A DNA stretch of 64,000 bases from Nitrospirota bacterium (lineage in GTDB: Bacteria > Nitrospirota > UBA9217). The notes under the pieces are model-generated. The model was not told where the DNA came from. It was given only the letters and a program-made list of their open reading frames with translations, and did no database searches. Below are positions 1 through 64,000 of this stretch, piece after piece. The position numbers and the translations under genes were made by a program. Where the stretch lies: positions 192,001 to 256,000 of the forward strand of contig CAVUHW010000020.1 in assembly GCA_963741205.1 (NCBI GenBank). Reading direction: 5' to 3'. Position 1 is the first letter of the stretch. The number at the start of each line of letters is the position of its first letter.

Positions 1-815
1 ATGAGGTTGATCAGTTCCTGCGCCTTTGCCTCCGGAAGGTCGCCGAGTACGTCGGCCGCCTCGTCAGGGGGCATGCGTTCGAGAATGTCCGACGCGCGCT
101 CCTTGGACATGTCGTCGATAATGTCCGCCTGGACCCCGGGTTCGAGTTCATGCAGGGCCTCGGCGGCCGTATCGACATCGAGACTGCCGAACAAGGCGGT
201 CCTTTCCTTTTGAGTTACCTCGCTGATGATCTCCGCAAGGTCGGCCGGATGCAGGAGCGAAACCTTTTGACGGGTGACGGTCAAGGTCAGCCTTGTCAGC
301 TTCGGTTCGACGGTCTGGACCAGGCGCCAGGAGATAAGTTTGTGCGGCAGCTTGGAGTGGATCAGGGAAAAGAGCTTTTCGCCGCGCCTTTCGATCCCGA
401 GACGCCGCAGGAGGCCCCGGAATCCGATGTCCGCGGCGACCAGGCACAGCTTCCCCTTTACATCTCCGAGTTCGAGGTCGTTTACGCGCACGAGTTTGGC
501 GCCGTTGATGTCTACGATTTGCTTGTCGAGGAGGTCCCTGCAGATCAGAATGTCCGAGGGCGAGGGCACCGCGCCTGCGAGGTCCTTTCGATAGGCGCTG
601 ACAGAGATGACCCGCCTGTTGAAGAGGTTGACCATCTCCCAGGGAACGAGAAACGTTTCCTTGCCGGAGGAAATAAAGAGGAAGCTCACCGAAGGAAACG
701 GTTCGCCCATGCTCAAGATGATGTCCGTGAGGCGTCCGATCTCATCGCCCATCGGGTCAAGCACCGGCTTGCGATAAACCTCGCTGACGAAAATTTCACC
801 GGCAAAAAAGGGCAT
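1..815 (-). CDS. MgtE-type magnesium transporter intracellular-domain protein (PRC-barrel-like N-terminus, MgtE_N helical repeats); runs off the window
   Basis: Manual minus-strand translation from ATG at 815: MPFFAGEIFVSEVYRKPVLD...RDLLDKQIVDINGAKLVRVNDL...LHPADLAEII...MPPDEAADVLGDL. Absent from the ORF track because no stop lies in the window. Confidence 0.8.
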   Translation of the reverse strand, partial: MPFFAGEIFVSEVYRKPVLDPMGDEIGRLTDIILSMGEPFPSVSFLFISSGKETFLVPWEMVNLFNRRVISVSAYRKDLAGAVPSPSDILICRDLLDKQIVDINGAKLVRVNDLELGDVKGKLCLVAADIGFRGLLRRLGIERRGEKLFSLIHSKLPHKLISWRLVQTVEPKLTRLTLTVTRQKVSLLHPADLAEIISEVTQKERTALFGSLDVDTAAEALHELEPGVQADIIDDMSKERASDILERMPPDEAADVLGDLPEAKAQELINL

Positions 816-1119
816 GATCCGCTCCGCGGCACGGTCCTGAAACGATGGTCTAGGTTATACCAGCGGCCATACGGTATGTCAAGAAAAAAGCCGTCCGCAG
901 CGGCAATGTATGCTAAAATAACTTCAGAACCGGGCAGCAGGCGCGGCGAAAAGCAGGTCGGTGATCCGCGGCGCGAGGAAGCAAAATCCATAAAACATTA
1001 AAATATCTTTATAAATAAATTTAACATGTCTTATCAAACGTTTTCTGCTATAGTCTGGAGAAATTTTTCAGTATATCGCATCAGCTTGCACGGCAATATC
1101 TGAAAGGAGCTCGCAACGT

Positions 1120-1722
1120 ATGTCGGAACCGACCGTAAAAGACGTCAGGAAAGATATCTATCTGGTGATGCATAAAGCACAGTCCATGCTTGAACTCACG
1201 GAAGATGGGTTCATGAAGAACAGGACAGCATCGCTGGACGAGGCGGACGAACTCGCCGGGGAAATTCAGGCAAAGGAAGACGGCCTCACCGCCTTACTTG
1301 CGAAGATGGCCTCCGCAAACAATGAGGCCCGCGCGATCCTGACCGTACCCGCTCACATCGAAAAGATCGCCACGAGCATCAAGCGCATCGGCGAAAACAG
1401 CCGAAGCCGGATCAAAGAAGGGTTGCTGTTCAGCGACAAGGCCATCCTCGAAACGGGCAAACTCTTCACGAAGTCAAAGGACATCCTGAAAAAAGCCGGG
1501 GAGGTAGCGGTCACCGGGTCTCCGGCGACCCTCCAGACTGTGCTGGCCGACAGCGACATCCTCGAACGCATGGCCAATGAATTCGCAACCGCACACGAAG
1601 AGAGGCTCGTGACCGGCGAATGCTCGCCCAAGTCGTCATCGACCTATCTGTGCATCCTGTACGCCTTCGAAGACATGGGCGGCCATATCAAAAACACGAT
1701 CAATAAGCTCGCGGGAAAATAG
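1120..1722 (+). CDS. PhoU-domain protein (like the C-terminal region of Na/Pi cotransporters)
   Basis: Helical 200 aa ORF with IEKIA..., LLFSDKA and HEERLVTGEC motifs; AAGGAG RBS. Confidence 0.7.
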   Translation: MSEPTVKDVRKDIYLVMHKAQSMLELTEDGFMKNRTASLDEADELAGEIQAKEDGLTALLAKMASANNEARAILTVPAHIEKIATSIKRIGENSRSRIKEGLLFSDKAILETGKLFTKSKDILKKAGEVAVTGSPATLQTVLADSDILERMANEFATAHEERLVTGECSPKSSSTYLCILYAFEDMGGHIKNTINKLAGK

Positions 1723-1878
1723 TCGCATTCTCTCCCTCTCCATCCGGAAATCCCTTCGTGCTCGCCCCATCCCCATGGGGCGAGGCAGGGTACTTTCTTC
1801 CTCCTTCTCTTCAGGAGAGGAGCGAAATAACAATATTTTTCATCACAAAGAACTTACACAGGGTAGAAACGCCCAACT

Positions 1879-2660
1879 ATGCCTATCACCTCTATTCCGA
1901 AAATCGGGCTGGCGCTCTCAGGAGGGGCGGCTCGCGGCATAGCGCATATAGCAGTTCTGGACACCCTGGAACTGGAAGGCATCCCCATCCACGCTATCGC
2001 CGGGACAAGCGCCGGCAGCATCATCGGCGCCCTTTATGCCGCAGGCATGCCGCTTCTTGAAATCAAACGGATCATCCTGAAGACGACCTGGACGGACATT
2101 CTGAAATTCAATGTTCCCCGCAGGGGGCTGATCTCGAGCGAGGGCATTTACCGCTTTATGGATTCGATCCTACCGGTCAAAAAGTTCTCCTCCCTTCTCT
2201 TCCCCTTTGCCGCCGTAGCCACCGATCTTCGGACCGGGGAAAAAGTCTCCATCACCACAGGCTCCGTGGCCAGGGCCGTACAGGCAAGCTGCAGTCTGCC
2301 GGTTGTCTTTACTCCGACGGAAATCAACAAGCGTCTGCTGGTGGACGGCGGCGTCGTCAGCCAGATACCGGTCAGGACGGCGAGGGAGGAGCTGGGCGCT
2401 GCAGAAAGTGATCGCCGTGAACGTGAACTACAATGCGCTGGAAACGGAGGAGTTCGACAGCATCATGAAAATCGCGGCCCACCTCTCCGCCCTCTGGGCG
2501 TCGAGAAATGCCCGGGTGGAAGAAAAGCTCGCGGACGTGCTAGTGAACGTCAACGCAAAGGGCATCTCCCTGCTACGATCTCTCAAAGGCGAAGGAACTG
2601 TTGAAACGGGGCAGAATGGCGACTGAGGAAAAGTTGCCGGAGATCCAGGCGCTGCTATGA
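1879..2660 (+). CDS. Patatin-like phospholipase (two apparent 1-nt indels near 2400 and 2573)
   Basis: LALSGGAARG, GTSAG nucleophile and DGG motifs; C-terminus continues in other frames (KVIAVNVNY...YDLSKAKELL...EIQALL*). Confidence 0.85.
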
Positions 2661-3193
2661 ATCTCACGAGGTTTTCATACACGATGTACCGCGCAGTTCA
2701 TCGTATTCTCCTCTTCATCCTGTCAGGATGCGTCATGGACGAAATTTATGACCACCCGGCTGGAGAAGCCCACGTTCACCTACACGGGATCCGAACTGGT
2801 CGAGGCCTCGCAAAACCGGGCAATGGTGAACTTTCTTTTTTCCGTGCATAACCCGAATGAGGCGGGACTAAAAAACGTTTCCGTCTCCTATGAGCTTTTT
2901 ATCGAGGAGGAAAAGTTTCTGACGGGGAAAGACATCCCTTTGGAGCTTAAACCGAAAAGCGACATGGAGATCAAGGTCCCGGCGGAGATCGCCTATAGGG
3001 ACCTCGTGCCAGTTTTGGGTCTGTCGTAGGACGGTTGTTATAAGGCCAGAAAACAATACCCATAACGATCGACGCCGTCTTCTCCGGAAAACCCGCGATC
3101 TACAGCGAAGCAGGAAAAGAGAAACTGATTACCTTCGAGATGAAATTGACCAAGACAGCTGACATTCCGTTGCCCCACGAGAAAAGAAACTAA
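2657..3193 (+). CDS. LEA type 2 (WHy) family lipoprotein, frameshifted
   Basis: LSGC lipobox, then LEKPTFTY...FSVHNPN... typical of LEA_2; pieces lie in several frames. Confidence 0.6.
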
Positions 3194-3314
3194 CAGAACC
3201 AATTGATGTCCAGCCCGGTCTTGACGTGCAACGTGCTCGGTGCACTGACCTTATTGCCGCCGCGGCAGCCTGGGTTGTCGGCAGCCGCACACTTCAAGGT
3301 GAGTTTTTCATCCT

Positions 3315-3689
3315 ATGTTTTCGAAAATATCAGCTGACACTGTCATCCTGTTTCATTTTGCCTTCGTGTTTTTCGCGGTCTTCGGCGGGGTTGCCGTTCA
3401 CTATAAGCGGCAGGTAGCATGGTTTCACATCCCCGCAGTCCTGTGGTCATCGGTGATCAACCTTGGCGGCTGGATCTGCCCGCTCACTCCCCTGGAGAAT
3501 TACTTTCGCTCGAAGGCCGGCCTTGCCGGATACGAAGGCGGCTTTATCGAGCATTACATCGAACCCCTGGTCTACCCGGCTGGCATGCCCCGGAACTTCC
3601 AACTCATCGCGGGTATTTCGGTCGTCCTCTGGAACGTGCTCGTTTATGCGTTCGTCCTGCTGTATTGGAAGCGTCGACAGCAGGATTAA
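3315..3689 (+). CDS. DUF2784 family membrane protein
   Basis: HFAFVFFAVFGG, WICPLTPLEN and GFIEHYIEPLVYP motifs. Confidence 0.85.
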   Translation: MFSKISADTVILFHFAFVFFAVFGGVAVHYKRQVAWFHIPAVLWSSVINLGGWICPLTPLENYFRSKAGLAGYEGGFIEHYIEPLVYPAGMPRNFQLIAGISVVLWNVLVYAFVLLYWKRRQQD

Positions 3690-4044
3690 GGGTCAAAGGG
3701 CTGATTTCAACCAATTAGTGAAGAATCTTGGTTGAAACATGTAGTGTCAGCTACATCCTGTTACTGTTGAAGTTTCCGCTCTTTGAACCATTCTAATTAT
3801 CAACCAGAATTGAATAGCGTATATCCTTAAAATATCCATTCAAAATAATTGACAAGTCTTAATATCTGTGCTTGTATCTAAGTATTTCTCGATAAAGCCA
3901 TTAGATTACAGACACGCGACAGGCCTATTAATATTGCATATTTTAAGTGATGTCGTTACGGACATCCTGAAACATCACACTTCTAAGCTGTAACACTTTT
4001 GAGTTTATCAGTTTCCATTTGTATCAGCTTAACTCTAAAATCAG

Positions 4045-6303
4045 TTGTACGATTTAAGGTGTCGACGATTGAAAGACAAACAATTACTTGCCATTGCTAT
4101 TGCGATTGCCTCATGTGTCTTTCTCCTCGATGTTCGGGCAGTAATAGGGTTCGCATTCTATCTACTCTATATTATCCCCATATTCGTGGCCGCCCCTGCG
4201 ATAAAACGTTTCTCCATCCTCATTCTCCCGTTTATCAGCACGCTCCTGACCACAGCGAGCTATTTTATTGCTCCTCCGGGAGGCAGCCTTTCAAGGGCAA
4301 TAATCAATCGGTCTTTGGGGGTGTTCGTATTTTGGACGGTTTCATTCATTCTAATCATGCGCAAACGGGCGGAGGTAGCGCTGGAGCTATCGTATCGGCA
4401 AGTGCAGCAGAAGATTGACGAGCTCGGGAAAAGCGAAGAAGAGTTGAGATCGTCTCGACAACAACTTATTGACATCATCGATTTTTTCCCGGATGCCACC
4501 TTCGTCATCGACCACAACAGGAAAGTCATTGTATGGAACAACGCCATGGAAGCCATGACCGGCGTAAGCAAGGCGGAGATTATCGGTCAGGGCGATCGTG
4601 CCTACTCTCTTCCCTTTTACGCAGAACGACGGAGGCAGTTGCTTGATCTGATTGAGAACGACGATGAAGCATTAGCGGCTAAGTATGCCTGGGTCCAAAA
4701 AAAGGGGCGTATTCTGTATGCAGAGACTTTTTGCCCCGCCTTATATGGCGGCAAGGGGGCCTATGTATGGGCGACAGCGACGTCGCTTTTAGACATGCAT
4801 GGCAACCATGTAGGTGCCATCGAATCCATACGCGATATGACTGACCGCTGGATGGCCGAAGAAGCACTCCGGAAAAGTGATGCCCGTTTTCGCAGCTACT
4901 TCAACTTACCCCTTGTCGGTATTGCTATTATGAACAGGGAAAAGTGCTGGGTTGAGGCCAACGACCGCATCTGTGATATATTAGGGTACTCGCGTCAGGA
5001 GCTTTTGCACACGGCGTGGTCCGAATTGACGCATCCCGAGGACCTGGCCGTTGCTCAGGAGCAGTTCAATAAAGTGCTCGATGGGCAGCTGGATAGTTAT
5101 ACGCTGGAAAAGCGGTTTATTCGCAAGAATGGAGCAATAATATGGGCCAGCGTTGCCGTGGGAGGTGTTCGGAAACAGGACGGCACACTGGACTATATCG
5201 TAGCGCTCCTACAGGATATCACCGTGCGCAAACAAGCCGAGTCACAGCGCGATCTCCTTACTGCGGCGTTCGAATCGACCGCTGACGCCATTGTAATTAC
5301 AGATACGCCGGATGGTACAATCAGGTATGTAAATAAGGCGTTCGAACAGATTACAGGATATCTCAGGCGTGATATCATTGGGCGTTCCCTGGACCTTCTA
5401 GAGAGCTGCAACGTTGATGACCAGTTAAATCGAATCACCAAGGAAACAAGCGGTAGAAATGACGCCTGGAGTGGACGCCTCATCAGCAAGAAAAAAGACG
5501 GTACCCTATATCATGAGGACTGCACATATACTCCAGTTAAAAATTCCAATGGTGAGACACTGGGCCACGTATCCATCAAACGCGATGTTACAGATAAAAT
5601 GAAGCTCGAATCAATCGCTCAGACCGTGGACAACATGAACAACATTGGATATATCTTTTCAGGGGTCCGGCATGAAATTGGAAATCTTATCTTTGGAATG
5701 ACGGCGCACTTGAATTATCTGGCAGAAAAAGTCGAAAATATTGATACCGCAACTATAAAAAAACATGTGAGCTACGCATTGGAAGCGATCGATGAAATGG
5801 AGTTTATTTTTCGAGGCCTGAAGAGTTTTAATATGTTCGAAAATCTCGAACTTGGTTGGATTAGCATGACCGATTTCATGAACAACTTCCTCGCGTTGAT
5901 ACGGGAGGATTTTTACAAAAAAGGCATAACAATCTTAGTAGAGGTCCAACCGTGTGCTGAACGCTGCCACGGGGATCCGCGCGCGCTACAACAGGTCCTG
6001 CTCAATCTTTTCACGAATGCAGCAGACGCATTAAGCGGAAGAAAAGATGCGTCGGTGTCCGTGTTTGTATCCCGGAACGGCGGCATGGTCAGGATAACAA
6101 TAGAGGATAACGGATGCGGAATACCTGAAGAAAACTTGAAGGACCTTTTCAAGCCATTTTTCACGACCAAGGGCCATGGCACTGGCCTCGGACTTGTCAT
6201 CTCTAAAAAAATGATCGAAAGGATGAACGGAAACATCCAGATTAAGAGTCGTCAGAGTGGAGGAACGACTGTTGACATCCTCCTGCCAATGGAAACACCT
6301 TAA
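4045..6303 (+). CDS. Membrane-bound multi-PAS sensor histidine kinase (no cognate regulator adjacent)
   Basis: N-terminal TM helices, three PAS/PAC repeats, H-box RHEIGN, N-box NAADA, DNGCGI, FFTTK and GTGLGL; lower GC than flanks. Confidence 0.9.
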   Translation: MYDLRCRRLKDKQLLAIAIAIASCVFLLDVRAVIGFAFYLLYIIPIFVAAPAIKRFSILILPFISTLLTTASYFIAPPGGSLSRAIINRSLGVFVFWTVSFILIMRKRAEVALELSYRQVQQKIDELGKSEEELRSSRQQLIDIIDFFPDATFVIDHNRKVIVWNNAMEAMTGVSKAEIIGQGDRAYSLPFYAERRRQLLDLIENDDEALAAKYAWVQKKGRILYAETFCPALYGGKGAYVWATATSLLDMHGNHVGAIESIRDMTDRWMAEEALRKSDARFRSYFNLPLVGIAIMNREKCWVEANDRICDILGYSRQELLHTAWSELTHPEDLAVAQEQFNKVLDGQLDSYTLEKRFIRKNGAIIWASVAVGGVRKQDGTLDYIVALLQDITVRKQAESQRDLLTAAFESTADAIVITDTPDGTIRYVNKAFEQITGYLRRDIIGRSLDLLESCNVDDQLNRITKETSGRNDAWSGRLISKKKDGTLYHEDCTYTPVKNSNGETLGHVSIKRDVTDKMKLESIAQTVDNMNNIGYIFSGVRHEIGNLIFGMTAHLNYLAEKVENIDTATIKKHVSYALEAIDEMEFIFRGLKSFNMFENLELGWISMTDFMNNFLALIREDFYKKGITILVEVQPCAERCHGDPRALQQVLLNLFTNAADALSGRKDASVSVFVSRNGGMVRITIEDNGCGIPEENLKDLFKPFFTTKGHGTGLGLVISKKMIERMNGNIQIKSRQSGGTTVDILLPMETP

Positions 6304-6617
6304 GAAATGAAAGAACTCCTTCCCCGATGGAATAATGAGGCCGCTAGAACTTAATGTATATTTCGAACGGTATTCTTTGCCCTTGTCACAATATCGGCAG
6401 TGCGGACTTGTAGATATATCTCGCGATTTCCAAAACGCGAAACTCTTGTGAAGTACACATAGAAGTTGATAACATATTTGATGCTCCGAAATCACACCTT
6501 GTAGCAAATAATCCCCTCCTCATTTCAATAATTCAATATTTACCCTTGAACTCCGCATCATGCATTTTTCCTCTCGCCTTCCCCCCTTTTCTGTTATAAT
6601 GCCTCCGAGGTATCCTG

Positions 6618-6899
6618 ATGAGACTTTCCAAGGAAATGATCAAACACCTGGCCGACGCCATTGCCGCGAACCTTGAGAGCAAGGGGATCGTCGAATATGA
6701 AGTGCCGAAGGAAGCCATTGCCGCGAAGATCATTGACGTGATTACGGAGAACATGCTTGAGGAGGAGAGGCTCAACAAGGACGTTGAAAAGCTCCTCTCT
6801 TCGCACGAGGCGGAGATCGCCAGGGAGAACATGGACTACCGAAAGGTGTTCGAGCTTACCAAGCAGAAGCTGGCGAAGGAGCGGGGAATAGTTCTCTAA
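6618..6899 (+). CDS. DUF507 family protein
   Basis: MRLSKEMI...KQKLAKERGIVL pattern. Confidence 0.8.
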   Translation: MRLSKEMIKHLADAIAANLESKGIVEYEVPKEAIAAKIIDVITENMLEEERLNKDVEKLLSSHEAEIARENMDYRKVFELTKQKLAKERGIVL

Positions 6900-7013
6900 A
6901 TATGGAGCGAGCCAACCGCGTTGGCGTGCATTAAAGATGTAAAGATTAAAGAAACATTAAATCACGGCAACACGGTTGCCTTGGTCCATACGAAACGGAG
7001 CAAATCAACTATC

Positions 7014-7292
7014 ATGCGTTTAAGCGAAGACCGGATATCCCACCTCTCCCACCTCATCCTGGACAAGATCGTCCGGGACAGGAATATCGACGTGCTCTTG
7101 GCCGAGGAACGGTTGCTGCGCGAGATCAAGCGGACCATCACGTCGGAGTTCCAGTACGAGGACGAGGCCGACGCTGCGGCCCGGCGTACGATCCAGTCGC
7201 TTTCGCGCAGGGTCCCCGAAGGGAGCAGGGAGTGGGACGTCCTGTACCGGAAGTACTTCGAGGAAGAGATGAACAGGAGAAAAAAGGTGTGA
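7014..7292 (+). CDS. DUF507 family protein (second paralog)
   Basis: MRLSEDRISHLSH...VPEGSREWDVLYRKYFEEE; start set at ATG 7014. Confidence 0.8.
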   Translation: MRLSEDRISHLSHLILDKIVRDRNIDVLLAEERLLREIKRTITSEFQYEDEADAAARRTIQSLSRRVPEGSREWDVLYRKYFEEEMNRRKKV

Positions 7293-9403
7293 AGAAAATC
7301 GTCTCCGCCGGCCTCGCCCTCTACTGTGTCGTTTCCGGCTTGGGATTGTTCATCCGTACGGGCCTGGCAAGCAGGTTCCTGATACCCTGGCTGATCGGTT
7401 TCGTCTTTCTCTTCTTCGCCCTTTCCTACGCGGCGCTCTTTACCAAGGAACGCTCCAAAAGCCTCTCCTTCCCCTTCATCATCCTCGGAACCATCGGCCT
7501 CAACTTTCTCATTCAACTGAGCGGCGCCTCCGGCTCGCCGCTCTTCCCTCTCTACTTCCTCATCACCTCGGCAGCCGCATTCCAGCACCGCACCTGGGCC
7601 TACCCGGTGGCAGCTCTCATCCTCGTCATCGAAGCCTCGAACCTCCTCCTCACGGGCCATGCAGACCCGCGGCAATGGTATATGCTCGCCGGCTTCACCG
7701 CCTCCCTCGTCGGCGTTGCCTTCATCACCGCCCACATCATGCACCGCATAAAAAGCGAGGCAAAGACCGCCAGAGACAGCTACGAGAAGCTTCTTTCCGA
7801 TGCCGACGCGGTCGATCCTCTGGCCGGCGGCACGAACGTCGAGGCACTGGCCGAGAAGAGCAGGCAAGCGACCTGTGTCAGCGGCGCAAGAGAGCGGGAA
7901 GGCGCTTTCTGCGCGCTGATCGATATGATCTCTGCCTTCGTTCCCGCCCACACCTATGCCCTCTTTCTCGATGACCGCGAAGACGGGACCTTCACGCTTC
8001 GAGGGGTCCGCAGCCAAAGCAAATACATCCCCTCGCACACCGTGGAGATCTCCGGAGGGAGCGGACTCATCGGCATCTGCGCGGCCCGAAAACAGCCCCA
8101 GTACCTGCCGTACATGGTCGTCCCGCCGCGGAGCCTCGGCTATTATTCAAGAAACGTCCCGGTCAAATCCTTTCTCGCCATCCCGGTCACCCAGGGAGAG
8201 CGGGTCACCGGGGTCCTTGTTGTCGACAGCCTTGTTAACGACGCCTTTCCTGCCGAGCTGCAGGACACCCTGACCCGCTTCATTCCGTTCTTCAGCCAGA
8301 TCATTGAGAAGATCCGCATCTCGCTCGAAATGGACATACGGGCGAAAAACTTCGCGGCTCTTCACGAGATGAGCTCGGTCCTGAGCAGCAGCCTCGATAT
8401 CGCAGAGGTGCTCGACAAACTCGCTGTCCAGGTCAGGTCAGTCGTTCCCTACGACTTCTGCGCCTTCCTGCTGTACGATGAAAAGACGAACGAAGCAATA
8501 TTCAGTACGCTCAGGGGGTACGACGCCGCTTTCTCCGGAAGCAGGTTCCCCATCGAACAAAGCGCGATTCTCGCGCACATGCTGAACGAGTGGCGGGACC
8601 GCCGTGTCTGCTCCATCCATCACGATCCGGACCTGGGTAGCCGGGGTAGAGAGATCGGCCTGTTCCCCCTGAAGGGGTTCCGGCAGCCGCTGAAATCGCT
8701 TTTCGGCAGGCCGCTCGTGGCCCGCGACAAATTCATCGGCGCGGCGTTTCTCGCCTCGCGCCGCGCCAACGCCTTTACCGAATACCACCGGAACTTCATG
8801 GATACCCTCCTGAACCAGGTGTCGATGGTCGTCGACAACAGCATGTTGCACGAGAGCATCCGGGACATGGCCCGCACCGACGGCCTGACGGGACTGTTGA
8901 ATCACCGGACCTTTATGGAAAAGCTTGCCGAGGAATACAAGCGCATCGACCGTGAGCCCCGCCCCTTCTCCATCCTCCTGATGGATATCGACAAATTTAA
9001 AAACGTCAACGACAAGTACGGTCATCCCGTGGGCGACGTGGCGATCAGGGCTGTTGCCAAAATCCTTAAGGAGACAGTCCGAGGATCGGACTTCGTTGCC
9101 CGGTACGGCGGCGAGGAGTTCACCGTAGGCATGGTGGACACGGACAGCCGGGGCGCCTTGCAAATGGGCGAACGTATCCGGAAAATACTGGAAAAAACGC
9201 TCGTGGCGCGCGTCTATGATGGAGATCTGCGCGTGACCGTAAGCATCGGGATCAGTTCGTTCCCTGAGGACACGAAGAACGGAGCAGACCTCGTCACCCT
9301 GGCCGACAACGCGCTTTATCAGGCAAAGCGGTCGGGCAGGAACCGCGTCTGCCTGCACCGGGATGTGAGGGAAGTCGAAGAGAACCCGGTAACCAAACGG
9401 TGA
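7289..9403 (+). CDS. Membrane diguanylate cyclase (TM-GAF-GAF-GGDEF)
   Basis: GTG start overlaps the upstream TGA; several TM helices, two GAF domains, DIDKFK, GHPVGD, RxxD I-site and GGEEF. Confidence 0.9.
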   Translation: MKKIVSAGLALYCVVSGLGLFIRTGLASRFLIPWLIGFVFLFFALSYAALFTKERSKSLSFPFIILGTIGLNFLIQLSGASGSPLFPLYFLITSAAAFQHRTWAYPVAALILVIEASNLLLTGHADPRQWYMLAGFTASLVGVAFITAHIMHRIKSEAKTARDSYEKLLSDADAVDPLAGGTNVEALAEKSRQATCVSGAREREGAFCALIDMISAFVPAHTYALFLDDREDGTFTLRGVRSQSKYIPSHTVEISGGSGLIGICAARKQPQYLPYMVVPPRSLGYYSRNVPVKSFLAIPVTQGERVTGVLVVDSLVNDAFPAELQDTLTRFIPFFSQIIEKIRISLEMDIRAKNFAALHEMSSVLSSSLDIAEVLDKLAVQVRSVVPYDFCAFLLYDEKTNEAIFSTLRGYDAAFSGSRFPIEQSAILAHMLNEWRDRRVCSIHHDPDLGSRGREIGLFPLKGFRQPLKSLFGRPLVARDKFIGAAFLASRRANAFTEYHRNFMDTLLNQVSMVVDNSMLHESIRDMARTDGLTGLLNHRTFMEKLAEEYKRIDREPRPFSILLMDIDKFKNVNDKYGHPVGDVAIRAVAKILKETVRGSDFVARYGGEEFTVGMVDTDSRGALQMGERIRKILEKTLVARVYDGDLRVTVSIGISSFPEDTKNGADLVTLADNALYQAKRSGRNRVCLHRDVREVEENPVTKR

Positions 9404-9420
9404 AGCAGTTCCTCCCCTTT

Positions 9421-9446
9421 CAACCTTTTCTCTTGTCCGGTGTCAC
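9421..9446 (+). promoter_or_regulatory. Possible ECF-sigma autoregulatory promoter
   Basis: CAACC ... TGTCA (AAC/GTC-type -35/-10) just upstream of the ECF sigma gene. Confidence 0.3.
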
Positions 9447-9469
9447 ATTAACCAGAATACGGCGCTGGT

Positions 9470-10012
9470 ATGGATGAAGACCTTGATCTGATCACGAGGA
9501 CCGAAGCAGGCGAACGCGAGGCCTTCGATGAGCTGGTGCTTAAGTATCAAAAACCGCTTTATTCCCTGCTCTACCGCATGGTGAGCAACCACGAGGACGC
9601 CTCGGACGTTCTGCAAAAAACCTTTGTCAAGGCATTCACCGGTCTCGGCTCCTTCGAACGGCGGGCAAGCTTCAAGACCTGGCTTTACCAGATCGCGATC
9701 AATCTCGCGAAAAACGTGTACCGCGACCGCGCGCGGGTCGAGTATGTGCACATCGACAGCGTCGTCATCAGGAAAAACCCCCGGACCCTCGAAACACTGA
9801 TCCACGACGAGAACAGGATGCTGGTCCGGCAGGCGCTGGGAGGGTTGCCCGAAAAGCAGCGGGTAACGCTGATGCTTCGGGTGCAGGAAGGGAAAAAGTT
9901 TGAGGAAATCGCGGGCATCATGCGATGTACCGTAGGGACTGCAAAGGCGAATTTTCATCATGCAATGAAAAAACTGAAATCGAGGCTGGGAGAAAAAGAT
10001 GAGGGGAAATAA
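9470..10012 (+). CDS. ECF RNA polymerase sigma factor
   Basis: Region 2 (AFDELV, DVLQKTF, FKTWLYQIAIN) and region 4 (EEIAGIMRCTVGTAK). Confidence 0.9.
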   Translation: MDEDLDLITRTEAGEREAFDELVLKYQKPLYSLLYRMVSNHEDASDVLQKTFVKAFTGLGSFERRASFKTWLYQIAINLAKNVYRDRARVEYVHIDSVVIRKNPRTLETLIHDENRMLVRQALGGLPEKQRVTLMLRVQEGKKFEEIAGIMRCTVGTAKANFHHAMKKLKSRLGEKDEGK

Positions 10013-10041
10013 ATCCTGCGCCGGCCGAATAAAAACGGGCC

Positions 10042-10665
10042 ATGACATGCCATGACGAAAACATAAAGGACCTTCTCCCCGCTTATCGGGAACAGGTGCT
10101 TGACCAGCCAGAGTTGGACAGGGTCCGGATTCACCTCGAATCATGCGAGGACTGCCGCAGGTCGCTGGTCCTGCTCGAACTCCTGGCCGAAGAGTCCGTC
10201 CCCGATCCGGGGGAGGCATACTGGGCAGCGCTGCCGGAACGAGTGCACCGCGCTGTTCGCGAGGCGAAAGAGCGCAAAGGGCATTTTGGCCTGTCGCGGA
10301 TTCTGGGCAGGTTCATCCTGCCGCGGTGGGCCTGGACCGCAGCGGCGACCGGCGTCGTGCTGCTGGTCTCCTGGGTCGCATTTCGTGCCCCGCAGAAATT
10401 ACCGGATCAGGCTCTGTCTCCGGGATATGAAGTATCCGACGAAATTGTGGCGGCTGACCCGGCGCAGATAAGCGAGTTTGACCGGGATGAACTGGACGCC
10501 GTGGCTTCCTGGGCCGGCAACGAGCTTGCCTCGATTTCCCAGGAGATCGAGAGCGGCATGATGAACGGGTCTGATACGGACCTCTATGAGGACGTGAGAC
10601 AATTAAATGCAAGGGAAGTAGAACGGCTTTCAACCATGATCGATCAATGGAAACAGGAGGGGTAA
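10042..10665 (+). CDS. Zinc-binding (zf-HC2/ZAS) membrane anti-sigma factor
   Basis: HLESCEDC (HxxxCxxC), one TM helix, directly after the ECF sigma. Confidence 0.85.
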   Translation: MTCHDENIKDLLPAYREQVLDQPELDRVRIHLESCEDCRRSLVLLELLAEESVPDPGEAYWAALPERVHRAVREAKERKGHFGLSRILGRFILPRWAWTAAATGVVLLVSWVAFRAPQKLPDQALSPGYEVSDEIVAADPAQISEFDRDELDAVASWAGNELASISQEIESGMMNGSDTDLYEDVRQLNAREVERLSTMIDQWKQEG

Positions 10666-11288
10666 TGATGAGAAAAATATTAATCAGCGCGCTGGCCGCG
10701 GCTATCGCGCTCTCATCCGCGGCGCCGGTATTCGCTCAGCAGGGGCCGCCCGCTGCCCGGTATGACGATAGGGCGGGGCTTGGCAATCCGCATGCGGCCG
10801 GAGGAGCTCCCTCGGAGGAAAAGCGTGAAGAGATCAGAAAAAAAATCGAGGCGGTCAGGATCTGGCGCCTCACGGAAGCGCTGAAGCTCGATGGCCAGAC
10901 GAGCTCGAAGCTGTCTGCCCTGCTCGGCTCCTGTGAGCACCGGAGGAAAGGCATCATCCGCGAGCAGACGGCGACGATGAGAGAAATCCGGCACGCCCTT
11001 ACCTCTACGAAACCGGACACGTCGAAAATCAAGACCGCCCTCGATAAACTGGAAAAGAACCGGCATGCCATGCAAGAGCTCAGGGACGAGGAGCTCAGCG
11101 GAGTCAAGAGCATCCTGACGGTCGAACAACAGGCGCGTTTCCTACTGTTCCAGCAGGATTTCAGGCATGAGATGCAGGGAATCATCGACGATGCCCGGCG
11201 GGGCGGTGCGGGCAGCGGCCCCGCGGGGCCCCCCCCCCGAAAGGGCGATACCGGCGTAAACCGCCCGGAGCGCTCGCAGGCTAATTGA
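10665..11288 (+). CDS. Periplasmic Spy/CpxP-like (heavy-metal sensor type) protein
   Basis: Signal peptide, helical body, ILTVEQQARF (LTxEQ motif); TAATG coupling to the anti-sigma stop. Confidence 0.7.
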   Translation: MMRKILISALAAAIALSSAAPVFAQQGPPAARYDDRAGLGNPHAAGGAPSEEKREEIRKKIEAVRIWRLTEALKLDGQTSSKLSALLGSCEHRRKGIIREQTATMREIRHALTSTKPDTSKIKTALDKLEKNRHAMQELRDEELSGVKSILTVEQQARFLLFQQDFRHEMQGIIDDARRGGAGSGPAGPPPRKGDTGVNRPERSQAN

Positions 11289-11650
11289 GGGAAAGACACC
11301 TGGCTGCACCTAGACGACTCATAAGGAACCGGGTAATTTACCGCCTCTTTTCACTTCAGATGGGCAATCCCCATCCGCGCACGTCTGGCGATCCTCCTCA
11401 ATGTCGCTCATTCCAAAGTATCCCGCTGAATATTCTATCAGTGAGCGTCCCTGACCAATAAACCTGGTTTTAACCAAAAACTAGGTGAAAAAAATGCTTT
11501 TCATTTAAATCTGCCTATGATAGACTAGAATCGGTCAGTGAGATACCTGCCCCGCATGGACTGATTTTTAGAAAACGCCCGTTTCCTGCGGAGCGTGCCA
11601 ATATTCGCACGGGTACATTTGATCTCGAAAAACGATTTTCAGCGAAGAAT

Positions 11651-13699
11651 GTGCAATGCGTCGGAGGCATTGTGACGAACACGATCGCCGGAGAACAGCT
11701 GCAGGACCTCTTGAGGACCGAGATGTGGCGGGACCACTTCACGGCCCTTTCCGAGAGCCTCGGATTTTCTCTGAGTGTTTATTCACAGTCGGGAACACTG
11801 ATCATGGCTCCTCCCGGCCCGTTTCCCCTCTGCCCGGCGTTCCGCTCGGCCTCCTCCTCGTTCAACGCGCATTGCGACGCGCAATGCCTGACCCGGGCGT
11901 TAAACACCCTGTCGACGAATAAACCCGACGTCTTCAAGTGTCAAGCAAAAATAGTGAGTTTCGCCCTTCCTATCGAATACCGGGGAGATAGAGCGGTCAT
12001 TCTCGGGCAGGGGTCGTTCTCCTCGTACAACGATTTCCGTGAATACATGAACAGCGTGGATGCCGGTGACCTTGACTCGGTTTCCATACCCCTCCCGACG
12101 TCCTTTACGACCTTCGAACAGGCGTGGAAAGTCTGCGGTTTTGTGGCCGACTCCGTGATGAGGCTCCTGAAAAACACCCAGGAAACCGCGAGTCTCAGGG
12201 AAAAGTTCGGACGCTTGAAAGATTTCATTGCAATGTGCGGTACGCTCGAAGAGGAGCGGCCCGAAACGTTGTATAAACACATGATAAGCAAGCTGGCCTC
12301 GCTGTTTGACCTCGGTCATGTCTCCATTTTTATCGATGAAAAAAAACAGGGAATCTTTACGAACCGCGTCGGCCTGGAAAGCGGAGGCGGGTCGCGAGAT
12401 CTCTTCAGCATCATCGACCATGATACGATCGTTGAGGATTTGATCGGCGGCAAAGCGTTCGTCCGCGCCTCGGGCCCTTCGGGAGCACGCGGCGCCGGCC
12501 CCCTCCCCGGACATGAGGACCTCTATTTTTTCCCCATCATGATCAACAAGAGGCTTGAGGGCATCCTCTATGCTGCCGGCAAGAATCTCACGGAGGGCGA
12601 TACGCAAATGATCATCGCATTCTGCAGGCAAGCCGCCCTGTCTATCGAGAACCAGCGTCTCCATCAAAAGCTCTACAGGAAGTTCGACCGGTTCGCCGCG
12701 ATTGCGGAGCTGACAAAATCCATAACACCCATCCAGAATTACGATAAGCTGATCAGGACGATCCTTGAGCAGTCCATCTCTTTGCTCAGGGCGGAGCGGG
12801 GCTCCCTGATGCTCATCGACCAAGAGAGCGACGACCTGCTCCTCGAGGCGCAACAAGGCGCAGTGAACGGCGTGGTAGAAAAGCTCAGAATCAACCGGGG
12901 CGAAGGGATAGCCGGCAAGGTGGCCGAATTCGGAGAACCCATCCTTGTCGAAGACCTTGAACACGATCCGAGGATCATGCAGAAAAACAGGTATCACTAC
13001 AAAACGCGTTCTTTCGTCAGCGTCCCGCTCAAGATCGATGAACGCATCATCGGCGTGCTCAACCTTTCCGATAAGATATCCGGAGAGGTGTTCGATGAAG
13101 ACGACCTCAAGCTTATTCAGTCTTTTGTAACGCAGGCCGCCATCGTCATGGAACGACAGCATTTTATCAATCAAACCGAGGAACTCAAAAAACTGACCAA
13201 CACAGATCCCCTGACGGGCCTCCCGAACCGCAGATATCTTTATGAACGGCTGAAAAACGAATTGGCAAGGGCTGATCGACACATCCGCCCTCTCTGCCTT
13301 CTGATGCTTGATCTGGACGGGTTCAAGGCGTGCAACGACACCCTGGGCCATCTTTTCGGAGACAGGATCCTGAAAAACATAGCAGACGCCGTATTTCACA
13401 CCGTGCGCTCCATGGACATCGTAGCGCGATACGGCGGTGATGAGTTCATGATAATTCTTCCCGAGACTGAAGAACCGCTGGCGATGGATATCGCGGAGCG
13501 GGTGCGGAATAATATCAGAAGGCAGGTGACGCTGCCCCGGGATGCGTCCTCAGAGGGACCGCATACCCTGACGGCCAGTATCGGAATCGCCTGCTTTCCC
13601 GAACACGGGGAAACGGTCGAACTTCTTCTTGAGCATGTTGACAAGGCGTTGTACCGCGCCAAGGAGAAGGGGAAAAACAGAATAGAGGTCTTTTCCTAA
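11651..13699 (+). CDS. Cytoplasmic diguanylate cyclase (PocR-like, GAF, GAF, GGDEF)
   Basis: Cys-containing PocR-like N-terminus (PLC, HCDAQC, FKCQAK, ILGQ), GAF domains, RSMD I-site and GGDEF. Exact start uncertain. Confidence 0.85.
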   Translation: MQCVGGIVTNTIAGEQLQDLLRTEMWRDHFTALSESLGFSLSVYSQSGTLIMAPPGPFPLCPAFRSASSSFNAHCDAQCLTRALNTLSTNKPDVFKCQAKIVSFALPIEYRGDRAVILGQGSFSSYNDFREYMNSVDAGDLDSVSIPLPTSFTTFEQAWKVCGFVADSVMRLLKNTQETASLREKFGRLKDFIAMCGTLEEERPETLYKHMISKLASLFDLGHVSIFIDEKKQGIFTNRVGLESGGGSRDLFSIIDHDTIVEDLIGGKAFVRASGPSGARGAGPLPGHEDLYFFPIMINKRLEGILYAAGKNLTEGDTQMIIAFCRQAALSIENQRLHQKLYRKFDRFAAIAELTKSITPIQNYDKLIRTILEQSISLLRAERGSLMLIDQESDDLLLEAQQGAVNGVVEKLRINRGEGIAGKVAEFGEPILVEDLEHDPRIMQKNRYHYKTRSFVSVPLKIDERIIGVLNLSDKISGEVFDEDDLKLIQSFVTQAAIVMERQHFINQTEELKKLTNTDPLTGLPNRRYLYERLKNELARADRHIRPLCLLMLDLDGFKACNDTLGHLFGDRILKNIADAVFHTVRSMDIVARYGGDEFMIILPETEEPLAMDIAERVRNNIRRQVTLPRDASSEGPHTLTASIGIACFPEHGETVELLLEHVDKALYRAKEKGKNRIEVFS

Positions 13700-13700
13700 T

Positions 13701-15371
13701 ATGCTGTTCAGTCCACTCCGGAATAATGATTTTGTCGACAGACAGGAAGAGCTTTCCAGCCTCTCTGCGCGAATTCTCCAGGCGGACAAGGGCCGGGGGC
13801 GGAGCGCCGTGCTGTCAGGCCCCCGCGGCGTCGGGAAGACGGAGTTGCTCAGGCGCCTCTTCGGCGATCTGTTCTGGAAGCAGGACCGTGTGGCCCCTTT
13901 CCAGTTCACCGTCAATCCGGCGCTGCTGTCCGTAGCGGCATTTTCCAAATCATATCTCTGCCGGTTTCTCTGTCAACGTCTCGCGTTTCAGAAACGGGAG
14001 CAGGCCCTGCTGTATCGTGACGGGATGTCCATCGACGCGCTGTCGACTCTCGCCGAGGAGATGGATGCGGTATGGGCCAAGGAGATACTTGACCAGTACG
14101 CGCAGAATTCCGGCGATCCCCTGGACGCTTTCCGTATTGCCCTTGCAGCCCCGCGCAGTTCAGTCCTTGCCACAGGGATGCCCGTCGCGGTTCTGATCGA
14201 CGATTTTCACTGGCTCCAGGGCCTCCATCTCGACAGCAACCCCGATCCCCGGCTGGTATCGCTCTTCGAAGAACCGGTGTCGTACGGGAAAACGCCCCAT
14301 CTGATCACGGGAAATGCAGCCCAGCTTCAGGATATGCCCATCGCCGGCAGTCTTGAGCGCATACCCGTGCAACCGCTCGGCCCCTCAGGGACGTCGTCGA
14401 GAACACTCTCCCTGCTGACTGCGCATCAAGCCCAGGGTGAGGTGCCTGCTCTTCTGCTACAGCGTCTCGGCGGAAACCCGCTGTACCTGGACTGCGTCGT
14501 CACCAGGGCGTGCGTGTCGAACAATCCAACGGAAAAGGATTTTTGGAACGCCTACACCCGGGAGATCACGGAAGGGAAACTCTCCCTCTTCTGGCTGTCC
14601 GCCTTGAAGCGCGCCTTCCCGGACCTGGGGCTGCGCAGAGTCGCCCTCGCAATGACCTACAAAATCTATCATGCCGCCGAGCCCTTATCCTGCGAGCGGC
14701 TTGCAAAATCTTTTTCCCTGACGGAGAGCCGCGCGCATGACACAGCAAATGCCCTCTACCTCGCGGGTTTCATCCGTGGAGAGTTCGGCGTCTTCAGGGC
14801 GGTGGAAGACCCCGTTGTGAAGGATATTATCGAGAGCCTCTACATGAAAGAAATCCTTGGGAAGTCTTCTCATGACCTGGAGAAAAACCTCCTCGACAAG
14901 CTGCTGCCGCAAAAGGAGCCCGTCTTCCGCTTTGACATGGTCCTTCCGCTGACCAAGGATGCGGAACTCGTTGCGGCCAGGAGCCTTGAGCAAATAGGCA
15001 AGAACCTGAACCTCAACCAGGATGCCGTTGGTCAGATGCAGATAGCCTTCATCGAGGCCTGCATCAACGCAATGGAACACGGGCGGGGCAGCGAGGGAAA
15101 GGTCTACGTCAACATTGCCGCTGACGATGATCGATTGGAGGTTTCGGTTGAAAGCGCCGGGCAGGAGTTTATCATTCAGGAGACCGGCGAGCCCTTCGGT
15201 GACCGGGAAGCAAAGAAAGCATCGGGGAGAGGATGGGGCCTGAAATTGATCAAGCGCTTCGTCGATGATGTCAAGTTTGAAAAAACCGCTCGCGGCACAA
15301 AAGTCGTGCTCGTCAAAAAATTTGCAAAGTCCGCGGCCATTCAGGAGGAGTATACCGCAAACCATGAGTAA
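13701..15371 (+). CDS. P-loop ATPase fused to a C-terminal RsbW/SpoIIAB-type HATPase (anti-sigma kinase) domain
   Basis: FVDRQEEL, Walker A GPRGVGKT, Walker B VLIDDFH, LGGNPLYL; C-terminal EACINAMEHG and GRGWGLKLIKRFVDDV. Confidence 0.8.
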   Translation: MLFSPLRNNDFVDRQEELSSLSARILQADKGRGRSAVLSGPRGVGKTELLRRLFGDLFWKQDRVAPFQFTVNPALLSVAAFSKSYLCRFLCQRLAFQKREQALLYRDGMSIDALSTLAEEMDAVWAKEILDQYAQNSGDPLDAFRIALAAPRSSVLATGMPVAVLIDDFHWLQGLHLDSNPDPRLVSLFEEPVSYGKTPHLITGNAAQLQDMPIAGSLERIPVQPLGPSGTSSRTLSLLTAHQAQGEVPALLLQRLGGNPLYLDCVVTRACVSNNPTEKDFWNAYTREITEGKLSLFWLSALKRAFPDLGLRRVALAMTYKIYHAAEPLSCERLAKSFSLTESRAHDTANALYLAGFIRGEFGVFRAVEDPVVKDIIESLYMKEILGKSSHDLEKNLLDKLLPQKEPVFRFDMVLPLTKDAELVAARSLEQIGKNLNLNQDAVGQMQIAFIEACINAMEHGRGSEGKVYVNIAADDDRLEVSVESAGQEFIIQETGEPFGDREAKKASGRGWGLKLIKRFVDDVKFEKTARGTKVVLVKKFAKSAAIQEEYTANHE

Positions 15372-15723
15372 TTTTTCCTTATCGTCGAAAGCCGAACAAG
15401 TAAATATTGCCGTCATGATGCCCCACGGATATATTAATGACATGGGGGCTGCGAGTCTGGAGCAGATGAGCGAGCAGTTTCTGGACCATGGTTTGAAAAA
15501 GCTCGTCGTCAATTTTGCAGACGTGCAATTTATCAATACCATCGGGCTCTCCATTTTTCTGAGCATCGTTCAGAAAACGCTGGAATTCAAGAGCATGCTC
15601 TGCTTCACGAATATGAAGAAAGACCATCGCGAGATCTTCGAGATGGCGGGCCTGATGAAGTACGTCAAGGTCTTCAAGGACGAAGTCGACGCCTTCAACT
15701 ATTTGAACGGGAGAAATAATTAG
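15364..15723 (+). CDS. STAS-domain anti-anti-sigma factor
   Basis: GYIN...LVVNFADVQFINTIGL...EIFEMAGL; overlaps the upstream stop. Confidence 0.85.
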   Translation: MSNFSLSSKAEQVNIAVMMPHGYINDMGAASLEQMSEQFLDHGLKKLVVNFADVQFINTIGLSIFLSIVQKTLEFKSMLCFTNMKKDHREIFEMAGLMKYVKVFKDEVDAFNYLNGRNN

Positions 15724-15724
15724 C

Positions 15725-16948
15725 ATGGCGAATAACACCCTTCGCCTCAAGCGCCTGATGTTTAGCATCGCGTCCTTGATCGATCTGGGTCAGGAGGCAA
15801 CGTCCGCGAAGGTCTTGTCCGAAAAAATGAAAGCGGCCCTCTATGTCATTACGGGGACCTTTTCCGTGCCGACAGGGGCTCTGTTCGTGTATCACCCTCA
15901 AAGAAAAAATCTCAGGCTCCTCGCCGAAAAGGGGTTTCGCGAGAAGGACCTCCGGGAAATAAAGCTGGGTGTCCAGCCGGGACAAATAAAGTCTTTCAGG
16001 ATGAACGCCCCGCACTCCCTAAAAGACATCTCAGGGAGTTCGTTTTTCAGACAAAATAAAGACGCGTTCATGAAATTGCAGACGCGGATATTTCTTCCGC
16101 TCTTCGCCAAAGAGGAGTTTATCGGCGTCATCCTGCTCGGGAGGAAACTCGGCAATGCCCCCTACCGTCAGGGAGAGAAAGATGTCCTCACGGTGATAGC
16201 GCATCAAATGGCGATCACGCTGCATCATGCCCAGCTTTTCCTGGAACTGGCCAGGAAAGCCTCTGAAAACAGGAGGCTCTACAAAAATATGCAGCGGATC
16301 TACCACGACACGATCCAGGCATTTGCAACCGCTATCGACGCCAAGGACGGGTATACCAAGGACCATTCCTACCGGGTGGCGAGTTATGCCGTAGCGATCG
16401 CCAAGGAACTCGGATGGAAGAAAAAAGACGTGGAAGGGATCTATATCGCAGGATTGCTTCATGACATCGGGAAAATCATCATCGACACGAAAATCATCAG
16501 GAAAGACACAAAACTCACAGCAACCGAGTACAACGAAATCAGAAAGCATCCGCAGATATCATACGACATCCTCTCGAAGGTCAAGTTCCCCTGGAAGAAC
16601 ATAGACTTTTTCGTTCGCCATCACCATGAACGCATGGACGGGAAAGGATACCCCGATGCGCTCATCTCGGGCCAATTGAGCGAAGGCGTCAAGATCCTTG
16701 CCCTGGTCGATGCCTTTGACGCCATGACCACGGACCGCCCGTACCGGCATAGGCTGGGCCTTGATGAAACATTCACGGAAGTCATTAAATGCTGCGGGAC
16801 GCAATTTGACGAAAAGATCACGAAGACGTTTTTCACCTTGCTGCTCAGGGAATTAAGCGGCGAGGTCAAGGATCTGCAGATACTTCCCCTCCTCGATCAA
16901 GCTCAGACAGGTACTTTTACGGCCGTCCGTTTAGACACCGATATGTAG
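15725..16948 (+). CDS. GAF / HD-GYP cyclic dinucleotide phosphodiesterase
   Basis: TKDHSYRV, LLHDIGK, HHERMDGKGYP and DAFDAMTTDRPYR. Confidence 0.9.
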   Translation: MANNTLRLKRLMFSIASLIDLGQEATSAKVLSEKMKAALYVITGTFSVPTGALFVYHPQRKNLRLLAEKGFREKDLREIKLGVQPGQIKSFRMNAPHSLKDISGSSFFRQNKDAFMKLQTRIFLPLFAKEEFIGVILLGRKLGNAPYRQGEKDVLTVIAHQMAITLHHAQLFLELARKASENRRLYKNMQRIYHDTIQAFATAIDAKDGYTKDHSYRVASYAVAIAKELGWKKKDVEGIYIAGLLHDIGKIIIDTKIIRKDTKLTATEYNEIRKHPQISYDILSKVKFPWKNIDFFVRHHHERMDGKGYPDALISGQLSEGVKILALVDAFDAMTTDRPYRHRLGLDETFTEVIKCCGTQFDEKITKTFFTLLLRELSGEVKDLQILPLLDQAQTGTFTAVRLDTDM

Positions 16949-17028
16949 ACATCCGCAAGCACCGGCGCGGATGATTCCTCCCTTCCTTATGGTACCGCCC
17001 TCCGAATCATGATTATCTTCACTGTGTA

Positions 17029-17058
17029 TTGACAAACAACCCGCCGAGCCCGTATAAT
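17029..17058 (+). promoter_or_regulatory. Sigma70 promoter
   Basis: TTGACA-N18-TATAAT upstream of the YkgJ gene. Confidence 0.65.
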
Positions 17059-17090
17059 CCCCGGACCCCTGGGGAAAGGCGACGGTGCTC

Positions 17091-17705
17091 ATGAAAAGAA
17101 TCGTAAAAAAATACGAGAAGTTTCTCAATCTGACCACGGAGCAGTTCCGTGAAGCGACGAAGAAAAACAAGGTGAATTGCAAGCGAGGCTGCCATGAATG
17201 CTGTTCAGTGGGTTTCTTCGACATCACGCTGCTCGATGCGCTCTATCTGAGGGAAGGCCTCAAAAAGATCCCCGCCGGCATCAGAAAGCGCGTTGTGGAC
17301 AAGGCGAACGAGCAGTTGGACATTCTAGAGAAGAAAGGCGCCTTCTCCCGGAAGGACCCCCTTCTCAAAACACTGCCTGCAATCGACTCCATCTCCCGCC
17401 GCTCCGCCAAGATGCGCTGCCCGGCCCTCGACGACGAGGGCGTCTGCCTGATCTACGATATCCGCCCCCACATCTGCCGTATCTTCGGTCCTACGGTCCG
17501 CGGCAAAAGGCGCGCGGTGAGGCTTGAAGGCTGTGGCTATTTTGTCCACGATTTACCCGAGGAGGATTACCCAATCCTGGACCATTACGCCGACGAGGAC
17601 GTACTGCGCAAAGCCATGTTCGTCAAGGCCGGGCGCAAGCGGATCCGCGAGGTGGACACCATCATCCCAGCTGCTTTGGCCCTGGACCTGGAGAAGTGGC
17701 TGTAA
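17091..17705 (+). CDS. YkgJ family cysteine-cluster protein
   Basis: CKRGCHECC and CPAL...CLIYDIRPHICR. Confidence 0.85.
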   Translation: MKRIVKKYEKFLNLTTEQFREATKKNKVNCKRGCHECCSVGFFDITLLDALYLREGLKKIPAGIRKRVVDKANEQLDILEKKGAFSRKDPLLKTLPAIDSISRRSAKMRCPALDDEGVCLIYDIRPHICRIFGPTVRGKRRAVRLEGCGYFVHDLPEEDYPILDHYADEDVLRKAMFVKAGRKRIREVDTIIPAALALDLEKWL

Positions 17706-17710
17706 AGAAA

Positions 17711-17797
17711 ACGAAGTAAGAAGTCAGAAGGATGAAGTAAGAAAATATTTCGGATCAGCCGCATCTTTATTCTGACTTCTTAATTCTTACTTCTGCC
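17711..17797. repeat. Heptamer-periodic inverted-repeat element (AGAAGT(A/C) units)
   Basis: ACGAAGT-AAGAAGT-CAGAAGG-ATGAAGT on the left; TTCTGACTTCTT...TTCTTACTTCTG on the right (12-bp perfect stem). Confidence 0.7.
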
Positions 17798-17809
17798 TTG
17801 ACATACCTC

Positions 17810-18358
17810 ATGGAAATCATCAGTAAAAAAGTCGTCTGGCAGGGCAAGTTCATGAGCGCCGTGGAGATCACCTACCGCGACGCCCGGGGCGTACTCCGTA
17901 CGTGGGAGGCCCTGGAGCGGCTGGGGGTCGGCGGGATAGTTGTAATGGTCGCAGTCACGCCGGCCGGCAATGTCATACTCGAAAAACAGTTCCGGCCGCC
18001 GGTCGGCAGGGAGGTGCTGGAACTCCCCGCCGGCCTCGTCGAACCCGATGAGTCCATGGAGGTCGCTGCGAAACGCGAACTCATCGAGGAAACGGGCTGG
18101 TCTGCGGGCAGGCTCGAATTCCTTGCCGAGGGGCCCATATCAACCGGGGCCTCGACTGAGGCGCTTCGCGCCTATCTTTGTACTGACCTTGACTATGTCG
18201 GGAAAAACGGCGGAGATGATAACGAGATCATTGAGGTCATCGAGGTCCCAATCCAGCATGCCCAGGAATATCTTCGCACTGCCCAGTTAAAAGGCACCCT
18301 CATCGACCTCAAGGTGTTTGGGTTGGTGGAACTGGCGAGAAAAGAGCTGGGCCTTTAG
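17810..18358 (+). CDS. Nudix hydrolase (ADP-ribose pyrophosphatase-like)
   Basis: Nudix box GLVEPDESMEVAAKRELIEETG; QFRPP. Confidence 0.9.
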   Translation: MEIISKKVVWQGKFMSAVEITYRDARGVLRTWEALERLGVGGIVVMVAVTPAGNVILEKQFRPPVGREVLELPAGLVEPDESMEVAAKRELIEETGWSAGRLEFLAEGPISTGASTEALRAYLCTDLDYVGKNGGDDNEIIEVIEVPIQHAQEYLRTAQLKGTLIDLKVFGLVELARKELGL

Positions 18359-18582
18359 CGGCGGGGATATTTCCTGAAACAGGGGAATATCCCTTTTTCC
18401 TGGCACCTCAAACCCTGTCATCCTTGAGGTCGGGTTGCCGGCTGCGGATTTCGTCAGCGGTACACCTGGATTGCAAGCACTCCCCTCCTTCGCGACCGTC
18501 ACTGATAGTCCACGAACTCGCGGGATATTCTCCACAGAACCTATGGTGAAGCGCTCCCCCCTGGATATTCGTGATGATGTCG

Positions 18583-19095
18583 TCAGTCCTTCCCTTCCTC
18601 GATCGCAAGCGCTACGGCACCGGTGGAGGGATCGGGAACGCTCCACCGCAGCACCCACCGTGACAGGGTTGTCCGGACAGGAGGGGAATCGGCAGAACGG
18701 CGGTATTCCGCCCATGCAACAAGATCGAACCTCCAGTTCAGTGCCGCACGATATCCGAACATGTGGACCTTGCTCGCGGTCCCGGGGTGTGCAGGGAGCA
18801 GAAGGTCGTACACGTCCCAGCTGACGGTGCCACCGGGCGGGATCGATGCAACAGCCTTGCCGGGGAAGGCGCCGGAGACATCCTGGACCGTGCCTCCCTC
18901 CTGGCCGAGCGTCGCGTGCGGGACGATGCTGACCAGCTCCGCAGGGCACGCATTGCGTATTGTCAGGACCGCCCTGGTAAAGTGGATCTCCTTCCCGCCG
19001 CTCGCTGCCAGGCGTGAAGCAGCGGGCTCCAATGAGACAACGAGGCAGCGTTCCTGGTCCTCCCCTCCTGCAGTTCCCTCCCCTTTGTCCGGCAT
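18583..19095 (-). CDS. Hypothetical protein
   Basis: 170 aa ORF with GAGAGGAGG RBS, co-oriented after the radical SAM gene. Confidence 0.55.
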   Translation of the reverse strand: MPDKGEGTAGGEDQERCLVVSLEPAASRLAASGGKEIHFTRAVLTIRNACPAELVSIVPHATLGQEGGTVQDVSGAFPGKAVASIPPGGTVSWDVYDLLLPAHPGTASKVHMFGYRAALNWRFDLVAWAEYRRSADSPPVRTTLSRWVLRWSVPDPSTGAVALAIEEGKD

Positions 19096-19165
19096 GGCCC
19101 ACCTCCTCTCACAAGCGTCTTGTCCTTAGTATATCACGGCCTGGTGCGGCGGCAGTCCTCCCCCC

Positions 19166-20455
19166 TCATGAGAGGCAGTGGAACAGGCCGGTACACCAGA
19201 GACAGGCCCCGCAGGGGACCTGCCCAAGATAGCAGTCCTGCTCGAACTCCTCTTCGCTCACATAGTCGCATAGAGCGAAACCGCAGTCGAAACAAAAAGG
19301 GAACTGGTACCCGAGCACGCGTTCCCGGAAGGAACGGGAGGCAGCGTCGTTCCAGATGTCCAGGATGTCCCGGTCGCGCACGTTGCCGAGGACCCAGGGT
19401 TTCACCTGCTTGGCAACACCGCCTACATAGCAAGCATAACGGTGCCAGAGAAAATAGCAGGGATGGATGTTGCCGTCCCAGGAGACGAAAGCGCTGTTCC
19501 CTTCGACGAACTCGCACTTCCTCGTATTGCGGGGCGCCATGCCCGGAAGCGTCAACTCCACGCCTGCCTCCTGCGCGGCTTGCCGGGCCTCGTCAAAGAC
19601 CTTCTCAACCGACGCGAACCATTCCTCGTCCCGCCTGAGCAACCTGTCCAGGTGCAGGGTGATGCCCTGTGCCTCGGCATCGTTCCTCATCTGTCCCACA
19701 AGCTGCACGATGCGTACTTCATCCGGAGAATGACCAACCTTCGTGAGGGTGGTTAGATAACGGCGGATATCCAGGCCTTCCTGCAGCGCCTTTGCTTTCC
19801 AGTTCTCGTAAACTGCTATGGCAGCGGTCGTATTGGTATCGTAAGCTGTTTGCGCTACGATATCCTGGTGATAGGGAAGAAGCTGGGTGACAATGGCGAA
19901 ACTGGCGCCGGACCTGCCTGCCCAGCGGATCGCTGCCGGAAGGTCGGCAAGGTTGTTCCGCATCAGCACGAACTCGATCCCGATCCTGAGGTCGCGCCCC
20001 CGCCGACTCGCCTTTGCCTTGTTCAGGCTTGCAAAGGCGGCAACGATGCCCCTCATCTCGCCGCCGCTCCGGATGGAACGGAAGCTGTCGTCCGACACCG
20101 TGTCGAGGGAGATGCAGATGCGGCCGAGCCCCGCATCGACGAGCGATGCCGCCCGTTCGTCGGTCAGCAGCATGCCGTTCGACTGGAAACCCACCCAGGC
20201 GCTTTCAGGGAGAAGGGCTCGAGCACGGGAGATGAACGTTTCCAGGTGCGGATGGAGCAGGGGCTCGCCGATGCCGTTCAGAACAAGGGACTCAAGATAG
20301 GGAAAGGCCGGAGCAAGGCGCTCGAAGGTCTCCGGGGACATGGTCCCCTCGGGGATGCCGCCCGTGCCGTTCTGCTTCACGCACATGCCGCATTGCAGGT
20401 TGCAGAGCGTTGTCACTTCGACGAAGAGTTTTACAGGGTACTTGTTCAGTGCCAT
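19166..20455 (-). CDS. Radical SAM/SPASM putative metalloenzyme maturase (AOR-associated type)
   Basis: CNLQCGMC; SPASM region CEF...GNIHPC and a Cys-rich tail CFDCGFALC...CGACLWC...C. Confidence 0.85.
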   Translation of the reverse strand: MALNKYPVKLFVEVTTLCNLQCGMCVKQNGTGGIPEGTMSPETFERLAPAFPYLESLVLNGIGEPLLHPHLETFISRARALLPESAWVGFQSNGMLLTDERAASLVDAGLGRICISLDTVSDDSFRSIRSGGEMRGIVAAFASLNKAKASRRGRDLRIGIEFVLMRNNLADLPAAIRWAGRSGASFAIVTQLLPYHQDIVAQTAYDTNTTAAIAVYENWKAKALQEGLDIRRYLTTLTKVGHSPDEVRIVQLVGQMRNDAEAQGITLHLDRLLRRDEEWFASVEKVFDEARQAAQEAGVELTLPGMAPRNTRKCEFVEGNSAFVSWDGNIHPCYFLWHRYACYVGGVAKQVKPWVLGNVRDRDILDIWNDAASRSFRERVLGYQFPFCFDCGFALCDYVSEEEFEQDCYLGQVPCGACLWCTGLFHCLS

Positions 20456-20615
20456 ACTGAATTATAACCGTTCAATCTCTGAGGGGTATGATGCCGGTCA
20501 TATGCCCATTGCCCGGAAGAACCGCAGTCAGTTACGAATTAAATTCGGATCAAACGGGTAAGCATAGGTTAAATAGATCTGTGGGTGCCGGCGGGATGTC
20601 TGGTATAATACGGGT

Positions 20616-20840
20616 ATGAAAGTGAAGGTCAAACTGTTCGCGTCCCTCCGGACCCTGGGCCCTGATGAGCAGGTGCTCGACCTGCCCGCCGGGACGACAA
20701 TCGATGATGTCGTTCATATCCTCAAGATACCCGTGACCATAAGACTCCTAAGGATCGTGAACGGCGAGCACTGGCCCGGGGATCATGCCCTGAAGGATGG
20801 TGACGATCTCGCTCTCTTCCCTCCCATAGCAGGCGGCTGA
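20616..20840 (+). CDS. MoaD/ThiS family sulfur carrier
   Basis: VKLFASLR...FPPIAGG C-terminal Gly-Gly; TATAAT 6 nt upstream of the ATG suggests a leaderless mRNA. Confidence 0.9.
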   Translation: MKVKVKLFASLRTLGPDEQVLDLPAGTTIDDVVHILKIPVTIRLLRIVNGEHWPGDHALKDGDDLALFPPIAGG

Positions 20841-20849
20841 CTTCAGCTT

Positions 20850-21482
20850 TCAGGTCTTGACCGGACCGGCGGCTACGGTAAAAAATATCTGGTTCTTTCC
20901 TGCCAACAATCTGCTTCCTTCCATCATCCCCACTTCGATAGACTCATTGTCGAGCGTAAAGCTGCAGCCCCGCCGGAACTCCTCTGCCCGCTCTGCCAGA
21001 AGATCAGCAAGATCAGGAGATCTGACGAGAACTCCCTGCCGCAACAGTCCCGGCCCCAGTTCGGCCATCATCAGATTGAAGAGCTTTATGGTTACCCAGC
21101 CCTCACCAGGCTTGCACGCTTCACCGGTCTCATGATAGGTGATCACACTGCGGAGCGAGGAGTATGCACCACCCCGCCTAAGCGTTGCGCCAACCAGACC
21201 GGGCAAGGCTGCAGAGAGCGCGAGGACCGAACCGTCGTGTATCATAGCCGAACCGATGTCATCGACCGGTTTACCGTCCAGCATGATGGACTGGATCTTC
21301 TCGATCGTCGCAGGACCTACCCCGAGCTGTTCCTGCAGGAACGCCGCGACCGTGCAGCCTACCCGGCGTCGGATCTTCACCCCCTGCTGAAGCAGCAAGA
21401 AGAACCGCTCTATGAGCGGTCCTTCCACGACGATCGCACATTGGGCGAAAGACAGGTTCTCTGCCGGACTTTTATCGTTCAT
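20850..21482 (-). CDS. Hypothetical protein next to AOR (central ubiquitin/ThiS-like segment)
   Basis: IMLDGKPVDD...DGSVLALSAALPGLVGATLRRGG; start set at the ATG after GAGGA. Confidence 0.55.
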   Translation of the reverse strand: MNDKSPAENLSFAQCAIVVEGPLIERFFLLLQQGVKIRRRVGCTVAAFLQEQLGVGPATIEKIQSIMLDGKPVDDIGSAMIHDGSVLALSAALPGLVGATLRRGGAYSSLRSVITYHETGEACKPGEGWVTIKLFNLMMAELGPGLLRQGVLVRSPDLADLLAERAEEFRRGCSFTLDNESIEVGMMEGSRLLAGKNQIFFTVAAGPVKT

Positions 21483-21513
21483 GCCATCCTCGCCGCCATG
21501 CCGGGCGCACCAT

Positions 21514-21543
21514 AAAAAAGGAGAGACCTTTGTCTCTCCTTTC
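21514..21543 (-). terminator. Rho-independent terminator after aor
   Basis: AAAGGAGAGAC-loop-GTCTCTCCTTT hairpin with a T run on the minus strand. Confidence 0.65.
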
Positions 21544-21563
21544 ATTTGCCATCTCTGCTTCCG

Positions 21564-23301
21564 CTACCAGTTGAAGACCTTGTCCAGGTCCTCGTCCTTG
21601 ACGCCGAAGGTGACGTTGTGCGGGGCGAACTTCTCCGTCTTGAAGAAGTCCGGCAGCCGGTCGTGCTGGGGCGTGAAGCCCGCCCGCGCATTGAAGTCCC
21701 GCTCCATCTTGAGGACCTTCTTTCCGAGGTCGGTCACGCCGTCGGCTGTCAGGTTCAGCCCGTAGAAGGAATTCAGAAGATCGAGAAGGGCCTGGAACGT
21801 ATCAGGCTGATCGAGTATGGCAAAAGCAATGAAAAGGCACATTCCGGTGGAATCAATCGCCGCGGTCGCGATCTGGAGGTTCCGCGAAAGTTCCACCTGC
21901 CCTTCGGGCTTGAGCGCGTTCACATCGCCGCCCACCTTCAGCACGTTCTGGGCCACCGCGTAGCCTGCGGTATGGTCCGCTCCCATGGGGCTCGTTGCAT
22001 AGGTAACGCCGATCCCCTGGACAGCACGGGGATCATAGGCCGGCATCGCCTGGCCTTTGACCACCGGCACCCGCTCGACGCCGAAGACCTTGCCGGTGAC
22101 GGCTGCGCCGCTGCCGAGGATCCTGCCGAGGTACGTGCCCTTGCCGACCTCGTGTATGAAATTGATCGCCGCGTCCGCGTCGCCGAACTTGGCAAGACCT
22201 GCCTCCATGGCGACCGCGATCGTCGCTCCCAGCTCGATCGTATCGACGCCGTAGGTGTCATCCAGAAAATCCATCATGGCGATCTTGTCCATGTCGCTGA
22301 TGCCGCAGTTACCGCCATGCGCCCAGACGGTCTCGTACTCGGGCTGCTTGGTGAGATAATGGCCATCCTTGTCATTGAAGGTGCCGGAACACTGGATGAC
22401 GCAGCCGCGGTGGCAGCCATGGGTCGGGTTCGCCCCGCGCTGTTTCTCTGTTTCCGCCAGCGTTTCGCCGCTGATCTTGGATGCGCCGTCGAAGCGGCCC
22501 TGCTTGAAGTTGTAGGTGGGATAGCCGCCGACCTCGTTCAGGATGTTGGTCAGCACGTTCGTGCCGAAGGCCGGAAGGCCTTGGCCGGTGACCGGATGTT
22601 TCTTCAGGCCTTCGACGAACCGCTTGTTGGCGTCCTGGAACTTTGCCGGGTCCTTGGGCGGCCGCACCGGCATGCCGGTGGCATCGAGAACGATGACCTT
22701 GATGTTCTTGGCGCCCATGACCGCACCCAAGCCCCCGCGTCCGGCGTGGCGGGTCGGCCGAAGCTCCATATCGGTGAACGCGACGGTGGCGGAAGCCATC
22801 TTCATCTCTCCGGCAGGTCCGATCGAGATGCAGCACATCTTGTCGCCGTACTCCTTCTTCATCTTTTCGACCAGATCGTAGTTCGTCAGCATCTTGAGGC
22901 TGTTGTCCTTCGTGATCTTGACCCCATCCTTGTTGATAAACACCTTGTACAGGTCGTCGCTCGTCGGTTTCCCTTCGAGCACGATGGCGCCGTAGCCGAG
23001 CTTTGCAATGACCTGGGAAGCCTGTCCCCCGGAGTTCGCCTCCTTGATGCCCCCGGTAAGCGGGCTCTTGCCGCCCACGGAGATCCGGCCCGACTGAGCG
23101 CCCGCGGTCCCGCTCAGAAGTCCCGGAGCTATCACAAGCTTGTTCTCCGCGCCCAACGGATGGCAGAGGGGCGGCACTTCCTTCGAGACAATCGCCGAGG
23201 TCATGGCCCTGCCCCCGAACCCCGCGTACTCTCCGATCGGCGTCTTCTCTGGCCGTCGGACCTCCTTCTGCTCCCACATTAATGCGCAAAATCTTGTCCA
23301 T
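21564..23301 (-). CDS. aor: Aldehyde:ferredoxin oxidoreductase (tungsten-type AOR family); indel near the N-terminus
   Basis: MDKILRINV start, KSPLTGGIKEANSGG, GRGGLGAVMG, CHRGCVIQC, PEYET and AYDPR. Confidence 0.9.
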
Positions 23302-23535
23302 GGTTGCCTCCCTCAAACTGAAATTAAGATCGTAAATCCCCCCGGTCTATGATTAATGAGCATGAGCATCATGACTTTTTTACATAGATATCATCATAGC
23401 ACAGAATGTATGGTTGTCAATCGATACATCGCCAACGCCTCTGAAAAACGGCATGTATCTCTTCGCCAATCATATTCAGATGGAAGTTGCAAAGCGAACT
23501 CCATCATCACGATCCTGCGCCACGCCGCAGCAGGC

Positions 23536-23569
23536 AAAAAAAACCCGCTCCGGCATGCCGGGGCGGGTT
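23536..23569 (-). terminator. Rho-independent terminator after the alcohol dehydrogenase gene
   Basis: AACCCGC(C/T)CCGGC...GCCGG(A/G)GCGGGTT hairpin with an 8-T tail on the minus strand. Confidence 0.7.
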
Positions 23570-23593
23570 AGCTGTCGCTCGCTGTATCCTTAT

Positions 23594-24762
23594 CTACGCC
23601 GCAGCCTTGTAGATGTTGATCACATCCTCAAGCGACGGGCACCGGGGGTTTGTCAAACCGCAGGCGTCCTTCTGGGCGTTCTCGGCCATGGTCCTGAGGT
23701 CCTTTTCCTTCACTCCCAGCTCGGATAGGCCGGAAGGGATGCCGATGTCCTTTGACAAGGTCTTAATGGCCTCGATCGCCTTTTCCGCCGCGGCCCGGGC
23801 CGACAGGCCTTCCACCTTCTCCCCCATGGCCTTTGCGATGTCCACAAAGCGGTCCATCTTGGCGATCATATTGAAGCGCTCCACATGCGGCAGCAGGATG
23901 GCGTTGCACACCCCATGGGGAAGGTCGTAGAACCCGCCGAGCTGGTGCGCCATGGCATGCACGTGGCCGAGGCTCGCGTTATTGAAGGCCATGCCGGCAA
24001 GGTATTCGGCGTAGGCCATGTTGTCGCGGGCGATCATGTCGCCGCCGTTCGCCACGGCCGCGCGCAGGTTCTGCGAGACCAGTTCGATGGCCTTGAGCGC
24101 GCAGGCGTCGGTCACGGGCGTTGCAATGGTCGATACATAGGCCTCCACCGCGTGGGTCAGGGCGTCCATGCCCGTGGATGCCGTCAGTGCCGGAGGCATG
24201 CCCGCCATCAGCAGCGGGTCGTTGATGGCGATCGTGGGCGTCACCCTCCAGTCTACGATGGCCATCTTCACCTTCCGGCTCGTATCGGTGATGATGCAGA
24301 ACCGGGTCAGTTCGCTCCCCGTTCCCGCCGTGGTGTTGACGGCGATAAAGGGAGGCATGGGTTTCGTGGACTTGTCGACGCCCTCGTAGTCCTTGATACT
24401 GCCGCCGTTTGAAACCACGAGGCCGATCCCTTTGCCGCAGTCGTGGGGGCTGCCCCCGCCGAGCGTGATGATCATGTCACAGCCGTTCTTCTTGATATAC
24501 CTCCACCCCGTCATGGACGTTCTTGTCCGTGGGGTTCGGGACTGTCTCGTCGAAGATCACCGGCTCCAGGCCGGCGTCCTTGCGCACCAGGTCGGCGATC
24601 TTCTGGGTCAGAGCCTGTCTTCGTGATCCCCTTGTCCGTAACGATGAGGGGTTTCTTCGCCCCGAGCGTCTTGATCCTGCCTCCCAGTTCCTTATGCGCG
24701 CCAATCCCCATCAGGGTAACCGTGGGGATGTAAAATCCATACACTTGTTCTCTGATTGCCAT
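23594..24762 (-). CDS. Iron-containing alcohol dehydrogenase (frameshifted)
   Basis: [47 protein letters not shown] and HGVCNA; GGAGGTGA RBS. Confidence 0.9.
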
Positions 24763-24942
24763 ATCCTTCACCTCCTACCCTATTTTTCACAATCACTACT
24801 ACGTCCCTACAGAAGAAAAACAATAAATGATCCTCTCATTCCTCTTAATTCAAAGCTTAGGGGGTCACCCGAGGTTTGTCAACGTCAACCAAAGTAGGAA
24901 CATTAGGAGAAACCAACCTTCCGCTCCGCCTCCGACGAATAG

Positions 24943-27153
24943 TTATTTCTTGACCCCGATCTTTACCGTCGCATCGCTGCTTGGCCTTTTCTGAATCATG
25001 ATTCCCATGCCGTTATCCGTTTCAGCGAATGCCTGACCGCTGCCTTGAAAGGAGTGTTCGCCGGGTCCGTGAGGGTCTATCAAGATGCCGACGCTGCCGC
25101 TTGTAGCTGCGCCCTGGACCAGGGTCCCCCCCTGATAAATATTTTCCCCTCCCTCATCATCGAAAAAGCCGACTCCGAAATCATGCCCCATGCCCTGCCC
25201 TACGCCAAAGGATGAATAGTAGAAATCATTTCCTTTCCGGTCGATGAAGACCCCGACAGAAGAATGGATCCCCGCGCCTTGGGCATAACGTCCGGAAAGG
25301 TATTGGTCGTCGCCGGCCCTGTCGTCCAGAATGCCTAATCCATAGTAATAGGACGAACCCTGGGCAAAATAGTCTGCGATATAGGTGTCGTTTCCTTCTA
25401 TATCAAGAAGCATACCGACGCCTCCCGGCGCTGCGTTGATATTTTTCTCCGATCTCACGCCCTGTCCGAACCCCTGGCCGAAGCTCTGCGTGGACTTCAA
25501 CGGATCGCGGAAGTCCGGTTCTCTGCCCCCCAACTGGTAAAAATCGTTTCCCGCCTCATCGATCAGGATGCCCGCTCCGCCGAAAAGTCCGAGGCCCTGA
25601 CCGCCATAGGAGCAGAGATATTTGCTGTTTCCTTTTCGGTTTATCATGAGCCCGATGCCCATCTGTCCCGTGCCCTGGGAAAACCGGCTCGTGCTGAACA
25701 CGCCATCGCCGTCGCCGTGATACAGAAGGCCCATTCCAAAAAACCCCGCTCCCTGGCTTCCCCCTGATGATAGGAACGTATCCTTCCCGCCGAGATCAAG
25801 GAGAAAGCCGCCGCCCAATACTCCGGCGCCTTGCGAGAGGCTCTCCCTGCCGAGGTAGCGGTCGTTACCTCCCCAGTCGATCACGAGTGCAACGGGCATG
25901 CCGGGTCGGGTCCCTCCCGCATTATTGAGATAAAGATCATCCCCGCCGAGATCAAGGATCAGCGCCGCGTCCTCCGTGTACACATTGGAACCAGTGTTGC
26001 CCACGATCACCTTGCCGATGGGCGTCACTTCTTCATAGAGCAGAGGTCCTTTGTTCGCCGCGAAACGTCTGACGAGGTCATCCTTTAAGAGCTCCAGGTT
26101 GTTCCGGGTAAGAAAGGACAGAAGCGGAGAAAATGCCGTGAAAAGCTTCGCTCGGTCAACCTTCATCGATATTTCCAGAATTCTGTTCCACTCGCTGTCG
26201 TCGGCCGGATCGTTCGCGGACTTTCGCAAGAGATTCTGTTCTTCCGGGGTAAGATTGCCGAGCGCTTCTTCAACATTCTTTTTCGTTTCTGTCATGACCT
26301 GAAGCAATGCGGGAAACGTGATCACGGAAGGCTGCGGCGCAGAAGAAAGCTCGATATCCAACAACGAAGCGGTCCTCCGCATAACCTCCCCCGCGTTCCA
26401 ATTACGTTCCTCAAGAGGGGCAAAGATGCGCTCAGACAGCTCTTTTGCGACTTCGCCTGCCGCCTGCGGATGCCGCATCAGATAGGTCACTTCATCAAGC
26501 TGGAGAGGGTGAAACATTATTTCAAAAGCCGATCCGGGGTTGTGCACCACGTTGGACTTCCGATACAGCTCGTTCAAAATCGTATCGAAGAGAGGAAGCG
26601 CATTTTGAGCAGCCAATGCATTCTGAAGAGTCGAAGCCCGGTCCGGGCACTGTTCGAGTTCAGGGTGACTTGCTTCGGGTTGATTGTGGAGGGGCATCTC
26701 TTCCATTACAACGCTCAGGGAAAACTTTTCGTCTTTGCGCAGAATGTCCAGGGTGGCCCGGGAGCCGATCTTTTGACGCTCGACCATTTTTTTGAAGGAC
26801 AAGATGATATTTCCTTCGTCGACACAGGTAGGCTTGCCGTTTAGGGACAGGATAACATCATTCTCCCGCAGTCCTGCTTTTGCCGCGGGCGATCCGTTCA
26901 TGACCCCGCCGACCTTGATAAAGATGTTGTCCTTGCATGTAAGATCGGTTTGCTCCACTTTCTGGGAAGCCAAATAGGAACCAAGGTAGGTTCTCGGCTC
27001 GAGGGGGGGGAACGATTTTGAAGGCATCGAGACTAAATCGCAATAAGAGAGATGACTTATCGATGGAGCCGCTGCTGATGGCGGGAATTGATGTCCGGCG
27101 CAGGACAAGAGACAAAGGACAAGAAGAATATTGAGAACAGTAACTCTCGACAT
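24943..27153 (-). CDS. Lipoprotein with a PDZ domain and about 11 Gly-rich QGxG...LxDxxG(D/N)DxY repeats
   Basis: LLSC lipobox; GSPAAKAGLRENDVILSLNG (PDZ); C-terminal repeats visible in the translation. Confidence 0.8.
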   Translation of the reverse strand: MSRVTVLNILLVLCLLSCAGHQFPPSAAAPSISHLSYCDLVSMPSKSFPPLEPRTYLGSYLASQKVEQTDLTCKDNIFIKVGGVMNGSPAAKAGLRENDVILSLNGKPTCVDEGNIILSFKKMVERQKIGSRATLDILRKDEKFSLSVVMEEMPLHNQPEASHPELEQCPDRASTLQNALAAQNALPLFDTILNELYRKSNVVHNPGSAFEIMFHPLQLDEVTYLMRHPQAAGEVAKELSERIFAPLEERNWNAGEVMRRTASLLDIELSSAPQPSVITFPALLQVMTETKKNVEEALGNLTPEEQNLLRKSANDPADDSEWNRILEISMKVDRAKLFTAFSPLLSFLTRNNLELLKDDLVRRFAANKGPLLYEEVTPIGKVIVGNTGSNVYTEDAALILDLGGDDLYLNNAGGTRPGMPVALVIDWGGNDRYLGRESLSQGAGVLGGGFLLDLGGKDTFLSSGGSQGAGFFGMGLLYHGDGDGVFSTSRFSQGTGQMGIGLMINRKGNSKYLCSYGGQGLGLFGGAGILIDEAGNDFYQLGGREPDFRDPLKSTQSFGQGFGQGVRSEKNINAAPGGVGMLLDIEGNDTYIADYFAQGSSYYYGLGILDDRAGDDQYLSGRYAQGAGIHSSVGVFIDRKGNDFYYSSFGVGQGMGHDFGVGFFDDEGGENIYQGGTLVQGAATSGSVGILIDPHGPGEHSFQGSGQAFAETDNGMGIMIQKRPSSDATVKIGVKK

Positions 27154-27202
27154 GGTTGTGTATGACTCATGGGACGAAACAAGCGCAGCATCTTAGCCAA
27201 GC

Positions 27203-27670
27203 CTAAAGGCCCTCCCCCTTTTTGCCGGAACCAACCGCCTTGATACTTTTCTCGAAGCGCCCGATCTTTACGAAGAGTAGAAGGCTCAATAGGAAAAGTA
27301 TGAGCCCGATACTCCCTATTGTCAAGGGTCCCATCCAAAGTTGCTTGAAGCTTCCGACCCGGGCATTTACGGGATTCCGGGGGTCAAAAAGGACATCAAC
27401 CGCTTGTCCAACGTCGTACTCGGGAGCGCCTCCTGCCCCGGTGGAGGCGCGGAAGCGCACCGTTACGCTGGTTGCGGTCGAAAATTCAACGATCGGAAAA
27501 TACATAACCTCGGATGTTTTACCGGCCTTCTCCAAGAATTCCTCGACGACAATACCCCGGGTCGGTACGTTGTCCCGGATGATCGGATAACTTTCGAGGC
27601 CCCAGATGGTACCGGCGACGAGGGCAGCCAGACCGATCGTTCCAAAAATAAAGAGTACGGCCCATCTCAC
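27203..27670 (-). CDS. DUF3592 family membrane protein
   Basis: TM helix, YFPIVEF...YDVGQAVDVLFDPRNP, TM helix. Confidence 0.75.
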   Translation of the reverse strand: MRWAVLFIFGTIGLAALVAGTIWGLESYPIIRDNVPTRGIVVEEFLEKAGKTSEVMYFPIVEFSTATSVTVRFRASTGAGGAPEYDVGQAVDVLFDPRNPVNARVGSFKQLWMGPLTIGSIGLILFLLSLLLFVKIGRFEKSIKAVGSGKKGEGL

Positions 27671-27868
27671 GGATTCATTCTCCCTTTCGCGAACAAGGCT
27701 GCGGCTAAATAACCTGACAAGCAGAAGGATACCGGAATCTCATGCTCACACTATGAATATTACAATGGAATGCGTTAAATGGCAATGAGGTACAATCAAG
27801 ACATGATTGTGAGATCCCGCGTCGTGGAAATGCAGCCCGAGGAAGGACATGTTATCTTCCTGGTAAGC

Positions 27869-27904
27869 GAAAAGCCCGCTCAAGGTGCGAGCGGGCTTTC
27901 GTTT
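27869..27904. terminator. Terminator hairpin downstream of bactofilin, possibly bidirectional
   Basis: AAAGCCCGCTC-AAGGTGC-GAGCGGGCTTT. Confidence 0.7.
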
Positions 27905-27947
27905 GGAAAAAGGTAAAGCGCGGAGCATAACAGTGCCTGAGCTGCTG

Positions 27948-28526
27948 CTAAGAATGGAAGAAACCTTTCTTCGGATCCTCTTTTTTTTGTTGTTCGGGTT
28001 TTCGTTCCGGCCCGGCAATCCGTTCCGGTTCGGCACGAGTGACCTTGCCTTCCAATTTCGCTCCCTTTTGAATGCAGAGCGTCTCCTTGTACAAAATCTC
28101 CCCCCTGCCTCGCGCGGCGGCCCCGAGCTCCACCTCGTTGCTCTCAAGGTTGCCTGTGAACTCGCCATTGATGTGGATCTTGTCTTTTGCTTTAATCTTT
28201 CCGCCCAGAAACTTGCCGGTTACATTCACGTACCCTCCGGCGCTGATATTTCCTCCACTCATTTCGCCTTCGATCTCGACGCTGCCGCCCTTGGCATCGA
28301 TGTTCCCCTTGCAAGTGCCTTTGATGAAGATGCTTGCATTGTTTTCGGCAGTGATATTCCCCTCGAGGTCGCCGTTCATCTGCAGGTCCTGGCTGATGAC
28401 CATGTTGCCGGTAACCTTGTTTCCCTTGCATATCATGTTAATTCCCGGCTCGGCGGGTTTAACTGCACTCGCCACGGTATTCTTCTCCGCTACCTTGATC
28501 TCGATCATCTCTTCCTGTTTTATCAT
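27948..28526 (-). CDS. Bactofilin (polymer-forming cytoskeletal protein), extended repeat form
   Basis: Repeated (I/V)xGxxxGxIxA beta-helix units ending IQKGAKLEG. Confidence 0.85.
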   Translation of the reverse strand: MIKQEEMIEIKVAEKNTVASAVKPAEPGINMICKGNKVTGNMVISQDLQMNGDLEGNITAENNASIFIKGTCKGNIDAKGGSVEIEGEMSGGNISAGGYVNVTGKFLGGKIKAKDKIHINGEFTGNLESNEVELGAAARGRGEILYKETLCIQKGAKLEGKVTRAEPERIAGPERKPEQQKKEDPKKGFFHS

Positions 28527-28726
28527 CTTTTATCCTCCGATATCCGTATTCGACCAAACGGCTGGTTCCGTCGCCATATCATGCAAGCCTACGCTATACA
28601 AAAATCCTGTCTGTTCATTCAGGGTTACGTGATGGGAGTATATCGTTATCAAAGAGAGGAGACAATCAGCCTAAAGAAGGAATTTCAAAACGGGGTCTAG
28701 GACTTTTGTCCTAGATGCTTTGAATG

Positions 28727-30347
28727 AAGTCCGCGCATTCCCCCTGCTAGGGGCGAAGCGTCAGGAGGGGGTCAAGCGGACTGTTTTGGATGTGGATTGG
28801 TGCGTTGTCTGTGCTACGAAACGATATGCAATCTTATAATATAGTACCGATGGCTGCAGCGTATTATTGAGTTGCACTATCAGGATTCATCACCTATATT
28901 AGAAATATGGCGGTTTTAAGCGGCATAAAATTCCGTTGCTACCCGACAACGGAGCAGTCCGATATTCTCGCGCAGTGGATGGGCTGCCAGCGGTTTATCT
29001 ACAACGCCAAGGTTGCCGAGGAGCGTTATTTCCGACATTCCGGAATCATTCGCTGTCGCTGACCGGACTACAGCCGCCGATTGATCAGCAATACGCCCAG
29101 TTCAAGGACAAGGAACTCACTCCGTTTCTTACGATGTGCCGTCACAGATCCTAAGGAATGGCGCGACCAAGTTCATGGGCTCCTGCAAGAGTTACCTGAC
29201 AGGTTTGGCTGGTCGTCCTGTTTATAAAAAGAAGGCGGGACGGCAGTCCGTCTGGATTACCAGCGAGCTATTCAGGTTCGTTCCTACTGGAGGCTCAAAA
29301 CAGCGGCAGACCAAAACAATATATGAGCACCGGCTGATGCTTGGCACAAAGTCGGTCGATCTGGGCGAACTTAGTTCAAGGCTCATGATGAGTACGAGGT
29401 TCCGGCGGCTATCACCATTACCCGGGAGTCCGGGAAATGGTATGTCTCGTTCTCCTATGAGAAGCAAGGCACAGTTATGAGCGAGCAGGAACTTCTCGAG
29501 CTTTACGGCGGCATGTCATCAGAGAGTCTCAATACCGTACCCTGGGAATGGACCGAGGGGTTGTAATCCCGCTGGCAACGAGCGACGGTTAGTGCATGAC
29601 TTCCCGGCATCCAAAAAGAGCGACTGGCAAAAAAGGATGCCCGGAAGAAGAGATATCAGAGACAATTGGCGAGGCGGATCAAAGGATCCGGCCGCTTTAA
29701 GCAATCAGCAGCGAATCAGCCCGGTGCCAGGCTATGCTGCCAATGTGAGGCATGATTTCGCGCATAAGGCCAGCCGCAAGCTCGTGGATTCACCCGCGGA
29801 GGTGTTCGTCTTCGAGGACCTCAAGGTCAAGAACATGACCAGAGCGCCAAAACCTAGAAGTCAGCCGGCGGACGTATATTCCGAACGGGGCAAAGGCCAA
29901 GGCCGGTCTCAACAAGTCCATACTCGAATCAGCGTGGGGCAAGGTAAAACTCTTTACGACGTACAAAGCCTCGCGACGCAACAAGCTCGTTATCGCCATA
30001 CCGCCGCACGGCACCTCACAGGAGTGTTCGAAGTGTTCGCACACTCACCCGGACAACCGTCAGTCACAGGCGGTGTTCGATTGCCAGAGCTGTGGCTTTA
30101 CGGAAAACGCCGATACCAATGCGTCTCTCGTTATCAAGAAGCGCGGCATAAAAATGCTCGTATCTGGCGAAATTACCGTAAAGCATCAGGAAACGCGCCA
30201 TGCGGTTAAGGAAGAAGGAAACACTAGGCCGGGAACCGGCCGAAGTTACGCACGGGGAGAGCAGATAAGCACGCCTTGGGAACTACCAGGGACGATGCTT
30301 CATGATCCGTGAACCCCAGACAGTAATTGGTTCAGTGGGGGTATTAT
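28727..30347 (+). mobile_element. IS200/IS605-family (IS1341-like, tnpB-only) element
   Basis: Left hairpin GTCCGC..CCCCCTGCT...AGGAGGGGG..GCGGAC, tnpB, and a structured right end ending GAACCCC...GGGGGTA. No tnpA in the window. Ends approximate. Confidence 0.75.
28907..30230 (+). CDS. tnpB: RNA-guided endonuclease TnpB (several frameshifts; end approximate)
   Basis: MAVLSGIKFRCYPTTEQ...WMGCQRFIYN, RuvC-I LGMDRGV, RuvC-II VFEDL, zinc finger CSKC...CQSCG, RuvC-III NADTNAS. Confidence 0.85.
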
Positions 30348-30365
30348 AGGCTAGGGTCTGTGTAC
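30200..30365 (+). ncRNA. Probable omega/reRNA scaffold of TnpB plus flanking guide
   Basis: Position at the tnpB 3' end and right end; CCGGGAACCGGCCGAAGTTACGCACGGGGAGA...TCCGTGAACCCC can pair (CACGG/CCGTG). Inferred from TnpB biology. Confidence 0.5.
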
Positions 30366-30514
30366 GGTTTTTTCACGCAGAATTTCCGGAGGTGTTCAAA
30401 GAGTGTGATTCAGAAATTACATTTCAACCACGGTGTCATAAAATGAGTGCTACCGACGGTCCGATTCCGACCCCAGTCATTGACGATGCCTTAAACTGCC
30501 CCGGTCGCTCACGT

Positions 30515-32137
30515 TCAAAGAAGTTTATAAATCAGTTCGTTGTCCGAATAATCGATGGGCACGTCGATGATGACAGGCACGTCCCTGGTCAGAGCCTCCC
30601 GGAGCATGGGCTCGAAGTCGCTTGCTGTCTTGAGCCTCATGCCGACAGCGCCGAAGCCCTCGGCCACCTTGATGAAATCGGGGTTCGTGAAATCGACGCC
30701 GTAGGAAGCGCCGAATTTTTTCGTGGATTTCCATTTGATCAGGTTATAGCTGCTGTCGTTGAAGATGACAACGGCCATGCCCAGCTTCATCCGCACCGCG
30801 GTCTCGAGGTCCTGCAAGTTCATCAGGAAGCCGCCGTCGCCGGAGAGAGCGACCACCTTGCGGTCAGGATGTACGAGCTTGGCCACCATGGCCGTGGGCA
30901 GGGAAAATCCCATGGACGCGAAGCCGTTGGAAAGGATGAAGGTATTGTTGTCGTAGACGGGGTAGAATTTGGCAGCCCAGAATTTGCACGTTCCTACGTC
31001 AGAAACCAGGATGTCGGAATCGGCGAGCACCTTCCTGATACCGTACAAAATCTGCGGGGGACGGACGGGCCAGGTCGCATCCTTTCCGATGCGTTCGAAC
31101 TCATCAACGAAATTAGCATGGAGATCGATGGCGCACTGGCTCTTCTTGTTCGTGCTGAGCATGCCCTCGAGGAGTTCGAGACTTTCCCGGATGTCCGAAA
31201 CGATCTCTACCTCGGGCACGTAATGAAGGTCGACCTCGCTCGAAGTAAAATCGATGTGGATGATCTTTTTATCGATCTTCGGATTCCAGTTCTTCGGGGC
31301 ATATTCGACGAGCCCGTAGCCGGTTGCCAAAATAAGATCGGCCTTGCTGAAGACATCTTCGATCTGGCGGTCGTTCGAAAGGCCGAGGGAGCCGATGCAG
31401 GAAGGGCTCCTGGCGCTCACCGCCCCCTTGCCCATGAAGGTCGTGACCACGGGAATGCAGAGCATTTCAGCAAATTGCCGGAGCTGTGCGTTCGCCGCCG
31501 TTCTGACGACGCCGTGTCCGGACAGGATAACGGGAAACTCAGCGGCCTCGATCAGGTCCGCCGCTTTTCTCAAGGACTGCCGGTCGGGAGAGCTCCGTCT
31601 TGCCCTGATGGGCGGGATCATCGCAACGTACATCTCCTTCGTCGTCATGGCCGCGATGTTCTCGGGAAACTCCAGGTGGGTGGGGCCCGGCTTTTCCGAT
31701 TCGGCGAGCTTGAAAGCCTTCCGGACCATCTCGGGAATGACCTCGGGCGACTCGATCCGGCCGTTCCACTTGGTCACGCTCTCGCACATGTCGACGATAT
31801 TGATGTACTGGTGAGATTCCTTGTGGATCCGCTTGAGGTCCGCCTGTCCGGTGATCGCGACCACGGGGGAAGCGTCAAGATAGGCGTCGCCTATGCCGGT
31901 CAGGAGGTTCGTGGCGCCCGGCCCCAGGGTCGACATGCAGACGCCGGCCTTGCCGGTGAACCTTCCGTATGCGTCTGCCATGAAGGCCGCGGCCTGTTCA
32001 TGGCGGGTGAGGATGTATTTTATCTTCGAGGTCCTGAGCGACTCCATCAGGTCGAGCGTTTCTTCGCCGGGAATGCCGAAGACATACTCGACATTTTCAT
32101 TTTCGAGGCATTTTACAAGCAGGTCCGAAGCCTTCAT
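30515..32137 (-). CDS. Acetolactate synthase large subunit (ThDP enzyme)
   Basis: FGIPGEE, RHEQAAAFMA, TLGPGATN and GDGGF...N ThDP motif; no small subunit adjacent. Confidence 0.9.
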   Translation of the reverse strand: MKASDLLVKCLENENVEYVFGIPGEETLDLMESLRTSKIKYILTRHEQAAAFMADAYGRFTGKAGVCMSTLGPGATNLLTGIGDAYLDASPVVAITGQADLKRIHKESHQYINIVDMCESVTKWNGRIESPEVIPEMVRKAFKLAESEKPGPTHLEFPENIAAMTTKEMYVAMIPPIRARRSSPDRQSLRKAADLIEAAEFPVILSGHGVVRTAANAQLRQFAEMLCIPVVTTFMGKGAVSARSPSCIGSLGLSNDRQIEDVFSKADLILATGYGLVEYAPKNWNPKIDKKIIHIDFTSSEVDLHYVPEVEIVSDIRESLELLEGMLSTNKKSQCAIDLHANFVDEFERIGKDATWPVRPPQILYGIRKVLADSDILVSDVGTCKFWAAKFYPVYDNNTFILSNGFASMGFSLPTAMVAKLVHPDRKVVALSGDGGFLMNLQDLETAVRMKLGMAVVIFNDSSYNLIKWKSTKKFGASYGVDFTNPDFIKVAEGFGAVGMRLKTASDFEPMLREALTRDVPVIIDVPIDYSDNELIYKLL

Positions 32138-32267
32138 GCTGGCGATTCCTCCCCACGGCAAAGACAATGCGAACAGACCAAGACAGTGACAGGATCATCC
32201 CGAACATCCGGCCCTGTTTGAGTTACAGGGAATTGCGTTCTGACCTTTTATGCCGAATGCCTGTCTC

Positions 32268-32888
32268 TCAATCCCTGCTGCCGGCATTCAGCAGTTTCTT
32301 CCTCCGGTGGTTCCAGATATACACGGCGATGATGACCACGCTCAGCGTCACGGCCCCGATCAGGGCCTGATGCGAGTACTGCATGATGAGTTCCCTGTTC
32401 TCGCCGATGAAGTAACCGATATAGGTCAGCACCGTGACCCAGAGCCCGGCGCCGAGCAGGGTGTAGAGCGCGAACTTCATATGGTTCATGCCCGCCAGGC
32501 CCGCGGGAAGCGAGATGAGGTGCCGCACCACGGGCAGGAGCCGGCCGATGAAGGTCGATACCTCGCCGTGGTCCTTGAAGAACGTCTCGACCTTGGCGAA
32601 TTTATCCTCCGTGATCCAAACGTATTTCCCGTACTTGAGAAGCAGCGGCCTTCCGAGATAATGCGCGGCAAAATAGTTGGCATAGGCGCCGACGAGGCTT
32701 CCGGCCGTGCCGCAGAGAATGGCGAGCAGCATATTCATCTGGCCCTGCTGCGCGAGGTAGCCGGCCGGCGGCATGACGAGTTCGCTCGGGATGGGGATCA
32801 CCGAACTCTCCATGGCCATGAGCATGAAGATGCCGGGATAGCCCAGGGCGCCGATGGTCTCTAGCAGCCAGTTAATCAGTTCGTGCAT
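32268..32888 (-). CDS. DedA family membrane protein
   Basis: ESSVIPIPSELVMPPAG and GRLLPVVRHLISLPAG. Confidence 0.9.
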   Translation of the reverse strand: MHELINWLLETIGALGYPGIFMLMAMESSVIPIPSELVMPPAGYLAQQGQMNMLLAILCGTAGSLVGAYANYFAAHYLGRPLLLKYGKYVWITEDKFAKVETFFKDHGEVSTFIGRLLPVVRHLISLPAGLAGMNHMKFALYTLLGAGLWVTVLTYIGYFIGENRELIMQYSHQALIGAVTLSVVIIAVYIWNHRRKKLLNAGSRD

Positions 32889-32901
32889 GAGTAACTCCCT
32901 T

Positions 32902-32965
32902 GTTTCGAGTTGCTGCGAGTTGCGAGTTACGGGTTTACATCGGCATTCCGAATCCGCATTCCGAC
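32902..32965. repeat. Heptamer-periodic intergenic tract with two unit types
   Basis: TTCGAGT..TGCGAGT-TGCGAGT-TACGGGT followed by CGGCATT-CCGAAT-CCGCATT-CCGA. Confidence 0.6.
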
Positions 32966-32972
32966 GATTATC

Positions 32973-33874
32973 TTACTCTTCTCCCACTATCCCGATGTTC
33001 CTCAGCATCCGCTCGTCCTCCCGCCAGCCCTTCTTGACCTTGACGTAGAGCTTCAGAAAAACCTTGACGCCGAGAAGTTTCTCGGAGTCCATTCTGGCCA
33101 GGGTGCCGATCTTCTTCAGCATGGCCCCGCCCTTGCCGATCAGGATCCCTTTTTGCGATTCCCGTTCCACGTAGATCACCGCATGGATGCGCGTGATGTC
33201 GGGCTCTTCCTTCATTTCCTCGATCATGACGGCCGTGGAATAGGGGATCTCTTCCTTGGTGAGCTCAAAGATCTTCTCCCGCACGATCTCGCAAACAATG
33301 AACCGCTCGGGCTGGTCCGTGAGCTGGTCATCGGGAAAATATTTCGGCCCCTGCGGCAGCCGTTTGAGAATGGCCGGGACAAGGCCGCCGAGGTCGTTCT
33401 TGAGCGCGGATACGGGGATGATCTCGGCAAAGGGATAGAGTTTGCTGTACTGCTGGATGAGCGGCAGGAGCGCATCTTTCTTGATGAGGTCGACCTTGTT
33501 GATGAGAAGAAAGACCGGCGTCTTCACCTTGGCAAGGGTCTCGATGATGAACCGGTCCCCTCCCCCGGGGGCCTCCGTGGCCTCGACGAGCATGAGGATC
33601 ACATCCACCTCGTTGTACGTCCGGAGCGCGGTCTTGCACCATGAACTCGTTCATCTTGTGCATGGGTTTATGGATGCCCGGCGTGTCCATGAACACCAGC
33701 TGCGCGCCCGGCTGCGTTCACGATGCCGAGGATCTTGTTCCGCGTGGTCTGGGGCTTGTCCGAGATGATGGCGATCTTCTCGCCCAGAAGCGCGTTCAGG
33801 AGCGTGGATTTGCCGACGTTCGGCCTGCCGATGATGGAGATGAAGCCTGACTTGAAGTTGTTTTCTTCTGACAT
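32973..33874 (-). CDS. era: GTPase Era (apparent indels near 33630-33720)
   Basis: [23 protein letters not shown], and a KH domain with REKIF and KGILIGKGG. Confidence 0.95.
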
Positions 33875-34033
33875 GGGAGACAGGATACCCGAAATGAGGG
33901 CCGCGCGCAACTGAAAAGCCGGAAGCGGGGGCCCCTTGGCCGGACTATGACCGTGCACCCGGAAGACCGCTTGTTCGCCGAAACGTCGATCGGGCTGCAA
34001 CACGCGAAAAGCTTACCTCGGATCAATTTCCAT

Positions 34034-34063
34034 TTGACAATACCGTGTGATTATCGGTATTAT
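34034..34063 (+). promoter_or_regulatory. nadA sigma70 promoter with an internal palindrome
   Basis: TTGACA-N18-TATTAT overlapped by AATACCG-N9-CGGTATT; ATG follows 9 nt after the -10 box. Confidence 0.5.
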
Positions 34064-34072
34064 CCACTACCT

Positions 34073-35069
34073 ATGACCGCGACAGACTGATATCAATACC
34101 CTCCGCGAAAAGATCCTCAAGCTCAAGAAAGACCTGAACGCCATCATCCTCGCGCACAATTACCAGCGCCCCGAGGTTCAGGACATAGCCGACATCACCG
34201 GCGACTCCCTTGAGCTTTCGCGCGCCGCGGCACGGACGGACTACGACGTGATCGTCTTTTGCGGCGTCCATTTCATGGCCGAGAGCGCCTCGATCCTTTC
34301 CCCGGACAAGACCGTGCTGCTCCCCGAGATCACTGCGGGCTGCCCCATGGCCGACATGGTCACGGTCAAGGGCCCGCGCAAGACGAAGCGGGAGCTTTTC
34401 ACCGACGTCCTCGGCGTCACCTTCGAGTTCGCCGACGAGTTCACCCTTCTCGACCTCAAGAAACAGCATCCCGGCGTCCCGGTCGTGGCCTACGTGAACA
34501 CCTCGGCCGCGGTCAAGGCCGAGAGCGACATCTGCTGCACCTCGTCCAACGTGGTCAAGGTCGTGGAGTCCCTGAAGGAGGATACGGTCATCTGCATTCC
34601 CGACCGGAACCTCTCCGCCTATGCCGCGAAACGGACGAACAAAAAGATCATCTCCTGGGACGGGTTCTGCAACGTGCACCATGCCCATCTCGACGTCGAG
34701 GATGTAAAAAAGGCAAAAGCCGAACATCCCGACGCCGTTCTGGTCGTCCATCCTGAATGCCCGCCCGAGGTCCAGGACATGGCGGACATTATCACGAGCA
34801 CCTCGGGAATGCTGCGGTTCTGCAAGGAGTCGAACCAAAAGGAATTCATCATCGGCACCGAGGAAGGGATCCTCCACCGCCTGCGGAAGGAAAGTCCGGA
34901 CAAGCAGTTCTACGTCCTGAACAAAGAAATGGTATGCCCCAACATGAAACGGACGAAGCTCGAAAGCGTGCTTCGCGCCCTGGAAAAACGCGAGCACGTG
35001 ATCACGGTCCCCGAGGATATCCGCGTTAAGGCAAAGCGGGCGTTGGACAGGATGCTGGAAATTTCATAA
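34073..35069 (+). CDS. nadA: Quinolinate synthase NadA (indel just after the start)
   Basis: [43 protein letters not shown] and CPNMK. Confidence 0.95.
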
Positions 35070-35072
35070 ACA

Positions 35073-35156
35073 AGTTCAGAGTTAACAGTTCAAAGTTCAG
35101 AGTATAACCTCTCCGTTTTTCCCGTTGTGCTCTGAACCCTGAACTTTTGAGCTCTA
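35073..35156. repeat. Heptamer-periodic inverted-repeat element (AGTTCAG units)
   Basis: AGTTCAG-AGTTAAC-AGTTCAA-AGTTCAG-AGTATAA ... CTCTGAA-CCCTGAA-CTTTTGA-GCTCT. Confidence 0.7.
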
Positions 35157-35160
35157 TCTT

Positions 35161-36327
35161 ATGCAGATCGCAATCCTCATACTCGTAGCCGCCGTTGTTC
35201 TCATCCTCCTCTGGCTCGTCATCCAGTCGCAGAAGAAGACCGTTGACCCCACTGTCAGCCTTCTCCAGCGGGAGGTCGAATCCCTTCGAGGCCAGCTCAC
35301 CGAGTCCATGCAGCGGGGCCAGGATACGGTTAACCAGCAGCTCGGCCAGATCAACCTGCAGGTGAGTACCCAGCTCGGGAAAGTAACAGAGCAGGTGAAC
35401 ATGCAGCTCGGCCAGGCAACATCTCAGATGAACGCACGTTTGGGTCAGGTGACGGAGCAGCTCCAGAAATCAACGGGCGACCTTAACACGAGACTGGACA
35501 ATGCGGCCAAGGTCGTATCGGAAGTGAGCAAAGGACTGGGAGGCCTCGCTGAAGCGACAAAGAAGGTCTTTGACGTAGGCAAGGACATTGCGAGTCTGCA
35601 GGAGATCCTGCGTTCTCCGAAGCTCAGGGGCGGGCTGGGAGAGCTTTTTCTCGGAGACCTTCTGGCCCAGATCTTCCCGCCTGCGCACTACACGCTGCAG
35701 CACCGCTTCAAGAGCGGCGAGGCCGTGGACGCGGTCATCAGGCTCGGGCACAACCTCGTGCCGATCGACGCCAAGTTCCCGCTCGAGAACTTCAGGCGCG
35801 TCGTGGAGACGGTTACGGAGGACGAGCGAAAGACCGCCAAAAGAAAGTTCATCAGCGACGTTAAAAAGCATGTCGATGCCATCTCCGGGAAATATATTCT
35901 TCCCGACGAAGGGACTTTCGACTTCGCGCTCATGTACATCCCGGCTGAGAATGTGTACTACGAACTCATCATCAAGGACGAGGCCGTGGACACGGACAAG
36001 GCGCTCCTGAACTACGCTTTCACCAAACGGGTCATCCCCGTCTCGCCGAACAGTTTTTACGCCTACCTCCAGACCATTCTTCTCGGCCTCAAGGGCATGC
36101 ATGTCGAGGAACAGGCCCAGGATATCCTGAAAAACCTCGCGCGGCTATCGGGAGACTTTGAGCGGTTTCGGAATGATTTCGAGCTGGTGGGAAAACACCT
36201 TACCAATGTGAAGACAAAATATGACGACGCGGACAGGAAGCTGGAGAAGTTCGGCGACCGGCTTCAGTCCCTGAGCGGGACGGAGGCCGGCTCGGTTATT
36301 GAAGAAGCGACAAAGCTGCCGCTGTGA
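35161..36327 (+). CDS. rmuC: DNA recombination protein RmuC
   Basis: TM anchor, coiled coil, KLRGGLGE, IDAKFP, FALMYIPAE and VSP motifs. Confidence 0.9.
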   Translation: MQIAILILVAAVVLILLWLVIQSQKKTVDPTVSLLQREVESLRGQLTESMQRGQDTVNQQLGQINLQVSTQLGKVTEQVNMQLGQATSQMNARLGQVTEQLQKSTGDLNTRLDNAAKVVSEVSKGLGGLAEATKKVFDVGKDIASLQEILRSPKLRGGLGELFLGDLLAQIFPPAHYTLQHRFKSGEAVDAVIRLGHNLVPIDAKFPLENFRRVVETVTEDERKTAKRKFISDVKKHVDAISGKYILPDEGTFDFALMYIPAENVYYELIIKDEAVDTDKALLNYAFTKRVIPVSPNSFYAYLQTILLGLKGMHVEEQAQDILKNLARLSGDFERFRNDFELVGKHLTNVKTKYDDADRKLEKFGDRLQSLSGTEAGSVIEEATKLPL

Positions 36328-36443
36328 CCCCTTCCGATCAGTTGTTCCTTATTTCATGAGAGAATCGGCCTCCCCTGTATTTTCTTCTTGTTTTGTCATC
36401 CTCTACGGGGTATTTACTTTACTCAACTAAACACAAAACCGGA

Positions 36444-38093
36444 TCAGGTTGCTTTCACATCGCTCACAACGACCCTGTTCTTCCCGCTCCTTTTGGCATC
36501 GTAGAGCGCCTTGTCAGCCGCCGCGATAAAGTCCCGGATGGTCGTTGCATTCTCGGGGCAGGATGCGACCCCGACACTCACGGTAAGACTTAAACGGTGT
36601 TCATCAGCGGAGAAAACAGTGCTTTCGATTTTTTTCCTGATCCTTTCCGCGACGTATTCCCCTCCGGCGCTTCCGGTTGCGATCAGGGTCACGGCGAACT
36701 CCTCCCCCCCATAACGGAAATCGGCGTCCTCGCCCCGCGTCGAACGCAGGATGCGTTGAGCCACTTCCTTCAGGACCTGATCGCCCGCCGGATGACCGTA
36801 CGTATCGTTGACAGCCTTAAAATTATCCACATCGATCATCAGGAGGGTTAATTTCTCGCCGTAGCGCTCATAGCGCGCAAAATTCTTTTCCATGTAATTT
36901 CTGAAATGTCTCTGCGAATAGAGCCCGGTCAACTCGTCGGTGATGGCGATCTCATACAGCGCAGCATTATCCATAGCCACGGCGATATGGCCGCCCATCG
37001 CCTTGACCAGGCTAATCCCGGCAGCGTCGAAAGGGCCTCCGCTTTTTTTTGCGATGATCAAGGCAAGGCGGGCGCCGCTTTTACAGATCGGCAGGTAGAT
37101 TTCTTTTCCTTCCGCGATGACCTCTTCGCAGGTCAGCGCTCCGCTCTGCCAGGAGACGAGAACGCGCCGATCGGGGTCGTCGTCAGGAAACATCCTCCGG
37201 TCGACCTTGTTGTCGCTTTTTCTCCAAACGATCCCGCCGTATTCACTTTTCTCCTTGGGAAAAATGATATCGATCTGGTCCGCATCGAGTATCTCCCGGA
37301 TGATCTCGATAACGGCCTGCCTCGCTTCATCCATGTCGATGGTCTTGCTCAGGCGGTCCACGATCCGGTAGACCAGAGACAGTTCCGTGGATTTAAGAAC
37401 GACCTCGGTGATATATTTGTCCAAACCATTCGACAGAACCCGCGACAGGAGCGGGACGAGAATGACGAGGCACAACAGGCCGGAAGCGGCGATCATGAGT
37501 TCCACCCTGGTGACGAGTGCATACACGGGCCGTACTGAGCGGTCGATGATCAGTTTGCCGTTTATCCGGTCCGTCGCGGGATGGCAGACTTGGCAGGGCT
37601 TTTGATTATAGATGATCACAACCGTCCGCAGCACCTCTTGCCTGCCGACAGGAATGATCATGGTGGTTTCATGAGGGACGGTCACGGGACCCGTATGGCA
37701 GACCCTGCAGGATTGCTCCTGGAACCGGTCGATGAGAACACCGGTCTCGCGTTTGTCGGAAGAATACACAATCCGTCCATTCTTGTTCAGGATGAAGGCC
37801 TTCACGATGGAGGATTCGTGCGACGAGATGGTTTCGAGCGTGCGCTGTATATTGTCGGGATTGCGCACCAGCATGAGGTCGCTGAAGCTCAACCGGATGA
37901 CCTCGCCCAGTTCCCGGGTCTTGGCCTTGCTGTCGTCCAGAAGCCGAACCCGCAGAACCGCCGCAATGGAAACCATGGCGACTACCACGGTAAGCGTCGA
38001 CACGAGGAGGACGCCGATGATGATCCTCCTCTTGTACCCATAGAGCCAGTCGGAAGTCCGCTGGTCGTCGCTGTTTTGTCTGGCACTGTCCAT
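36444..38093 (-). CDS. Membrane diguanylate cyclase with a periplasmic di-heme c sensor (TM-sensor-TM-GAF-like-GGDEF)
   Basis: CRVCH and CQVCH between two TM helices; RGED I-site and GGEEF. Start uncertain. Confidence 0.85.
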   Translation of the reverse strand: MDSARQNSDDQRTSDWLYGYKRRIIIGVLLVSTLTVVVAMVSIAAVLRVRLLDDSKAKTRELGEVIRLSFSDLMLVRNPDNIQRTLETISSHESSIVKAFILNKNGRIVYSSDKRETGVLIDRFQEQSCRVCHTGPVTVPHETTMIIPVGRQEVLRTVVIIYNQKPCQVCHPATDRINGKLIIDRSVRPVYALVTRVELMIAASGLLCLVILVPLLSRVLSNGLDKYITEVVLKSTELSLVYRIVDRLSKTIDMDEARQAVIEIIREILDADQIDIIFPKEKSEYGGIVWRKSDNKVDRRMFPDDDPDRRVLVSWQSGALTCEEVIAEGKEIYLPICKSGARLALIIAKKSGGPFDAAGISLVKAMGGHIAVAMDNAALYEIAITDELTGLYSQRHFRNYMEKNFARYERYGEKLTLLMIDVDNFKAVNDTYGHPAGDQVLKEVAQRILRSTRGEDADFRYGGEEFAVTLIATGSAGGEYVAERIRKKIESTVFSADEHRLSLTVSVGVASCPENATTIRDFIAAADKALYDAKRSGKNRVVVSDVKAT

Positions 38094-38263
38094 AAGGTAT
38101 TGCCAATAGTCCCGGAGACGGGTTTGCGGCGCACCAGTCGCGGATGATGCGGTTTTCGGGAAAAGACAAAACGAAACACACAAAAAAACACGGACCGAGG
38201 ATGCTCACCTCAATCCGTGTCTATGATGATTGTTCACGGCAAACGGAACAAATGCATGGCGGT

Positions 38264-38458
38264 TTAAGCCTTCTTCTCTTCCTGTTTGTGCTCGATCGGC
38301 GTCGCGCCTGTTTGCTCTTCCTTCATCGCCTTTTTAAAGGCCTTAATACTCTTTCCGAGGCCTTCTCCGAGCTCCGGCAGTTTCCCGGGGCCGAAAATGA
38401 TGAGTACGATGACCAGGATCAGGATCAGGTGCATCGGCTGAAACAGTCCTTCAAACAT
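38264..38458 (-). CDS. tatA: Twin-arginine translocase TatA/E subunit
   Basis: [24 protein letters not shown]; upstream TTGCAA-N17-TATAAT promoter and AGGAGG RBS. Confidence 0.9.
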
Positions 38459-38556
38459 AGGTATACTCCTCCTTCACCAAATATACCAATTATACCCGGC
38501 TCTCACTTCGATTGCAATATATTATGGGAAATTATTATCAGGACGAACGGAAGGTG

Positions 38557-39413
38557 TCAACTTTTGACCACCAGAACCGGACAAGGCGCGTAGCCGATGA
38601 CCTTTTCAGTCACGCTCCCCATGAGGAGCCGGCGAAGGCCCGTCCGCCCGTGTGAGCCCAGGACGATCATATCGGCCTTCTGTTCCTGGGCCAGGTTGTT
38701 GACCGCCTGGTACGCTTCAGCCTCGCCCACAAAGGTCTCGGTTTTTACCCCTGCGGCCTCGGCCTGTTTCTTCACATCGGCCACGAAGCCTTTGGCCTTG
38801 CGCACAAGGTCCTCCACCGCGCTGGGGGCCTCCGCGTAGAATTCCGCGGGAACGTCCACGACCGACAGGACCCTCAGCTCCCCGCCGTAGGCCTTGGCAA
38901 AGGAGATCGCGCGCTCCGCCGCGGCCGCGCTGTACTTGGAGCCGTCCGTCGCAAGGACGATCGTTTTCCATCCCACCTTCGTGCCGTTCGGGAACAACGA
39001 GCACGTCCCGTTGGGTGTGCCCGATGACCCTCGCCGTCACAACCCCCACGAGCATGTTCGCGACAGGGCGAAGCCCCCGCCTTCCCATGATGATGAGATC
39101 GCAATTCTCGGCGTCGGCCAGATCGACGATGCGCTCGTAGATTTCCCCTTCTTCGCAGACGGTCTTGATGAGCGCCCGTTCCGATTCCGCCAGCTTCCGC
39201 GCCTCATTCAGGGCGTCATCACAGGGCTTTCGAAGGGAGGCCCTGATGTCCTTGACCCCGAGTGTCTCCATCTCGCCTTCGTAGGGCGGGACCACGGACG
39301 TTACGGTAATCCAGCACTTCTCGTCAACAGCAAACCGGAACGCCTGCTGAGAGCGCGTTCCGGCTTGATTCAGAACCATCGACCGCTACAAGGATCTTTC
39401 TATATTTCCCCAT
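38557..39413 (-). CDS. Tandem-domain universal stress protein (frameshifted)
   Basis: MGKYRKILVAVDGS, DLIIMGRRG, IVLATDGS and GSHGRTGLRRLLMGSVTEKV. Confidence 0.85.
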
Positions 39414-40481
39414 GCTCCAAGGCTCCCGCTGCAAGCTGCAGTCTCTCTGCCTGGCGTCCCTGCCACATGGCACGGAGAACGATGAAAGCGCCGATCAGCA
39501 ATGCGAAGATCATTATAGCAAAGCTGGCGGTCTTGAGCAAGGATACGGTGCCGTCGCCGAGCTTGTCGATCAGCCCGAGCTGGGCAAGGTATACCGGTAC
39601 CATGAGGCCGCGGGAAAAGAGCACGATCACCATGATCAATCCCATCACGACCTTGATCATGAAGGGCTTCACATAGGTGGTGCCGATGGCTCCGAGCTGG
39701 ATGCCGAAGAGCGAGCCGGCGAGGATGATCATGGCGAGCCGGATGTCCACCATGCCGTGGAGCGCATACTTGAGCGAACCGCCCAGGCCCATGACAAAGG
39801 CGATAACCAGCTCCGTGGCCGAAGCCATGAGGCTCGGCGCGCCGAGAACGTAGATCATCGCGGGGACGCCGATGAAACCGCCAACCGCGATCGTGGCGGC
39901 CAGCATGCCCGTGGCAAAACCGAAAGGAATAGTGAAGAGGATGGATACGCGGGCATTGATGCTCTTGAAATAGACCATGGTGCCCGGGATATTGATGGAC
40001 TGGACCCACTTTGCCAGTTTTCCGGTCTTTTCCGCTGTCTGGTATTGCCGGACTTGTAGGTCTTCCAGGCGTCATAGAGAACAAAACCGCCGACCGTAGC
40101 GAGGATCACGACAAAGGCCACGCTGACATAGAGGTTCGAACCTGCGTCGCCGAAGGCCTTCTTGATGTTTTCCTGAATCTGGGCGCCGTAGAGCACCCCC
40201 GCCTCGGCCGATACGCCGAGAACGATGCCGAGTTTCACGTCCACCTGCCCGTATTTGGCCCGCTTGAGCGCGCCCACGAGGGCTTTGGGAAACTTGTGGC
40301 ACATGTTGCTGGCCACTGCCATGAGCCCCGGGACGCCGAGGCTCATCATGCCCGGAGTGAGTACGAATGCGCCGCCGGAACCGATAAATCCGCTGACGAG
40401 GCCGCCGACAAAGCCAACCCCGAACAGGTAGAGGATCGTCATAGCATCAAGATTGATGAAATTCGCCGCAAGGTCATGCAT
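39400..40481 (-). CDS. Sulfite exporter TauE/SafE (TSUP) family transporter (indel near 40035)
   Basis: GLVSGFIGSGGAFVLTP and ATIAVGGFIGVPAMIY half-repeats; multiple TM helices. Confidence 0.85.
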
Positions 40482-40482
40482 C

Positions 40483-40734
40483 TTATTTTACCTCCTTTTT
40501 CTTCTTCGAAGCCTCGACGCCGAGCACGGTCCAGAAATGGCCGGTGAATGTGCCGTGAAAATAAGAAAAGACAAATGCCGTGATGATCGGCAACAGCGCA
40601 TACAGTCCGCCTTTCGCGAAGTTGCTGTTGATCAGGTCCTGCTTCGCCAGAAGGGTCGCATAGAGCGCTACGGAAATGATGCCCATAACGATCATCGTGC
40701 CCACCGGCTTCTTCCTTGTGGTGCTTTGTGCCAT
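40483..40734 (-). CDS. Small two-TM membrane protein upstream of TauE
   Basis: 83 aa, two hydrophobic segments, FSYFHGTFTGHFW; AAGGAGG RBS. Confidence 0.7.
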   Translation of the reverse strand: MAQSTTRKKPVGTMIVMGIISVALYATLLAKQDLINSNFAKGGLYALLPIITAFVFSYFHGTFTGHFWTVLGVEASKKKKEVK

Positions 40735-40766
40735 GATAATTCCTCCTTGGATTGATTTAAAAAACT

Positions 40767-40834
40767 GTTTCGAGTCTCGGGTTTATGGTCTCGAGTTAAG
40801 GCGATCACAACTCGAGACTTGAAACTCATAGACT
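40767..40834. repeat. Heptamer-periodic inverted-repeat element (GT(T/C)TCGA units)
   Basis: GTTTCGA-GTCTCGG-GTTTATG-GTCTCGA-GTT ... AACTCGAGAC-TTGAAAC; 10-bp perfect inner stem. Confidence 0.7.
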
Positions 40835-40846
40835 TTCCCTGTAAAC

Positions 40847-41354
40847 TTACGCCCTGGCCCCGTCCATGACCACGACGAGCGGGCATTTCAGTTTCCGCCA
40901 CAATTCTGAAAGCTCTTTGTCATGCTTGTTGCAGTCGTCGTCGAGGCTGGCCGGAGGACTCGATGACCGCGAACAGAATTTCTTTTTCACTGTTCGTATA
41001 TTCGATGATCTGCTGTTTGAGGCAACCCGACCGTGGAACGAGCCGGTGCTTGACTCCCTTCCGCCGCGAGTTCAGCCTCGAACGCCTCGAGGCGCCGGGT
41101 CGCCGCGCTTGCCCGTCGGCACGGGGCGAACTGACAGTAAAGGATGTCGAGCTGCGCGTTGATCCGCTTGGCTGTATTCAGGGCGTATTTCAGTGTCTTC
41201 GCGTCGATCTGTCCCGCTTTGAGCCGAGCAGCACGCGCCTTGATTCCGTCATAAGAGAACGCGCGGTTTCCACATCCCCCTCTTCGGCAAACGAGGCCGC
41301 TGTCAAGCGCATGTTCCACAGCTTCATCATCTTCTTAAATTTAGTCGTTTCCAT
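40847..41354 (-). CDS. USP-like protein with an N-terminal AASFAEEG motif (frameshifted)
   Basis: Reconstructed METTKFKK...AASFAEEGDVETAR...LKYALNTAKRINAQLDILY...LKCPLVVV. Confidence 0.6.
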
Positions 41355-41410
41355 GATCCCTCTTTTAACACTCTGCCGCACTCTGAATTTCTCTGTACTC
41401 TGACTCTAAC

Positions 41411-41587
41411 TTAGTCGGCGCGCAGTTCTTTTCTATTCGCCGGTCTCTGGTAGTCATGCATGGAAGGCCGATCGGTCTTTCTGGGTCTGTCTTCATTCAT
41501 GATCTCGCGCGCCATCTCGAATTCACCTTCTTCGGCGAACGCCGCCGCCACCATGGCTGTTTCGAATTTCTTAAATATGTTCTTCAT
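41411..41587 (-). CDS. Small protein with an AAAFAEEGE motif
   Basis: 58 aa from ATG 41587 with AAGGAGGG RBS; first gene after the sigma54 promoter. Confidence 0.7.
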   Translation of the reverse strand: MKNIFKKFETAMVAAAFAEEGEFEMAREIMNEDRPRKTDRPSMHDYQRPANRKELRAD

Positions 41588-41625
41588 GGTCTTTCCCTCC
41601 TTTCGTGTAATCTGATCAGAACTAA

Positions 41626-41642
41626 TACAAGCTCCGTGCCAA
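41626..41642 (-). promoter_or_regulatory. Sigma54 -24/-12 promoter
   Basis: Minus strand TTGGCACGGAGCTTGTA (TGGCAC-N5-TTGTA); IHF-like TAACACATTGAAA at 41658-41670. Confidence 0.7.
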
Positions 41643-41701
41643 AGATGAATCGGCACTTAACACATTGAAATTATGTATGATTCAACTGGACGATGGGCTG
41701 A

Positions 41702-41845
41702 CGTTTTAAAACAATGCTTTTAGGAGTAGTGGTGTGATCGTTTTAAAATGCAATGCCTTTTCTCGATAACCGTTTACCCATTTGAAAATACAATAATGTT
41801 TTATTGGGTGTTGCAATAGAATTGAAAACGTTGTAAAATGCAACC
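41702..41845. promoter_or_regulatory. Candidate enhancer (UAS) sites for a sigma54 activator
   Basis: CGTTTTAAAACAATG, CGTTTTAAAATGCAATG, ATTTGAAAATACAAT and CGTTGTAAAATGCAAC: variants of a GTTGCA-N3-TGCAAC dyad, 60-200 bp upstream of the promoter. Confidence 0.55.
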
Positions 41846-41917
41846 AATTGCAAATTAATGACCTCGTCCGTGTACATTCGTGGTTAAAAATTCTTTTGTT
41901 CCCGTTCAGGCTTAAGC

Positions 41918-43920
41918 ATGAAATTTTTCAAAAAATCAGAAGACGACCACCGGGATGCCCTCATAGAAGAACTGCGCCAGAAGATATCGTCGGCGCTGAT
42001 GCCGGATGCCGTCCTGAAGATCGCCGAACAGGAACTGGACGTCATTTCGCGAAGATCAGCCCCTCGTCCGCCGAATACACCATCGGCATCACCTACCTTG
42101 ATTATCTCCTGTCTCTTCCCTGGAACAGGAAAACGGAAGACAATCTCGATCTTGCGCGCGCGGAACGGATCATGAACGAAGAACCATTACGGCCTGGACA
42201 AGATTAAGGAGCGGGTGCTGGAACACCTGGCCGTCAAGGTGCTCATGATGAGCAAAAAAGCGCGCATTCTGATCGTCGATGACGAGGAGATCGCCCGCAA
42301 AAACCTCGCCCACGTGCTCACAAAAGAAGAATACGACGTGGTCACGGCCGCTGACGGCGAGAGTGCGCTCAAGGCAACTGGAGGCTGAGGAGTTCGACGT
42401 GGTGCTCACGGATCTTCGCATGGGCAGGATCGACGGGATGGACCTTCTGGACCGTATCAAGGTCCGCGTTTCCGGAGACCCGGGTCATCATGGTGACGGG
42501 CTTCGCCACGGTCCCGTCAGCCATCGAGGCCATGCAGAAGGGCGCCTTCCATTACATCGCAAAGCCTTTCAAGCTGGACGAGGTGCGGGCGGCGATCAAA
42601 CTGGCGCTGGAGAAAAAGACGATCAGGGCGAACACGAAAGGCTCGGTCCTCTGTTTCGCCGGCCCCCCGGGGACGGGAAAGACATCCCTGGGCCGGTCTA
42701 TTGCCCGCGCCCTCGGCCGCAAGTTCACGCGCATCAGCCTGGGCGGCCTCAAGGACGAGGCGGACATCCGCGGACACCGGCGCACCTACGTGGGGGCTAA
42801 ACCCGGCAGGGTGATCGAGGAGATCCGCCGCGTGGAATCGGCCAATCCCGTGATCATGCTCGACGAGTTGGACAAGATCGGCCGGGACTTCAAAGGTGAC
42901 CCCGAGTCGGCCCTGCTCGAGGTGCTCGACCCGGAGCAAAACTGCGCCTTCGTGGACCATTATCTGGACGCCCCCTTCGACCTGTCGAGCGTTATGTTCA
43001 TCCTCACCGCGAACATGCTCGATACGGTCCCCGCCCCGCTCCGCGACCGCATGGAGGTCATCGAGTTCTCCGGCTACACCCAGGAGGAAAAGTCGCATAT
43101 CGCGAGCCGGTTCCTCTGCCCAAAACAGGTCCGGGAGAAGGGGCTGTCCCCCGACGATGTCTCCTTCACCGACGAAGCCATCACAAAGATCATCCAGGAA
43201 TACACGCGCGAGGCAGGGATAAGGAACCTCGAACGGAAGATCGCGACCATCTGCCGCAAAATAGCGAAGGAGTCCGTCGAAAGCCGGGGCGCGCCGCAGC
43301 CGGTCCGGATTACCCCGGAAGCCGTGGAGCGCTATCTCGGCAGGCGCAGGTACCACTTCGACGTCATCGAGGAACAGGACCGGGTCGGCGTGGCCACGGG
43401 CCTCGTACGCACCGAAACCGGCGGCGAGATCATCTTCGTCGAGGCCGCGAAAATGAAAGGCACGAAGGAACTGATCATCACCGGATCACTCGGCGACGTC
43501 ATGCGCGAATCGGCGCAGGCGGCGCTGTCCTACATCCGGAGCAACTCCGGCGAGTTCGGCATCGCGGACGATTTTTTTGAATACCACGATATCCACATCC
43601 ATGTGCCCTCGGGCGCGATCCAGAAGGACGGCCCTTCGGCGGGCGTCACTATTCTCGTCGCCCTTGCCTCTCTCCTGACCCGCCGGCCGGCCCGGCGCGA
43701 CATAGCCATGACCGGCGAAATCACCCTCACCGGACGGATACTCCCTGTGGGAGGCATCCGCGAAAAGGTGCTTGCCGCGAAACGCGCGATGGTCAGGACC
43801 ATGATTGTGCCCCTGCGCAACCGCGACGACGTGGAGGAACTGACCGACGACGTGAAGGCCGGCATCGAAATCCGACTCGCCGACACCGTCAAGGATGTCG
43901 TGAGCGCGGTGCTGATGTAA
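41918..43920 (+). CDS. lon: Lon (S16) protease lacking the N-terminal domain, with a receiver domain inserted in the AAA+ module (about 4 indels in the 5' third)
   Basis: [27 protein letters not shown], then REC, then [47 protein letters not shown] (Ser) and GGIREK (Lys). Confidence 0.9.
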
Positions 43921-43927
43921 GATACGG

Positions 43928-44017
43928 AAGCAGTTGCAGGCGCATAGTTCAGCGCACAGGTAGTAAAACCATGCCAGCGTGACTAACTCTGCTACACTGC
44001 TACTTGCTACTTGCTTT
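43928..44017. repeat. Degenerate heptamer-periodic element (TTGCTAC units)
   Basis: CTGCTAC-A-CTGCTAC-TTGCTAC-TTGCTTT with a loosely complementary GCAG/GTAG-rich left arm. Confidence 0.5.
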
Positions 44018-44027
44018 AAGTATAACC

Positions 44028-45608
44028 ATGTTCAACTACCAGCCCAGCATACGACAGAAGATCACCCTCGGCTACTACGCGATCGTCGCGATGATTATCG
44101 GCCTGACCATGTTCACCTTCCTCGAACTGCGCTTCATCGAACAGAAGATCATCTTCGGCGAGACCATCTCGGAATTTTTCGACACGACCCTTGAGCTCCG
44201 TCGCTTCGAGAAGAACTTTTTTCTGTATGAAGAGCGATCGGACTACGACGAGAACATAAATTATATTAACAAGGCGCAAGACATCATCGATCGCAACGTC
44301 CGCGGGTTCAGCACACTCGCCTCGTCCGGGCAAATCTCCCTGCTCCAGGTCAGCCTCAAGAACTACCGGAATCTTATGGAGCTTTATGCGGTAACGGACG
44401 AACGCTACGCTGCCCGCAGGAACATTCTGGCAGGGAAAATACGGCTGGCCGGCAAGGACATCATCGCCATAGCGGAAGAGATCTCGAAGACCGAGCGCAA
44501 AAGCCTGCAGCAGCTCCTGAGCAGCTCCCAGCGCATTCTCATCATCTCCATCGTCATCCTTTCCGTCTCCGTTATCAGCATCGGTCAGATACTCTCGCGC
44601 ATGGTGGTGAGGCCGCTGAAGTCCCTGGAAGAAAGCATGGGGGTCATCGCGGAGGGAAAGTTCGAGCGCGTGGCCATCGATTCGAAGGACCGGGAGATCG
44701 TCTCGCTCACCAAGGCCTTCAATAAGATGCTGAAGCAACTGGAGCTGCATGAGCGGCACCTGATCCAGTCGGAGAAGCTCGCTTCCCTGGGCACGCTGCT
44801 CTCCGGCGTAGCGCACGAGTTGAACAACCCCCTCTCGAACATATCCTCCTCGAACCAGATATTGATGGAGGAGCTCAAAGAGGGCCTGGGGTCCGGGATC
44901 GCGGGCCGGGATAAAGCGGCAAGCGCGGAGGAGAGCGCGGCAGGGATCGCCCCCGACCTTCGTTTCTCGTCTCTCGACCCTGAGTTCATCCTGGAGCTGA
45001 GCAGCCAGATCAACGACCAGACCGACCGCGCGCGTAACATCGTCCGCTCGCTCCTGGATTTTTCACGGGACCGTGAGTTTAAAAAGGAGCGGGTGTCCCT
45101 CCGGAAGATCATCGAAGAGACGATTCAATTCGTCAAGGGCCAGGTGCCGACAAATGTCGCGGTCACGCTCGCCGTTCCCGACGACATCGTCATTGTCGCC
45201 GACAAGCAGCGCATGCAACAGGTTTTTCTGAACCTGATCAAAAACGCCATAGAGGCAATCACGTCAAACGTGGGATTGGTCTCGATCAAGGCGGAGAAAC
45301 GGCGGGCGATGGACGACTTCGACGACGAAAAGATCGGCATCTCCAACTACCTCAAGTACCGCGGCAAATGCACCCTCGATCAGGACACCGTCGACATAGA
45401 AATCCGGGACAACGGATCCGGCATCCCCCTCGACCTCGTCCCCAAGGTATTCGACCCCTTTTTCACGACCAAGGACGTCGGCAAGGGCTCCGGGCTCGGA
45501 CTCTTCATCGTCCACGAGATCATCGAGGAGCATGACGGCTGCATTGCCGTGGACAGCGAGCCGGGAAAAGGAACGGCGTTCCTGATCCGGCTGCCGCGTA
45601 AGGAGTAA
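44028..45608 (+). CDS. Sensor histidine kinase (TM-periplasmic-TM-HAMP-HisKA-HATPase)
   Basis: SEKLASLGTLLSGVAHELNNPL, NLIKNA, DNGSGI, FFTTK and GSGLGL. Confidence 0.95.
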   Translation: MFNYQPSIRQKITLGYYAIVAMIIGLTMFTFLELRFIEQKIIFGETISEFFDTTLELRRFEKNFFLYEERSDYDENINYINKAQDIIDRNVRGFSTLASSGQISLLQVSLKNYRNLMELYAVTDERYAARRNILAGKIRLAGKDIIAIAEEISKTERKSLQQLLSSSQRILIISIVILSVSVISIGQILSRMVVRPLKSLEESMGVIAEGKFERVAIDSKDREIVSLTKAFNKMLKQLELHERHLIQSEKLASLGTLLSGVAHELNNPLSNISSSNQILMEELKEGLGSGIAGRDKAASAEESAAGIAPDLRFSSLDPEFILELSSQINDQTDRARNIVRSLLDFSRDREFKKERVSLRKIIEETIQFVKGQVPTNVAVTLAVPDDIVIVADKQRMQQVFLNLIKNAIEAITSNVGLVSIKAEKRRAMDDFDDEKIGISNYLKYRGKCTLDQDTVDIEIRDNGSGIPLDLVPKVFDPFFTTKDVGKGSGLGLFIVHEIIEEHDGCIAVDSEPGKGTAFLIRLPRKE

Positions 45609-45615
45609 TCTATTC

Positions 45616-46977
45616 ATGCAAGAAACCGCAAAGCTACTCATTGTCGATGACGAACGGATCGCGCTCCGGAACCTCGAGCATGTGATGAAAAAAGAAGGCT
45701 ACGAAGTGACCGGCACGCAGAGCGGGCCGAACGCCCTCAAGCTCCTCGAAGATCAGCAATTCGATGTGGTTCTTACCGACCTCCGCATGGAAAAGGTCGA
45801 CGGCATGCAGATCCTCAGGAAAACCCGCGAGCTCTACCCGGACACGGAAGTGATCATGATTACCGGATATGCGACCCTCGATTCGGCGGTTGAGTCGATG
45901 AAACACGGCGCATTCTACTATATCGCGAAACCCTTCAAACTCGAGGAAGTGCGCAAGGTCGTTCAGGAGGCTTTGCATAAGGTCCGTCTCAAGATGGAGA
46001 ACCGCCACCTCCGGGAGCAGCTCGACAGCTACCAGGGCAAGGTCAAGATCATTACTCAGGACCCGTCCATGCAGAAACTCCTCGAGACAGCCCGGCAGAT
46101 CGCGCCCACGGACTGCAATGTACTTATCACCGGCGAGAGCGGCACGGGCAAGGAGCTCTTCGCCCGGTTCATTCACCTGAACAGCAATCGCGCAACCGGC
46201 CCCTTTTTCGCCATCAACTGCGGCGCCTTTACCGAGGAACTCCTGTCGAACGAGCTTTTCGGCCACGAAAAGGGCGCTTTTACCGGGGCGAACAATATGA
46301 AGAAAGGCCTGATCGAGATGGCGTCGGGGGGCACGCTGTTCATGGATGAGGTCACGGAGATGCCGTCGTCCATGCAGGTAAAGCTCCTCCGGGTCATCCA
46401 GGAAAAGGAGGTCCTTCGCGTCGGCGGCACCGAGCCGACCAAGGTGGACGTGCGGCTCGTCGCTGCCACGAACCGGGACATTCACGATTCCATGAAGACC
46501 GGCTCTTTCCGGCAGGACCTCTACTTCCGCCTGAACGTCGTCTCGCTCCGCATCCCGCCCCTCGCGGAACGGAGGGACGACATTCCCCTCCTCTCCTACT
46601 ATTTTCTGAAGAAATACTCCGTGCTCATGAAAAAAGAGGTCAAGGAGATCGCCGAAGATGTGATCGCCCTGCTCATGAACTATGACTTTCCGGGAAACGT
46701 GCGCGAACTCGAGAACATCATGGAGCGCGGGGTGGCGCTCTCGAACGGCCAGATCATCGAGACGGGCCATCTGCCCGAGGACCTGCGGGAGCTCAGCATC
46801 AAGACTTTTCGTAAAAAGGAGGGCAAGATCCCGTCTCTCGATGAGCAGGAAGAGTCCTATATCAAGTGGGTTCTCGCCGAGGTGGGCGGCAACAAGACCC
46901 TCGCCTCGCAGATCCTCGGCATCGACCGCGTCTCGCTGTGGCGAAAACTCAAGAAGTACGGGCTTGAAGCGGAATAG
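45616..46977 (+). CDS. NtrC-family sigma54-dependent response regulator
   Basis: REC, GESGTGKE, ELFGHEKGAFTGA, FRQDLYFRL, FPGNVREL and a Fis-type HTH. Confidence 0.95.
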   Translation: MQETAKLLIVDDERIALRNLEHVMKKEGYEVTGTQSGPNALKLLEDQQFDVVLTDLRMEKVDGMQILRKTRELYPDTEVIMITGYATLDSAVESMKHGAFYYIAKPFKLEEVRKVVQEALHKVRLKMENRHLREQLDSYQGKVKIITQDPSMQKLLETARQIAPTDCNVLITGESGTGKELFARFIHLNSNRATGPFFAINCGAFTEELLSNELFGHEKGAFTGANNMKKGLIEMASGGTLFMDEVTEMPSSMQVKLLRVIQEKEVLRVGGTEPTKVDVRLVAATNRDIHDSMKTGSFRQDLYFRLNVVSLRIPPLAERRDDIPLLSYYFLKKYSVLMKKEVKEIAEDVIALLMNYDFPGNVRELENIMERGVALSNGQIIETGHLPEDLRELSIKTFRKKEGKIPSLDEQEESYIKWVLAEVGGNKTLASQILGIDRVSLWRKLKKYGLEAE

Positions 46978-47039
46978 CGATCTTGAAGGAAATCTCTTGC
47001 GGAACCGGCAAATAAGATTTATAGTGCCGGGGTCATGAA

Positions 47040-47130
47040 CTCTGGAGTGAGCGCAGCGAGCGAATACGATAATATTTCAAACCCCAAGAGTCGAAGCTTC
47101 CCCGAAGCTTGCTCAGGGGAAGTTTCAATT
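47040..47130. repeat. Palindromic REP/MITE-like intergenic element
   Basis: CTTCCCCGAAGCTTGCTCAGGGGAAG hairpin plus GAGCGCAGCGAGCGAA; single copy in this window. Confidence 0.35.
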
Positions 47131-47135
47131 TCAGC

Positions 47136-47330
47136 ATGAAATCCGATAAAATCATCCTGATCGCCGGCGTCGTCCTGCTCGCGGCCTTGGCGTTCAAGTC
47201 GCTGAAGCAGATGATCTTTTTATCGTTCACCCTGCTTTCGCTGAAAATAGTCTGGGTGCTTCTCGTCGTTCTGTATATTCTGACGGTACTAAAAAAACGC
47301 ACGCGTTCATCGCGTGATGTGAAAAAATAA
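47136..47330 (+). CDS. Small membrane protein
   Basis: 64 aa hydrophobic ORF immediately upstream of tatA. Confidence 0.45.
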   Translation: MKSDKIILIAGVVLLAALAFKSLKQMIFLSFTLLSLKIVWVLLVVLYILTVLKKRTRSSRDVKK

Positions 47331-47355
47331 CATTCTTGAGCGGAGGAACAGTAAA

Positions 47356-47547
47356 ATGGGTAGAGGTCTCTTTCAACCGATGCATCTGATTCTTATCCTC
47401 GTGATCGTCCTGATCATCTTCGGTCCGGGAAAACTCCCCCAGCTTGGCGAAAGTCTCGGGAAAAGCATCAGGGGCTTCAAGAAGGCCATGTCCGAGAAAG
47501 ATGATGAGCAGGTAATTGCAGCGAAGAAGGAAGAGAAAAAACCGTAG
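47356..47547 (+). CDS. tatA: Twin-arginine translocase TatA/E subunit (second copy)
   Basis: [28 protein letters not shown]; GGAGGA RBS. Confidence 0.9.
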   Translation: MGRGLFQPMHLILILVIVLIIFGPGKLPQLGESLGKSIRGFKKAMSEKDDEQVIAAKKEEKKP

Positions 47548-47995
47548 ATACTTGTCACCCGAACCGCGATACCCCATAGTCGCTATTCGAGAGGACCTTT
47601 TTTTACCGTCATCCCTGGCTTGCAAGCCTGCCGCTCGTATGCTGTCTTCAACGCTAATAACCGCCCCCCTTGCGGATGCCGCTGCAGTCAAGCCTCCTGT
47701 AGACGAACAATGAATACCGTACATCTCTCGACCCATGATTTATTTCTAAACCCCTTCTATTTTTTTTCTATCACCGCCTTTTCCGCCGAATCACGCAGAA
47801 TAAATAATTTTCAATAAAAAAATGATTACTAGGGAATTATAGTCTAAAAAATTGGCTATAATTAGCAGAAAGTGCTTCGGGGAAGACAAGTGGCGGTCAA
47901 ATTTAATATTTTTTTTGGTAATAACCATTTTTCTAGCTAATACGAGCTACGTGAAAAAAGGGCTTCTAGATCGCTCTTTGTTCAGGGGACGTGCC

Positions 47996-48733
47996 ATGAT
48001 CGTAAAGGTAGCTATGCTTTCGGCTACCATAGCCATGTTCCTTTCTTTTCATTCATTCTCCTTTGCCTATGAAACCCGAGAGGTCAAAGACGGCGGGAGC
48101 ATCGAAGGAGTGGTTGAGTATTCGGGGGCGACCATCCCGAAGGACCCTACGATGACGTTAACTTCCGAGACAGCGTACTGCGGCAAGAGCCTGCCCGCGG
48201 AAAGATATCTGATCAAGGACCGGAAAGTCAAGAATGCGGTTGTCTATTTGGTCAGGATCGAAGCGGGTAAAAAGGTCCCCAACGAGCCGGTCATCATAAC
48301 GAATACAAAATGTAAATTTGAACCCCACGTTTCCGTTGGGTTCAAGGGTAATCTTTTCACAGCAAAAAACGATGATCCGGTTCTGCACCAATTCGATATT
48401 CATGCCGCGATAGGCGGCGCTGAAATCTATAGTGTAAGTCTTCATGAACAAGGGTCCTCGGTGACAAAGACCCTCCCGAAGACCGGCCTTATGGAACTGA
48501 GTTGTTATGTCCATCCGTGGCAGCGCGCATATGTCTACATTTTCGACCATCCCTATGCAACGGTCACCGACGAAAATGGCTCGTTTGTCATGAAAGAAGT
48601 CCCGCCTGGAACATACACGGTCGCGGTCTGGCACGAATCACTTGGAATCAATGAAATCAGGGATGTCAAAGTGGAAAGCTTGAAGGCCAGCATCATCAGA
48701 CTAAAATACACCCATGAAGTAAAACTTCAATAA
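47996..48733 (+). CDS. Secreted cupredoxin-like / carboxypeptidase-regulatory-like domain protein, paralog 1
   Basis: Signal peptide, GSIEGVV, KCKFEPHV, NDDPVLH, CYVHPWQ and VPPGTYTVAVWHE. Confidence 0.75.
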   Translation: MIVKVAMLSATIAMFLSFHSFSFAYETREVKDGGSIEGVVEYSGATIPKDPTMTLTSETAYCGKSLPAERYLIKDRKVKNAVVYLVRIEAGKKVPNEPVIITNTKCKFEPHVSVGFKGNLFTAKNDDPVLHQFDIHAAIGGAEIYSVSLHEQGSSVTKTLPKTGLMELSCYVHPWQRAYVYIFDHPYATVTDENGSFVMKEVPPGTYTVAVWHESLGINEIRDVKVESLKASIIRLKYTHEVKLQ

Positions 48734-48748
48734 GAAGGAGGGTCCGAG

Positions 48749-49463
48749 ATGAAGAGGATGATCGTTGCAGCAGGTATTCTTGTCGATATTGTTTTCCTTT
48801 TCCCCGGCTGCTTTCGCCTATGAGACGATTGAAGTAAAAAACGGCGGAAGCATCGAGGGGGTGGTGGAGTACACGGGAGCCACGGTACCGAAAGACCAGA
48901 TGGTTAAGCTCAGTTCCGAGACCAAGTACTGCGGCCAGAGCATGCCGGCTGAAAAGTACCTTATCAAGGACAAGAAAATCAAGAACGTGGTTGTATATAT
49001 AGAAGAGATCAAGGCCGGCAAGGCGGTCCCAGCCGAGCCCGTTACGCTTACGAACCTGAAATGCGCCTTCGAGCCGCATGTTGCCGTGGGATTCAAGGGA
49101 AGCAAGTTCATCGAGCGCAACGACGACCCGATATTCCATAACATCCATACGTATATCAACGGGAAGACCATGTATAACATCGGACTTCCCGAAAAAGGTT
49201 CATCGGTCACAAAGCCCCTGACCAAGGCGGGAATCATCGAAGTGACCTGCGACAGCCACCCCTGGATGCACGGCTATCTCTACGTGTCTGAGAACCCCTA
49301 TGCCGCGGTCACGAACGATACGGGCGAGTTTTCGCTCAAAGATGTCCCCCCGGGCACCTATACCGTCGAGGCCTGGCATGAGGCGCTCGGCAAAACAAAA
49401 ATAACAAGCGTCAAGGTGGAAAGCGGCAAGGCAAGCAAGGTAACGCTGGAGTATAAGAAGTAA
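48749..49463 (+). CDS. Secreted cupredoxin-like / carboxypeptidase-regulatory-like domain protein, paralog 2 (indel in the signal peptide)
   Basis: AAGGAGG RBS before ATG 48749; KCAFEPHV, NDDPIFHNIH, CDSHPWM and VPPGTYTVEAWHE. Confidence 0.75.
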
Positions 49464-49486
49464 TATTTCATCACGAGGAGGATAAC

Positions 49487-50797
49487 ATGAAAAAGGCATT
49501 ATTGCTCGTAGTGGTACTGATTGTCTCCATTATGGTGATGTCGACTGATTCTCAAGCCGTTCCATCCTTTGCGCGTCAGGTTCAGAAGCCCTGCACTGCC
49601 TGCCATACGATATGGCCGAATCTGAACCAGGCCGGAAGGCAGTTCAAGGTAAAGGCCTATACGGACGTGAGCGAAAAGTGGGACATGATCAACAAGGACA
49701 ACATGAATTTAGCGACGGTCTTTCCGTTTTCAGCGAGGGTAATATTTTTCCCGGAGGTACATGAATCAGGCAACCCCGAAGCTGCATCACAGAGTTCAAC
49801 CTCTCTGGATCAAGTCGCGCTTGTTCATCGCAAGCCGGGTCTATGACTATGCGGGCGTGTTCGCGAGTGCCGAGTTTTCTCCCGATGATAACAGCTTCGG
49901 ACTGCCCACGGTCAAATTGGCCTTTCAATATCCCCTCGGAGAGGGCAACACGGTAGGTCTGGTCGTCTTCAAGGGGCTTGCTTCCGGTGCAGATCCCTTC
50001 AACGCCTTGGGCGGCAGAGACCGCTCGCTGAGCTGGGGGGATGAGAGCAGGCCGTTGATCCTCACGTCGGGTTGGACATTTAACTTTTCCAGCGAAGGAA
50101 ACGTCGGTACCGTGGCCCACGGGTACTTCTTCGGCAACCGCCTCTACGCCGCAGTCGGAGGGCTGAGAGGCGGACTTTCTGCCGACGCGGAGACGCCGGG
50201 AAGCGGAGCCCTTGTCAATACGACGGCTAATATCTCTGACACGGATCCCTATGACCTGATCGCCCGCATCGCCTGGGACCAGAAACTGCCCAATGGAGCA
50301 GTCACCGTGGGGGTCGCCTACTACGGCGGCACGCAGCGTATCATAGCCACCCCCACTACAGCAAGCCTCATTTTTCCATATGATGCCAAGGTCAAAAGGA
50401 ACTACGTCGATGTGTCGCTGGAGCAGAATATCGGCGAGGATCATCTCATCGAGGTTCAGGCCTTGTACGGAATCGGCCAAGAAGAAAATGTCTTCGGCGG
50501 GAATGAGACAAGAAAGTTCGACGGTCTGTACCTCGAGGCCAGCTATTTCTATGACAGAAAGGTGGGTCTCGTCCTCGCAACGAACAATATCAAGTTCAAG
50601 GACGTCGATGCAGACCGACCGTGACCGGGCATCAGGACAAAATTGATTCGTGGCTTGCCTCCGTCAATTTCCTGCCGTGGCTCAACACGAAGTTTGCCAT
50701 CCAATACGTCAATACCAAGACGACCTTCGTGGACTCCGATGTCGAGCCGGACGTGACCGACAAGATCACCAGGGTCGTCCTGGACATGTTGTTTTAG
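49487..50797 (+). CDS. Cyc2-like fused monoheme cytochrome c / outer-membrane porin (indels near 49820 and 50615)
   Basis: Signal peptide, then AVPSFARQVQKPCTACHTIWPNLNQAGRQFKVKAY matching the Cyc2 AxPxFAR..CxxCH..PxL..GxxF signature; amphipathic beta-strands; ends ...VVLDMLF; about 435 aa. Confidence 0.8.
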
Positions 50798-50805
50798 GTC
50801 GCGAA

Positions 50806-50843
50806 ATCCCCCGGGGACGAGGCTGCCCCCGGGGGATGGTTTT
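50806..50843 (+). terminator. Intra-operon hairpin (terminator or mRNA stabiliser) after the cyc2-like gene
   Basis: ATCCCCCGGGG...CCCCGGGGGAT-GGTTTT. Confidence 0.6.
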
Positions 50844-50866
50844 CCCAAACAAGCGGGAGGTTCGGA

Positions 50867-52615
50867 ATGGGTGAAGCCGGCGTGGGAAAAGGCATACTCA
50901 AGGGCGTCGTAAAGTTCACCGCAATACTCGGCGCCGGCTTTTTACTCCTGTTTGTTCTCAAAAAAATGCTGGCCCTGCCGACGCCGGACGGCTACCGGTT
51001 TTTCCCCGTTATCGGCAGCAGGGACTGGATCTGGATCGTCGCCCAACTGCATCTCAATTTTGCCGCTTTTGTCCTCGGGGTCCCTATCTTTGCCGTGACC
51101 ATGGAGTACCTCGGGTGGAAAAAACGGGAGGCGAGGCTCGACCGGATCGCTTATGATTTCACGAAGCTCTTCACGCTTGCTTATACCGTGACGGCGGTCA
51201 TGGGGTCGATCTTCCTCGTCAGCCTGCCGCTGCTTTACCCCACATTCATCGATTACATGATGAAAGTACTCGGCCCCACCTGGTGGTTGTATCTCGTCGT
51301 GATGTACGGCGAAGTGTTCGTCTGCTATTATTATTTTTATTCCTGGCACAAGCTCGCGAACCGGAAGGGCTTCCACGTCGCGCTGGGCGTGTTGTTAAAC
51401 GTCCTTGGGGCCATGCTGCTTTTGATTACCAGTGCATGGGTCGGGTTCATGACCACGCCGGCCGGCGTCAGCGCGGAAGGTGAACTGATGAGCCGGTGGG
51501 GCGCCATCCATACCCATATGTGGATCCCGCTGTTCCTGCACCGGTTCGTGGCCAATATCGTTTTCGGTGCCGGCATCGCCGCAGCCTATGCGGCGTTTCG
51601 GTTCATTACCGCGAAAACGGATGAAGAAAGGGCCTACTATGACTGGATGGGCTACAGCTCCGCGATCATATCGATAGGGGTTTCCCTGCTTCTTCCGGGC
51701 GTCGGCTATCTCCTCGGCGTCGAGATCTATTCCTTCAACGAACAGATGGGCATCCAGCTCATGGGCGGATTTTTTGCCTGGCTGTGGGTCATGCAGGCGA
51801 TCCTGATCGGTGCAATCCTGTTCTTCATCAACTACTACCTCTGGATATCCCTCCATAAAATGCCGGGCGGGGACCGATACTTCAAGTATGTAAAGTTCAT
51901 CTTCATCGTCCTTCTTCTCGGCTATGCGGTCTGGCTGACCCCCCATGATATCTCGTTAAGCCTCGAAGAGGCAAGACGAACGGGCACGTATCATCCTGCA
52001 TTGGGAAAACTCGGCGTGATGGCGGCCAAAAACACCGCCGTCATACTCTCCTATCTCGCCACGTTTTTGAGCTTTGCGATATTCCGGATGAGCAATAAGG
52101 AACCGACCGTATCGTGGGCAAAAACGGGAAACACGATCAGGGCGCTTCTCATCGTTGTCTCTTCCGCGGGTGTCCTCATCCTCGGCGTACTCAGTTATTC
52201 CGTTTCAGCCGCAGTAAGGGTCAAGGTGCTTTCCCCTATCCAGTTCGGTCTTTTCTTTTTCTCCCTTATCGCGCTCTATGTACTGGACAATTACATGTAT
52301 AAGGGGGCCCGGATCATCGGCGAACCCCAATGGGGCAGGATGCCCGAACGCTCGCAGTACGCCCTCATCGCCATTACGGTGACCTTCACCTGGCTCATGG
52401 GGATGCTCGGCTACATGAGGGCAGGCGCCCGGCAATACTGGCACGTATACGGAATCATGAAGAACACGAGTCCGGACGCCTATCTGCCGACCCACGGCTA
52501 CGCATCGATCGTGGTCACGATCGTCACGCTGCTGTTCTTCGTCCTCGTCTCCCTGGTCTTCTGGAGCATCATGAAACTTGAGAAGTTCGCCGGGGAAAGA
52601 AGGGAAAAATCATGA
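50867..52615 (+). CDS. Cytochrome bd-like oxidase subunit I (CydA-like, Nitrospira/anammox type; no cydB)
   Basis: Many TM helices; AQLHLNFAAFVLGVP and PLFLHRFVAN heme histidines; GYMRAGARQYW in place of GRQPW. Confidence 0.8.
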   Translation: MGEAGVGKGILKGVVKFTAILGAGFLLLFVLKKMLALPTPDGYRFFPVIGSRDWIWIVAQLHLNFAAFVLGVPIFAVTMEYLGWKKREARLDRIAYDFTKLFTLAYTVTAVMGSIFLVSLPLLYPTFIDYMMKVLGPTWWLYLVVMYGEVFVCYYYFYSWHKLANRKGFHVALGVLLNVLGAMLLLITSAWVGFMTTPAGVSAEGELMSRWGAIHTHMWIPLFLHRFVANIVFGAGIAAAYAAFRFITAKTDEERAYYDWMGYSSAIISIGVSLLLPGVGYLLGVEIYSFNEQMGIQLMGGFFAWLWVMQAILIGAILFFINYYLWISLHKMPGGDRYFKYVKFIFIVLLLGYAVWLTPHDISLSLEEARRTGTYHPALGKLGVMAAKNTAVILSYLATFLSFAIFRMSNKEPTVSWAKTGNTIRALLIVVSSAGVLILGVLSYSVSAAVRVKVLSPIQFGLFFFSLIALYVLDNYMYKGARIIGEPQWGRMPERSQYALIAITVTFTWLMGMLGYMRAGARQYWHVYGIMKNTSPDAYLPTHGYASIVVTIVTLLFFVLVSLVFWSIMKLEKFAGERREKS

Positions 52616-53127
52616 GGCAGGGCGTCCTCAAACTTGCGGCCATCGTGATCGGACTGAATCTGATTTTTCTCTATATCGGTCTGGAATTTTTACCCCAATC
52701 CGAATCCCGGCCCCCCAAGGTAATCAAGATAGAGGAAGGCATCTCCCCGGAGGACCTGGTCCGGGTCGGCGAAGAGATCGTCTTCGGAAAAGGCCAGTGC
52801 ATGGTGTGCCATCCCGCCAAAGCGGAATCGGGAATGAGGGCGCCGGCAATGGCCACCATAGGCGCGGACATGGAAAAGGAAGCAAAAACGAGAGGAATAA
52901 CCGTGGAAGAGCATGTCTTTGAGGCCCTGGTCAACCCGTCCAAATACGTCGTGAAAGGCTTCGAAGACATCATGTCGCCGGTGCACACTCCCCCGTCCTC
53001 GTTGACCGACGGCGAGATCATTGCAGTCGCGGCTTATCTGCAGAGTAACGGCGGGAAGGCGACGGTTTCCTATCCCGGGTCGGTGCCGATCTTAAGGGAC
53101 CAGATACAAAAGGCGGGAAGGAAATAA
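52612..53127 (+). CDS. Membrane-anchored monoheme cytochrome c
   Basis: N-terminal TM helix, CMVCH, distal Met (IMSP); ATGA overlap. Confidence 0.85.
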   Translation: MRQGVLKLAAIVIGLNLIFLYIGLEFLPQSESRPPKVIKIEEGISPEDLVRVGEEIVFGKGQCMVCHPAKAESGMRAPAMATIGADMEKEAKTRGITVEEHVFEALVNPSKYVVKGFEDIMSPVHTPPSSLTDGEIIAVAAYLQSNGGKATVSYPGSVPILRDQIQKAGRK

Positions 53128-53128
53128 G

Positions 53129-53932
53129 ATGCAATTCATATTTCCAGTCATCACGATCATCGGCCTTGCAATCGCCGTCATCTCCAGCCTGAAGAAATCC
53201 CCCTTCTTCAATTTTATCGGCATCCTCCTCGCCGTTTACGGCGGGCTCAAGAGCCTGGCCTTCATCATGCCTCCCCTCCCCGGCCAGGTCGTCGTCATGT
53301 TCATGATCATGTCCTTCTTTGCATTCCTCATCTATTTCTCCATCCAGGACGATACGCTGAAAGCCTTTCTCGAACCCATGAGAGCGGTACTCGCGGACGA
53401 TGACAAAAAAATCCTGCGTATGGCCATCGTGTACGTCCTGATCCCCTTGCTGGCCGCCTACCTCACCTACGCCTGGGTCAAGCCTGCCTTCGAACCACCG
53501 ATATCCGCGAGGATCACGCATCCGGAGCCGCCGTCGGAAATCGAGCTCAAGGGGAACACGATCAGGATACTCGGACTGGAAAATCCCTTGCGCAAGGACA
53601 CGGCAAACCTTGCAAAGAATACGACGGAAGGAAAAGACCTCTATTATCAGAACTGCTTCTTCTGCCACGGCGACGACCTCGACGGGAAAGGGAACTTCGC
53701 CCAGGCCTTCAATCCCGTCCCGCCCCCGTTCCGGGGCACTGACACGATCGCCCAACTGCCCGAGTCCTACGTGTTCTGGAGAATAGCAAAAGGATGGAGG
53801 GGGCTACCCGCGGGCGCTCATCCCTGGGACTCCGCCATGCCCGCATTCGAGGACTTTCTGACGGAAGAACAGATGTGGAAGGTGATCCTCTTTATTTATG
53901 ACGCAACCGGGAACAAACCAAGGACGTGGTAA
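53129..53932 (+). CDS. Multi-TM monoheme cytochrome c
   Basis: Four hydrophobic segments, CFFCH, WDSAMPAF. Confidence 0.85.
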   Translation: MQFIFPVITIIGLAIAVISSLKKSPFFNFIGILLAVYGGLKSLAFIMPPLPGQVVVMFMIMSFFAFLIYFSIQDDTLKAFLEPMRAVLADDDKKILRMAIVYVLIPLLAAYLTYAWVKPAFEPPISARITHPEPPSEIELKGNTIRILGLENPLRKDTANLAKNTTEGKDLYYQNCFFCHGDDLDGKGNFAQAFNPVPPPFRGTDTIAQLPESYVFWRIAKGWRGLPAGAHPWDSAMPAFEDFLTEEQMWKVILFIYDATGNKPRTW

Positions 53933-53956
53933 TAAATAGCGGTAACTGCTAAGGTT

Positions 53957-54079
53957 GTCATTCCCGCGAAAGCGGGAATCCAATGGCTTTTCCAGGGATA
54001 AATTCAAAATGGATTCCCGATAGAATCATTCCGCACTCGCGCTCCGGCGCTCGTAGACGCTGGGTGCAGGGGGAATGAC
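53957..54079. repeat. REP-like palindromic element
   Basis: GTCATTCCCGCGAAAGCGGGAATCCA ... TGGATTCCCG ... GGGAATGAC. Confidence 0.7.
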
Positions 54080-54151
54080 GACAGTTCGGTTGAGGTCGTG
54101 GCAGGCATTCACATACCTGAGCAGTTACAAGTAATGAAGGGAAACATCGTC

Positions 54152-55585
54152 ATGAATTTGTTCATAACCGTCATAATACTGATGCTGCTGCCCGCCTCCG
54201 CGCATCCCCAGGAGAAAGGGAAGGCCCTTTATGACCAGTGGTGCAGCCAGTGCCACGGCGAAAAAGGCGACGGCAAGGGCCCTGCCGCGGACTTCGTGTT
54301 GCCGAAGCCGAGGGATTTTACGAAAGGCACTTACAAATTTCACTCTACCGCTTCGGGCGAGCCGCCGCTGGATTCAGACATCATCCGGTCGATCAGAAAC
54401 GGAAATCCCGGCACATCCATGCCGCCGTGGAAACGGTTCAGCGACGACGACGTGAAGGCAATGCTCGATTATCTGAAAAAGTTTTCGCCCCCTGATACTT
54501 TTGAAACAAAGGGCACCGCCACGAAGATCAAAGCGCCGTCAACAAGCAAGGAGAAACTGATCGCTCAGGGGAAAGAGCTGTACGATAAGATAAAATGCTG
54601 GGAATGCCACGGCAAGGCGGGGCGGGGGGACGGTGAAAAAGGGTGGCAGGAAAAATTCAAGGACGATTGGGGCAATAAGGCCTATCCTGCTGATCAGACC
54701 CACCCATGGGAATACCGGAACGGCTCCGAGGTTAACGATATATTCGTGACTATTTCGGCCGGCATAGAGGGCACGCCCATGACCTCCTACGGAGACACGG
54801 TGCCGGAGGACAAGAGATGGGCGCTCGCCTATTACGTAAAGTCACAGCAACAGACGAGAAACCTCGGTCTTGCCTTGCGGGTGAAAAAAACGGAGACCAT
54901 CCCCTCTTCGACCGATGATCCCGTCTGGCAGAGCGTCGACTACCTCGATCTGCCGATGGCCGGACAGGTGATCTTCGAGCCCCGCGACTTTACCACACTG
55001 ATAACGAACGCGCGGGTGCGGGGAGTCTATACCGGTTCGGATTTGGCGATCATGGTTGAATGGACAGGGAAAAAGCATAATATCGGCGACGACGGCAATC
55101 CTCCCGATGCCGCCCGCATTCAGTTTCCCACGAAAGCTTCGGAAGGCGCCCTGCCGTACTTTTTCATGGGAGACAGGAAACTCGGCGTCAATCTCTGGCA
55201 GTGGAAGGCGTCGGACAATCTGGGTGTCGAACTCATGGCGGGGGGCACGGAGAATGTTACGCAGCAGGAACAGCAGGACATGAAGGTCACAGCCTCCTAT
55301 ACGGATGGATTATACAGGGTCATGTTCAGGAGACCTCTGCAAACCGCAGACAAGAACGACACCGTGTTCGAGGCCGGAAAATTTACTCCCTTCTCGGTCA
55401 CCCTGTATGACGGCAGGAACGGAGAGGAGAACAAGAAGGGTGCGATCTCCGCGTGGTACTATCTGGTGCTGGAGCCTCCGACGCCGGCCACCGTCTATAT
55501 TCTACCGTTCGTTTCGTTTTCTGTGTTCCTGGTCCTCGGTTTGATGCTTCATAAGATCGTCAGAAAAAAAGGGCAAGCGAGGTAG
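54152..55585 (+). CDS. Diheme cytochrome c fused to an ethylbenzene-dehydrogenase gamma-like (EB_dh, heme b) domain with a C-terminal TM anchor
   Basis: CSQCH and CWECH; DAARIQFP...PYFFMGD...VNLWQWKA...YDGRNGE...AISAWY; terminal TM helix. Confidence 0.8.
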   Translation: MNLFITVIILMLLPASAHPQEKGKALYDQWCSQCHGEKGDGKGPAADFVLPKPRDFTKGTYKFHSTASGEPPLDSDIIRSIRNGNPGTSMPPWKRFSDDDVKAMLDYLKKFSPPDTFETKGTATKIKAPSTSKEKLIAQGKELYDKIKCWECHGKAGRGDGEKGWQEKFKDDWGNKAYPADQTHPWEYRNGSEVNDIFVTISAGIEGTPMTSYGDTVPEDKRWALAYYVKSQQQTRNLGLALRVKKTETIPSSTDDPVWQSVDYLDLPMAGQVIFEPRDFTTLITNARVRGVYTGSDLAIMVEWTGKKHNIGDDGNPPDAARIQFPTKASEGALPYFFMGDRKLGVNLWQWKASDNLGVELMAGGTENVTQQEQQDMKVTASYTDGLYRVMFRRPLQTADKNDTVFEAGKFTPFSVTLYDGRNGEENKKGAISAWYYLVLEPPTPATVYILPFVSFSVFLVLGLMLHKIVRKKGQAR

Positions 55586-55593
55586 ACGCCGGT

Positions 55594-56580
55594 ATGTACA
55601 AGAAAATATATATCCCGATAGACAACTCGAAATACTCGCGCTCCTGTACGCTGATCGGAACTGACCTGGCCGGGCAATTCGGCTCGGAACTTACCGGCAG
55701 CCACATCTACAGCGCCAACTTGCACGACAGGCGGTTCAAGGACATGGAAGTCGGGCTTCCCGGTCACTACCAGGAGGAAGAAAGACTGAAAAAATCGCGA
55801 AAGGTCCATGACTCCCTGATAGGAGACGGGCTCCGGCTGATCTCCGACGCCTATCTTGAATCATTCAAACAGGAGTGCCGAAATTCATCGATCCCGTTCA
55901 CGTGCAAGATGCTGGAGGGTAAGAACTGGCTGGAGCTGGTAAAGGACGTGCGGAGCAGCGGTTATGACCTCGTGATCATGGGGATCCTTGGCCTCGGCGC
56001 AAGCAACGGCAATCTCATCGGGAGCGTCTGCGAAAGGGTCGTTCGGAAAGTCTCCGCGGACGTCCTGGTGGTAAAAAACGACGCCCCGCTTGCCGGCAGG
56101 ATCGTCGCTGCGATCGACGGGAGCGAGCATTCCTATGCCGCCTTCAGGAAAGCGCTGCTCCTGAGCAAGCGGTTCAGTCTTGGACTCGAGGCCGTTTCCG
56201 CATACGACCCTTATTTCCACCGAAGGGCCTTCCAGGCTCTCGTCGGCGTCCTCTCAGACGAAACAGGAAAAATGTTCAAGTTCAAAGACCAGGAAAAACT
56301 GCATGACGAGATCATCGACGACGGCCTGGGCAAGATATACCGGGAGTACCTCGATCGAGCGGTCCGGATGGGGCATGACGAAAGCGTCGAGGTGAAAAGC
56401 GCTCTTCTTGCGGGAAAGGCCTACGAGGAAATAAAAAAGTATCTGGAAAAAGAACCGCCGTCTCTGCTGGTCGTGGGCCGCTTCGGCGCGCACAAAACCG
56501 ACGAACAGGACATTGGCAGCACCACCGAGAACCTTCTCCGCCTCGCTCCGTGCAACGTGCTCATCACCGGCAACCAGTAG
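55594..56580 (+). CDS. Tandem-domain universal stress protein
   Basis: YKKIYIPIDNS, DLVIMGILG, IGSVCERV, IVAAIDGS and IGSTTENLLRLAPC. Confidence 0.9.
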   Translation: MYKKIYIPIDNSKYSRSCTLIGTDLAGQFGSELTGSHIYSANLHDRRFKDMEVGLPGHYQEEERLKKSRKVHDSLIGDGLRLISDAYLESFKQECRNSSIPFTCKMLEGKNWLELVKDVRSSGYDLVIMGILGLGASNGNLIGSVCERVVRKVSADVLVVKNDAPLAGRIVAAIDGSEHSYAAFRKALLLSKRFSLGLEAVSAYDPYFHRRAFQALVGVLSDETGKMFKFKDQEKLHDEIIDDGLGKIYREYLDRAVRMGHDESVEVKSALLAGKAYEEIKKYLEKEPPSLLVVGRFGAHKTDEQDIGSTTENLLRLAPCNVLITGNQ

Positions 56581-56674
56581 ACCGAACGATACCCATCCTC
56601 AAAAAGTGGAACAGGCTATGATCCCCGGTAAGGAGGCCGGAGATTGTGCACGCCAGCAGTTTATGATAAAAATT

Positions 56675-57570
56675 TTAGAGAAAATTGGGTGACACTTTTC
56701 CGTTGATCGTAACGGTAATTAACCCCTTCATCCTCAGCCAGGCCTCGACGGCGATCCGCCAGGCCGCTTGCGGCTGAACACCCCCATCACTGCATAGTAT
56801 ATCATCCTGCAAGTTTGTCATCCAAACATAGGCATCCCTCCTTTCCCACTTGGTAAACGTTCTTTTGTTCATGAAGTACACTTGGCAGGCGTTGCTGCCA
56901 TGTAGGCACGGACGGGGTTGATGGTTAAGGTCGTGTTCAACCGTCGATGCATAGGCTTCCATGTGCTCGCGCTGGCAGCTGGGCTTGTACGAGAGCTTTG
57001 CGGCAAGCCCGTTCTTCAGCTCGGTTTGCGCCTCTTCGATCGCGCCGTTGTAAGGCGGATAATGGACCGGGCTGTTCAAGGGCAGGACGAAGTAGTCCTC
57101 GAGCACGGCATTGACCGCCGCATGGTTCAGGTTGCCGCCATTGTCCCGTTTGAGGAACAGGGGCGCCCCGAAACGGTCGAAGGTTGCCGCAAGATAGCCG
57201 GATATTTCTTCGCCGCAGGGAACATCTCCTGTCATGGGACGTGAACTTGTAGCGAGACGCGAGGTCCTGCATATGGTTCAGGTACACCTTGCCGCCGTCT
57301 GCGTCATGATGTTTGTATTCGCAGGGGTCCATGGACCATGCGACGTTCGGCACGTTCCAGCTGATCCGCCGCAGATTCTGACGATGGGACGTGTTGAGAT
57401 CATGCCTCGCCATAGCTACCATACTCTGCAGGTCTCGCCGTGACACAGAGGACGCATGACGACCGTATAGTGCGCCTGTGCCCTGCGTGCGGTCCTGCCC
57501 GTGAGACAGCTTTGAGATATCCAGTCCAAGCCTCTCAAGATCCGGCGGTTTGACCTTGGGAGGACCTGAG
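56675..57570 (-). mobile_element. DDE (integrase-core) transposase remnant, 5'-truncated and frameshifted
   Basis: AWSMD, QDLASRYKF, FLKRDNGGN and PPYNGAIE catalytic-core motifs; the 5' end abuts a patatin fragment. Confidence 0.7.
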
Positions 57571-57833
57571 TGCGAAAAAGGTGATCGCCGTGAACGTGAA
57601 CTACAAGGCACTCGAAACGGAGGAGTTCGACAGCATCGTAAAAATCGCGGCTCACCTCTCCGCCCTCTGGGCGTCCAGGAACGCGCGGGTTGAAGAAAAG
57701 CTCGCGGACGTGCTGGTGAACGTCAATGTTAAGGGAATCTCCCTCTACGACCTCTCGAAGTCGAAAGAACTCCTCCGCCGCGGTCAGGAGGCCACTCGGG
57801 GAAAAATGACTTGAGATCCGGACACTGTTGTAA
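57571..57833 (+). pseudogene. Diverged duplicate of the 3' third of the patatin gene at 2405-2660
   Basis: KVIAVNVNYKALETEEFDSIVKIAAHLSALWASRNARVEEKLADVLVNVN aligns codon by codon with the first copy; differences are mostly synonymous. Confidence 0.85.
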
Positions 57834-58211
57834 AATACTATTGCCGTCTTCCGGAATGTACCCTTCAACTGATAATCGTTAAAAAAGTAACCATTTCAAA
57901 ACCCTTTTTTTTCTTTACTCCGTCTAATATTGTTATAAAATAGACCAACAATATTTTTTGAGGATCCCTATTTATCTTGCCAACTCAGTCTTGCGTTGTT
58001 GCTTGTGATACAGAAGTGAAGATAAACTTCTATCATACAAAGCATGATGCCGTATCCATTCTGGAACTCGCCCACATATTTTTTGATTGATGATGAAAAA
58101 AGATCCGAGAGATCAAGAGAAAACCTCAGTCCTTGTTCCGGCATGAGTACACTTTCAGCGTTATTTCAGCGTTCAGGAAGAACGGATTGCATGTAAAGGG
58201 CGGCCTGGACT

Positions 58212-61200
58212 ATGAAACTGCAGATCGCAAAACTGACCCGACCGCGCCTTACCGGAGTCGTAGAGCGCCGTCGCCTGTTTGATCAGCTTGACCGTATCAG
58301 CAAGACAAAGATCGCGTGGATCTCCGCTCCGGCAGGCTCCGGAAAGACGACGCTGGTGGCCAGCTGGCTCGATGCCCGGAAATTGCCTTGTCTGTGGTAC
58401 CAGGCAGATGAGGGCGACTCGGACATCGCTACGTTCTTCTCATACCTGGGTATCGCGGCAAAGCTTGCAGCCCCGCGGTATCGCAAACCACTGCCTCACC
58501 TCACTCGAGAATATCTGTCCAGCGTTACCGCATTCACTAAAAGCTTTTTCGAAGCGCTGTTCGGCAGAATGAAGCCTCCCTTTTGCTTCGTCATTGACAA
58601 CTATCAAAATGTTCCGCCGGAATCGCGGTTCCATGAGGTGGTCCGTGAAGGGCTGTGGACGGTCCCCGACGGCATGACTGTAGTTATTATCAGCAGGTCC
58701 GATCCGCCTCCAATGATGTCGCGGCTTCACATGAACAGACGTTTGGATATCATCAGGGCGGAGGAGATGGCGTTCACGTTCGAGGAGTCCCGGAAGCTTA
58801 TTACTTCACAGACGAGGGAAAAGCCACCTGACGATGTTATAAAGGCACTGTTCCAAAAGACGGTCGGATGGGCCGCGGGTTTGATACTTTTAACAAGGAG
58901 CGCCGCCCTGGGGGGCGACCTTGCCGAGTGGGATGATGTTCCCGTCGAACAGTTATACGACTACTTTGCGACCGAGGTTTACGAGCGGATAGATGATGAG
59001 ATGCGCACCTTCCTGCTCCTGACCGCTTTTCTCCCGAGAGTTACTGTCAGGGCTGCGGATGCAATTACCGGTAATAAAAATTCGGAACAGATATTGTCCC
59101 GTCTCAGTCGCACAAACTTTTTCACTGCGCGTCATGCAACCTCTGCGTTCGTATCCTACCAGTACAACCCTCTTTTCAGGGATTTTCTTCTGAATCGGGC
59201 CGGGGACCGATTCAGCCGCGCTGAAATCAACGGGATCAAGAAAAAGGCGGCTGAGATTCTCGAAACCGAAGGCCAGACCGAGGATGCGGTGCGGCTCCTG
59301 ATCGAGGCCGGAGAGTGGCAGGGGCTGATCGATCTCGTCATCCGCCATGCAACTGGGCTTATGACTGCGGGAAGATTTCGGACTCTCGAAGCATGGATGG
59401 ACAACATCCCCCAGACGATGACGGAGCAAAACGCGTGGCTCCTGTACTGGAAGGCATCGTGCCATATTACCTCAAGACCCGTGGAAGCCAGAAGCATGTT
59501 CGAAAGAGCATACGAGCTATCTCTGGACGCGCAGGATCCCACGGGATCCTTTCTCTCCTGGACCGGCGTGGTGAATACCTACATGTACGAGTGGCAGGAT
59601 TTTCAACCACTCGACCGATGGATTACAGCATTTGCGGAACTCCTGAGAAAGTACGAGGTCTTCCCTTCTCCGGAGGTCGAGGAGCGCGCCACATCCGCGA
59701 TCTTCGCGGCCATGATGCTCCGCCAACCCCAGCACCCTGATCTCCCTGTATGGGCGAAGCGCGTACAGGCAGTTATGCAAAGCACCGCGGACCCGTTCCG
59801 CCGCATATTCATCGGAAATAGTCTCCTCCTCTATTATCTCTGGACCGGCAGGATCAGCGAGGCAGGAGCGCTCGTGTCAATGCTTTCGCCTGTCATCAAG
59901 TCTGCCCAAGGAGCGTCTCTCCCCAAGTTCCGGTGTTTGAGGTCAATTGCACTCTATCACTTTTATGCATCGCAGCCGGAGCTCGGCCTGAGGACCGTCG
60001 AACAGGGACTCAGACTCGCTGAGGAAACCGACGTTCATCAAACAGATATGATGCTTTACGGAGCGGCAATCTATCATGCCGCACTTCTGGGAGATGTGGA
60101 CATGGCTGAAAGTTATCTGAAACGGATGGCGTTCGCTCGCAATCACAGCAGGCGGCTACGCTGATATCTTCTATGCCAGTCAGTCATCTCTTGAAGCTCT
60201 TCTTCGGGGCGATCATGAGACAGCAGTATTCCAGGCGGAAATCAGCGTTCGCCTCGCGGACGAGGCCGGTGTTCCCCTGATCTTGAACGCTGTTGAGTCA
60301 ATCGCTGGTGTTTATCCTGACGGAGGCACATCAATATGACAAGATCAGGCTGCACATTTCCGAACTCAGGAAAAGAGCAGAGTCGACCAGGAGCACGCAC
60401 ATCGAGGCATGGTGCTCGAGTTGCGAGGCCCAGCTTGCCCTTCAGGACGGCAATGACTCGCTTTTTGCCGAGCGCTTTAAACGGGCGATTGACGTATGCA
60501 AAGAAACAGGACTCAGGCTTTTGACGGTTCCGCCCTCAGCATTTTCTCGCATCTGCGCAAAAGCGCTTGATCTGAATCTCGAGACGGATTTTGTCAGAAA
60601 ACTTATCACCCTGAACAAACTCATCCCTGATAGCTCCACGGCTGTCGCGGACTCCTGGCCCTTCCCTCTCAAGGTCTACACGCTGGGCAGATACACACTG
60701 CTGCGGGACGAGAAGCCCGTTTTGTCCTCTGGCAAGGCCCAGCAGAAGCCGCTCGCGATGCTGAAGGCTTTAATCGCCTTCGGCGGGAAGGGTGTTTCTC
60801 AATCGCAGCTCATCGATGCCTTGTGGCCTGAAGCGGAAGGCGACGCCGCCAACCGGAACCTGGATACCACACTCCACCGCTTACGGAAGCTTTTGGGTGA
60901 TGATGAGGCGATCCTGCTTCATGAAGGACAGGTGAGCCTGAACAACACGCGTGTATGGACTGATGCGTGGGAGTTCGAACGTCTCCTGTGCCAGGTTGAA
61001 GATATGTGGAAACTAGAAGGAGAAAGGGCATGAGTCCGTAGCCGCTAAAGATCCGGCATGCCCCGATCCGGCAGCCCACCGTCCGGAACCCGATCTTGAG
61101 GAAACGATACGACTGACTGAAAAGGCTCTTGCTCTTTATAAAGGCCATTTTCTTCCCGGGGACGTTAAAGATACCTGTACTGTTTCGCTCAGAGAGCGTT

Positions 61201-61481
61201 TGCGCGCGAAATTTCTCCATTACACAAAGACCCTTGGCAGATACCGGCAGCAGTCAGGCCGCTACGATCTCGCGGTGGAGTGTTACCAGAGAGGGATAGA
61301 AATAGACGACCTTGCCGAGGAGCTGTATCAGCAGCTTATAATCTGCCACCAGAAACTGGGCCAGGAAGCAGAGGCCGTCAAAGTCTACTACCGCTGCCGC
61401 GCAATGCTTCATAAGGCATTCGGACTTGAGCCCTCCACAAAAACCAGGGAAATATATTCCTCTATACACCGCAACAAGTAA
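58212..61481 (+). CDS. MalT-like STAND ATPase transcriptional activator with a C-terminal winged HTH and BTAD (SARP-type) domain; several indels
   Basis: VERRRLF, APAGSGKTTL, FVIDNYQ, TVGWAAGL, YQYNPLFRDFL; LIDALWPE...TTLHRLRKLL; YQRGIEIDDLAEELYQQLI...GLEPS. Confidence 0.85.
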
Positions 61482-61572
61482 TTCTCGGCATTTCACCCCG
61501 CATCTTCCCCTTTTTCATCAGTTTGTTACTTTTTTACACACATTTTCTACAAAAAATTTACTTTTTCTTTCA

Positions 61573-61594
61573 ATCTGTAAGTCATCTGTAAGTC
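61573..61594 (+). promoter_or_regulatory. Perfect 11-bp tandem repeat, candidate SARP/OmpR-type operator
   Basis: ATCTGTAAGTC x2 directly upstream of -10-like TATGCT/TATGAT. Confidence 0.6.
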
Positions 61595-61643
61595 GGCCTA
61601 TGCTATTCTATGATATAAAATTACAAGGACAGAAAGATCAATA

Positions 61644-61829
61644 ATGGAAAATTACATCATTCGCATATACCGGCGGGATCCTGATGATCCGCTCAAGCCC
61701 GTCGGGATGGTTGAGGTCGTGGAGACCTCGGAAACGAGGACCTTTACGCATGCGAGTGAGCTTGTCGATATCATATGTTCCGCGGGTGATTCATCCGAAC
61801 CGGATTCTAGTAACAGAAGACACACATGA
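61644..61829 (+). CDS. Small hypothetical protein
   Basis: MENYIIRIYRR...GMVEVVE...F...EL, directly after the BTAD regulator. Confidence 0.6.
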   Translation: MENYIIRIYRRDPDDPLKPVGMVEVVETSETRTFTHASELVDIICSAGDSSEPDSSNRRHT

Positions 61830-62101
61830 TAATTCGCGGATTGAAAGTATCGGCAGTGGTTCTTTGGTCTTCATCACAAATTTTTTTTCACAATAAGTGT
61901 CGGGTATGTATGTGATTCACCTGAATTCCATCAGGATATTCAGAAGAAAGGGGACGGAGGCTGCTTCATCGAAGACAGATGGGGACCTCGTATATTGCAT
62001 GATGCGAAATCGTATTGATTAATTGGGGAGAGAATATCCTTGTTATTTTCCGAACGTGTTTCCATGAAGTAATTAAAAATACATTAAAGGGGGATAGTAT
62101 C

Positions 62102-63036
62102 ATGAAGAAAGCACTATCGATAGTATTGTTGTTGTCGGGTCTTTTTCTCTACGGCTGCGGCGCAGGCGGGAACAACAATGCGTCATCGGATGGCGGCAAT
62201 TCCACTTCGAATCCTGGAGGAGGGCCTCAACCTCAACTTGGTCCTGCTCAAGTCTTTACACTAAACCTTGTTGACGCTGACGCGTCAAGAGCAGCTCGTG
62301 CAACTACTTCTCGGCACACGTCGCAGCCAGCTGCCACAGTGTCAGGGTTGTGATCAGGCTATATTCTAATGTAACAACAACTCATCAAGAATGTCTGTAC
62401 ACTATGACGACGAAGGAAATCCGACGTCATTATTGCCGGTACATGTCATGATGTAGGAGTACACAAAACTACTGAGGTCTATAAGGATATTCAGGATGTG
62501 CCGTATTCTGCGTCCTCCGTTCAAGTAGTCAATTCCGGCAGCAGACGGTTATACCATTGATGTTATAACCAGCCAGCTAACAGGTACACTACTCATAACA
62601 TCTTAAAATATGGACAGGCGACAGATGTCAATGTTGGTGGTAACAACCCCACAAGTGGCGACTATCACCATAAGTAGCGTTGGTAGCAACTTAATATGTC
62701 GGTTACCGATAACGTTTTATCTTCAACTCCCACTCATCCAGTATCGTTTGATGTTACTGTCAATAATGGACTGCCATTTGCTCCTACCTATTCGATGATC
62801 ATGAGCTTCGGCAGCAATACATTCCACTGTGCCAGCAGCTCAACTAACACATGCACCATTAACGCACCGAAATCTACTGCTTCGGGAGGAGCAGTTGATT
62901 TGAAGGGACGTTTACCCTTGACAGATGCATTCTTGAAGCCGGGCGAATAGAGGGCGGATGGATACGTTCCTTCCCATACTTAGCTGGTGAAAGAGTATGG
63001 TATAATTTGAGCCCGCTCGTATCGGTAACTATGTAA
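62102..63036 (+). CDS. Ser/Thr-rich lipoprotein, heavily frameshifted (possibly a pseudogene; end approximate)
   Basis: MKKALSIVLLLSGLFLYGC lipobox with AAGGGG RBS; beta-rich fragments in later frames; low GC. Confidence 0.45.
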
Positions 63037-63139
63037 CTCCTTAATAGCTTCCCCAAGCTCAGCACCAGGAATTTTGCTGTCAATATATCCGCAATAAAGG
63101 CAGCCATGATCAACATTGGCTGCCTTTTTTTGTCGCAGC

Positions 63140-63350
63140 GTGAACCGGATTTTTAGCTGATTTGAGACTCACTATCTCGAACGGAGGAAAGTCCCAAGCG
63201 AAAGAAGCGACACAACCACACCACCGAGGAAAAGATGCTCATCCTCAAACATCATTTGGTCGAAGGAGTTCCCGTTTACAATTTGCGAAGAGTATCAGTT
63301 GCGGCCCATGGTTTTCTCTATCCGGCAGCAGCATCTTATTTCCAGGGCTG
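63140..63350 (+). mobile_element. IS3-family left end and OrfA remnant
   Basis: TGAACCGGATTTTT terminus, GGAGG RBS, then KKRHNHTTEEKMLILKHHLVEGVPV...CEEYQLRP (HTH transposase OrfA-like), truncated. Confidence 0.55.
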
Positions 63351-63379
63351 TTTATTGATTGATGCCAATTGAAAACAAA

Positions 63380-64000
63380 TCAGTGTTTGAACACCCGTTG
63401 GCCGGTGAATACCATGGTCACCTTGGGATTCGCTTCGTTGCAGGCCGTAATGGCTTCAAAATCCCGGTCCGACCCGCCGGGCTGTACAATCGCCGAGATC
63501 CCCTCCTTGATGCCCACATCCACGCCGTCCCGGAACGGGAAGAAGGCGTCCGAGACCATGGTGGAGCCGATGAGGCCGCCTTTGTCTTTCTTCGTCTGCT
63601 CGTCGATCTCCCTGAGCGCTCCCTTGTCCCTTTTCCCCTGGCTCGCTTCCAGCTCGAATGTCTTATAGGGGACGCCGTATTTTTTGAAGCAGAGCGCGTC
63701 GGCGTACTTCGTATAGGCCTTGAAGATCGCGATCTCGGCGACACCGACCCGGTCCTGCTCTCCCGTGCCGATGCCCACGGTCACGCCGTCCTTGACGTAG
63801 ATGACCGAATTCGACGTTATCCCCTGCTCCACGTTCCAGCCGAAGAGCATGTCGTCGTATTCGCGGTCCGTGGGTTTCCTTTCGATCTTGTATTCCCGCC
63901 CTTTGTACATTGTCTTTGCTTCCTGGAAATCTTCTTTGCTTCGTATCTTGTTCTTTTGTGACTGCTGAACGATGATTCCGCCGTCGATAAGGGCCTTGAA
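63380..64000 (-). CDS. purH: PurH-family AICAR transformylase / IMP cyclohydrolase, C-terminal part (runs off the window)
   Basis: SNSVIY, GIGTGEQDRV, SDAFFPFRDG, QPGGSDRD and FTGQRVFKH. Confidence 0.85.
   Translation of the reverse strand, partial: FKALIDGGIIVQQSQKNKIRSKEDFQEAKTMYKGREYKIERKPTDREYDDMLFGWNVEQGITSNSVIYVKDGVTVGIGTGEQDRVGVAEIAIFKAYTKYADALCFKKYGVPYKTFELEASQGKRDKGALREIDEQTKKDKGGLIGSTMVSDAFFPFRDGVDVGIKEGISAIVQPGGSDRDFEAITACNEANPKVTMVFTGQRVFKH

Follow-up and report, generated by a model that had tools for sequence, protein, structure and literature searches.

Three genes on the forward strand occupy positions 41918–46977 of the window, by which we mean the whole 64,000-nucleotide stretch of Nitrospirota DNA analyzed here. 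They encode a LonA-type protease lacking the usual N-terminal domain and carrying a receiver (REC) domain before Walker A (lon-REC, 41918–43920), a membrane histidine kinase with HAMP, HisKA and HATPase_c domains (44028–45608, with an alternative TTG start at 44004), and an NtrC-type σ54 activator composed of a REC domain, a Sigma54_activat domain with the GAFTGA motif, an AAA lid and HTH_8 (45616–46977). A divergent operon lies upstream on the reverse strand. Elsewhere the genome contains rpoN and two canonical LonA genes with open frames of 822 and 796 amino acids.

A receiver domain inside a LonA-type protease

The lon-REC product has to be assembled from three reading frames joined across four breaks (frames 2, 1, 2, 0 and 1). 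It is a genuine LonA-type protease with a REC domain lodged between the HYGL...LAV helix and Walker A. The helical N-terminus (41918–42250) comprises a three-helix-bundle region and the AAA+ helix α0 with HYGL...LAVKVLMM, and corresponds to residues 12–105 of a B. subtilis Lon construct. It is followed by the REC domain with its DD, phospho-Asp, Thr and Lys-Pro residues (42263–42600; Pfam, alignment and fold model), by the AAA+ ATPase and Lon lid with Walker A GPPGTGKT, Walker B LDELD and pore loop TYVGA (42649–43287; Pfam), and by the Lon_C S16 protease domain with the Ser-Lys dyad (43309–43914; Pfam and alignment). The Pfam model Response_reg is spread over three pieces of the window: profile positions 1–37 on 42215–42385, 36–67 on 42279–42797, and 75–111 on the opening 37 residues of ORF 42490–43917. 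The same ORF carries AAA (residues 54–194 of the frame starting at 42490; 1.4e-24), Lon_lid (residues 216–266; 1.4e-23) and Lon_C (4e-81), so that the junction between REC and Walker A lies within one uninterrupted reading frame, as a preliminary description of the locus had stated.

An intact homologue that is 92% identical to the window protein (P0002) shows the domain order helical N-terminus (1–111), REC (116–226), AAA (243–383), Lon_lid (405–451) and Lon_C (463–664). It matches PF00072 with 108.8 bits (cut-off 30.2) and TIGR00763 with 740 bits (NCBI curated cut-off 608), the latter in two stretches. Using phmmer, query residues 18–111 were aligned to chain residues 12–105 of B. subtilis Lon (3m6a) and query residues 236–661 to chain residues 104–527; because the alignment resumes at chain residue 104 after stopping at 105, the REC of about 124 residues represents a clean insertion. 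The N-terminal substrate-recognition domain had been reported as missing, and indeed no match to LON_substr_bdg (PF02190) was found on the window pieces, on P0002 or on the proteins P0065 and P0106; about 88 residues precede HYGL in REC-Lon, compared with 308–373 at canonical loci. The fold model of REC-Lon (mean pLDDT 82) predicts a full (βα)5 receiver at residues 115–231, which sits between helix 93–111 and strand 242–246 and is connected by linkers of about 3 and about 10 residues. Its predicted N-terminal helices span residues 5–26, 30–45, 51–65, 78–88 and 93–111, and the top Foldseek matches of the model are chains of LonA hexamers.

The preliminary description had called for a search for homologues with an internal REC. 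REC, AAA and Lon_C occur together in 118 of the 120 best database matches, most of which are 664–676 amino acids long (intact homologues: about 665). REC-Lon is encoded at no fewer than 59 of the 80 loci fetched and in 65 of 400 sampled other genomes of the same phylum, among them closed genomes with frames of 670–674 amino acids. It is also present in Desulfobulbus propionicus DSM 2032; at 50% identity the family consists of one full-length representative, P0122, whose group is Desulfobulbaceae, plus fragments. Canonical LonA had been said to have only a short spacing from LAV to Walker A. We found 158 residues between HYGL and Walker A at 51 of the 80 loci and 32 residues at six canonical LonA loci, the two motif patterns not both matching at the remaining 23. 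Loci L065–L085, considered as possible REC-less short forms, proved to be canonical LonA-like with open frames of 772–978 amino acids (contig-end fragments excepted), and the 32-residue spacing was confirmed in six of them. Many top-scoring long proteins of 889–1675 amino acids with 4–7 matched stretches were likewise rejected as further REC-Lon fusions and have no bearing on the finding, since Pfam finds tandem Lon-like AAA+ proteins and no REC. Across 42 aligned homologues of 52–87% identity, the key receiver residues described as intact in the window (D120/D121, the phospho-acceptor D164, T192 and K214-P215) are invariant, and so are Walker A, Walker B (D314 E315), S572 and K615.

Frame breaks in the window copy

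A DNA alignment with four intact orthologues revealed four small insertions in the window gene on the forward strand, amounting to five extra bases between 42044 and 42467: two bases at 42044–42045 and one each at 42181, 42375 and 42467. At three of the four sites the extra bases are missing from contigs of relatives (not of the strain itself) from two studies. One relative's contig omits two bases at 42052, and relatives' contigs omit one base at 42379/42380 and one at 42467/42468; at 42181, where the insertion is placed by the four orthologues, the contigs of relatives, which stem from four sequencing runs, have no cover. About seven further single-base indels fall within 3.5 kb, in the genes for the universal stress protein (USP), TauE and a 203-amino-acid protein of the divergent operon. 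Because the breaks in lon thus belong to a cluster of single-base indels that strikes three neighboring genes too, they are most likely assembly errors, and the organism therefore probably carries an intact 665-amino-acid lon-REC gene. Nothing biological should be read into the broken frame.

A true pseudogene would account for the same breaks if lon-REC and the divergent TauE/USP operon were decaying next to an intact kinase and NtrC gene. The distribution of the indels is in line with this, as about 11 of them affect lon, the 203-amino-acid gene, TauE and USP, and the kinase and NtrC genes are free of them; the strain's own reads were not found among sequencing runs, the best run sharing 0.24 of the sampled words. 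Still, we regard such decay as improbable. After frame correction, there are neither in-frame stop codons nor large deletions, and the corrected pieces are 80–94% identical to their orthologues, which equals the identity of intact neighbors. Moreover, an unrelated gene at 32976–33931 of the window is split as well, the REC-Lon gene is broken at different sites along its length in other few-contig assemblies, and the genome is an 84%-complete draft of 50 contigs. An artificial joining of a response regulator gene to a lon gene during assembly can hardly be entertained: the frame-broken 5′ part of the gene would fit, but the REC–Walker A junction falls within one ORF, the same order is found in hundreds of independent intact genes, and the best database matches, the spacing at the loci and the phylum-wide genome sample refute this explanation.

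Partner genes and the divergent operon

The lon-REC gene, the histidine kinase, the σ54 NtrC-type regulator and the divergent operon form a conserved unit. Linkage of lon to the kinase and NtrC genes, which had been proposed as a check, was found at 35 of 59 REC-Lon loci, with the order lon>HK>NtrC on one strand at 23, a divergent order at 10, and both genes a few kb away at 2. A kinase orthologue adjoins lon at 33 of these 59 loci (23 same-strand and 10 divergent), and a partner-type REC is encoded near lon at 45. At eight of the 59, neither a kinase nor an NtrC orthologue was found in the flank of at least 4 kb that was searched. The suggested linkage to TauE and USP genes is likewise supported by Pfam searches on intact orthologues and by the locus survey.

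On the reverse strand of the window, the first gene of the divergent operon encodes a 58-amino-acid protein that belongs to no known family and has the motif AAAFAEEGEFE and a basic tail (41411–41587). Further genes of this operon encode a homologue of a 203-amino-acid protein, also of no known family and with at least three indels (40850–41369), an intact small membrane protein of 83 amino acids (40483–40734), a TauE/SafE-family anion exporter with one single-base deletion near 40041 (39403–40481), and a tandem universal stress protein with single-base insertions near 38993 and 39350 (38560–39485). The 58- and 203-amino-acid proteins have the motif AAFAEEGE in common, which is N-terminal in the latter. 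Database look-ups of both returned hypothetical-protein clusters only; in one of these clusters Usp occurs in 20% of the members, a mere lead. A complex prediction of full-length REC-Lon with the 58-amino-acid protein scored 0.00 against a mark of 0.32, a value that speaks neither for nor against their binding.

A σ54-like –24/–12 element, TGGCACGGAGCTTGTA, was identified for the divergent operon on the reverse strand (41626–41641), in which the –12 region reads TTGT instead of TTGC. It is the sole σ54 match with one mismatch in the window, and its core is kept in all 15 aligned loci. For lon, no σ54 promoter was found on the forward strand; a σ70-like promoter (TTGCAA-17-TAAAAT, 41811–41839, forward strand) fits instead and overlaps a conserved palindrome, GTTG-N7-CAAC (41830–41844). 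A conserved box with invariant columns, GTTTTAAAATGCAAT (41738–41754, no strand assigned), repeats the box at 41827–41844. Lying about 100 nt upstream of the σ54-like promoter of the divergent operon, it is a candidate site for activator binding.

The Lon REC had been noted to resemble that of the neighboring NtrC protein. With 56.6% identity and 144 bits, the NtrC REC ranks first among 77 REC matches in the genome, the next-best paralogue reaching 48% and 114 bits. In a tree from a quick search that took in 23 of 45 locus pairs, Lon-REC and NtrC-REC form one clade (SH-aLRT 97) to the exclusion of 49 further RECs from this genome, and their sub-trees mirror each other. Judged by these sequence relationships, the two RECs are the closest relatives of one another. 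The preliminary description had extended this likeness to the helix-1 residues that set kinase specificity, which holds only in part: the consensus agrees at 9 of 13 positions, but two non-conservative differences (E/R and R/L) are fixed, so that an equal kinase preference of both RECs is not assured. The β5-α5 consensus of the two families is the same at 12 of 13 positions. Concerted evolution of the two RECs was rejected, because identity within a locus (0.529) equals that between loci (0.527), which gives no added sign of their co-evolution.

The combination of lon, kinase and σ54 regulator, which had been implied to be new, was already described in 2011: DVU3303-DVU3304-DVU3305 of Desulfovibrio vulgaris Hildenborough, a lon-protease response regulator, a kinase and a σ54 regulator, were termed a "three-component system", and orthologues were named in Thermodesulfovibrio (Rajeev 2011, PMC3333781). 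Published accounts of this locus (Rajeev 2011; Kazakov 2015, PMC4641369; Trotter 2023, PMC10102598) place all three genes, with a single histidine kinase among their products, in one operon and mention a divergent σ54-dependent operon encoding membrane, hypothetical and UspA-type proteins and an anion transporter. DVU3305 is listed with the motif GAFSGA (PMC4641369), compared with GAFTGA in the window NtrC. The genes at 41918–46977 of the window co-encode the same three kinds of protein, and the divergent operon has TauE, the tandem Usp and the predicted σ54-like element. The window module matches the DVU3303 type by published gene content. Thermodesulfovibrio is a member of Nitrospirota, from which most of the fetched loci come. 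The window copy adds a member to an already described kind; the finding is real, but not made here for the first time.

For D. vulgaris, cofitness above 0.9 among DVU3303, DVU3304 and DVU3305 and one common fitness pattern of mutants in all three genes are reported (Trotter 2023, PMC10102598). As lon is the first of these genes, polarity might explain the cofitness of DVU3303 with the other two. Activation of this protease by phosphorylation has already been proposed in the accounts of DVU3303-3305 by their authors (PMC3333781; PMC10102598). Our literature search returned no phosphotransfer, ATPase or proteolysis data for any REC-Lon member and no biochemical or structural study of the family.

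Possible regulation and comparison with known systems

Based on these observations, we consider it rather probable that the locus represents a conserved "three-component" stress module with Lon as the output of a second response regulator. Such a module would consist of the membrane histidine kinase, the σ54-dependent NtrC-type regulator and REC-Lon, a LonA that has lost its N-terminal substrate-binding domain and retained the three-helix bundle. The kinase would phosphorylate both RECs, NtrC~P would switch on the divergent operon, and REC~P would alter the ATPase activity or ring assembly of Lon. Activation is the effect we favor, by analogy, because the closest solved relatives of this REC are those of NtrC1/DctD-type REC-AAA+ proteins. 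As far as sequence can indicate, phospho-gating of Lon proteolysis is plausible. The more specific proposal that the kinase directly gates Lon, with REC~P switching the ring or ATP hydrolysis and a narrow set of proteins being degraded only alongside σ54 transcription in response to the same signal, is put forward tentatively, as a real possibility. The substrate range is probably narrow, since the N-domain is absent, and the co-regulated 58- and 203-amino-acid proteins with the AAFAEEGE motif would be candidate substrates. At 10 loci, lon stands on the same strand beside genes of the output operon, an arrangement that would give an AND gate.

The REC might also be no on/off switch of proteolysis. 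It could serve as a phosphate sink that tunes the phosphorylation of NtrC, or as a docking module for the NtrC REC, in which case Lon might degrade or sequester the activator as feedback. We rate this as rather unlikely. The 53–57% identity of the RECs and their shared β5-α5 consensus (12/13) point in this direction, as does the need of a Lon without the usual substrate-binding domain to select its substrates in another way. On the other hand, the very short linkers in the model would hold the REC against the ATPase, which suits allosteric control, and for a pure sink the conserved ATPase and protease sites would be needless. Removal of NtrC by Lon further predicts opposite phenotypes of lon and ntrC, whereas the D. 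vulgaris mutants are reported to share a pattern, polarity being possible (PMC10102598). A phosphorylation-independent role, in which the REC is a structural stand-in for the lost N-domain, appears very unlikely; eight of the 59 loci have long flanks and lack a nearby kinase, as would be expected of a pseudo-receiver, but all 42 sequences, with identities down to 52%, have kept D120, D121, D164, T192 and K214. Pseudo-receivers usually lose these residues.

If the kinase indeed gates Lon through this REC, REC-Lon would be the first case in which the motor of a protease is itself a response regulator, and an intact receiver in the protease's own polypeptide would connect the sensing of a signal with protein degradation in one step. 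The family, carried in databases and genome annotations as "endopeptidase La", is large and conserved, and its carriers include the cultivable D. vulgaris (from the literature) and Desulfobulbus propionicus DSM 2032.

With canonical LonA (E. coli, B. subtilis 3m6a, Meiothermus taiwanensis 4ypl/7fd4), REC-Lon shares the AAA+ module, the Lon lid and the S16 Ser-Lys dyad at 39–41% identity and a target-normalised TM-score of up to 0.87. Unlike these proteins, it lacks the LAN/PUA-like N-domain and the long helix, and a REC of 124 residues takes the place of their α0-β1 loop of about 10 residues. Among solved structures, the RECs nearest to that of REC-Lon belong to NtrC1/DctD-type activators (1ny5, 1zy2, 3dzd; E 7e-20 to 4e-18), in which a REC likewise directly precedes an AAA+ ATPase and controls ring assembly. 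In REC-Lon, however, the REC lies inside the AAA+ fold after α0, the model shows no long coiled-coil linker (α5 ends at 231 and β1 begins at 242), and the ATPase is a protease motor instead of a transcription activator. Control of an AAA+ protease by two-component phosphorylation is known from RssB (ClpXP/σS) and CpdR (ClpXP, Caulobacter); the NCBIfam models of both match the Lon REC weakly. As a rule, regulated degradation by AAA+ proteases is governed through separate adaptors of this kind, whereas the REC of REC-Lon is part of the protease polypeptide.

Receiver insertion in a LonA-type protease

The preliminary description had proposed that the gene lon-REC (41918-43920, plus strand) encodes a Lon protease with an internal receiver domain (REC), and this architecture was confirmed by Pfam, by phmmer and by the homologues. 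On the ORF 42490-43920 (476 aa), Pfam identified Lon_C (4e-81), AAA (1.4e-24) and Lon_lid (1.4e-23), and residues 1-37 correspond to positions 75-111 of the receiver profile, which is its last third; the first and middle thirds sit on two pieces upstream. Since the end of the receiver and the AAA domain share this ORF, the junction between REC and Walker A indeed lies within a single uninterrupted frame. In P0002, an intact homologue of 665 aa (92% identity) used for residue numbering, the order is REC (116-226), AAA (243-383), Lon_lid (405-451) and Lon_C (463-664), and no LON substrate-binding domain was found with domain profiles. P0002 scores 740 bits against the NCBI endopeptidase La model (cut-off 608), which is why databases label such proteins plainly as "endopeptidase La".

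A phmmer search against solved structures aligned residues 18-111 with residues 12-105 of B. subtilis Lon and residues 236-661 with residues 104-527 of the same chain. The receiver is therefore a clean insertion of 124 residues at a site with no counterpart residues in canonical Lon. Every full-length Lon chain among the solved structures matched as separate stretches on either side of REC, and none of the solved chains matched the REC and Lon regions together. An AlphaFold2 model based on 42 homologues (mean pLDDT 82.1) predicts a helix (93-111), a complete (βα)5 receiver that starts with strand 115-119 and ends with helix 218-231, and the first AAA+ strand (242-246). Going by published LonA domain boundaries, we take helix 93-111 to be the initial AAA+ helix. 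LonA hexamer chains rank first in a Foldseek search with this model. In 42 sequences with identities down to 52%, the receiver residues D120, D121, D164, T192 and K214-P215, Walker A and Walker B, and the protease residues S572 and K615 are invariant.

Compared with 5.8 billion proteins, the 476-aa ORF retrieved the combination Response_reg, AAA and Lon_C in 118 of the best 120 hits, most of them 664-676 aa long and 78-92% identical; the remaining two, 465 and 502 aa long, are short fragments. Among the best 80 loci from a species-level genome collection, at least 59 carry REC inside lon. HYGL and Walker A are 158 residues apart in 51 of these 80 fetched loci and 32 apart in six canonical LonA loci, while the motif patterns failed to match jointly in the remaining 23. 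The loci belong mostly to Nitrospirota, with some Desulfobacterales, and a query spanning α0, REC and Walker A found a whole-length match in 65 of 400 other sampled genomes of the phylum. A second REC-Lon branch (∼53% identity) occurs in Desulfobulbaceae, including the cultured Desulfobulbus propionicus DSM 2032. Longer Lon-like database proteins of 889-1675 aa (P0121, P0124-P0127, P0129-P0132, P0139, P0142, P0144, P0146, P0149 and P0150) were ruled out as additional REC-Lon fusions, as they lack REC. They show two to three tandem AAA+ modules ahead of a single Lon_C, one with ankyrin repeats and one with a LON N-domain.

Frame breaks in the window copy

The region 41918-43920 has no single open frame: upstream of the 476-aa ORF come shorter pieces read in different frames, and tblastn with P0002 runs through frames 2, 1, 2, 0 and 1 in order. 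In a DNA alignment with four intact orthologues (from loci L006, L008, L009 and L010), every break traces to a small insertion on the window side, two bases long at 42044-42045 and one base long at 42181, 42375 and 42467. Low-depth contigs from four public runs of two studies omit two bases at 42052, one at 42379/42380 and one at 42467/42468, and do not cover the break at 42181; being only 85-98% alike, they represent relatives and not the window strain.

We consider these breaks probably an assembly error, based on three lines of sequence evidence: the relatives lack the insertions, neighboring genes share the patch of damage, and other assemblies break the gene elsewhere. Between 38993 and 41330, two single-base insertions interrupt the tandem USP gene, one deletion affects TauE and at least three indels fall in the 203-aa gene, and frame-corrected pieces of the damaged genes retain 80-94% identity to their orthologues. 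Comparison with 75 kb of the same-genus genome G221 gave ten matchable genes, all at 30.5-47 kb of the window, three of which are divided between frames. With lon, which had 5′ pieces under the 70% filter, the number is four. Other few-contig assemblies (L012, L058, L063 and L073; G209, G230 and G321) also carry a frame-broken lon-REC, each at another position, and genomes of one to three contigs show frames of 670-674 aa. The gene may instead be a true pseudogene in the window strain, and among public sequencing runs none was found with that strain's own reads.

One of the three genes divided in the comparison with G221, an unrelated gene at 32976-33931 (minus strand), orthologous to a 359-aa protein of the same genus, is split over two frames, a further sign of indel errors beyond the main patch.

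Partner genes, receivers and promoters

Downstream on the same strand follow a membrane histidine kinase (44028-45608; HAMP, HisKA and HATPase_c) and an NtrC-type activator (45616-46977; REC, Sigma54_activat, lid and HTH_8). The divergent upstream genes encode, in order from lon, a 58-aa protein (41411-41587, minus strand; 9553-9726 in L008), a 203-aa protein (40850-41369, minus strand; 8985-9596 in L008), a small membrane protein, a TauE/SafE exporter and a tandem USP. The 58-aa protein and the N-terminus of the 203-aa protein have the conserved motif AAAFAEEGEFETA in common, and neither matched a Pfam family. Beyond the USP gene lie a diguanylate cyclase with a GGDEF domain and an extended N-terminal region (36444-38183, minus strand) and an RmuC-family protein (35161-36327, plus strand). 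On the other side, a 63-aa ORF (47356-47547) presumably resembles TatA/E, and two adjacent secreted-looking paralogues (47852-48733 and 48765-49463, both plus strand) carry a weak CarboxypepD_reg-like domain.

The order lon, kinase, NtrC on one strand is found in 23 of the 59 REC-lon loci. In ten, kinase and NtrC gene are divergent from lon, which lies beside and on the same strand as the 58-aa, 203-aa, TauE and USP genes; in such loci (including L032, L033, L042, L049, L050 and L052) the protease looks like a member of the output operon. Both partners are 4-6 kb away in two loci, a single partner passes the thresholds in ten, and none was detected in 14, six with less than 1.5 kb and eight with at least 4 kb of downstream flank. 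In L037, L047, L048, L051 and L068, an NtrC-type gene follows lon after 130-584 nt, with no kinase orthologue above thresholds. Within ∼1 kb upstream of lon, the partner-less loci L022, L025, L026 and L029 have the 58-aa and 203-aa genes and L036 just the 203-aa gene; flanks are short in four of these five.

The close resemblance described between the Lon REC and that of the adjoining NtrC protein held up: searched with the P0002 receiver, the window's own genome gave the neighboring NtrC REC as the best of 77 matches (56.6% identity, 144 bits), followed by a paralogue with 48% (114 bits). In 45 loci with both receivers, identity is 0.529 within and 0.527 between loci, so this likeness is old and not maintained by gene conversion. 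A quick ML tree of 23 of these 45 pairs and 50 own-genome RECs groups the Lon-RECs with the partner NtrC-RECs as a single clade (SH-aLRT 97), leaving 49 other RECs outside; within it the NtrC-RECs form a monophyletic set (100), and both families branch in mirrored order. The proposed match of the helix-1 residues stands only in part: of 13 helix-1 positions, 9 are the same in both consensus sequences, as are 12 of 13 around Lys-Pro, but helix 1 has two fixed, non-conservative differences. Weighing this agreement against the two differences, a kinase shared by both receivers is plausible from sequence.

A σ54-like element, TGGCACGGAGCTTGTA, is located at 41641-41626 on the minus strand. No other sequence in the window comes within one mismatch of the σ54 consensus, although total matches there do not exceed chance level; its core is kept in all 15 aligned intergenic regions, and rpoN is present in the genome. 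A conserved σ70-like sequence, TTGCAA-17-TAAAAT, precedes lon and overlaps a palindrome, and a related box sits ∼100 nt upstream of the σ54-like element. We infer that these candidate boxes bind the NtrC partner.

Proposed regulation and its published counterpart

Alongside the observed architecture, conservation of catalytic and phospho-acceptor residues, gene linkage and promoter element, we propose that a single kinase would supply phosphate to both receivers. Phosphorylated NtrC would drive the divergent operon, while phosphorylated REC would act, by way of a pair of short linkers, on α0 and the nucleotide-binding strand and thereby alter ATPase activity or ring assembly of Lon. The closest solved relatives of REC are NtrC1/DctD-type receivers, and by analogy with such proteins we favor activation of Lon by phosphorylated REC. 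Loss of the N-domain suggests that its substrates are few and specific.

This interpretation, implied to be new in the preliminary description, is reasonable, but Rajeev et al. (2011, PMC3333781) had already put it in print as a hypothesis. The window copy is a member, probably mis-assembled, of an already known family. We found no enzymology or structure of a REC-carrying Lon in the full-text literature outside subscription journals. The three-component genes DVU3303-3305 of Desulfovibrio vulgaris are described as responsive to high pH, to heat and to stationary phase, and orthologues that include the lon-protease regulator are given for Thermodesulfovibrio, Thioalkalivibrio and Dechloromonas (Rajeev et al. 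2011). A table of Kazakov et al. (2015, PMC4641369) gives the same regulon as Rajeev et al. In the work of Trotter et al. (2023, PMC10102598), cofitness exceeded 0.9 for each pair among DVU3303-3305, and the anion transporter DVU3299 is identified as a target. The match of the window module to DVU3303-3305 draws on operon content and on the taxa that Rajeev et al. list.

Follow-up and report, generated by a model that had tools for sequence, protein, structure and literature searches.

A cluster of eight co-oriented genes, located on the + strand at positions 47996-56580 of the analysed stretch of Nitrospirota DNA (64,000 nt, hereafter the window), on balance probably encodes one electron-uptake chain from the outer to the inner membrane, the frame breaks within it being most likely assembly errors. 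In the proposed chain, an outer-membrane cytochrome-porin of Cyc2 type would oxidise a soluble reductant, most likely Fe(II) and possibly Mn(II), and the electrons would be carried by two periplasmic type-1-copper cupredoxins, one with Gln and the other with Met as the axial ligand. The next acceptors would be cytochromes c anchored in the membrane and a diheme-c/heme-b (EB_dh) subunit, which may be seated on a CydA-like (OR-N-type) protein of 13-14 helices without a quinol site. This protein would be the terminal reductase, oxidising cytochrome c and most likely reducing O2 at low tension. All parts are members of known families; from the cluster we infer that they work together, which donor and acceptor they serve, and in which direction the electrons flow.

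Domain content was determined with Pfam and NCBIfam, transmembrane (TM) segments from hydropathy and heme sites by counting CXXCH; together with fold search, these analyses confirmed the common orientation of the eight genes and every part identity proposed in the preliminary description. The intergenic spacing in gene order is 15, 23, 69, -4, 1, about 200 and 8 nt. No COX family was detected among the cluster products by Pfam or NCBIfam, and neither a molybdoenzyme gene nor a nitrogen-oxide reductase gene was detected in the cluster or the scanned flanks. The AOR gene mentioned earlier for this organism is present at 21567-23312 on the - strand; AOR and Fe-ADH are anaerobe-type enzymes of the same organism.

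The first two genes, cupA (47996-48733, + strand) and cupB (48749-49463, + strand), encode secreted proteins, which are type-1-copper cupredoxin-like as judged from sequence and model. The cupA product is of the Gln type (C-x2-H-P-W-Q, here CYVHPWQ) with a hydrophobic N-terminus, and the cupB product of the Met type (C-x2-H-P-W-M); the two are alignable with 57% identity, and both carry a C-terminal beta-sandwich, CarboxypepD_reg-like in cupA (PF13620/PF14686). Pfam detected solely this C-terminal CarboxypepD_reg/fn3_3 domain in both proteins, the cupredoxin part being recognised by fold search. The AF2 model of cupB (pLDDT 88.4; confident in just one of five models) matched a NirK domain, amicyanin, pseudoazurin, plastocyanin, AcoP and 5fc9 in PDB by Foldseek, with E values from 2.6e-7 to 1e-5, and 5fc9 was also matched by phmmer at E 0.016. 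The cupredoxin alignment shows no variation at H125, C162 and H165 and almost none at M168. The Gln type is the upstream copy in all five two-copy loci. The true start of cupB is ATG 48749, preceded by AAGGAGG; its longest open reading frame begins at TTG 48765, and a frame break lies near 48779.

The cyc2 gene (49487-50797, + strand) is divided into three frame pieces by breaks near 49820 and 50622. Using P0002, a 93%-identical homolog, as the tblastn query, residues 1-113, 113-380 and 381-437 were located in frames +2, +3 and +2, respectively. No Pfam family was matched by the product, which has a signal-like N-terminus and a single CXXCH at residue 36. The stretch AVPSFARQV...CTACH...PNL fits the published N-terminal motif of Cyc2 (PMC8406198) with one deviation, this subfamily carrying V/I/L at the consensus T/Y position, and the profile relatives of the porin also carry the Cyc2 motif. 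The porin is thus of Cyc2 type by motif, as had been supposed, and a barrel of 16 strands was predicted with P0002 as the modelled protein, its structural matches being 16-strand porins. According to PMC13647500, a Thermodesulfovibrionia Cyc2 expressed in E. coli oxidised Fe(II).

Next to cyc2 is the gene for a CydA-like membrane protein of the cytochrome bd superfamily (50867-52615, + strand), OR-N-like and without a CydB partner. PF01654 matches only its residues 57-285 (E 7.5e-14), ending upstream of the Q-loop, and the PDB entry 5doq_A is matched at E 1.6e-8 (9.4e-12 when a profile is used). H62 is aligned to the active-site heme His, which is invariant, and E149 to one of the two canonical proton-channel glutamates of CydA, the other being replaced by Y142. 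With 13 hydropathy segments, the protein is by sequence of the quinol-site-less OR-N kind with 13-14 helices. Homologs of 66-93% identity are found in Nitrospirota, Ca. Magnetobacterium and others. OR-N proteins have no quinol site and their operons also encode alternative electron donors (bioRxiv 10.1101/2021.01.16.426971), the bd-like proteins of Nitrospina have 13-15 TM helices without quinol residues (PMC5029188), and the bd-like oxidase of Nitrospirales is regarded as a cytochrome-c-oxidising terminal oxidase (PMC10579370). O2 reduction is unproven for any OR-N enzyme (PMC12342949).

Two monoheme cytochromes c follow, each with one CXXCH: cytc1 (52612-53127, + strand; PF00034), anchored by one TM segment and kept across the related loci, and cytc2 (53129-53932, + strand; PF13442, E 8.9e-10) with four TM segments. 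In complex prediction, the CydA-like protein and cytc2 gave an ipSAE of 0.76 (median of three runs) versus 0.00 for the best control, with a partner pLDDT of at least 80 and an agreement between runs of at least 76% of contacts. Of 157 solved complexes, 116 attained this mark, as did 2 of 215 mismatched pairs. It is therefore predicted that cytc2 packs against the CydA-like protein. The next product (54134-55585, + strand; the open reading frame opens at GTG 54098) is a periplasmic diheme cytochrome c with an EB_dh (heme b) domain and a C-terminal membrane anchor, as indicated by two CXXCH, PF00034/PF13442 found twice, PF09459 (E 2.9e-19) and a C-terminal TM segment; TIGR03477 is matched at E 1.1e-27, under its cutoff. 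Residues 26-240 match 6h5l_B, which we take to be an anammox protein, at E 5.6e-47, and the EB_dh part matches EbdC (2ivf_C, E 7.5e-10) and NxrC (7b04_C, E 1.4e-8) in PDB. The last gene (55594-56580, + strand) encodes a tandem universal stress protein (USP; PF00582 in two stretches, E 8.5e-33), and it follows the EB_dh gene in 8 loci.

The gene order was compared among related loci from Nitrospirota MAGs, 16 of which had enough sequence for judging the linkage to the oxidase. A cupredoxin gene directly precedes the Cyc2 gene in all 18 loci with upstream sequence, the CydA-like module lies directly 3' of the Cyc2 gene in 12 of the 16 assessable loci, and the whole series as far as the USP gene is kept in 8. 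The linkage is thus not unique to this contig, and with 12 other loci showing this order of genes, the arrangement is more than chance. The gap between the Cyc2 and CydA-like genes, 69 nt here, is 18-120 nt in the ten measured of these 12. Pairwise identities of the Cyc2-like and CydA-like proteins are correlated over 10 loci (r 0.72, Mantel p about 0.002), a correlation that follows equally from shared ancestry, and 22 contig sizes are common to the match lists of the two proteins. The parts of the single chain claimed in the preliminary description are identified; the joint working of its two halves is suggested only by gene order.

Some features of this locus had been overlooked, namely the frame break in cupB, an insert within the cluster and a missing radical-SAM gene. 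Three frame breaks, one in cupB and two in cyc2, lie within 2 kb. The gap of about 200 nt before the diheme-c/EB_dh gene is a MITE-like structured insert (53942-54128, no strand assigned) with 14-nt terminal inverted repeats of 93% complementarity and an RNA fold z of -4.8. It is present in this window only, the same junction being about 5-80 nt in the six other loci examined; its 25-nt hairpin core (53957-53981) has no second copy in the window, and the insert has no match in Rfam. An AhbD/NirJ2-like radical-SAM gene located after the USP gene in eight other loci is absent throughout the window, and a weak integrase-like open reading frame (rve E 0.12) was observed downstream of the USP gene. 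Local decay is possible because of the three clustered breaks and the absence of the conserved radical-SAM gene; the insert and the integrase-like frame point the same way, to an outer half that would be a remnant with cupB and cyc2 as pseudogenes after entry of a mobile element. Such decay is nevertheless quite improbable, since all 437 residues of P0002 are still encoded at 88-98% identity with internal stops arising only from the shifts, and the five genes downstream of cyc2 are intact. Assembly error is the likelier origin because four of the seven breaks located in the window are at CTTG on the + strand, a sequence beginning at only 0.46% of positions, and because the essential era is broken as well, together with a receiver-Lon gene and Fe-ADH.

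The case for a chain from Cyc2 to the acceptor is weakened by the anaerobe-type enzymes, the separable halves and the loss of one proton-channel Glu. The anaerobic look of the host lineage (AOR, Fe-ADH, Thermodesulfovibrionales relatives) and the replaced Glu would fit a chain with another end, in which the CydA-like complex reduces NO or nitrite, or drives the high-potential electrons uphill into the quinone pool, instead of reducing O2; in the latter case proton-motive force would be spent and growth on Fe(II) could be anaerobic. A role as quinone reductases has been proposed for the bd-like modules of anammox bacteria, and the diheme-c domain is closest to 6h5l_B, the EB_dh part resembling NxrC of Kuenenia. 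Nitrate-linked Fe(II) oxidation is also discussed for Cyc2-bearing Thermodesulfovibrionia in PMC13647500. We consider this other end rather unlikely: OR-N proteins are without quinol-binding features and the Q-loop lies beyond the end of the CydA match, the His of the active-site heme shows no variation, the cluster and scanned flanks hold neither a nitrogen-oxide reductase nor a molybdoenzyme gene, and a high-potential acceptor suits cupredoxins and class I cytochromes c. The halves could also be independent neighbours, a mobile cupredoxin-Cyc2 redox unit of periplasm and outer membrane (for instance in iron sensing, detoxification or with another acceptor) beside a bd-like cytochrome-c oxidase that these bacteria would use generally for O2 scavenging. 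They are separable modules, since relatives of the CydA-like protein far outnumber those of the porin, with at least 2395 matches among 8000 scored candidates versus 112, the query lengths being different; in magnetotactic Nitrospirota the CydA-like protein is 72-73% identical. In 4 of the 16 loci (L008, L016, L017 and L018) the cupredoxin-Cyc2 pair stands alone or beside multiheme cytochromes, without the oxidase module, and L001 and L006 share 95% identity in the CydA-like but only 62% in the Cyc2-like protein, suggesting exchange within the cluster. A weak terminator-like hairpin (50769-50783) lies at the end of cyc2, but such sites are not in excess over shuffles (15 versus 11.7). This independence is unlikely, as the short cyc2/CydA-like junction is kept in 12 loci, without a + strand promoter-like site between the genes, and the loci carrying the module encode nothing nearby that would obviously serve the cupredoxins as another electron sink. 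An outward chain, from the cell to extracellular Fe(III) or Mn(IV), is highly improbable, even though porin-cytochromes of other systems can work both ways and multiheme cytochromes adjoin some related loci (L003, L005, L017, L018). Cyc2 homologs tested so far are Fe(II) oxidases (PMC8406198, PMC13647500). The cluster includes neither a quinol-oxidising site nor a dehydrogenase, and such copper proteins are high-potential carriers.

The rus operon of Acidithiobacillus ferrooxidans consists of cyc2, cyc1, acoP, coxBACD and rus. The present cluster likewise combines an outer-membrane Cyc2, cupredoxins, c-type cytochromes and a putative terminal oxidase in one co-oriented unit, and the cupB model matches the AcoP structure (7z3f, E 4.9e-6). 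In contrast, the place of the aa3 heme-copper oxidase is taken here by a CydA-like OR-N protein as putative terminal enzyme, together with an EB_dh heme-b subunit, the cupredoxins carry an extra C-terminal beta-sandwich, and the host is a neutrophile-type Nitrospirota; in architecture, the cluster may fairly be called an analogue of the rus operon whose terminal enzyme differs. The oxidase half resembles, by description, the Nitrospirota bd-like oxidases (NIDE0901-like OR-N2; TO_1 of Ca. Manganitrophus), in which the gene for a quinol-site-less CydA-like protein of about 14 helices is accompanied by genes for cytochromes c and a periplasmic cytochrome b, and which are considered to oxidise periplasmic carriers (PMC9040806, bioRxiv 10.1101/2021.01.16.426971, PMC12342949, PMC10579370). 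Here, unlike those, the module is joined with Cyc2 and cupredoxins in one cluster, and a single CydA-like gene is present versus the OR-N2 paired with OR-N1 described for Nitrospirales. As in neutrophilic iron oxidisers (Zetaproteobacteria, Gallionellaceae), whose pathway leads from Cyc2 through periplasmic cytochrome c to cbb3, aa3 or bd-I, the entry point would be a monoheme cytochrome fused to a porin and bearing the Cyc2-specific N-terminal motif; the differences are V/I/L at the consensus T/Y, and that the electrons would travel on copper proteins and end at an OR-N bd-like enzyme. The EB_dh domain related to NxrC and the diheme-c domain near 6h5l_B recall the bd-like/EbdC-like/cytochrome c modules adjacent to nitrite oxidoreductase in anammox bacteria and Nitrospina, except that no molybdoenzyme alpha/beta subunit is encoded here and an outer-membrane porin-cytochrome replaces the periplasmic dehydrogenase. 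No description of this operon was found in the literature. Its concept is not entirely new, however: joint action of Cyc2 and the bd-like TO_1 in Mn(II) lithotrophy was already proposed for Ca. Manganitrophus, and in Manganitrophaceae both this pathway and OR-N bd-like proteins fed by periplasmic donors have been discussed (PMC9040806).

As a whole, the cluster has the appearance of a full path by which extracellular electrons could reach a terminal acceptor.

The cluster consists of eight co-oriented genes on the plus strand (47996-56580), and ORF calling, Pfam, NCBIfam, hydropathy and CXXCH counts all agree with the inventory made in the preliminary description. For the first two genes, cupA and cupB, Pfam sees a C-terminal CarboxypepD_reg/fn3_3 domain only, and the third, the Cyc2-like gene (49487-50797), is without any Pfam family. 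These are followed by the genes for a CydA-like protein (50867-52615; 582 aa; Cyt_bd_oxida_I, PF01654, E 7.5e-14, residues 57-285 only), cytc1 (171 aa; one membrane segment, one CXXCH), cytc2 (267 aa; four membrane segments, one CXXCH), a diheme-c/EB_dh protein (54134-55585; 483-495 aa; signal-like N-terminus, two CXXCH, PF09459 at E 2.9e-19, C-terminal anchor) and a tandem USP (55594-56580; 328 aa; E 8.5e-33). CydB (PF02322) was absent among the window ORFs scanned, in agreement with the earlier label of a CydB-less oxidase. The AOR gene mentioned in the same description was found on the minus strand (21567-23312). It is located between a TIGR04311 radical-SAM maturase (19166-20455) and a broken Fe-ADH gene (23594-24514), and this minus-strand stretch (19166-24556) looks like an anaerobe-type aldehyde/alcohol module.

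The operon is conserved in Thermodesulfovibrionales-type Nitrospirota. The Cyc2-like alignment, used as query in one scan of species-representative genomes, gave 24 loci, including 19 close relatives (L001-L019; 41-67% identity in the best segment) and five that match in the heme region only (L020-L024). Except for L009, which is labelled Thermodesulfobacteriota, all of L001-L019 are from Nitrospirota or Thermodesulfovibrionales MAGs. The full series through USP was detected in eight loci (L003-L006, L009-L011 and L013), a cupB-type gene immediately precedes the Cyc2 gene in all 18 loci with upstream sequence, and the L014 cluster appears degraded. The Thermodesulfobacteriota-labelled MAG contig bears the full cluster; its label could stem from faulty binning or from transfer. 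Multiheme cytochromes c (Paired_CXXCH, Multi-haem_cyto) were observed near the cupredoxin-Cyc2 pair, both with and without the oxidase module (L017, 8650-11283; L018, 2107-3465; L003, 5939-8085; L005, 6074-8248).

The Cyc2-like protein starts with a hydrophobic segment (residues 4-22) followed by ...SQA/VP, which is a predicted signal peptide by crude hydropathy only, and contains a single CXXCH (CTACH) at residue 36. The available text of Keffer et al. (PMC8406198) gives as the Cyc2 diagnostic AXPXFAR[Q/K][T/Y] before the single CXXCH, called unique to Cyc2, and PXL four residues past the CXXCH. The window protein reads AVPSFARQV-QKP-CTACH-TIW-PNL, fitting eight of the nine motif positions and PXL, with V where the consensus has T/Y; the Cyc2 signature claimed at first sight is thus borne out. 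The window gene is frame-broken, with a longest single ORF of 287 aa, and a 437-aa metagenome homolog (P0002, 93% identical) was used as stand-in. All 437 residues of P0002 are covered by the window across two frame breaks, as indicated by tblastn: 49487-49822 in frame +2 (residues 1-113, 88% identity), 49821-50621 in frame +3 (residues 113-380, 93%) and 50624-50794 in frame +2 (residues 381-437, 98%). The AF2 model of P0002, based on a 15-sequence alignment (pLDDT 67, pTM 0.72), has 16 strands from about residue 81, with the heme domain modelled poorly. The beta-barrel looked for was obtained as a prediction on this proxy, not on the broken window gene. Foldseek matched the model to 16-strand general porins, OprO and OprP (E 1e-10 to 1e-8), the latter two being named by Keffer et al. 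as structural relatives of Cyc2 (PMC8406198, available text).

The Cyc2-like family has 112 members at E ≤1e-3 among 1730 candidates, mostly of 400-470 aa, and its few named members are called Nitrospirota or Nitrospiraceae. A profile of 15 members matched 2200 cluster representatives at E ≤1e-3, 362 at ≤1e-10 and 20 at ≤1e-30. For a motif census the best 150 profile matches were taken, 123 of them full-length by the Cyc2 length criterion (≥365 aa). Exactly one CXXCH is present in all of these 123, A.P.[FY]AR[QK] in 91, the strict printed motif in 60 and PXL in 99. ESM Atlas look-alikes of P0002 are unnamed clusters of 410-460 aa from Pseudomonadota and Acidobacteriota, one being a 'putative cytochrome c domain-containing' protein; they are compatible with Cyc2 yet supply no name. 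A 'Nitrospirae UBA9159 protein' is termed Cluster 2-type in the available text of a 2026 paper (PMC13647500), and a UBA9159 contig (L008) encodes a Cyc2-like protein that shares 54% identity with P0002 over its best tblastn segment. Because of the N-terminal motif, the 16-strand proxy model and the profile relatives with the Cyc2 motif, the window porin-cytochrome is, on sequence grounds, a member of a distinct Nitrospirota subfamily within the Cyc2-type family.

For cupB, a phmmer search of solved structures gave a blue copper domain protein (5fc9) at E 0.016 only, followed by amicyanins, and the first His and the C-x2-H region line up with 5fc9. The true start of cupB is the ATG at 48749, preceded by AAGGAGG, with a frame break near 48779. 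An AF2 model from a 16-sequence alignment was confident in one of five cases (pLDDT 88.4, pTM 0.84; the other four 36-43), and its Foldseek matches were cupredoxins throughout (E 2.6e-7 to about 1e-5, TM to target 0.55-0.74), including a NirK domain, amicyanin, pseudoazurin, plastocyanin, a Nitrosopumilus cupredoxin and AcoP of A. ferrooxidans. In the 16-sequence family alignment the predicted copper ligands H125, C162 and H165 never vary, M168 is almost invariant, and cupA has Gln at the position of M168. Every one of the 19 copies adjacent to Cyc2 has the sequence C-x2-H-P-W-M, and so has one more, distal, copy in L010; the upstream copy of all five two-copy loci has C-x2-H-P-W-Q. The Foldseek matches, the invariant His/Cys/His and the Met or Gln ligand position support the 'cupredoxin-like' label, with a conserved Gln/Met pair as predicted from alignment and model. 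Public names of the relatives ('polysaccharide lyase family 4 domain II', 'carboxypeptidase regulatory-like' and once 'plastocyanin') are misleading. As a lesson for annotation, Pfam is blind to both cupredoxins, and public records file them under polysaccharide lyase or carboxypeptidase regulatory-like names.

Against Geobacillus CydA (5doq_A) the CydA-like protein scores E 1.6e-8, or 9.4e-12 with a 13-sequence profile. Its H62, shared by all of 13 homologs, corresponds to H21 of 5doq_A, the active-site heme His (E. coli His19). One of the two proton-channel Glu positions (E. coli E99, E107) is matched by E149, opposite Geobacillus E108, and an invariant Tyr (Y142) occupies the other. Neither Pfam nor solved CydA matches beyond residues 247-288, short of the Q-loop, such a missing alignment being weak evidence for the lack of a quinol-binding Q-loop. 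Thirteen segments exceed the Kyte-Doolittle threshold, with an aromatic-rich stretch at about 140-160 falling below it; canonical CydA has nine TM helices. In the available text of Murali et al. (bioRxiv 10.1101/2021.01.16.426971), OR-N proteins, a CydA-like family of the bd superfamily, are described as lacking the quinol site, as common in Nitrospirota and as encoded in operons with alternative electron donors; OR-N1 and OR-N2 have 14 helices, and OR-N2 is often the sole cydA-like gene of its operon. The window locus exhibits an OR-N trait in that cytochromes c and the EB_dh gene lie downstream of the CydA-like gene, with no PF02322 in the scanned ORFs. The predicted protein fits the OR-N family, and 'OR-N2-like' is a guess made because of the single CydA gene. 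At least 2395 homologs were found at E ≤1e-3 among 8000 scored candidates. The 120 homologs listed are 66-93% identical, and homologs include proteins from Ca. Magnetobacterium casense, Magnetominusculus and Magnetomonas.

As to the cytochromes, the EB_dh domain scores 70.5 bits against PF09459 (cutoff 33.3), and the same protein reaches TIGR03477 at E 1.1e-27 with 96.7 bits, below the cutoff of 169.85. The EB_dh part is related to EbdC (2ivf_C, E 7.5e-10) and Kuenenia NxrC (7b04_C, E 1.4e-8). The diheme-c domain (residues 26-240, window 54134-54850) matches the solved 6h5l_B at E 5.6e-47, deposited under 'conserved hypothetical cytochrome protein' in what is presumably an entry from an anammox bacterium. 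Genes for a molybdopterin alpha or FeS beta subunit were found neither in the cluster nor in the scanned flanks, as the claim of no molybdoenzyme had held. By these scores and the gene content, the diheme-c/EB_dh protein has an EB_dh domain, yet is no member of the type II DMSO-reductase gamma subunits. Complex prediction for the CydA-like protein with cytc2 gave a median ipSAE of 0.76 over three runs, compared with 0.00 for the highest-scoring of three controls, with partner pLDDT ≥80 and at least 76% of contacts shared among runs. Of 157 solved complexes, 116 attain the calibration mark for ipSAE, as do 2 of 215 mismatched pairs; these counts are approximate here because the alignments used were our own. 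The predicted interface, between residues 296-379 of the CydA-like protein and residues 43-77 of cytc2, supports binding of the two proteins as modelled.

We consider it moderately probable that the cluster specifies a single chain. Cyc2 would take electrons from Fe(II), possibly Mn(II), and pass them to the cupredoxins; these would reduce the anchored cytochromes c and the diheme-c/EB_dh c/b subunit, from which electrons would reach the OR-N-type CydA-like protein for reduction of O2. According to the available text of PMC9040806, Mn(II) lithotrophy has been proposed via Cyc2 and 'TO_1', a bd-like complex of Ca. Manganitrophus which has a periplasmic cytochrome b. Expression in E. coli of a Cyc2 from Thermodesulfovibrionia gave Fe(II) oxidation (PMC13647500, available text), and complex IV of Nitrospirales, which oxidises cytochrome c, is taken to be the bd-like oxidase (PMC10579370 and PMC12342949, available text). 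In these two papers the OR-N bd-like proteins are the presumed principal terminal oxidases of Nitrospira and its relatives, with a role that is proposed and no known O2 affinity. The rus operon has aa3 coxBACD, whereas no heme-copper oxidase family was detected in the nine cluster ORF pieces scanned. The cluster is an analogue of the rus operon and no member of it, and the preliminary description of an analogue with a different terminal enzyme holds.

Different routes for the electrons, and different relationships between the two halves of the cluster, were weighed against this chain. Flow to another acceptor, or uphill into quinone, is unlikely. Flow in the outward direction is very improbable. 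That two independent modules are merely adjacent is rather improbable, with gene order and sequence divergence bearing on it as follows. After setting aside L007, L015 and L019 as too short, 16 of the 19 close loci have about 2 kb or more past the Cyc2 gene. The window proteins (tblastn) placed a CydA-like gene directly after it in 12 of these (L001-L006 and L009-L014), so the order already described is not unique to this contig. In the other four (L008, L016, L017 and L018) Cyc2 lacks a CydA-like neighbor and has multiheme cytochromes or unrelated genes beside it. From pair to pair, identity between Cyc2-like proteins correlates with identity between CydA-like proteins (r 0.72, Mantel p about 0.002, 10 sequences) and between cupB proteins (r 0.82), correlations that could also arise from shared descent by itself. 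Between L001 and L006 the CydA-like proteins are 95% identical and the Cyc2-like proteins 62%, a contrast that hints at replacement or exchange of the outer-membrane half inside an otherwise conserved cluster. Comparison of the match lists for Cyc2-like (111 compared) and CydA-like (117 compared) proteins gave 22 common lengths of source contigs.

Local decay in the window genome is a quite improbable reading of the interrupted genes. Five genes contain the seven frame breaks that were located: cupB (48779), cyc2 (49820 and about 50610-50625), era (33633), Fe-ADH (24491 and about 24600-24620) and a receiver-Lon fusion (about 42460-42470). On the minus strand, era is split into 33668-34003 and 32976-33650; the receiver-Lon gene is split near 42465, and Fe-ADH is broken twice. 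Four of the seven breaks (48779, 49820, 33633 and 24491) are at CTTG on the plus strand, a sequence found 294 times in the 64 kb. Because era, receiver-Lon and Fe-ADH are also broken, and because of these four CTTG sites, the breaks are probably artefacts, and the pattern points to indel errors that the assembly makes systematically and in a strand-specific way.

Upstream of the cluster, and co-oriented with it, are genes for a histidine kinase and a sigma-54-dependent NtrC-type regulator (44004-46977), followed by a TatA gene (47356-47547; PF02416, E 1.3e-19). The kinase/NtrC-type pair is not kept beside the cluster in other loci. Sigma-54 control was considered and rejected: the plus-strand sequence TGGCAC-N5-TTGCW (≤2 mismatches) is absent from 46977-47996, and its 22 matches in the window are not above those in shuffles. 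Promoter-like and terminator-like matches are likewise no commoner than in shuffles. Three loci of alphaproteobacterial MAGs (L022, 10880-13509; L023, 10997-13443; L024, 10951-13397) have genes for a histidine kinase and an NtrC-type regulator after a gene with the motif of the Cyc2 heme region. These regulators are 41-42% identical to that of the window, a likeness that may be general to the family. Between cytc2 and the diheme-c/EB_dh gene lies a 187-nt insert (53942-54128) with 14-nt terminal inverted repeats and a fold z of -4.8, at a site that is about 5-80 nt in the six other loci printed. The insert is missing from the other loci. It looks like a MITE; its 25-nt hairpin core has no second copy within the window, and Rfam gave nothing for cluster and insert at E up to 0.1.

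In all eight loci that continue beyond USP, the next conserved gene encodes a radical-SAM/SPASM protein of roughly 423 aa that ends in a PCP_red domain (L003, 16835-18103; L004, 17531-18805; L005, 16845-18119; L006, 16866-18230; L009, 16938-17984; L010, 16881-18152; L011, 17238-18569; L013, 11163-12417). An extra CsgG-like gene is inserted between USP and this ninth gene in L004. The locus protein matches NirJ2 (E 1.1e-96) and the heme b synthase AhbD (E 3.3e-87), both under the curated cutoffs. A possible role for it is to provide the complex with heme or to modify that heme. No copy of the AhbD/NirJ2-like gene is present anywhere in the window. The minus-strand radical-SAM gene at 19166-20455 was rejected as a displaced ninth gene, being 30% identical only and of the TIGR04311 type (E 3.6e-180). 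Window ORFs past USP have no family except for rve at E 0.12, and a PHROGs search of this region gave no match. For a transposase past USP, rve is a weak lead.

No component of the cluster falls outside known families, and a hypothesis that pairs Cyc2 with a bd-like oxidase is already in print (PMC9040806, available text). Of the 'candidate new' chain in the preliminary description, the pairing is thus not new; the operon itself was not found described. By operon we mean the cupredoxin pair, Cyc2, the single OR-N gene, three cytochromes, USP and the AhbD/NirJ2-like gene. The whole was not found in the literature searched, from which most subscription papers were missing, nor is it described in the available text of PMC10654088, PMC11033732, PMC7029218, PMC10367259 and PMC10732223. 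Among the works listed, the Manganitrophaceae paper is the one that holds both Cyc2 and 'bd-like', and as far as its text was available it treats them as separate loci (PMC9040806). Its supplements contain no TO_1, bd-like or Cyc2 entry, the sole 'cyc2' match being the Pfam name Polyketide_cyc2.

A wider reading, which we regard as possible and rather doubtful, is that of a self-contained and horizontally exchangeable chain from extracellular Fe(II)/Mn(II) through Cyc2 and the Gln/Met cupredoxins to an OR-N terminal oxidase, with cryptic metal lithotrophy in Thermodesulfovibrionia and heme supplied or tailored by the ninth gene product. If this is true, cryptic micro-oxic (or NO-linked) metal lithotrophy would occur in a sulfate-reducer-like class, the operon would be the first genetic context to name the donor side of an OR-N enzyme, and the AhbD/NirJ2-like gene would supply or tailor heme for the complex. 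The operon sets an OR-N protein behind a Cyc2 porin, copper carriers and cytochromes c, giving a testable donor-to-acceptor scheme and a compact gene set for expression. Thermodesulfovibrionia-type Nitrospirota, usually seen as anaerobes that cycle sulfur and nitrogen, may use a high-potential acceptor to oxidise iron, in agreement with the 2026 report, in its available text, of a functional Cyc2 in that class (PMC13647500).
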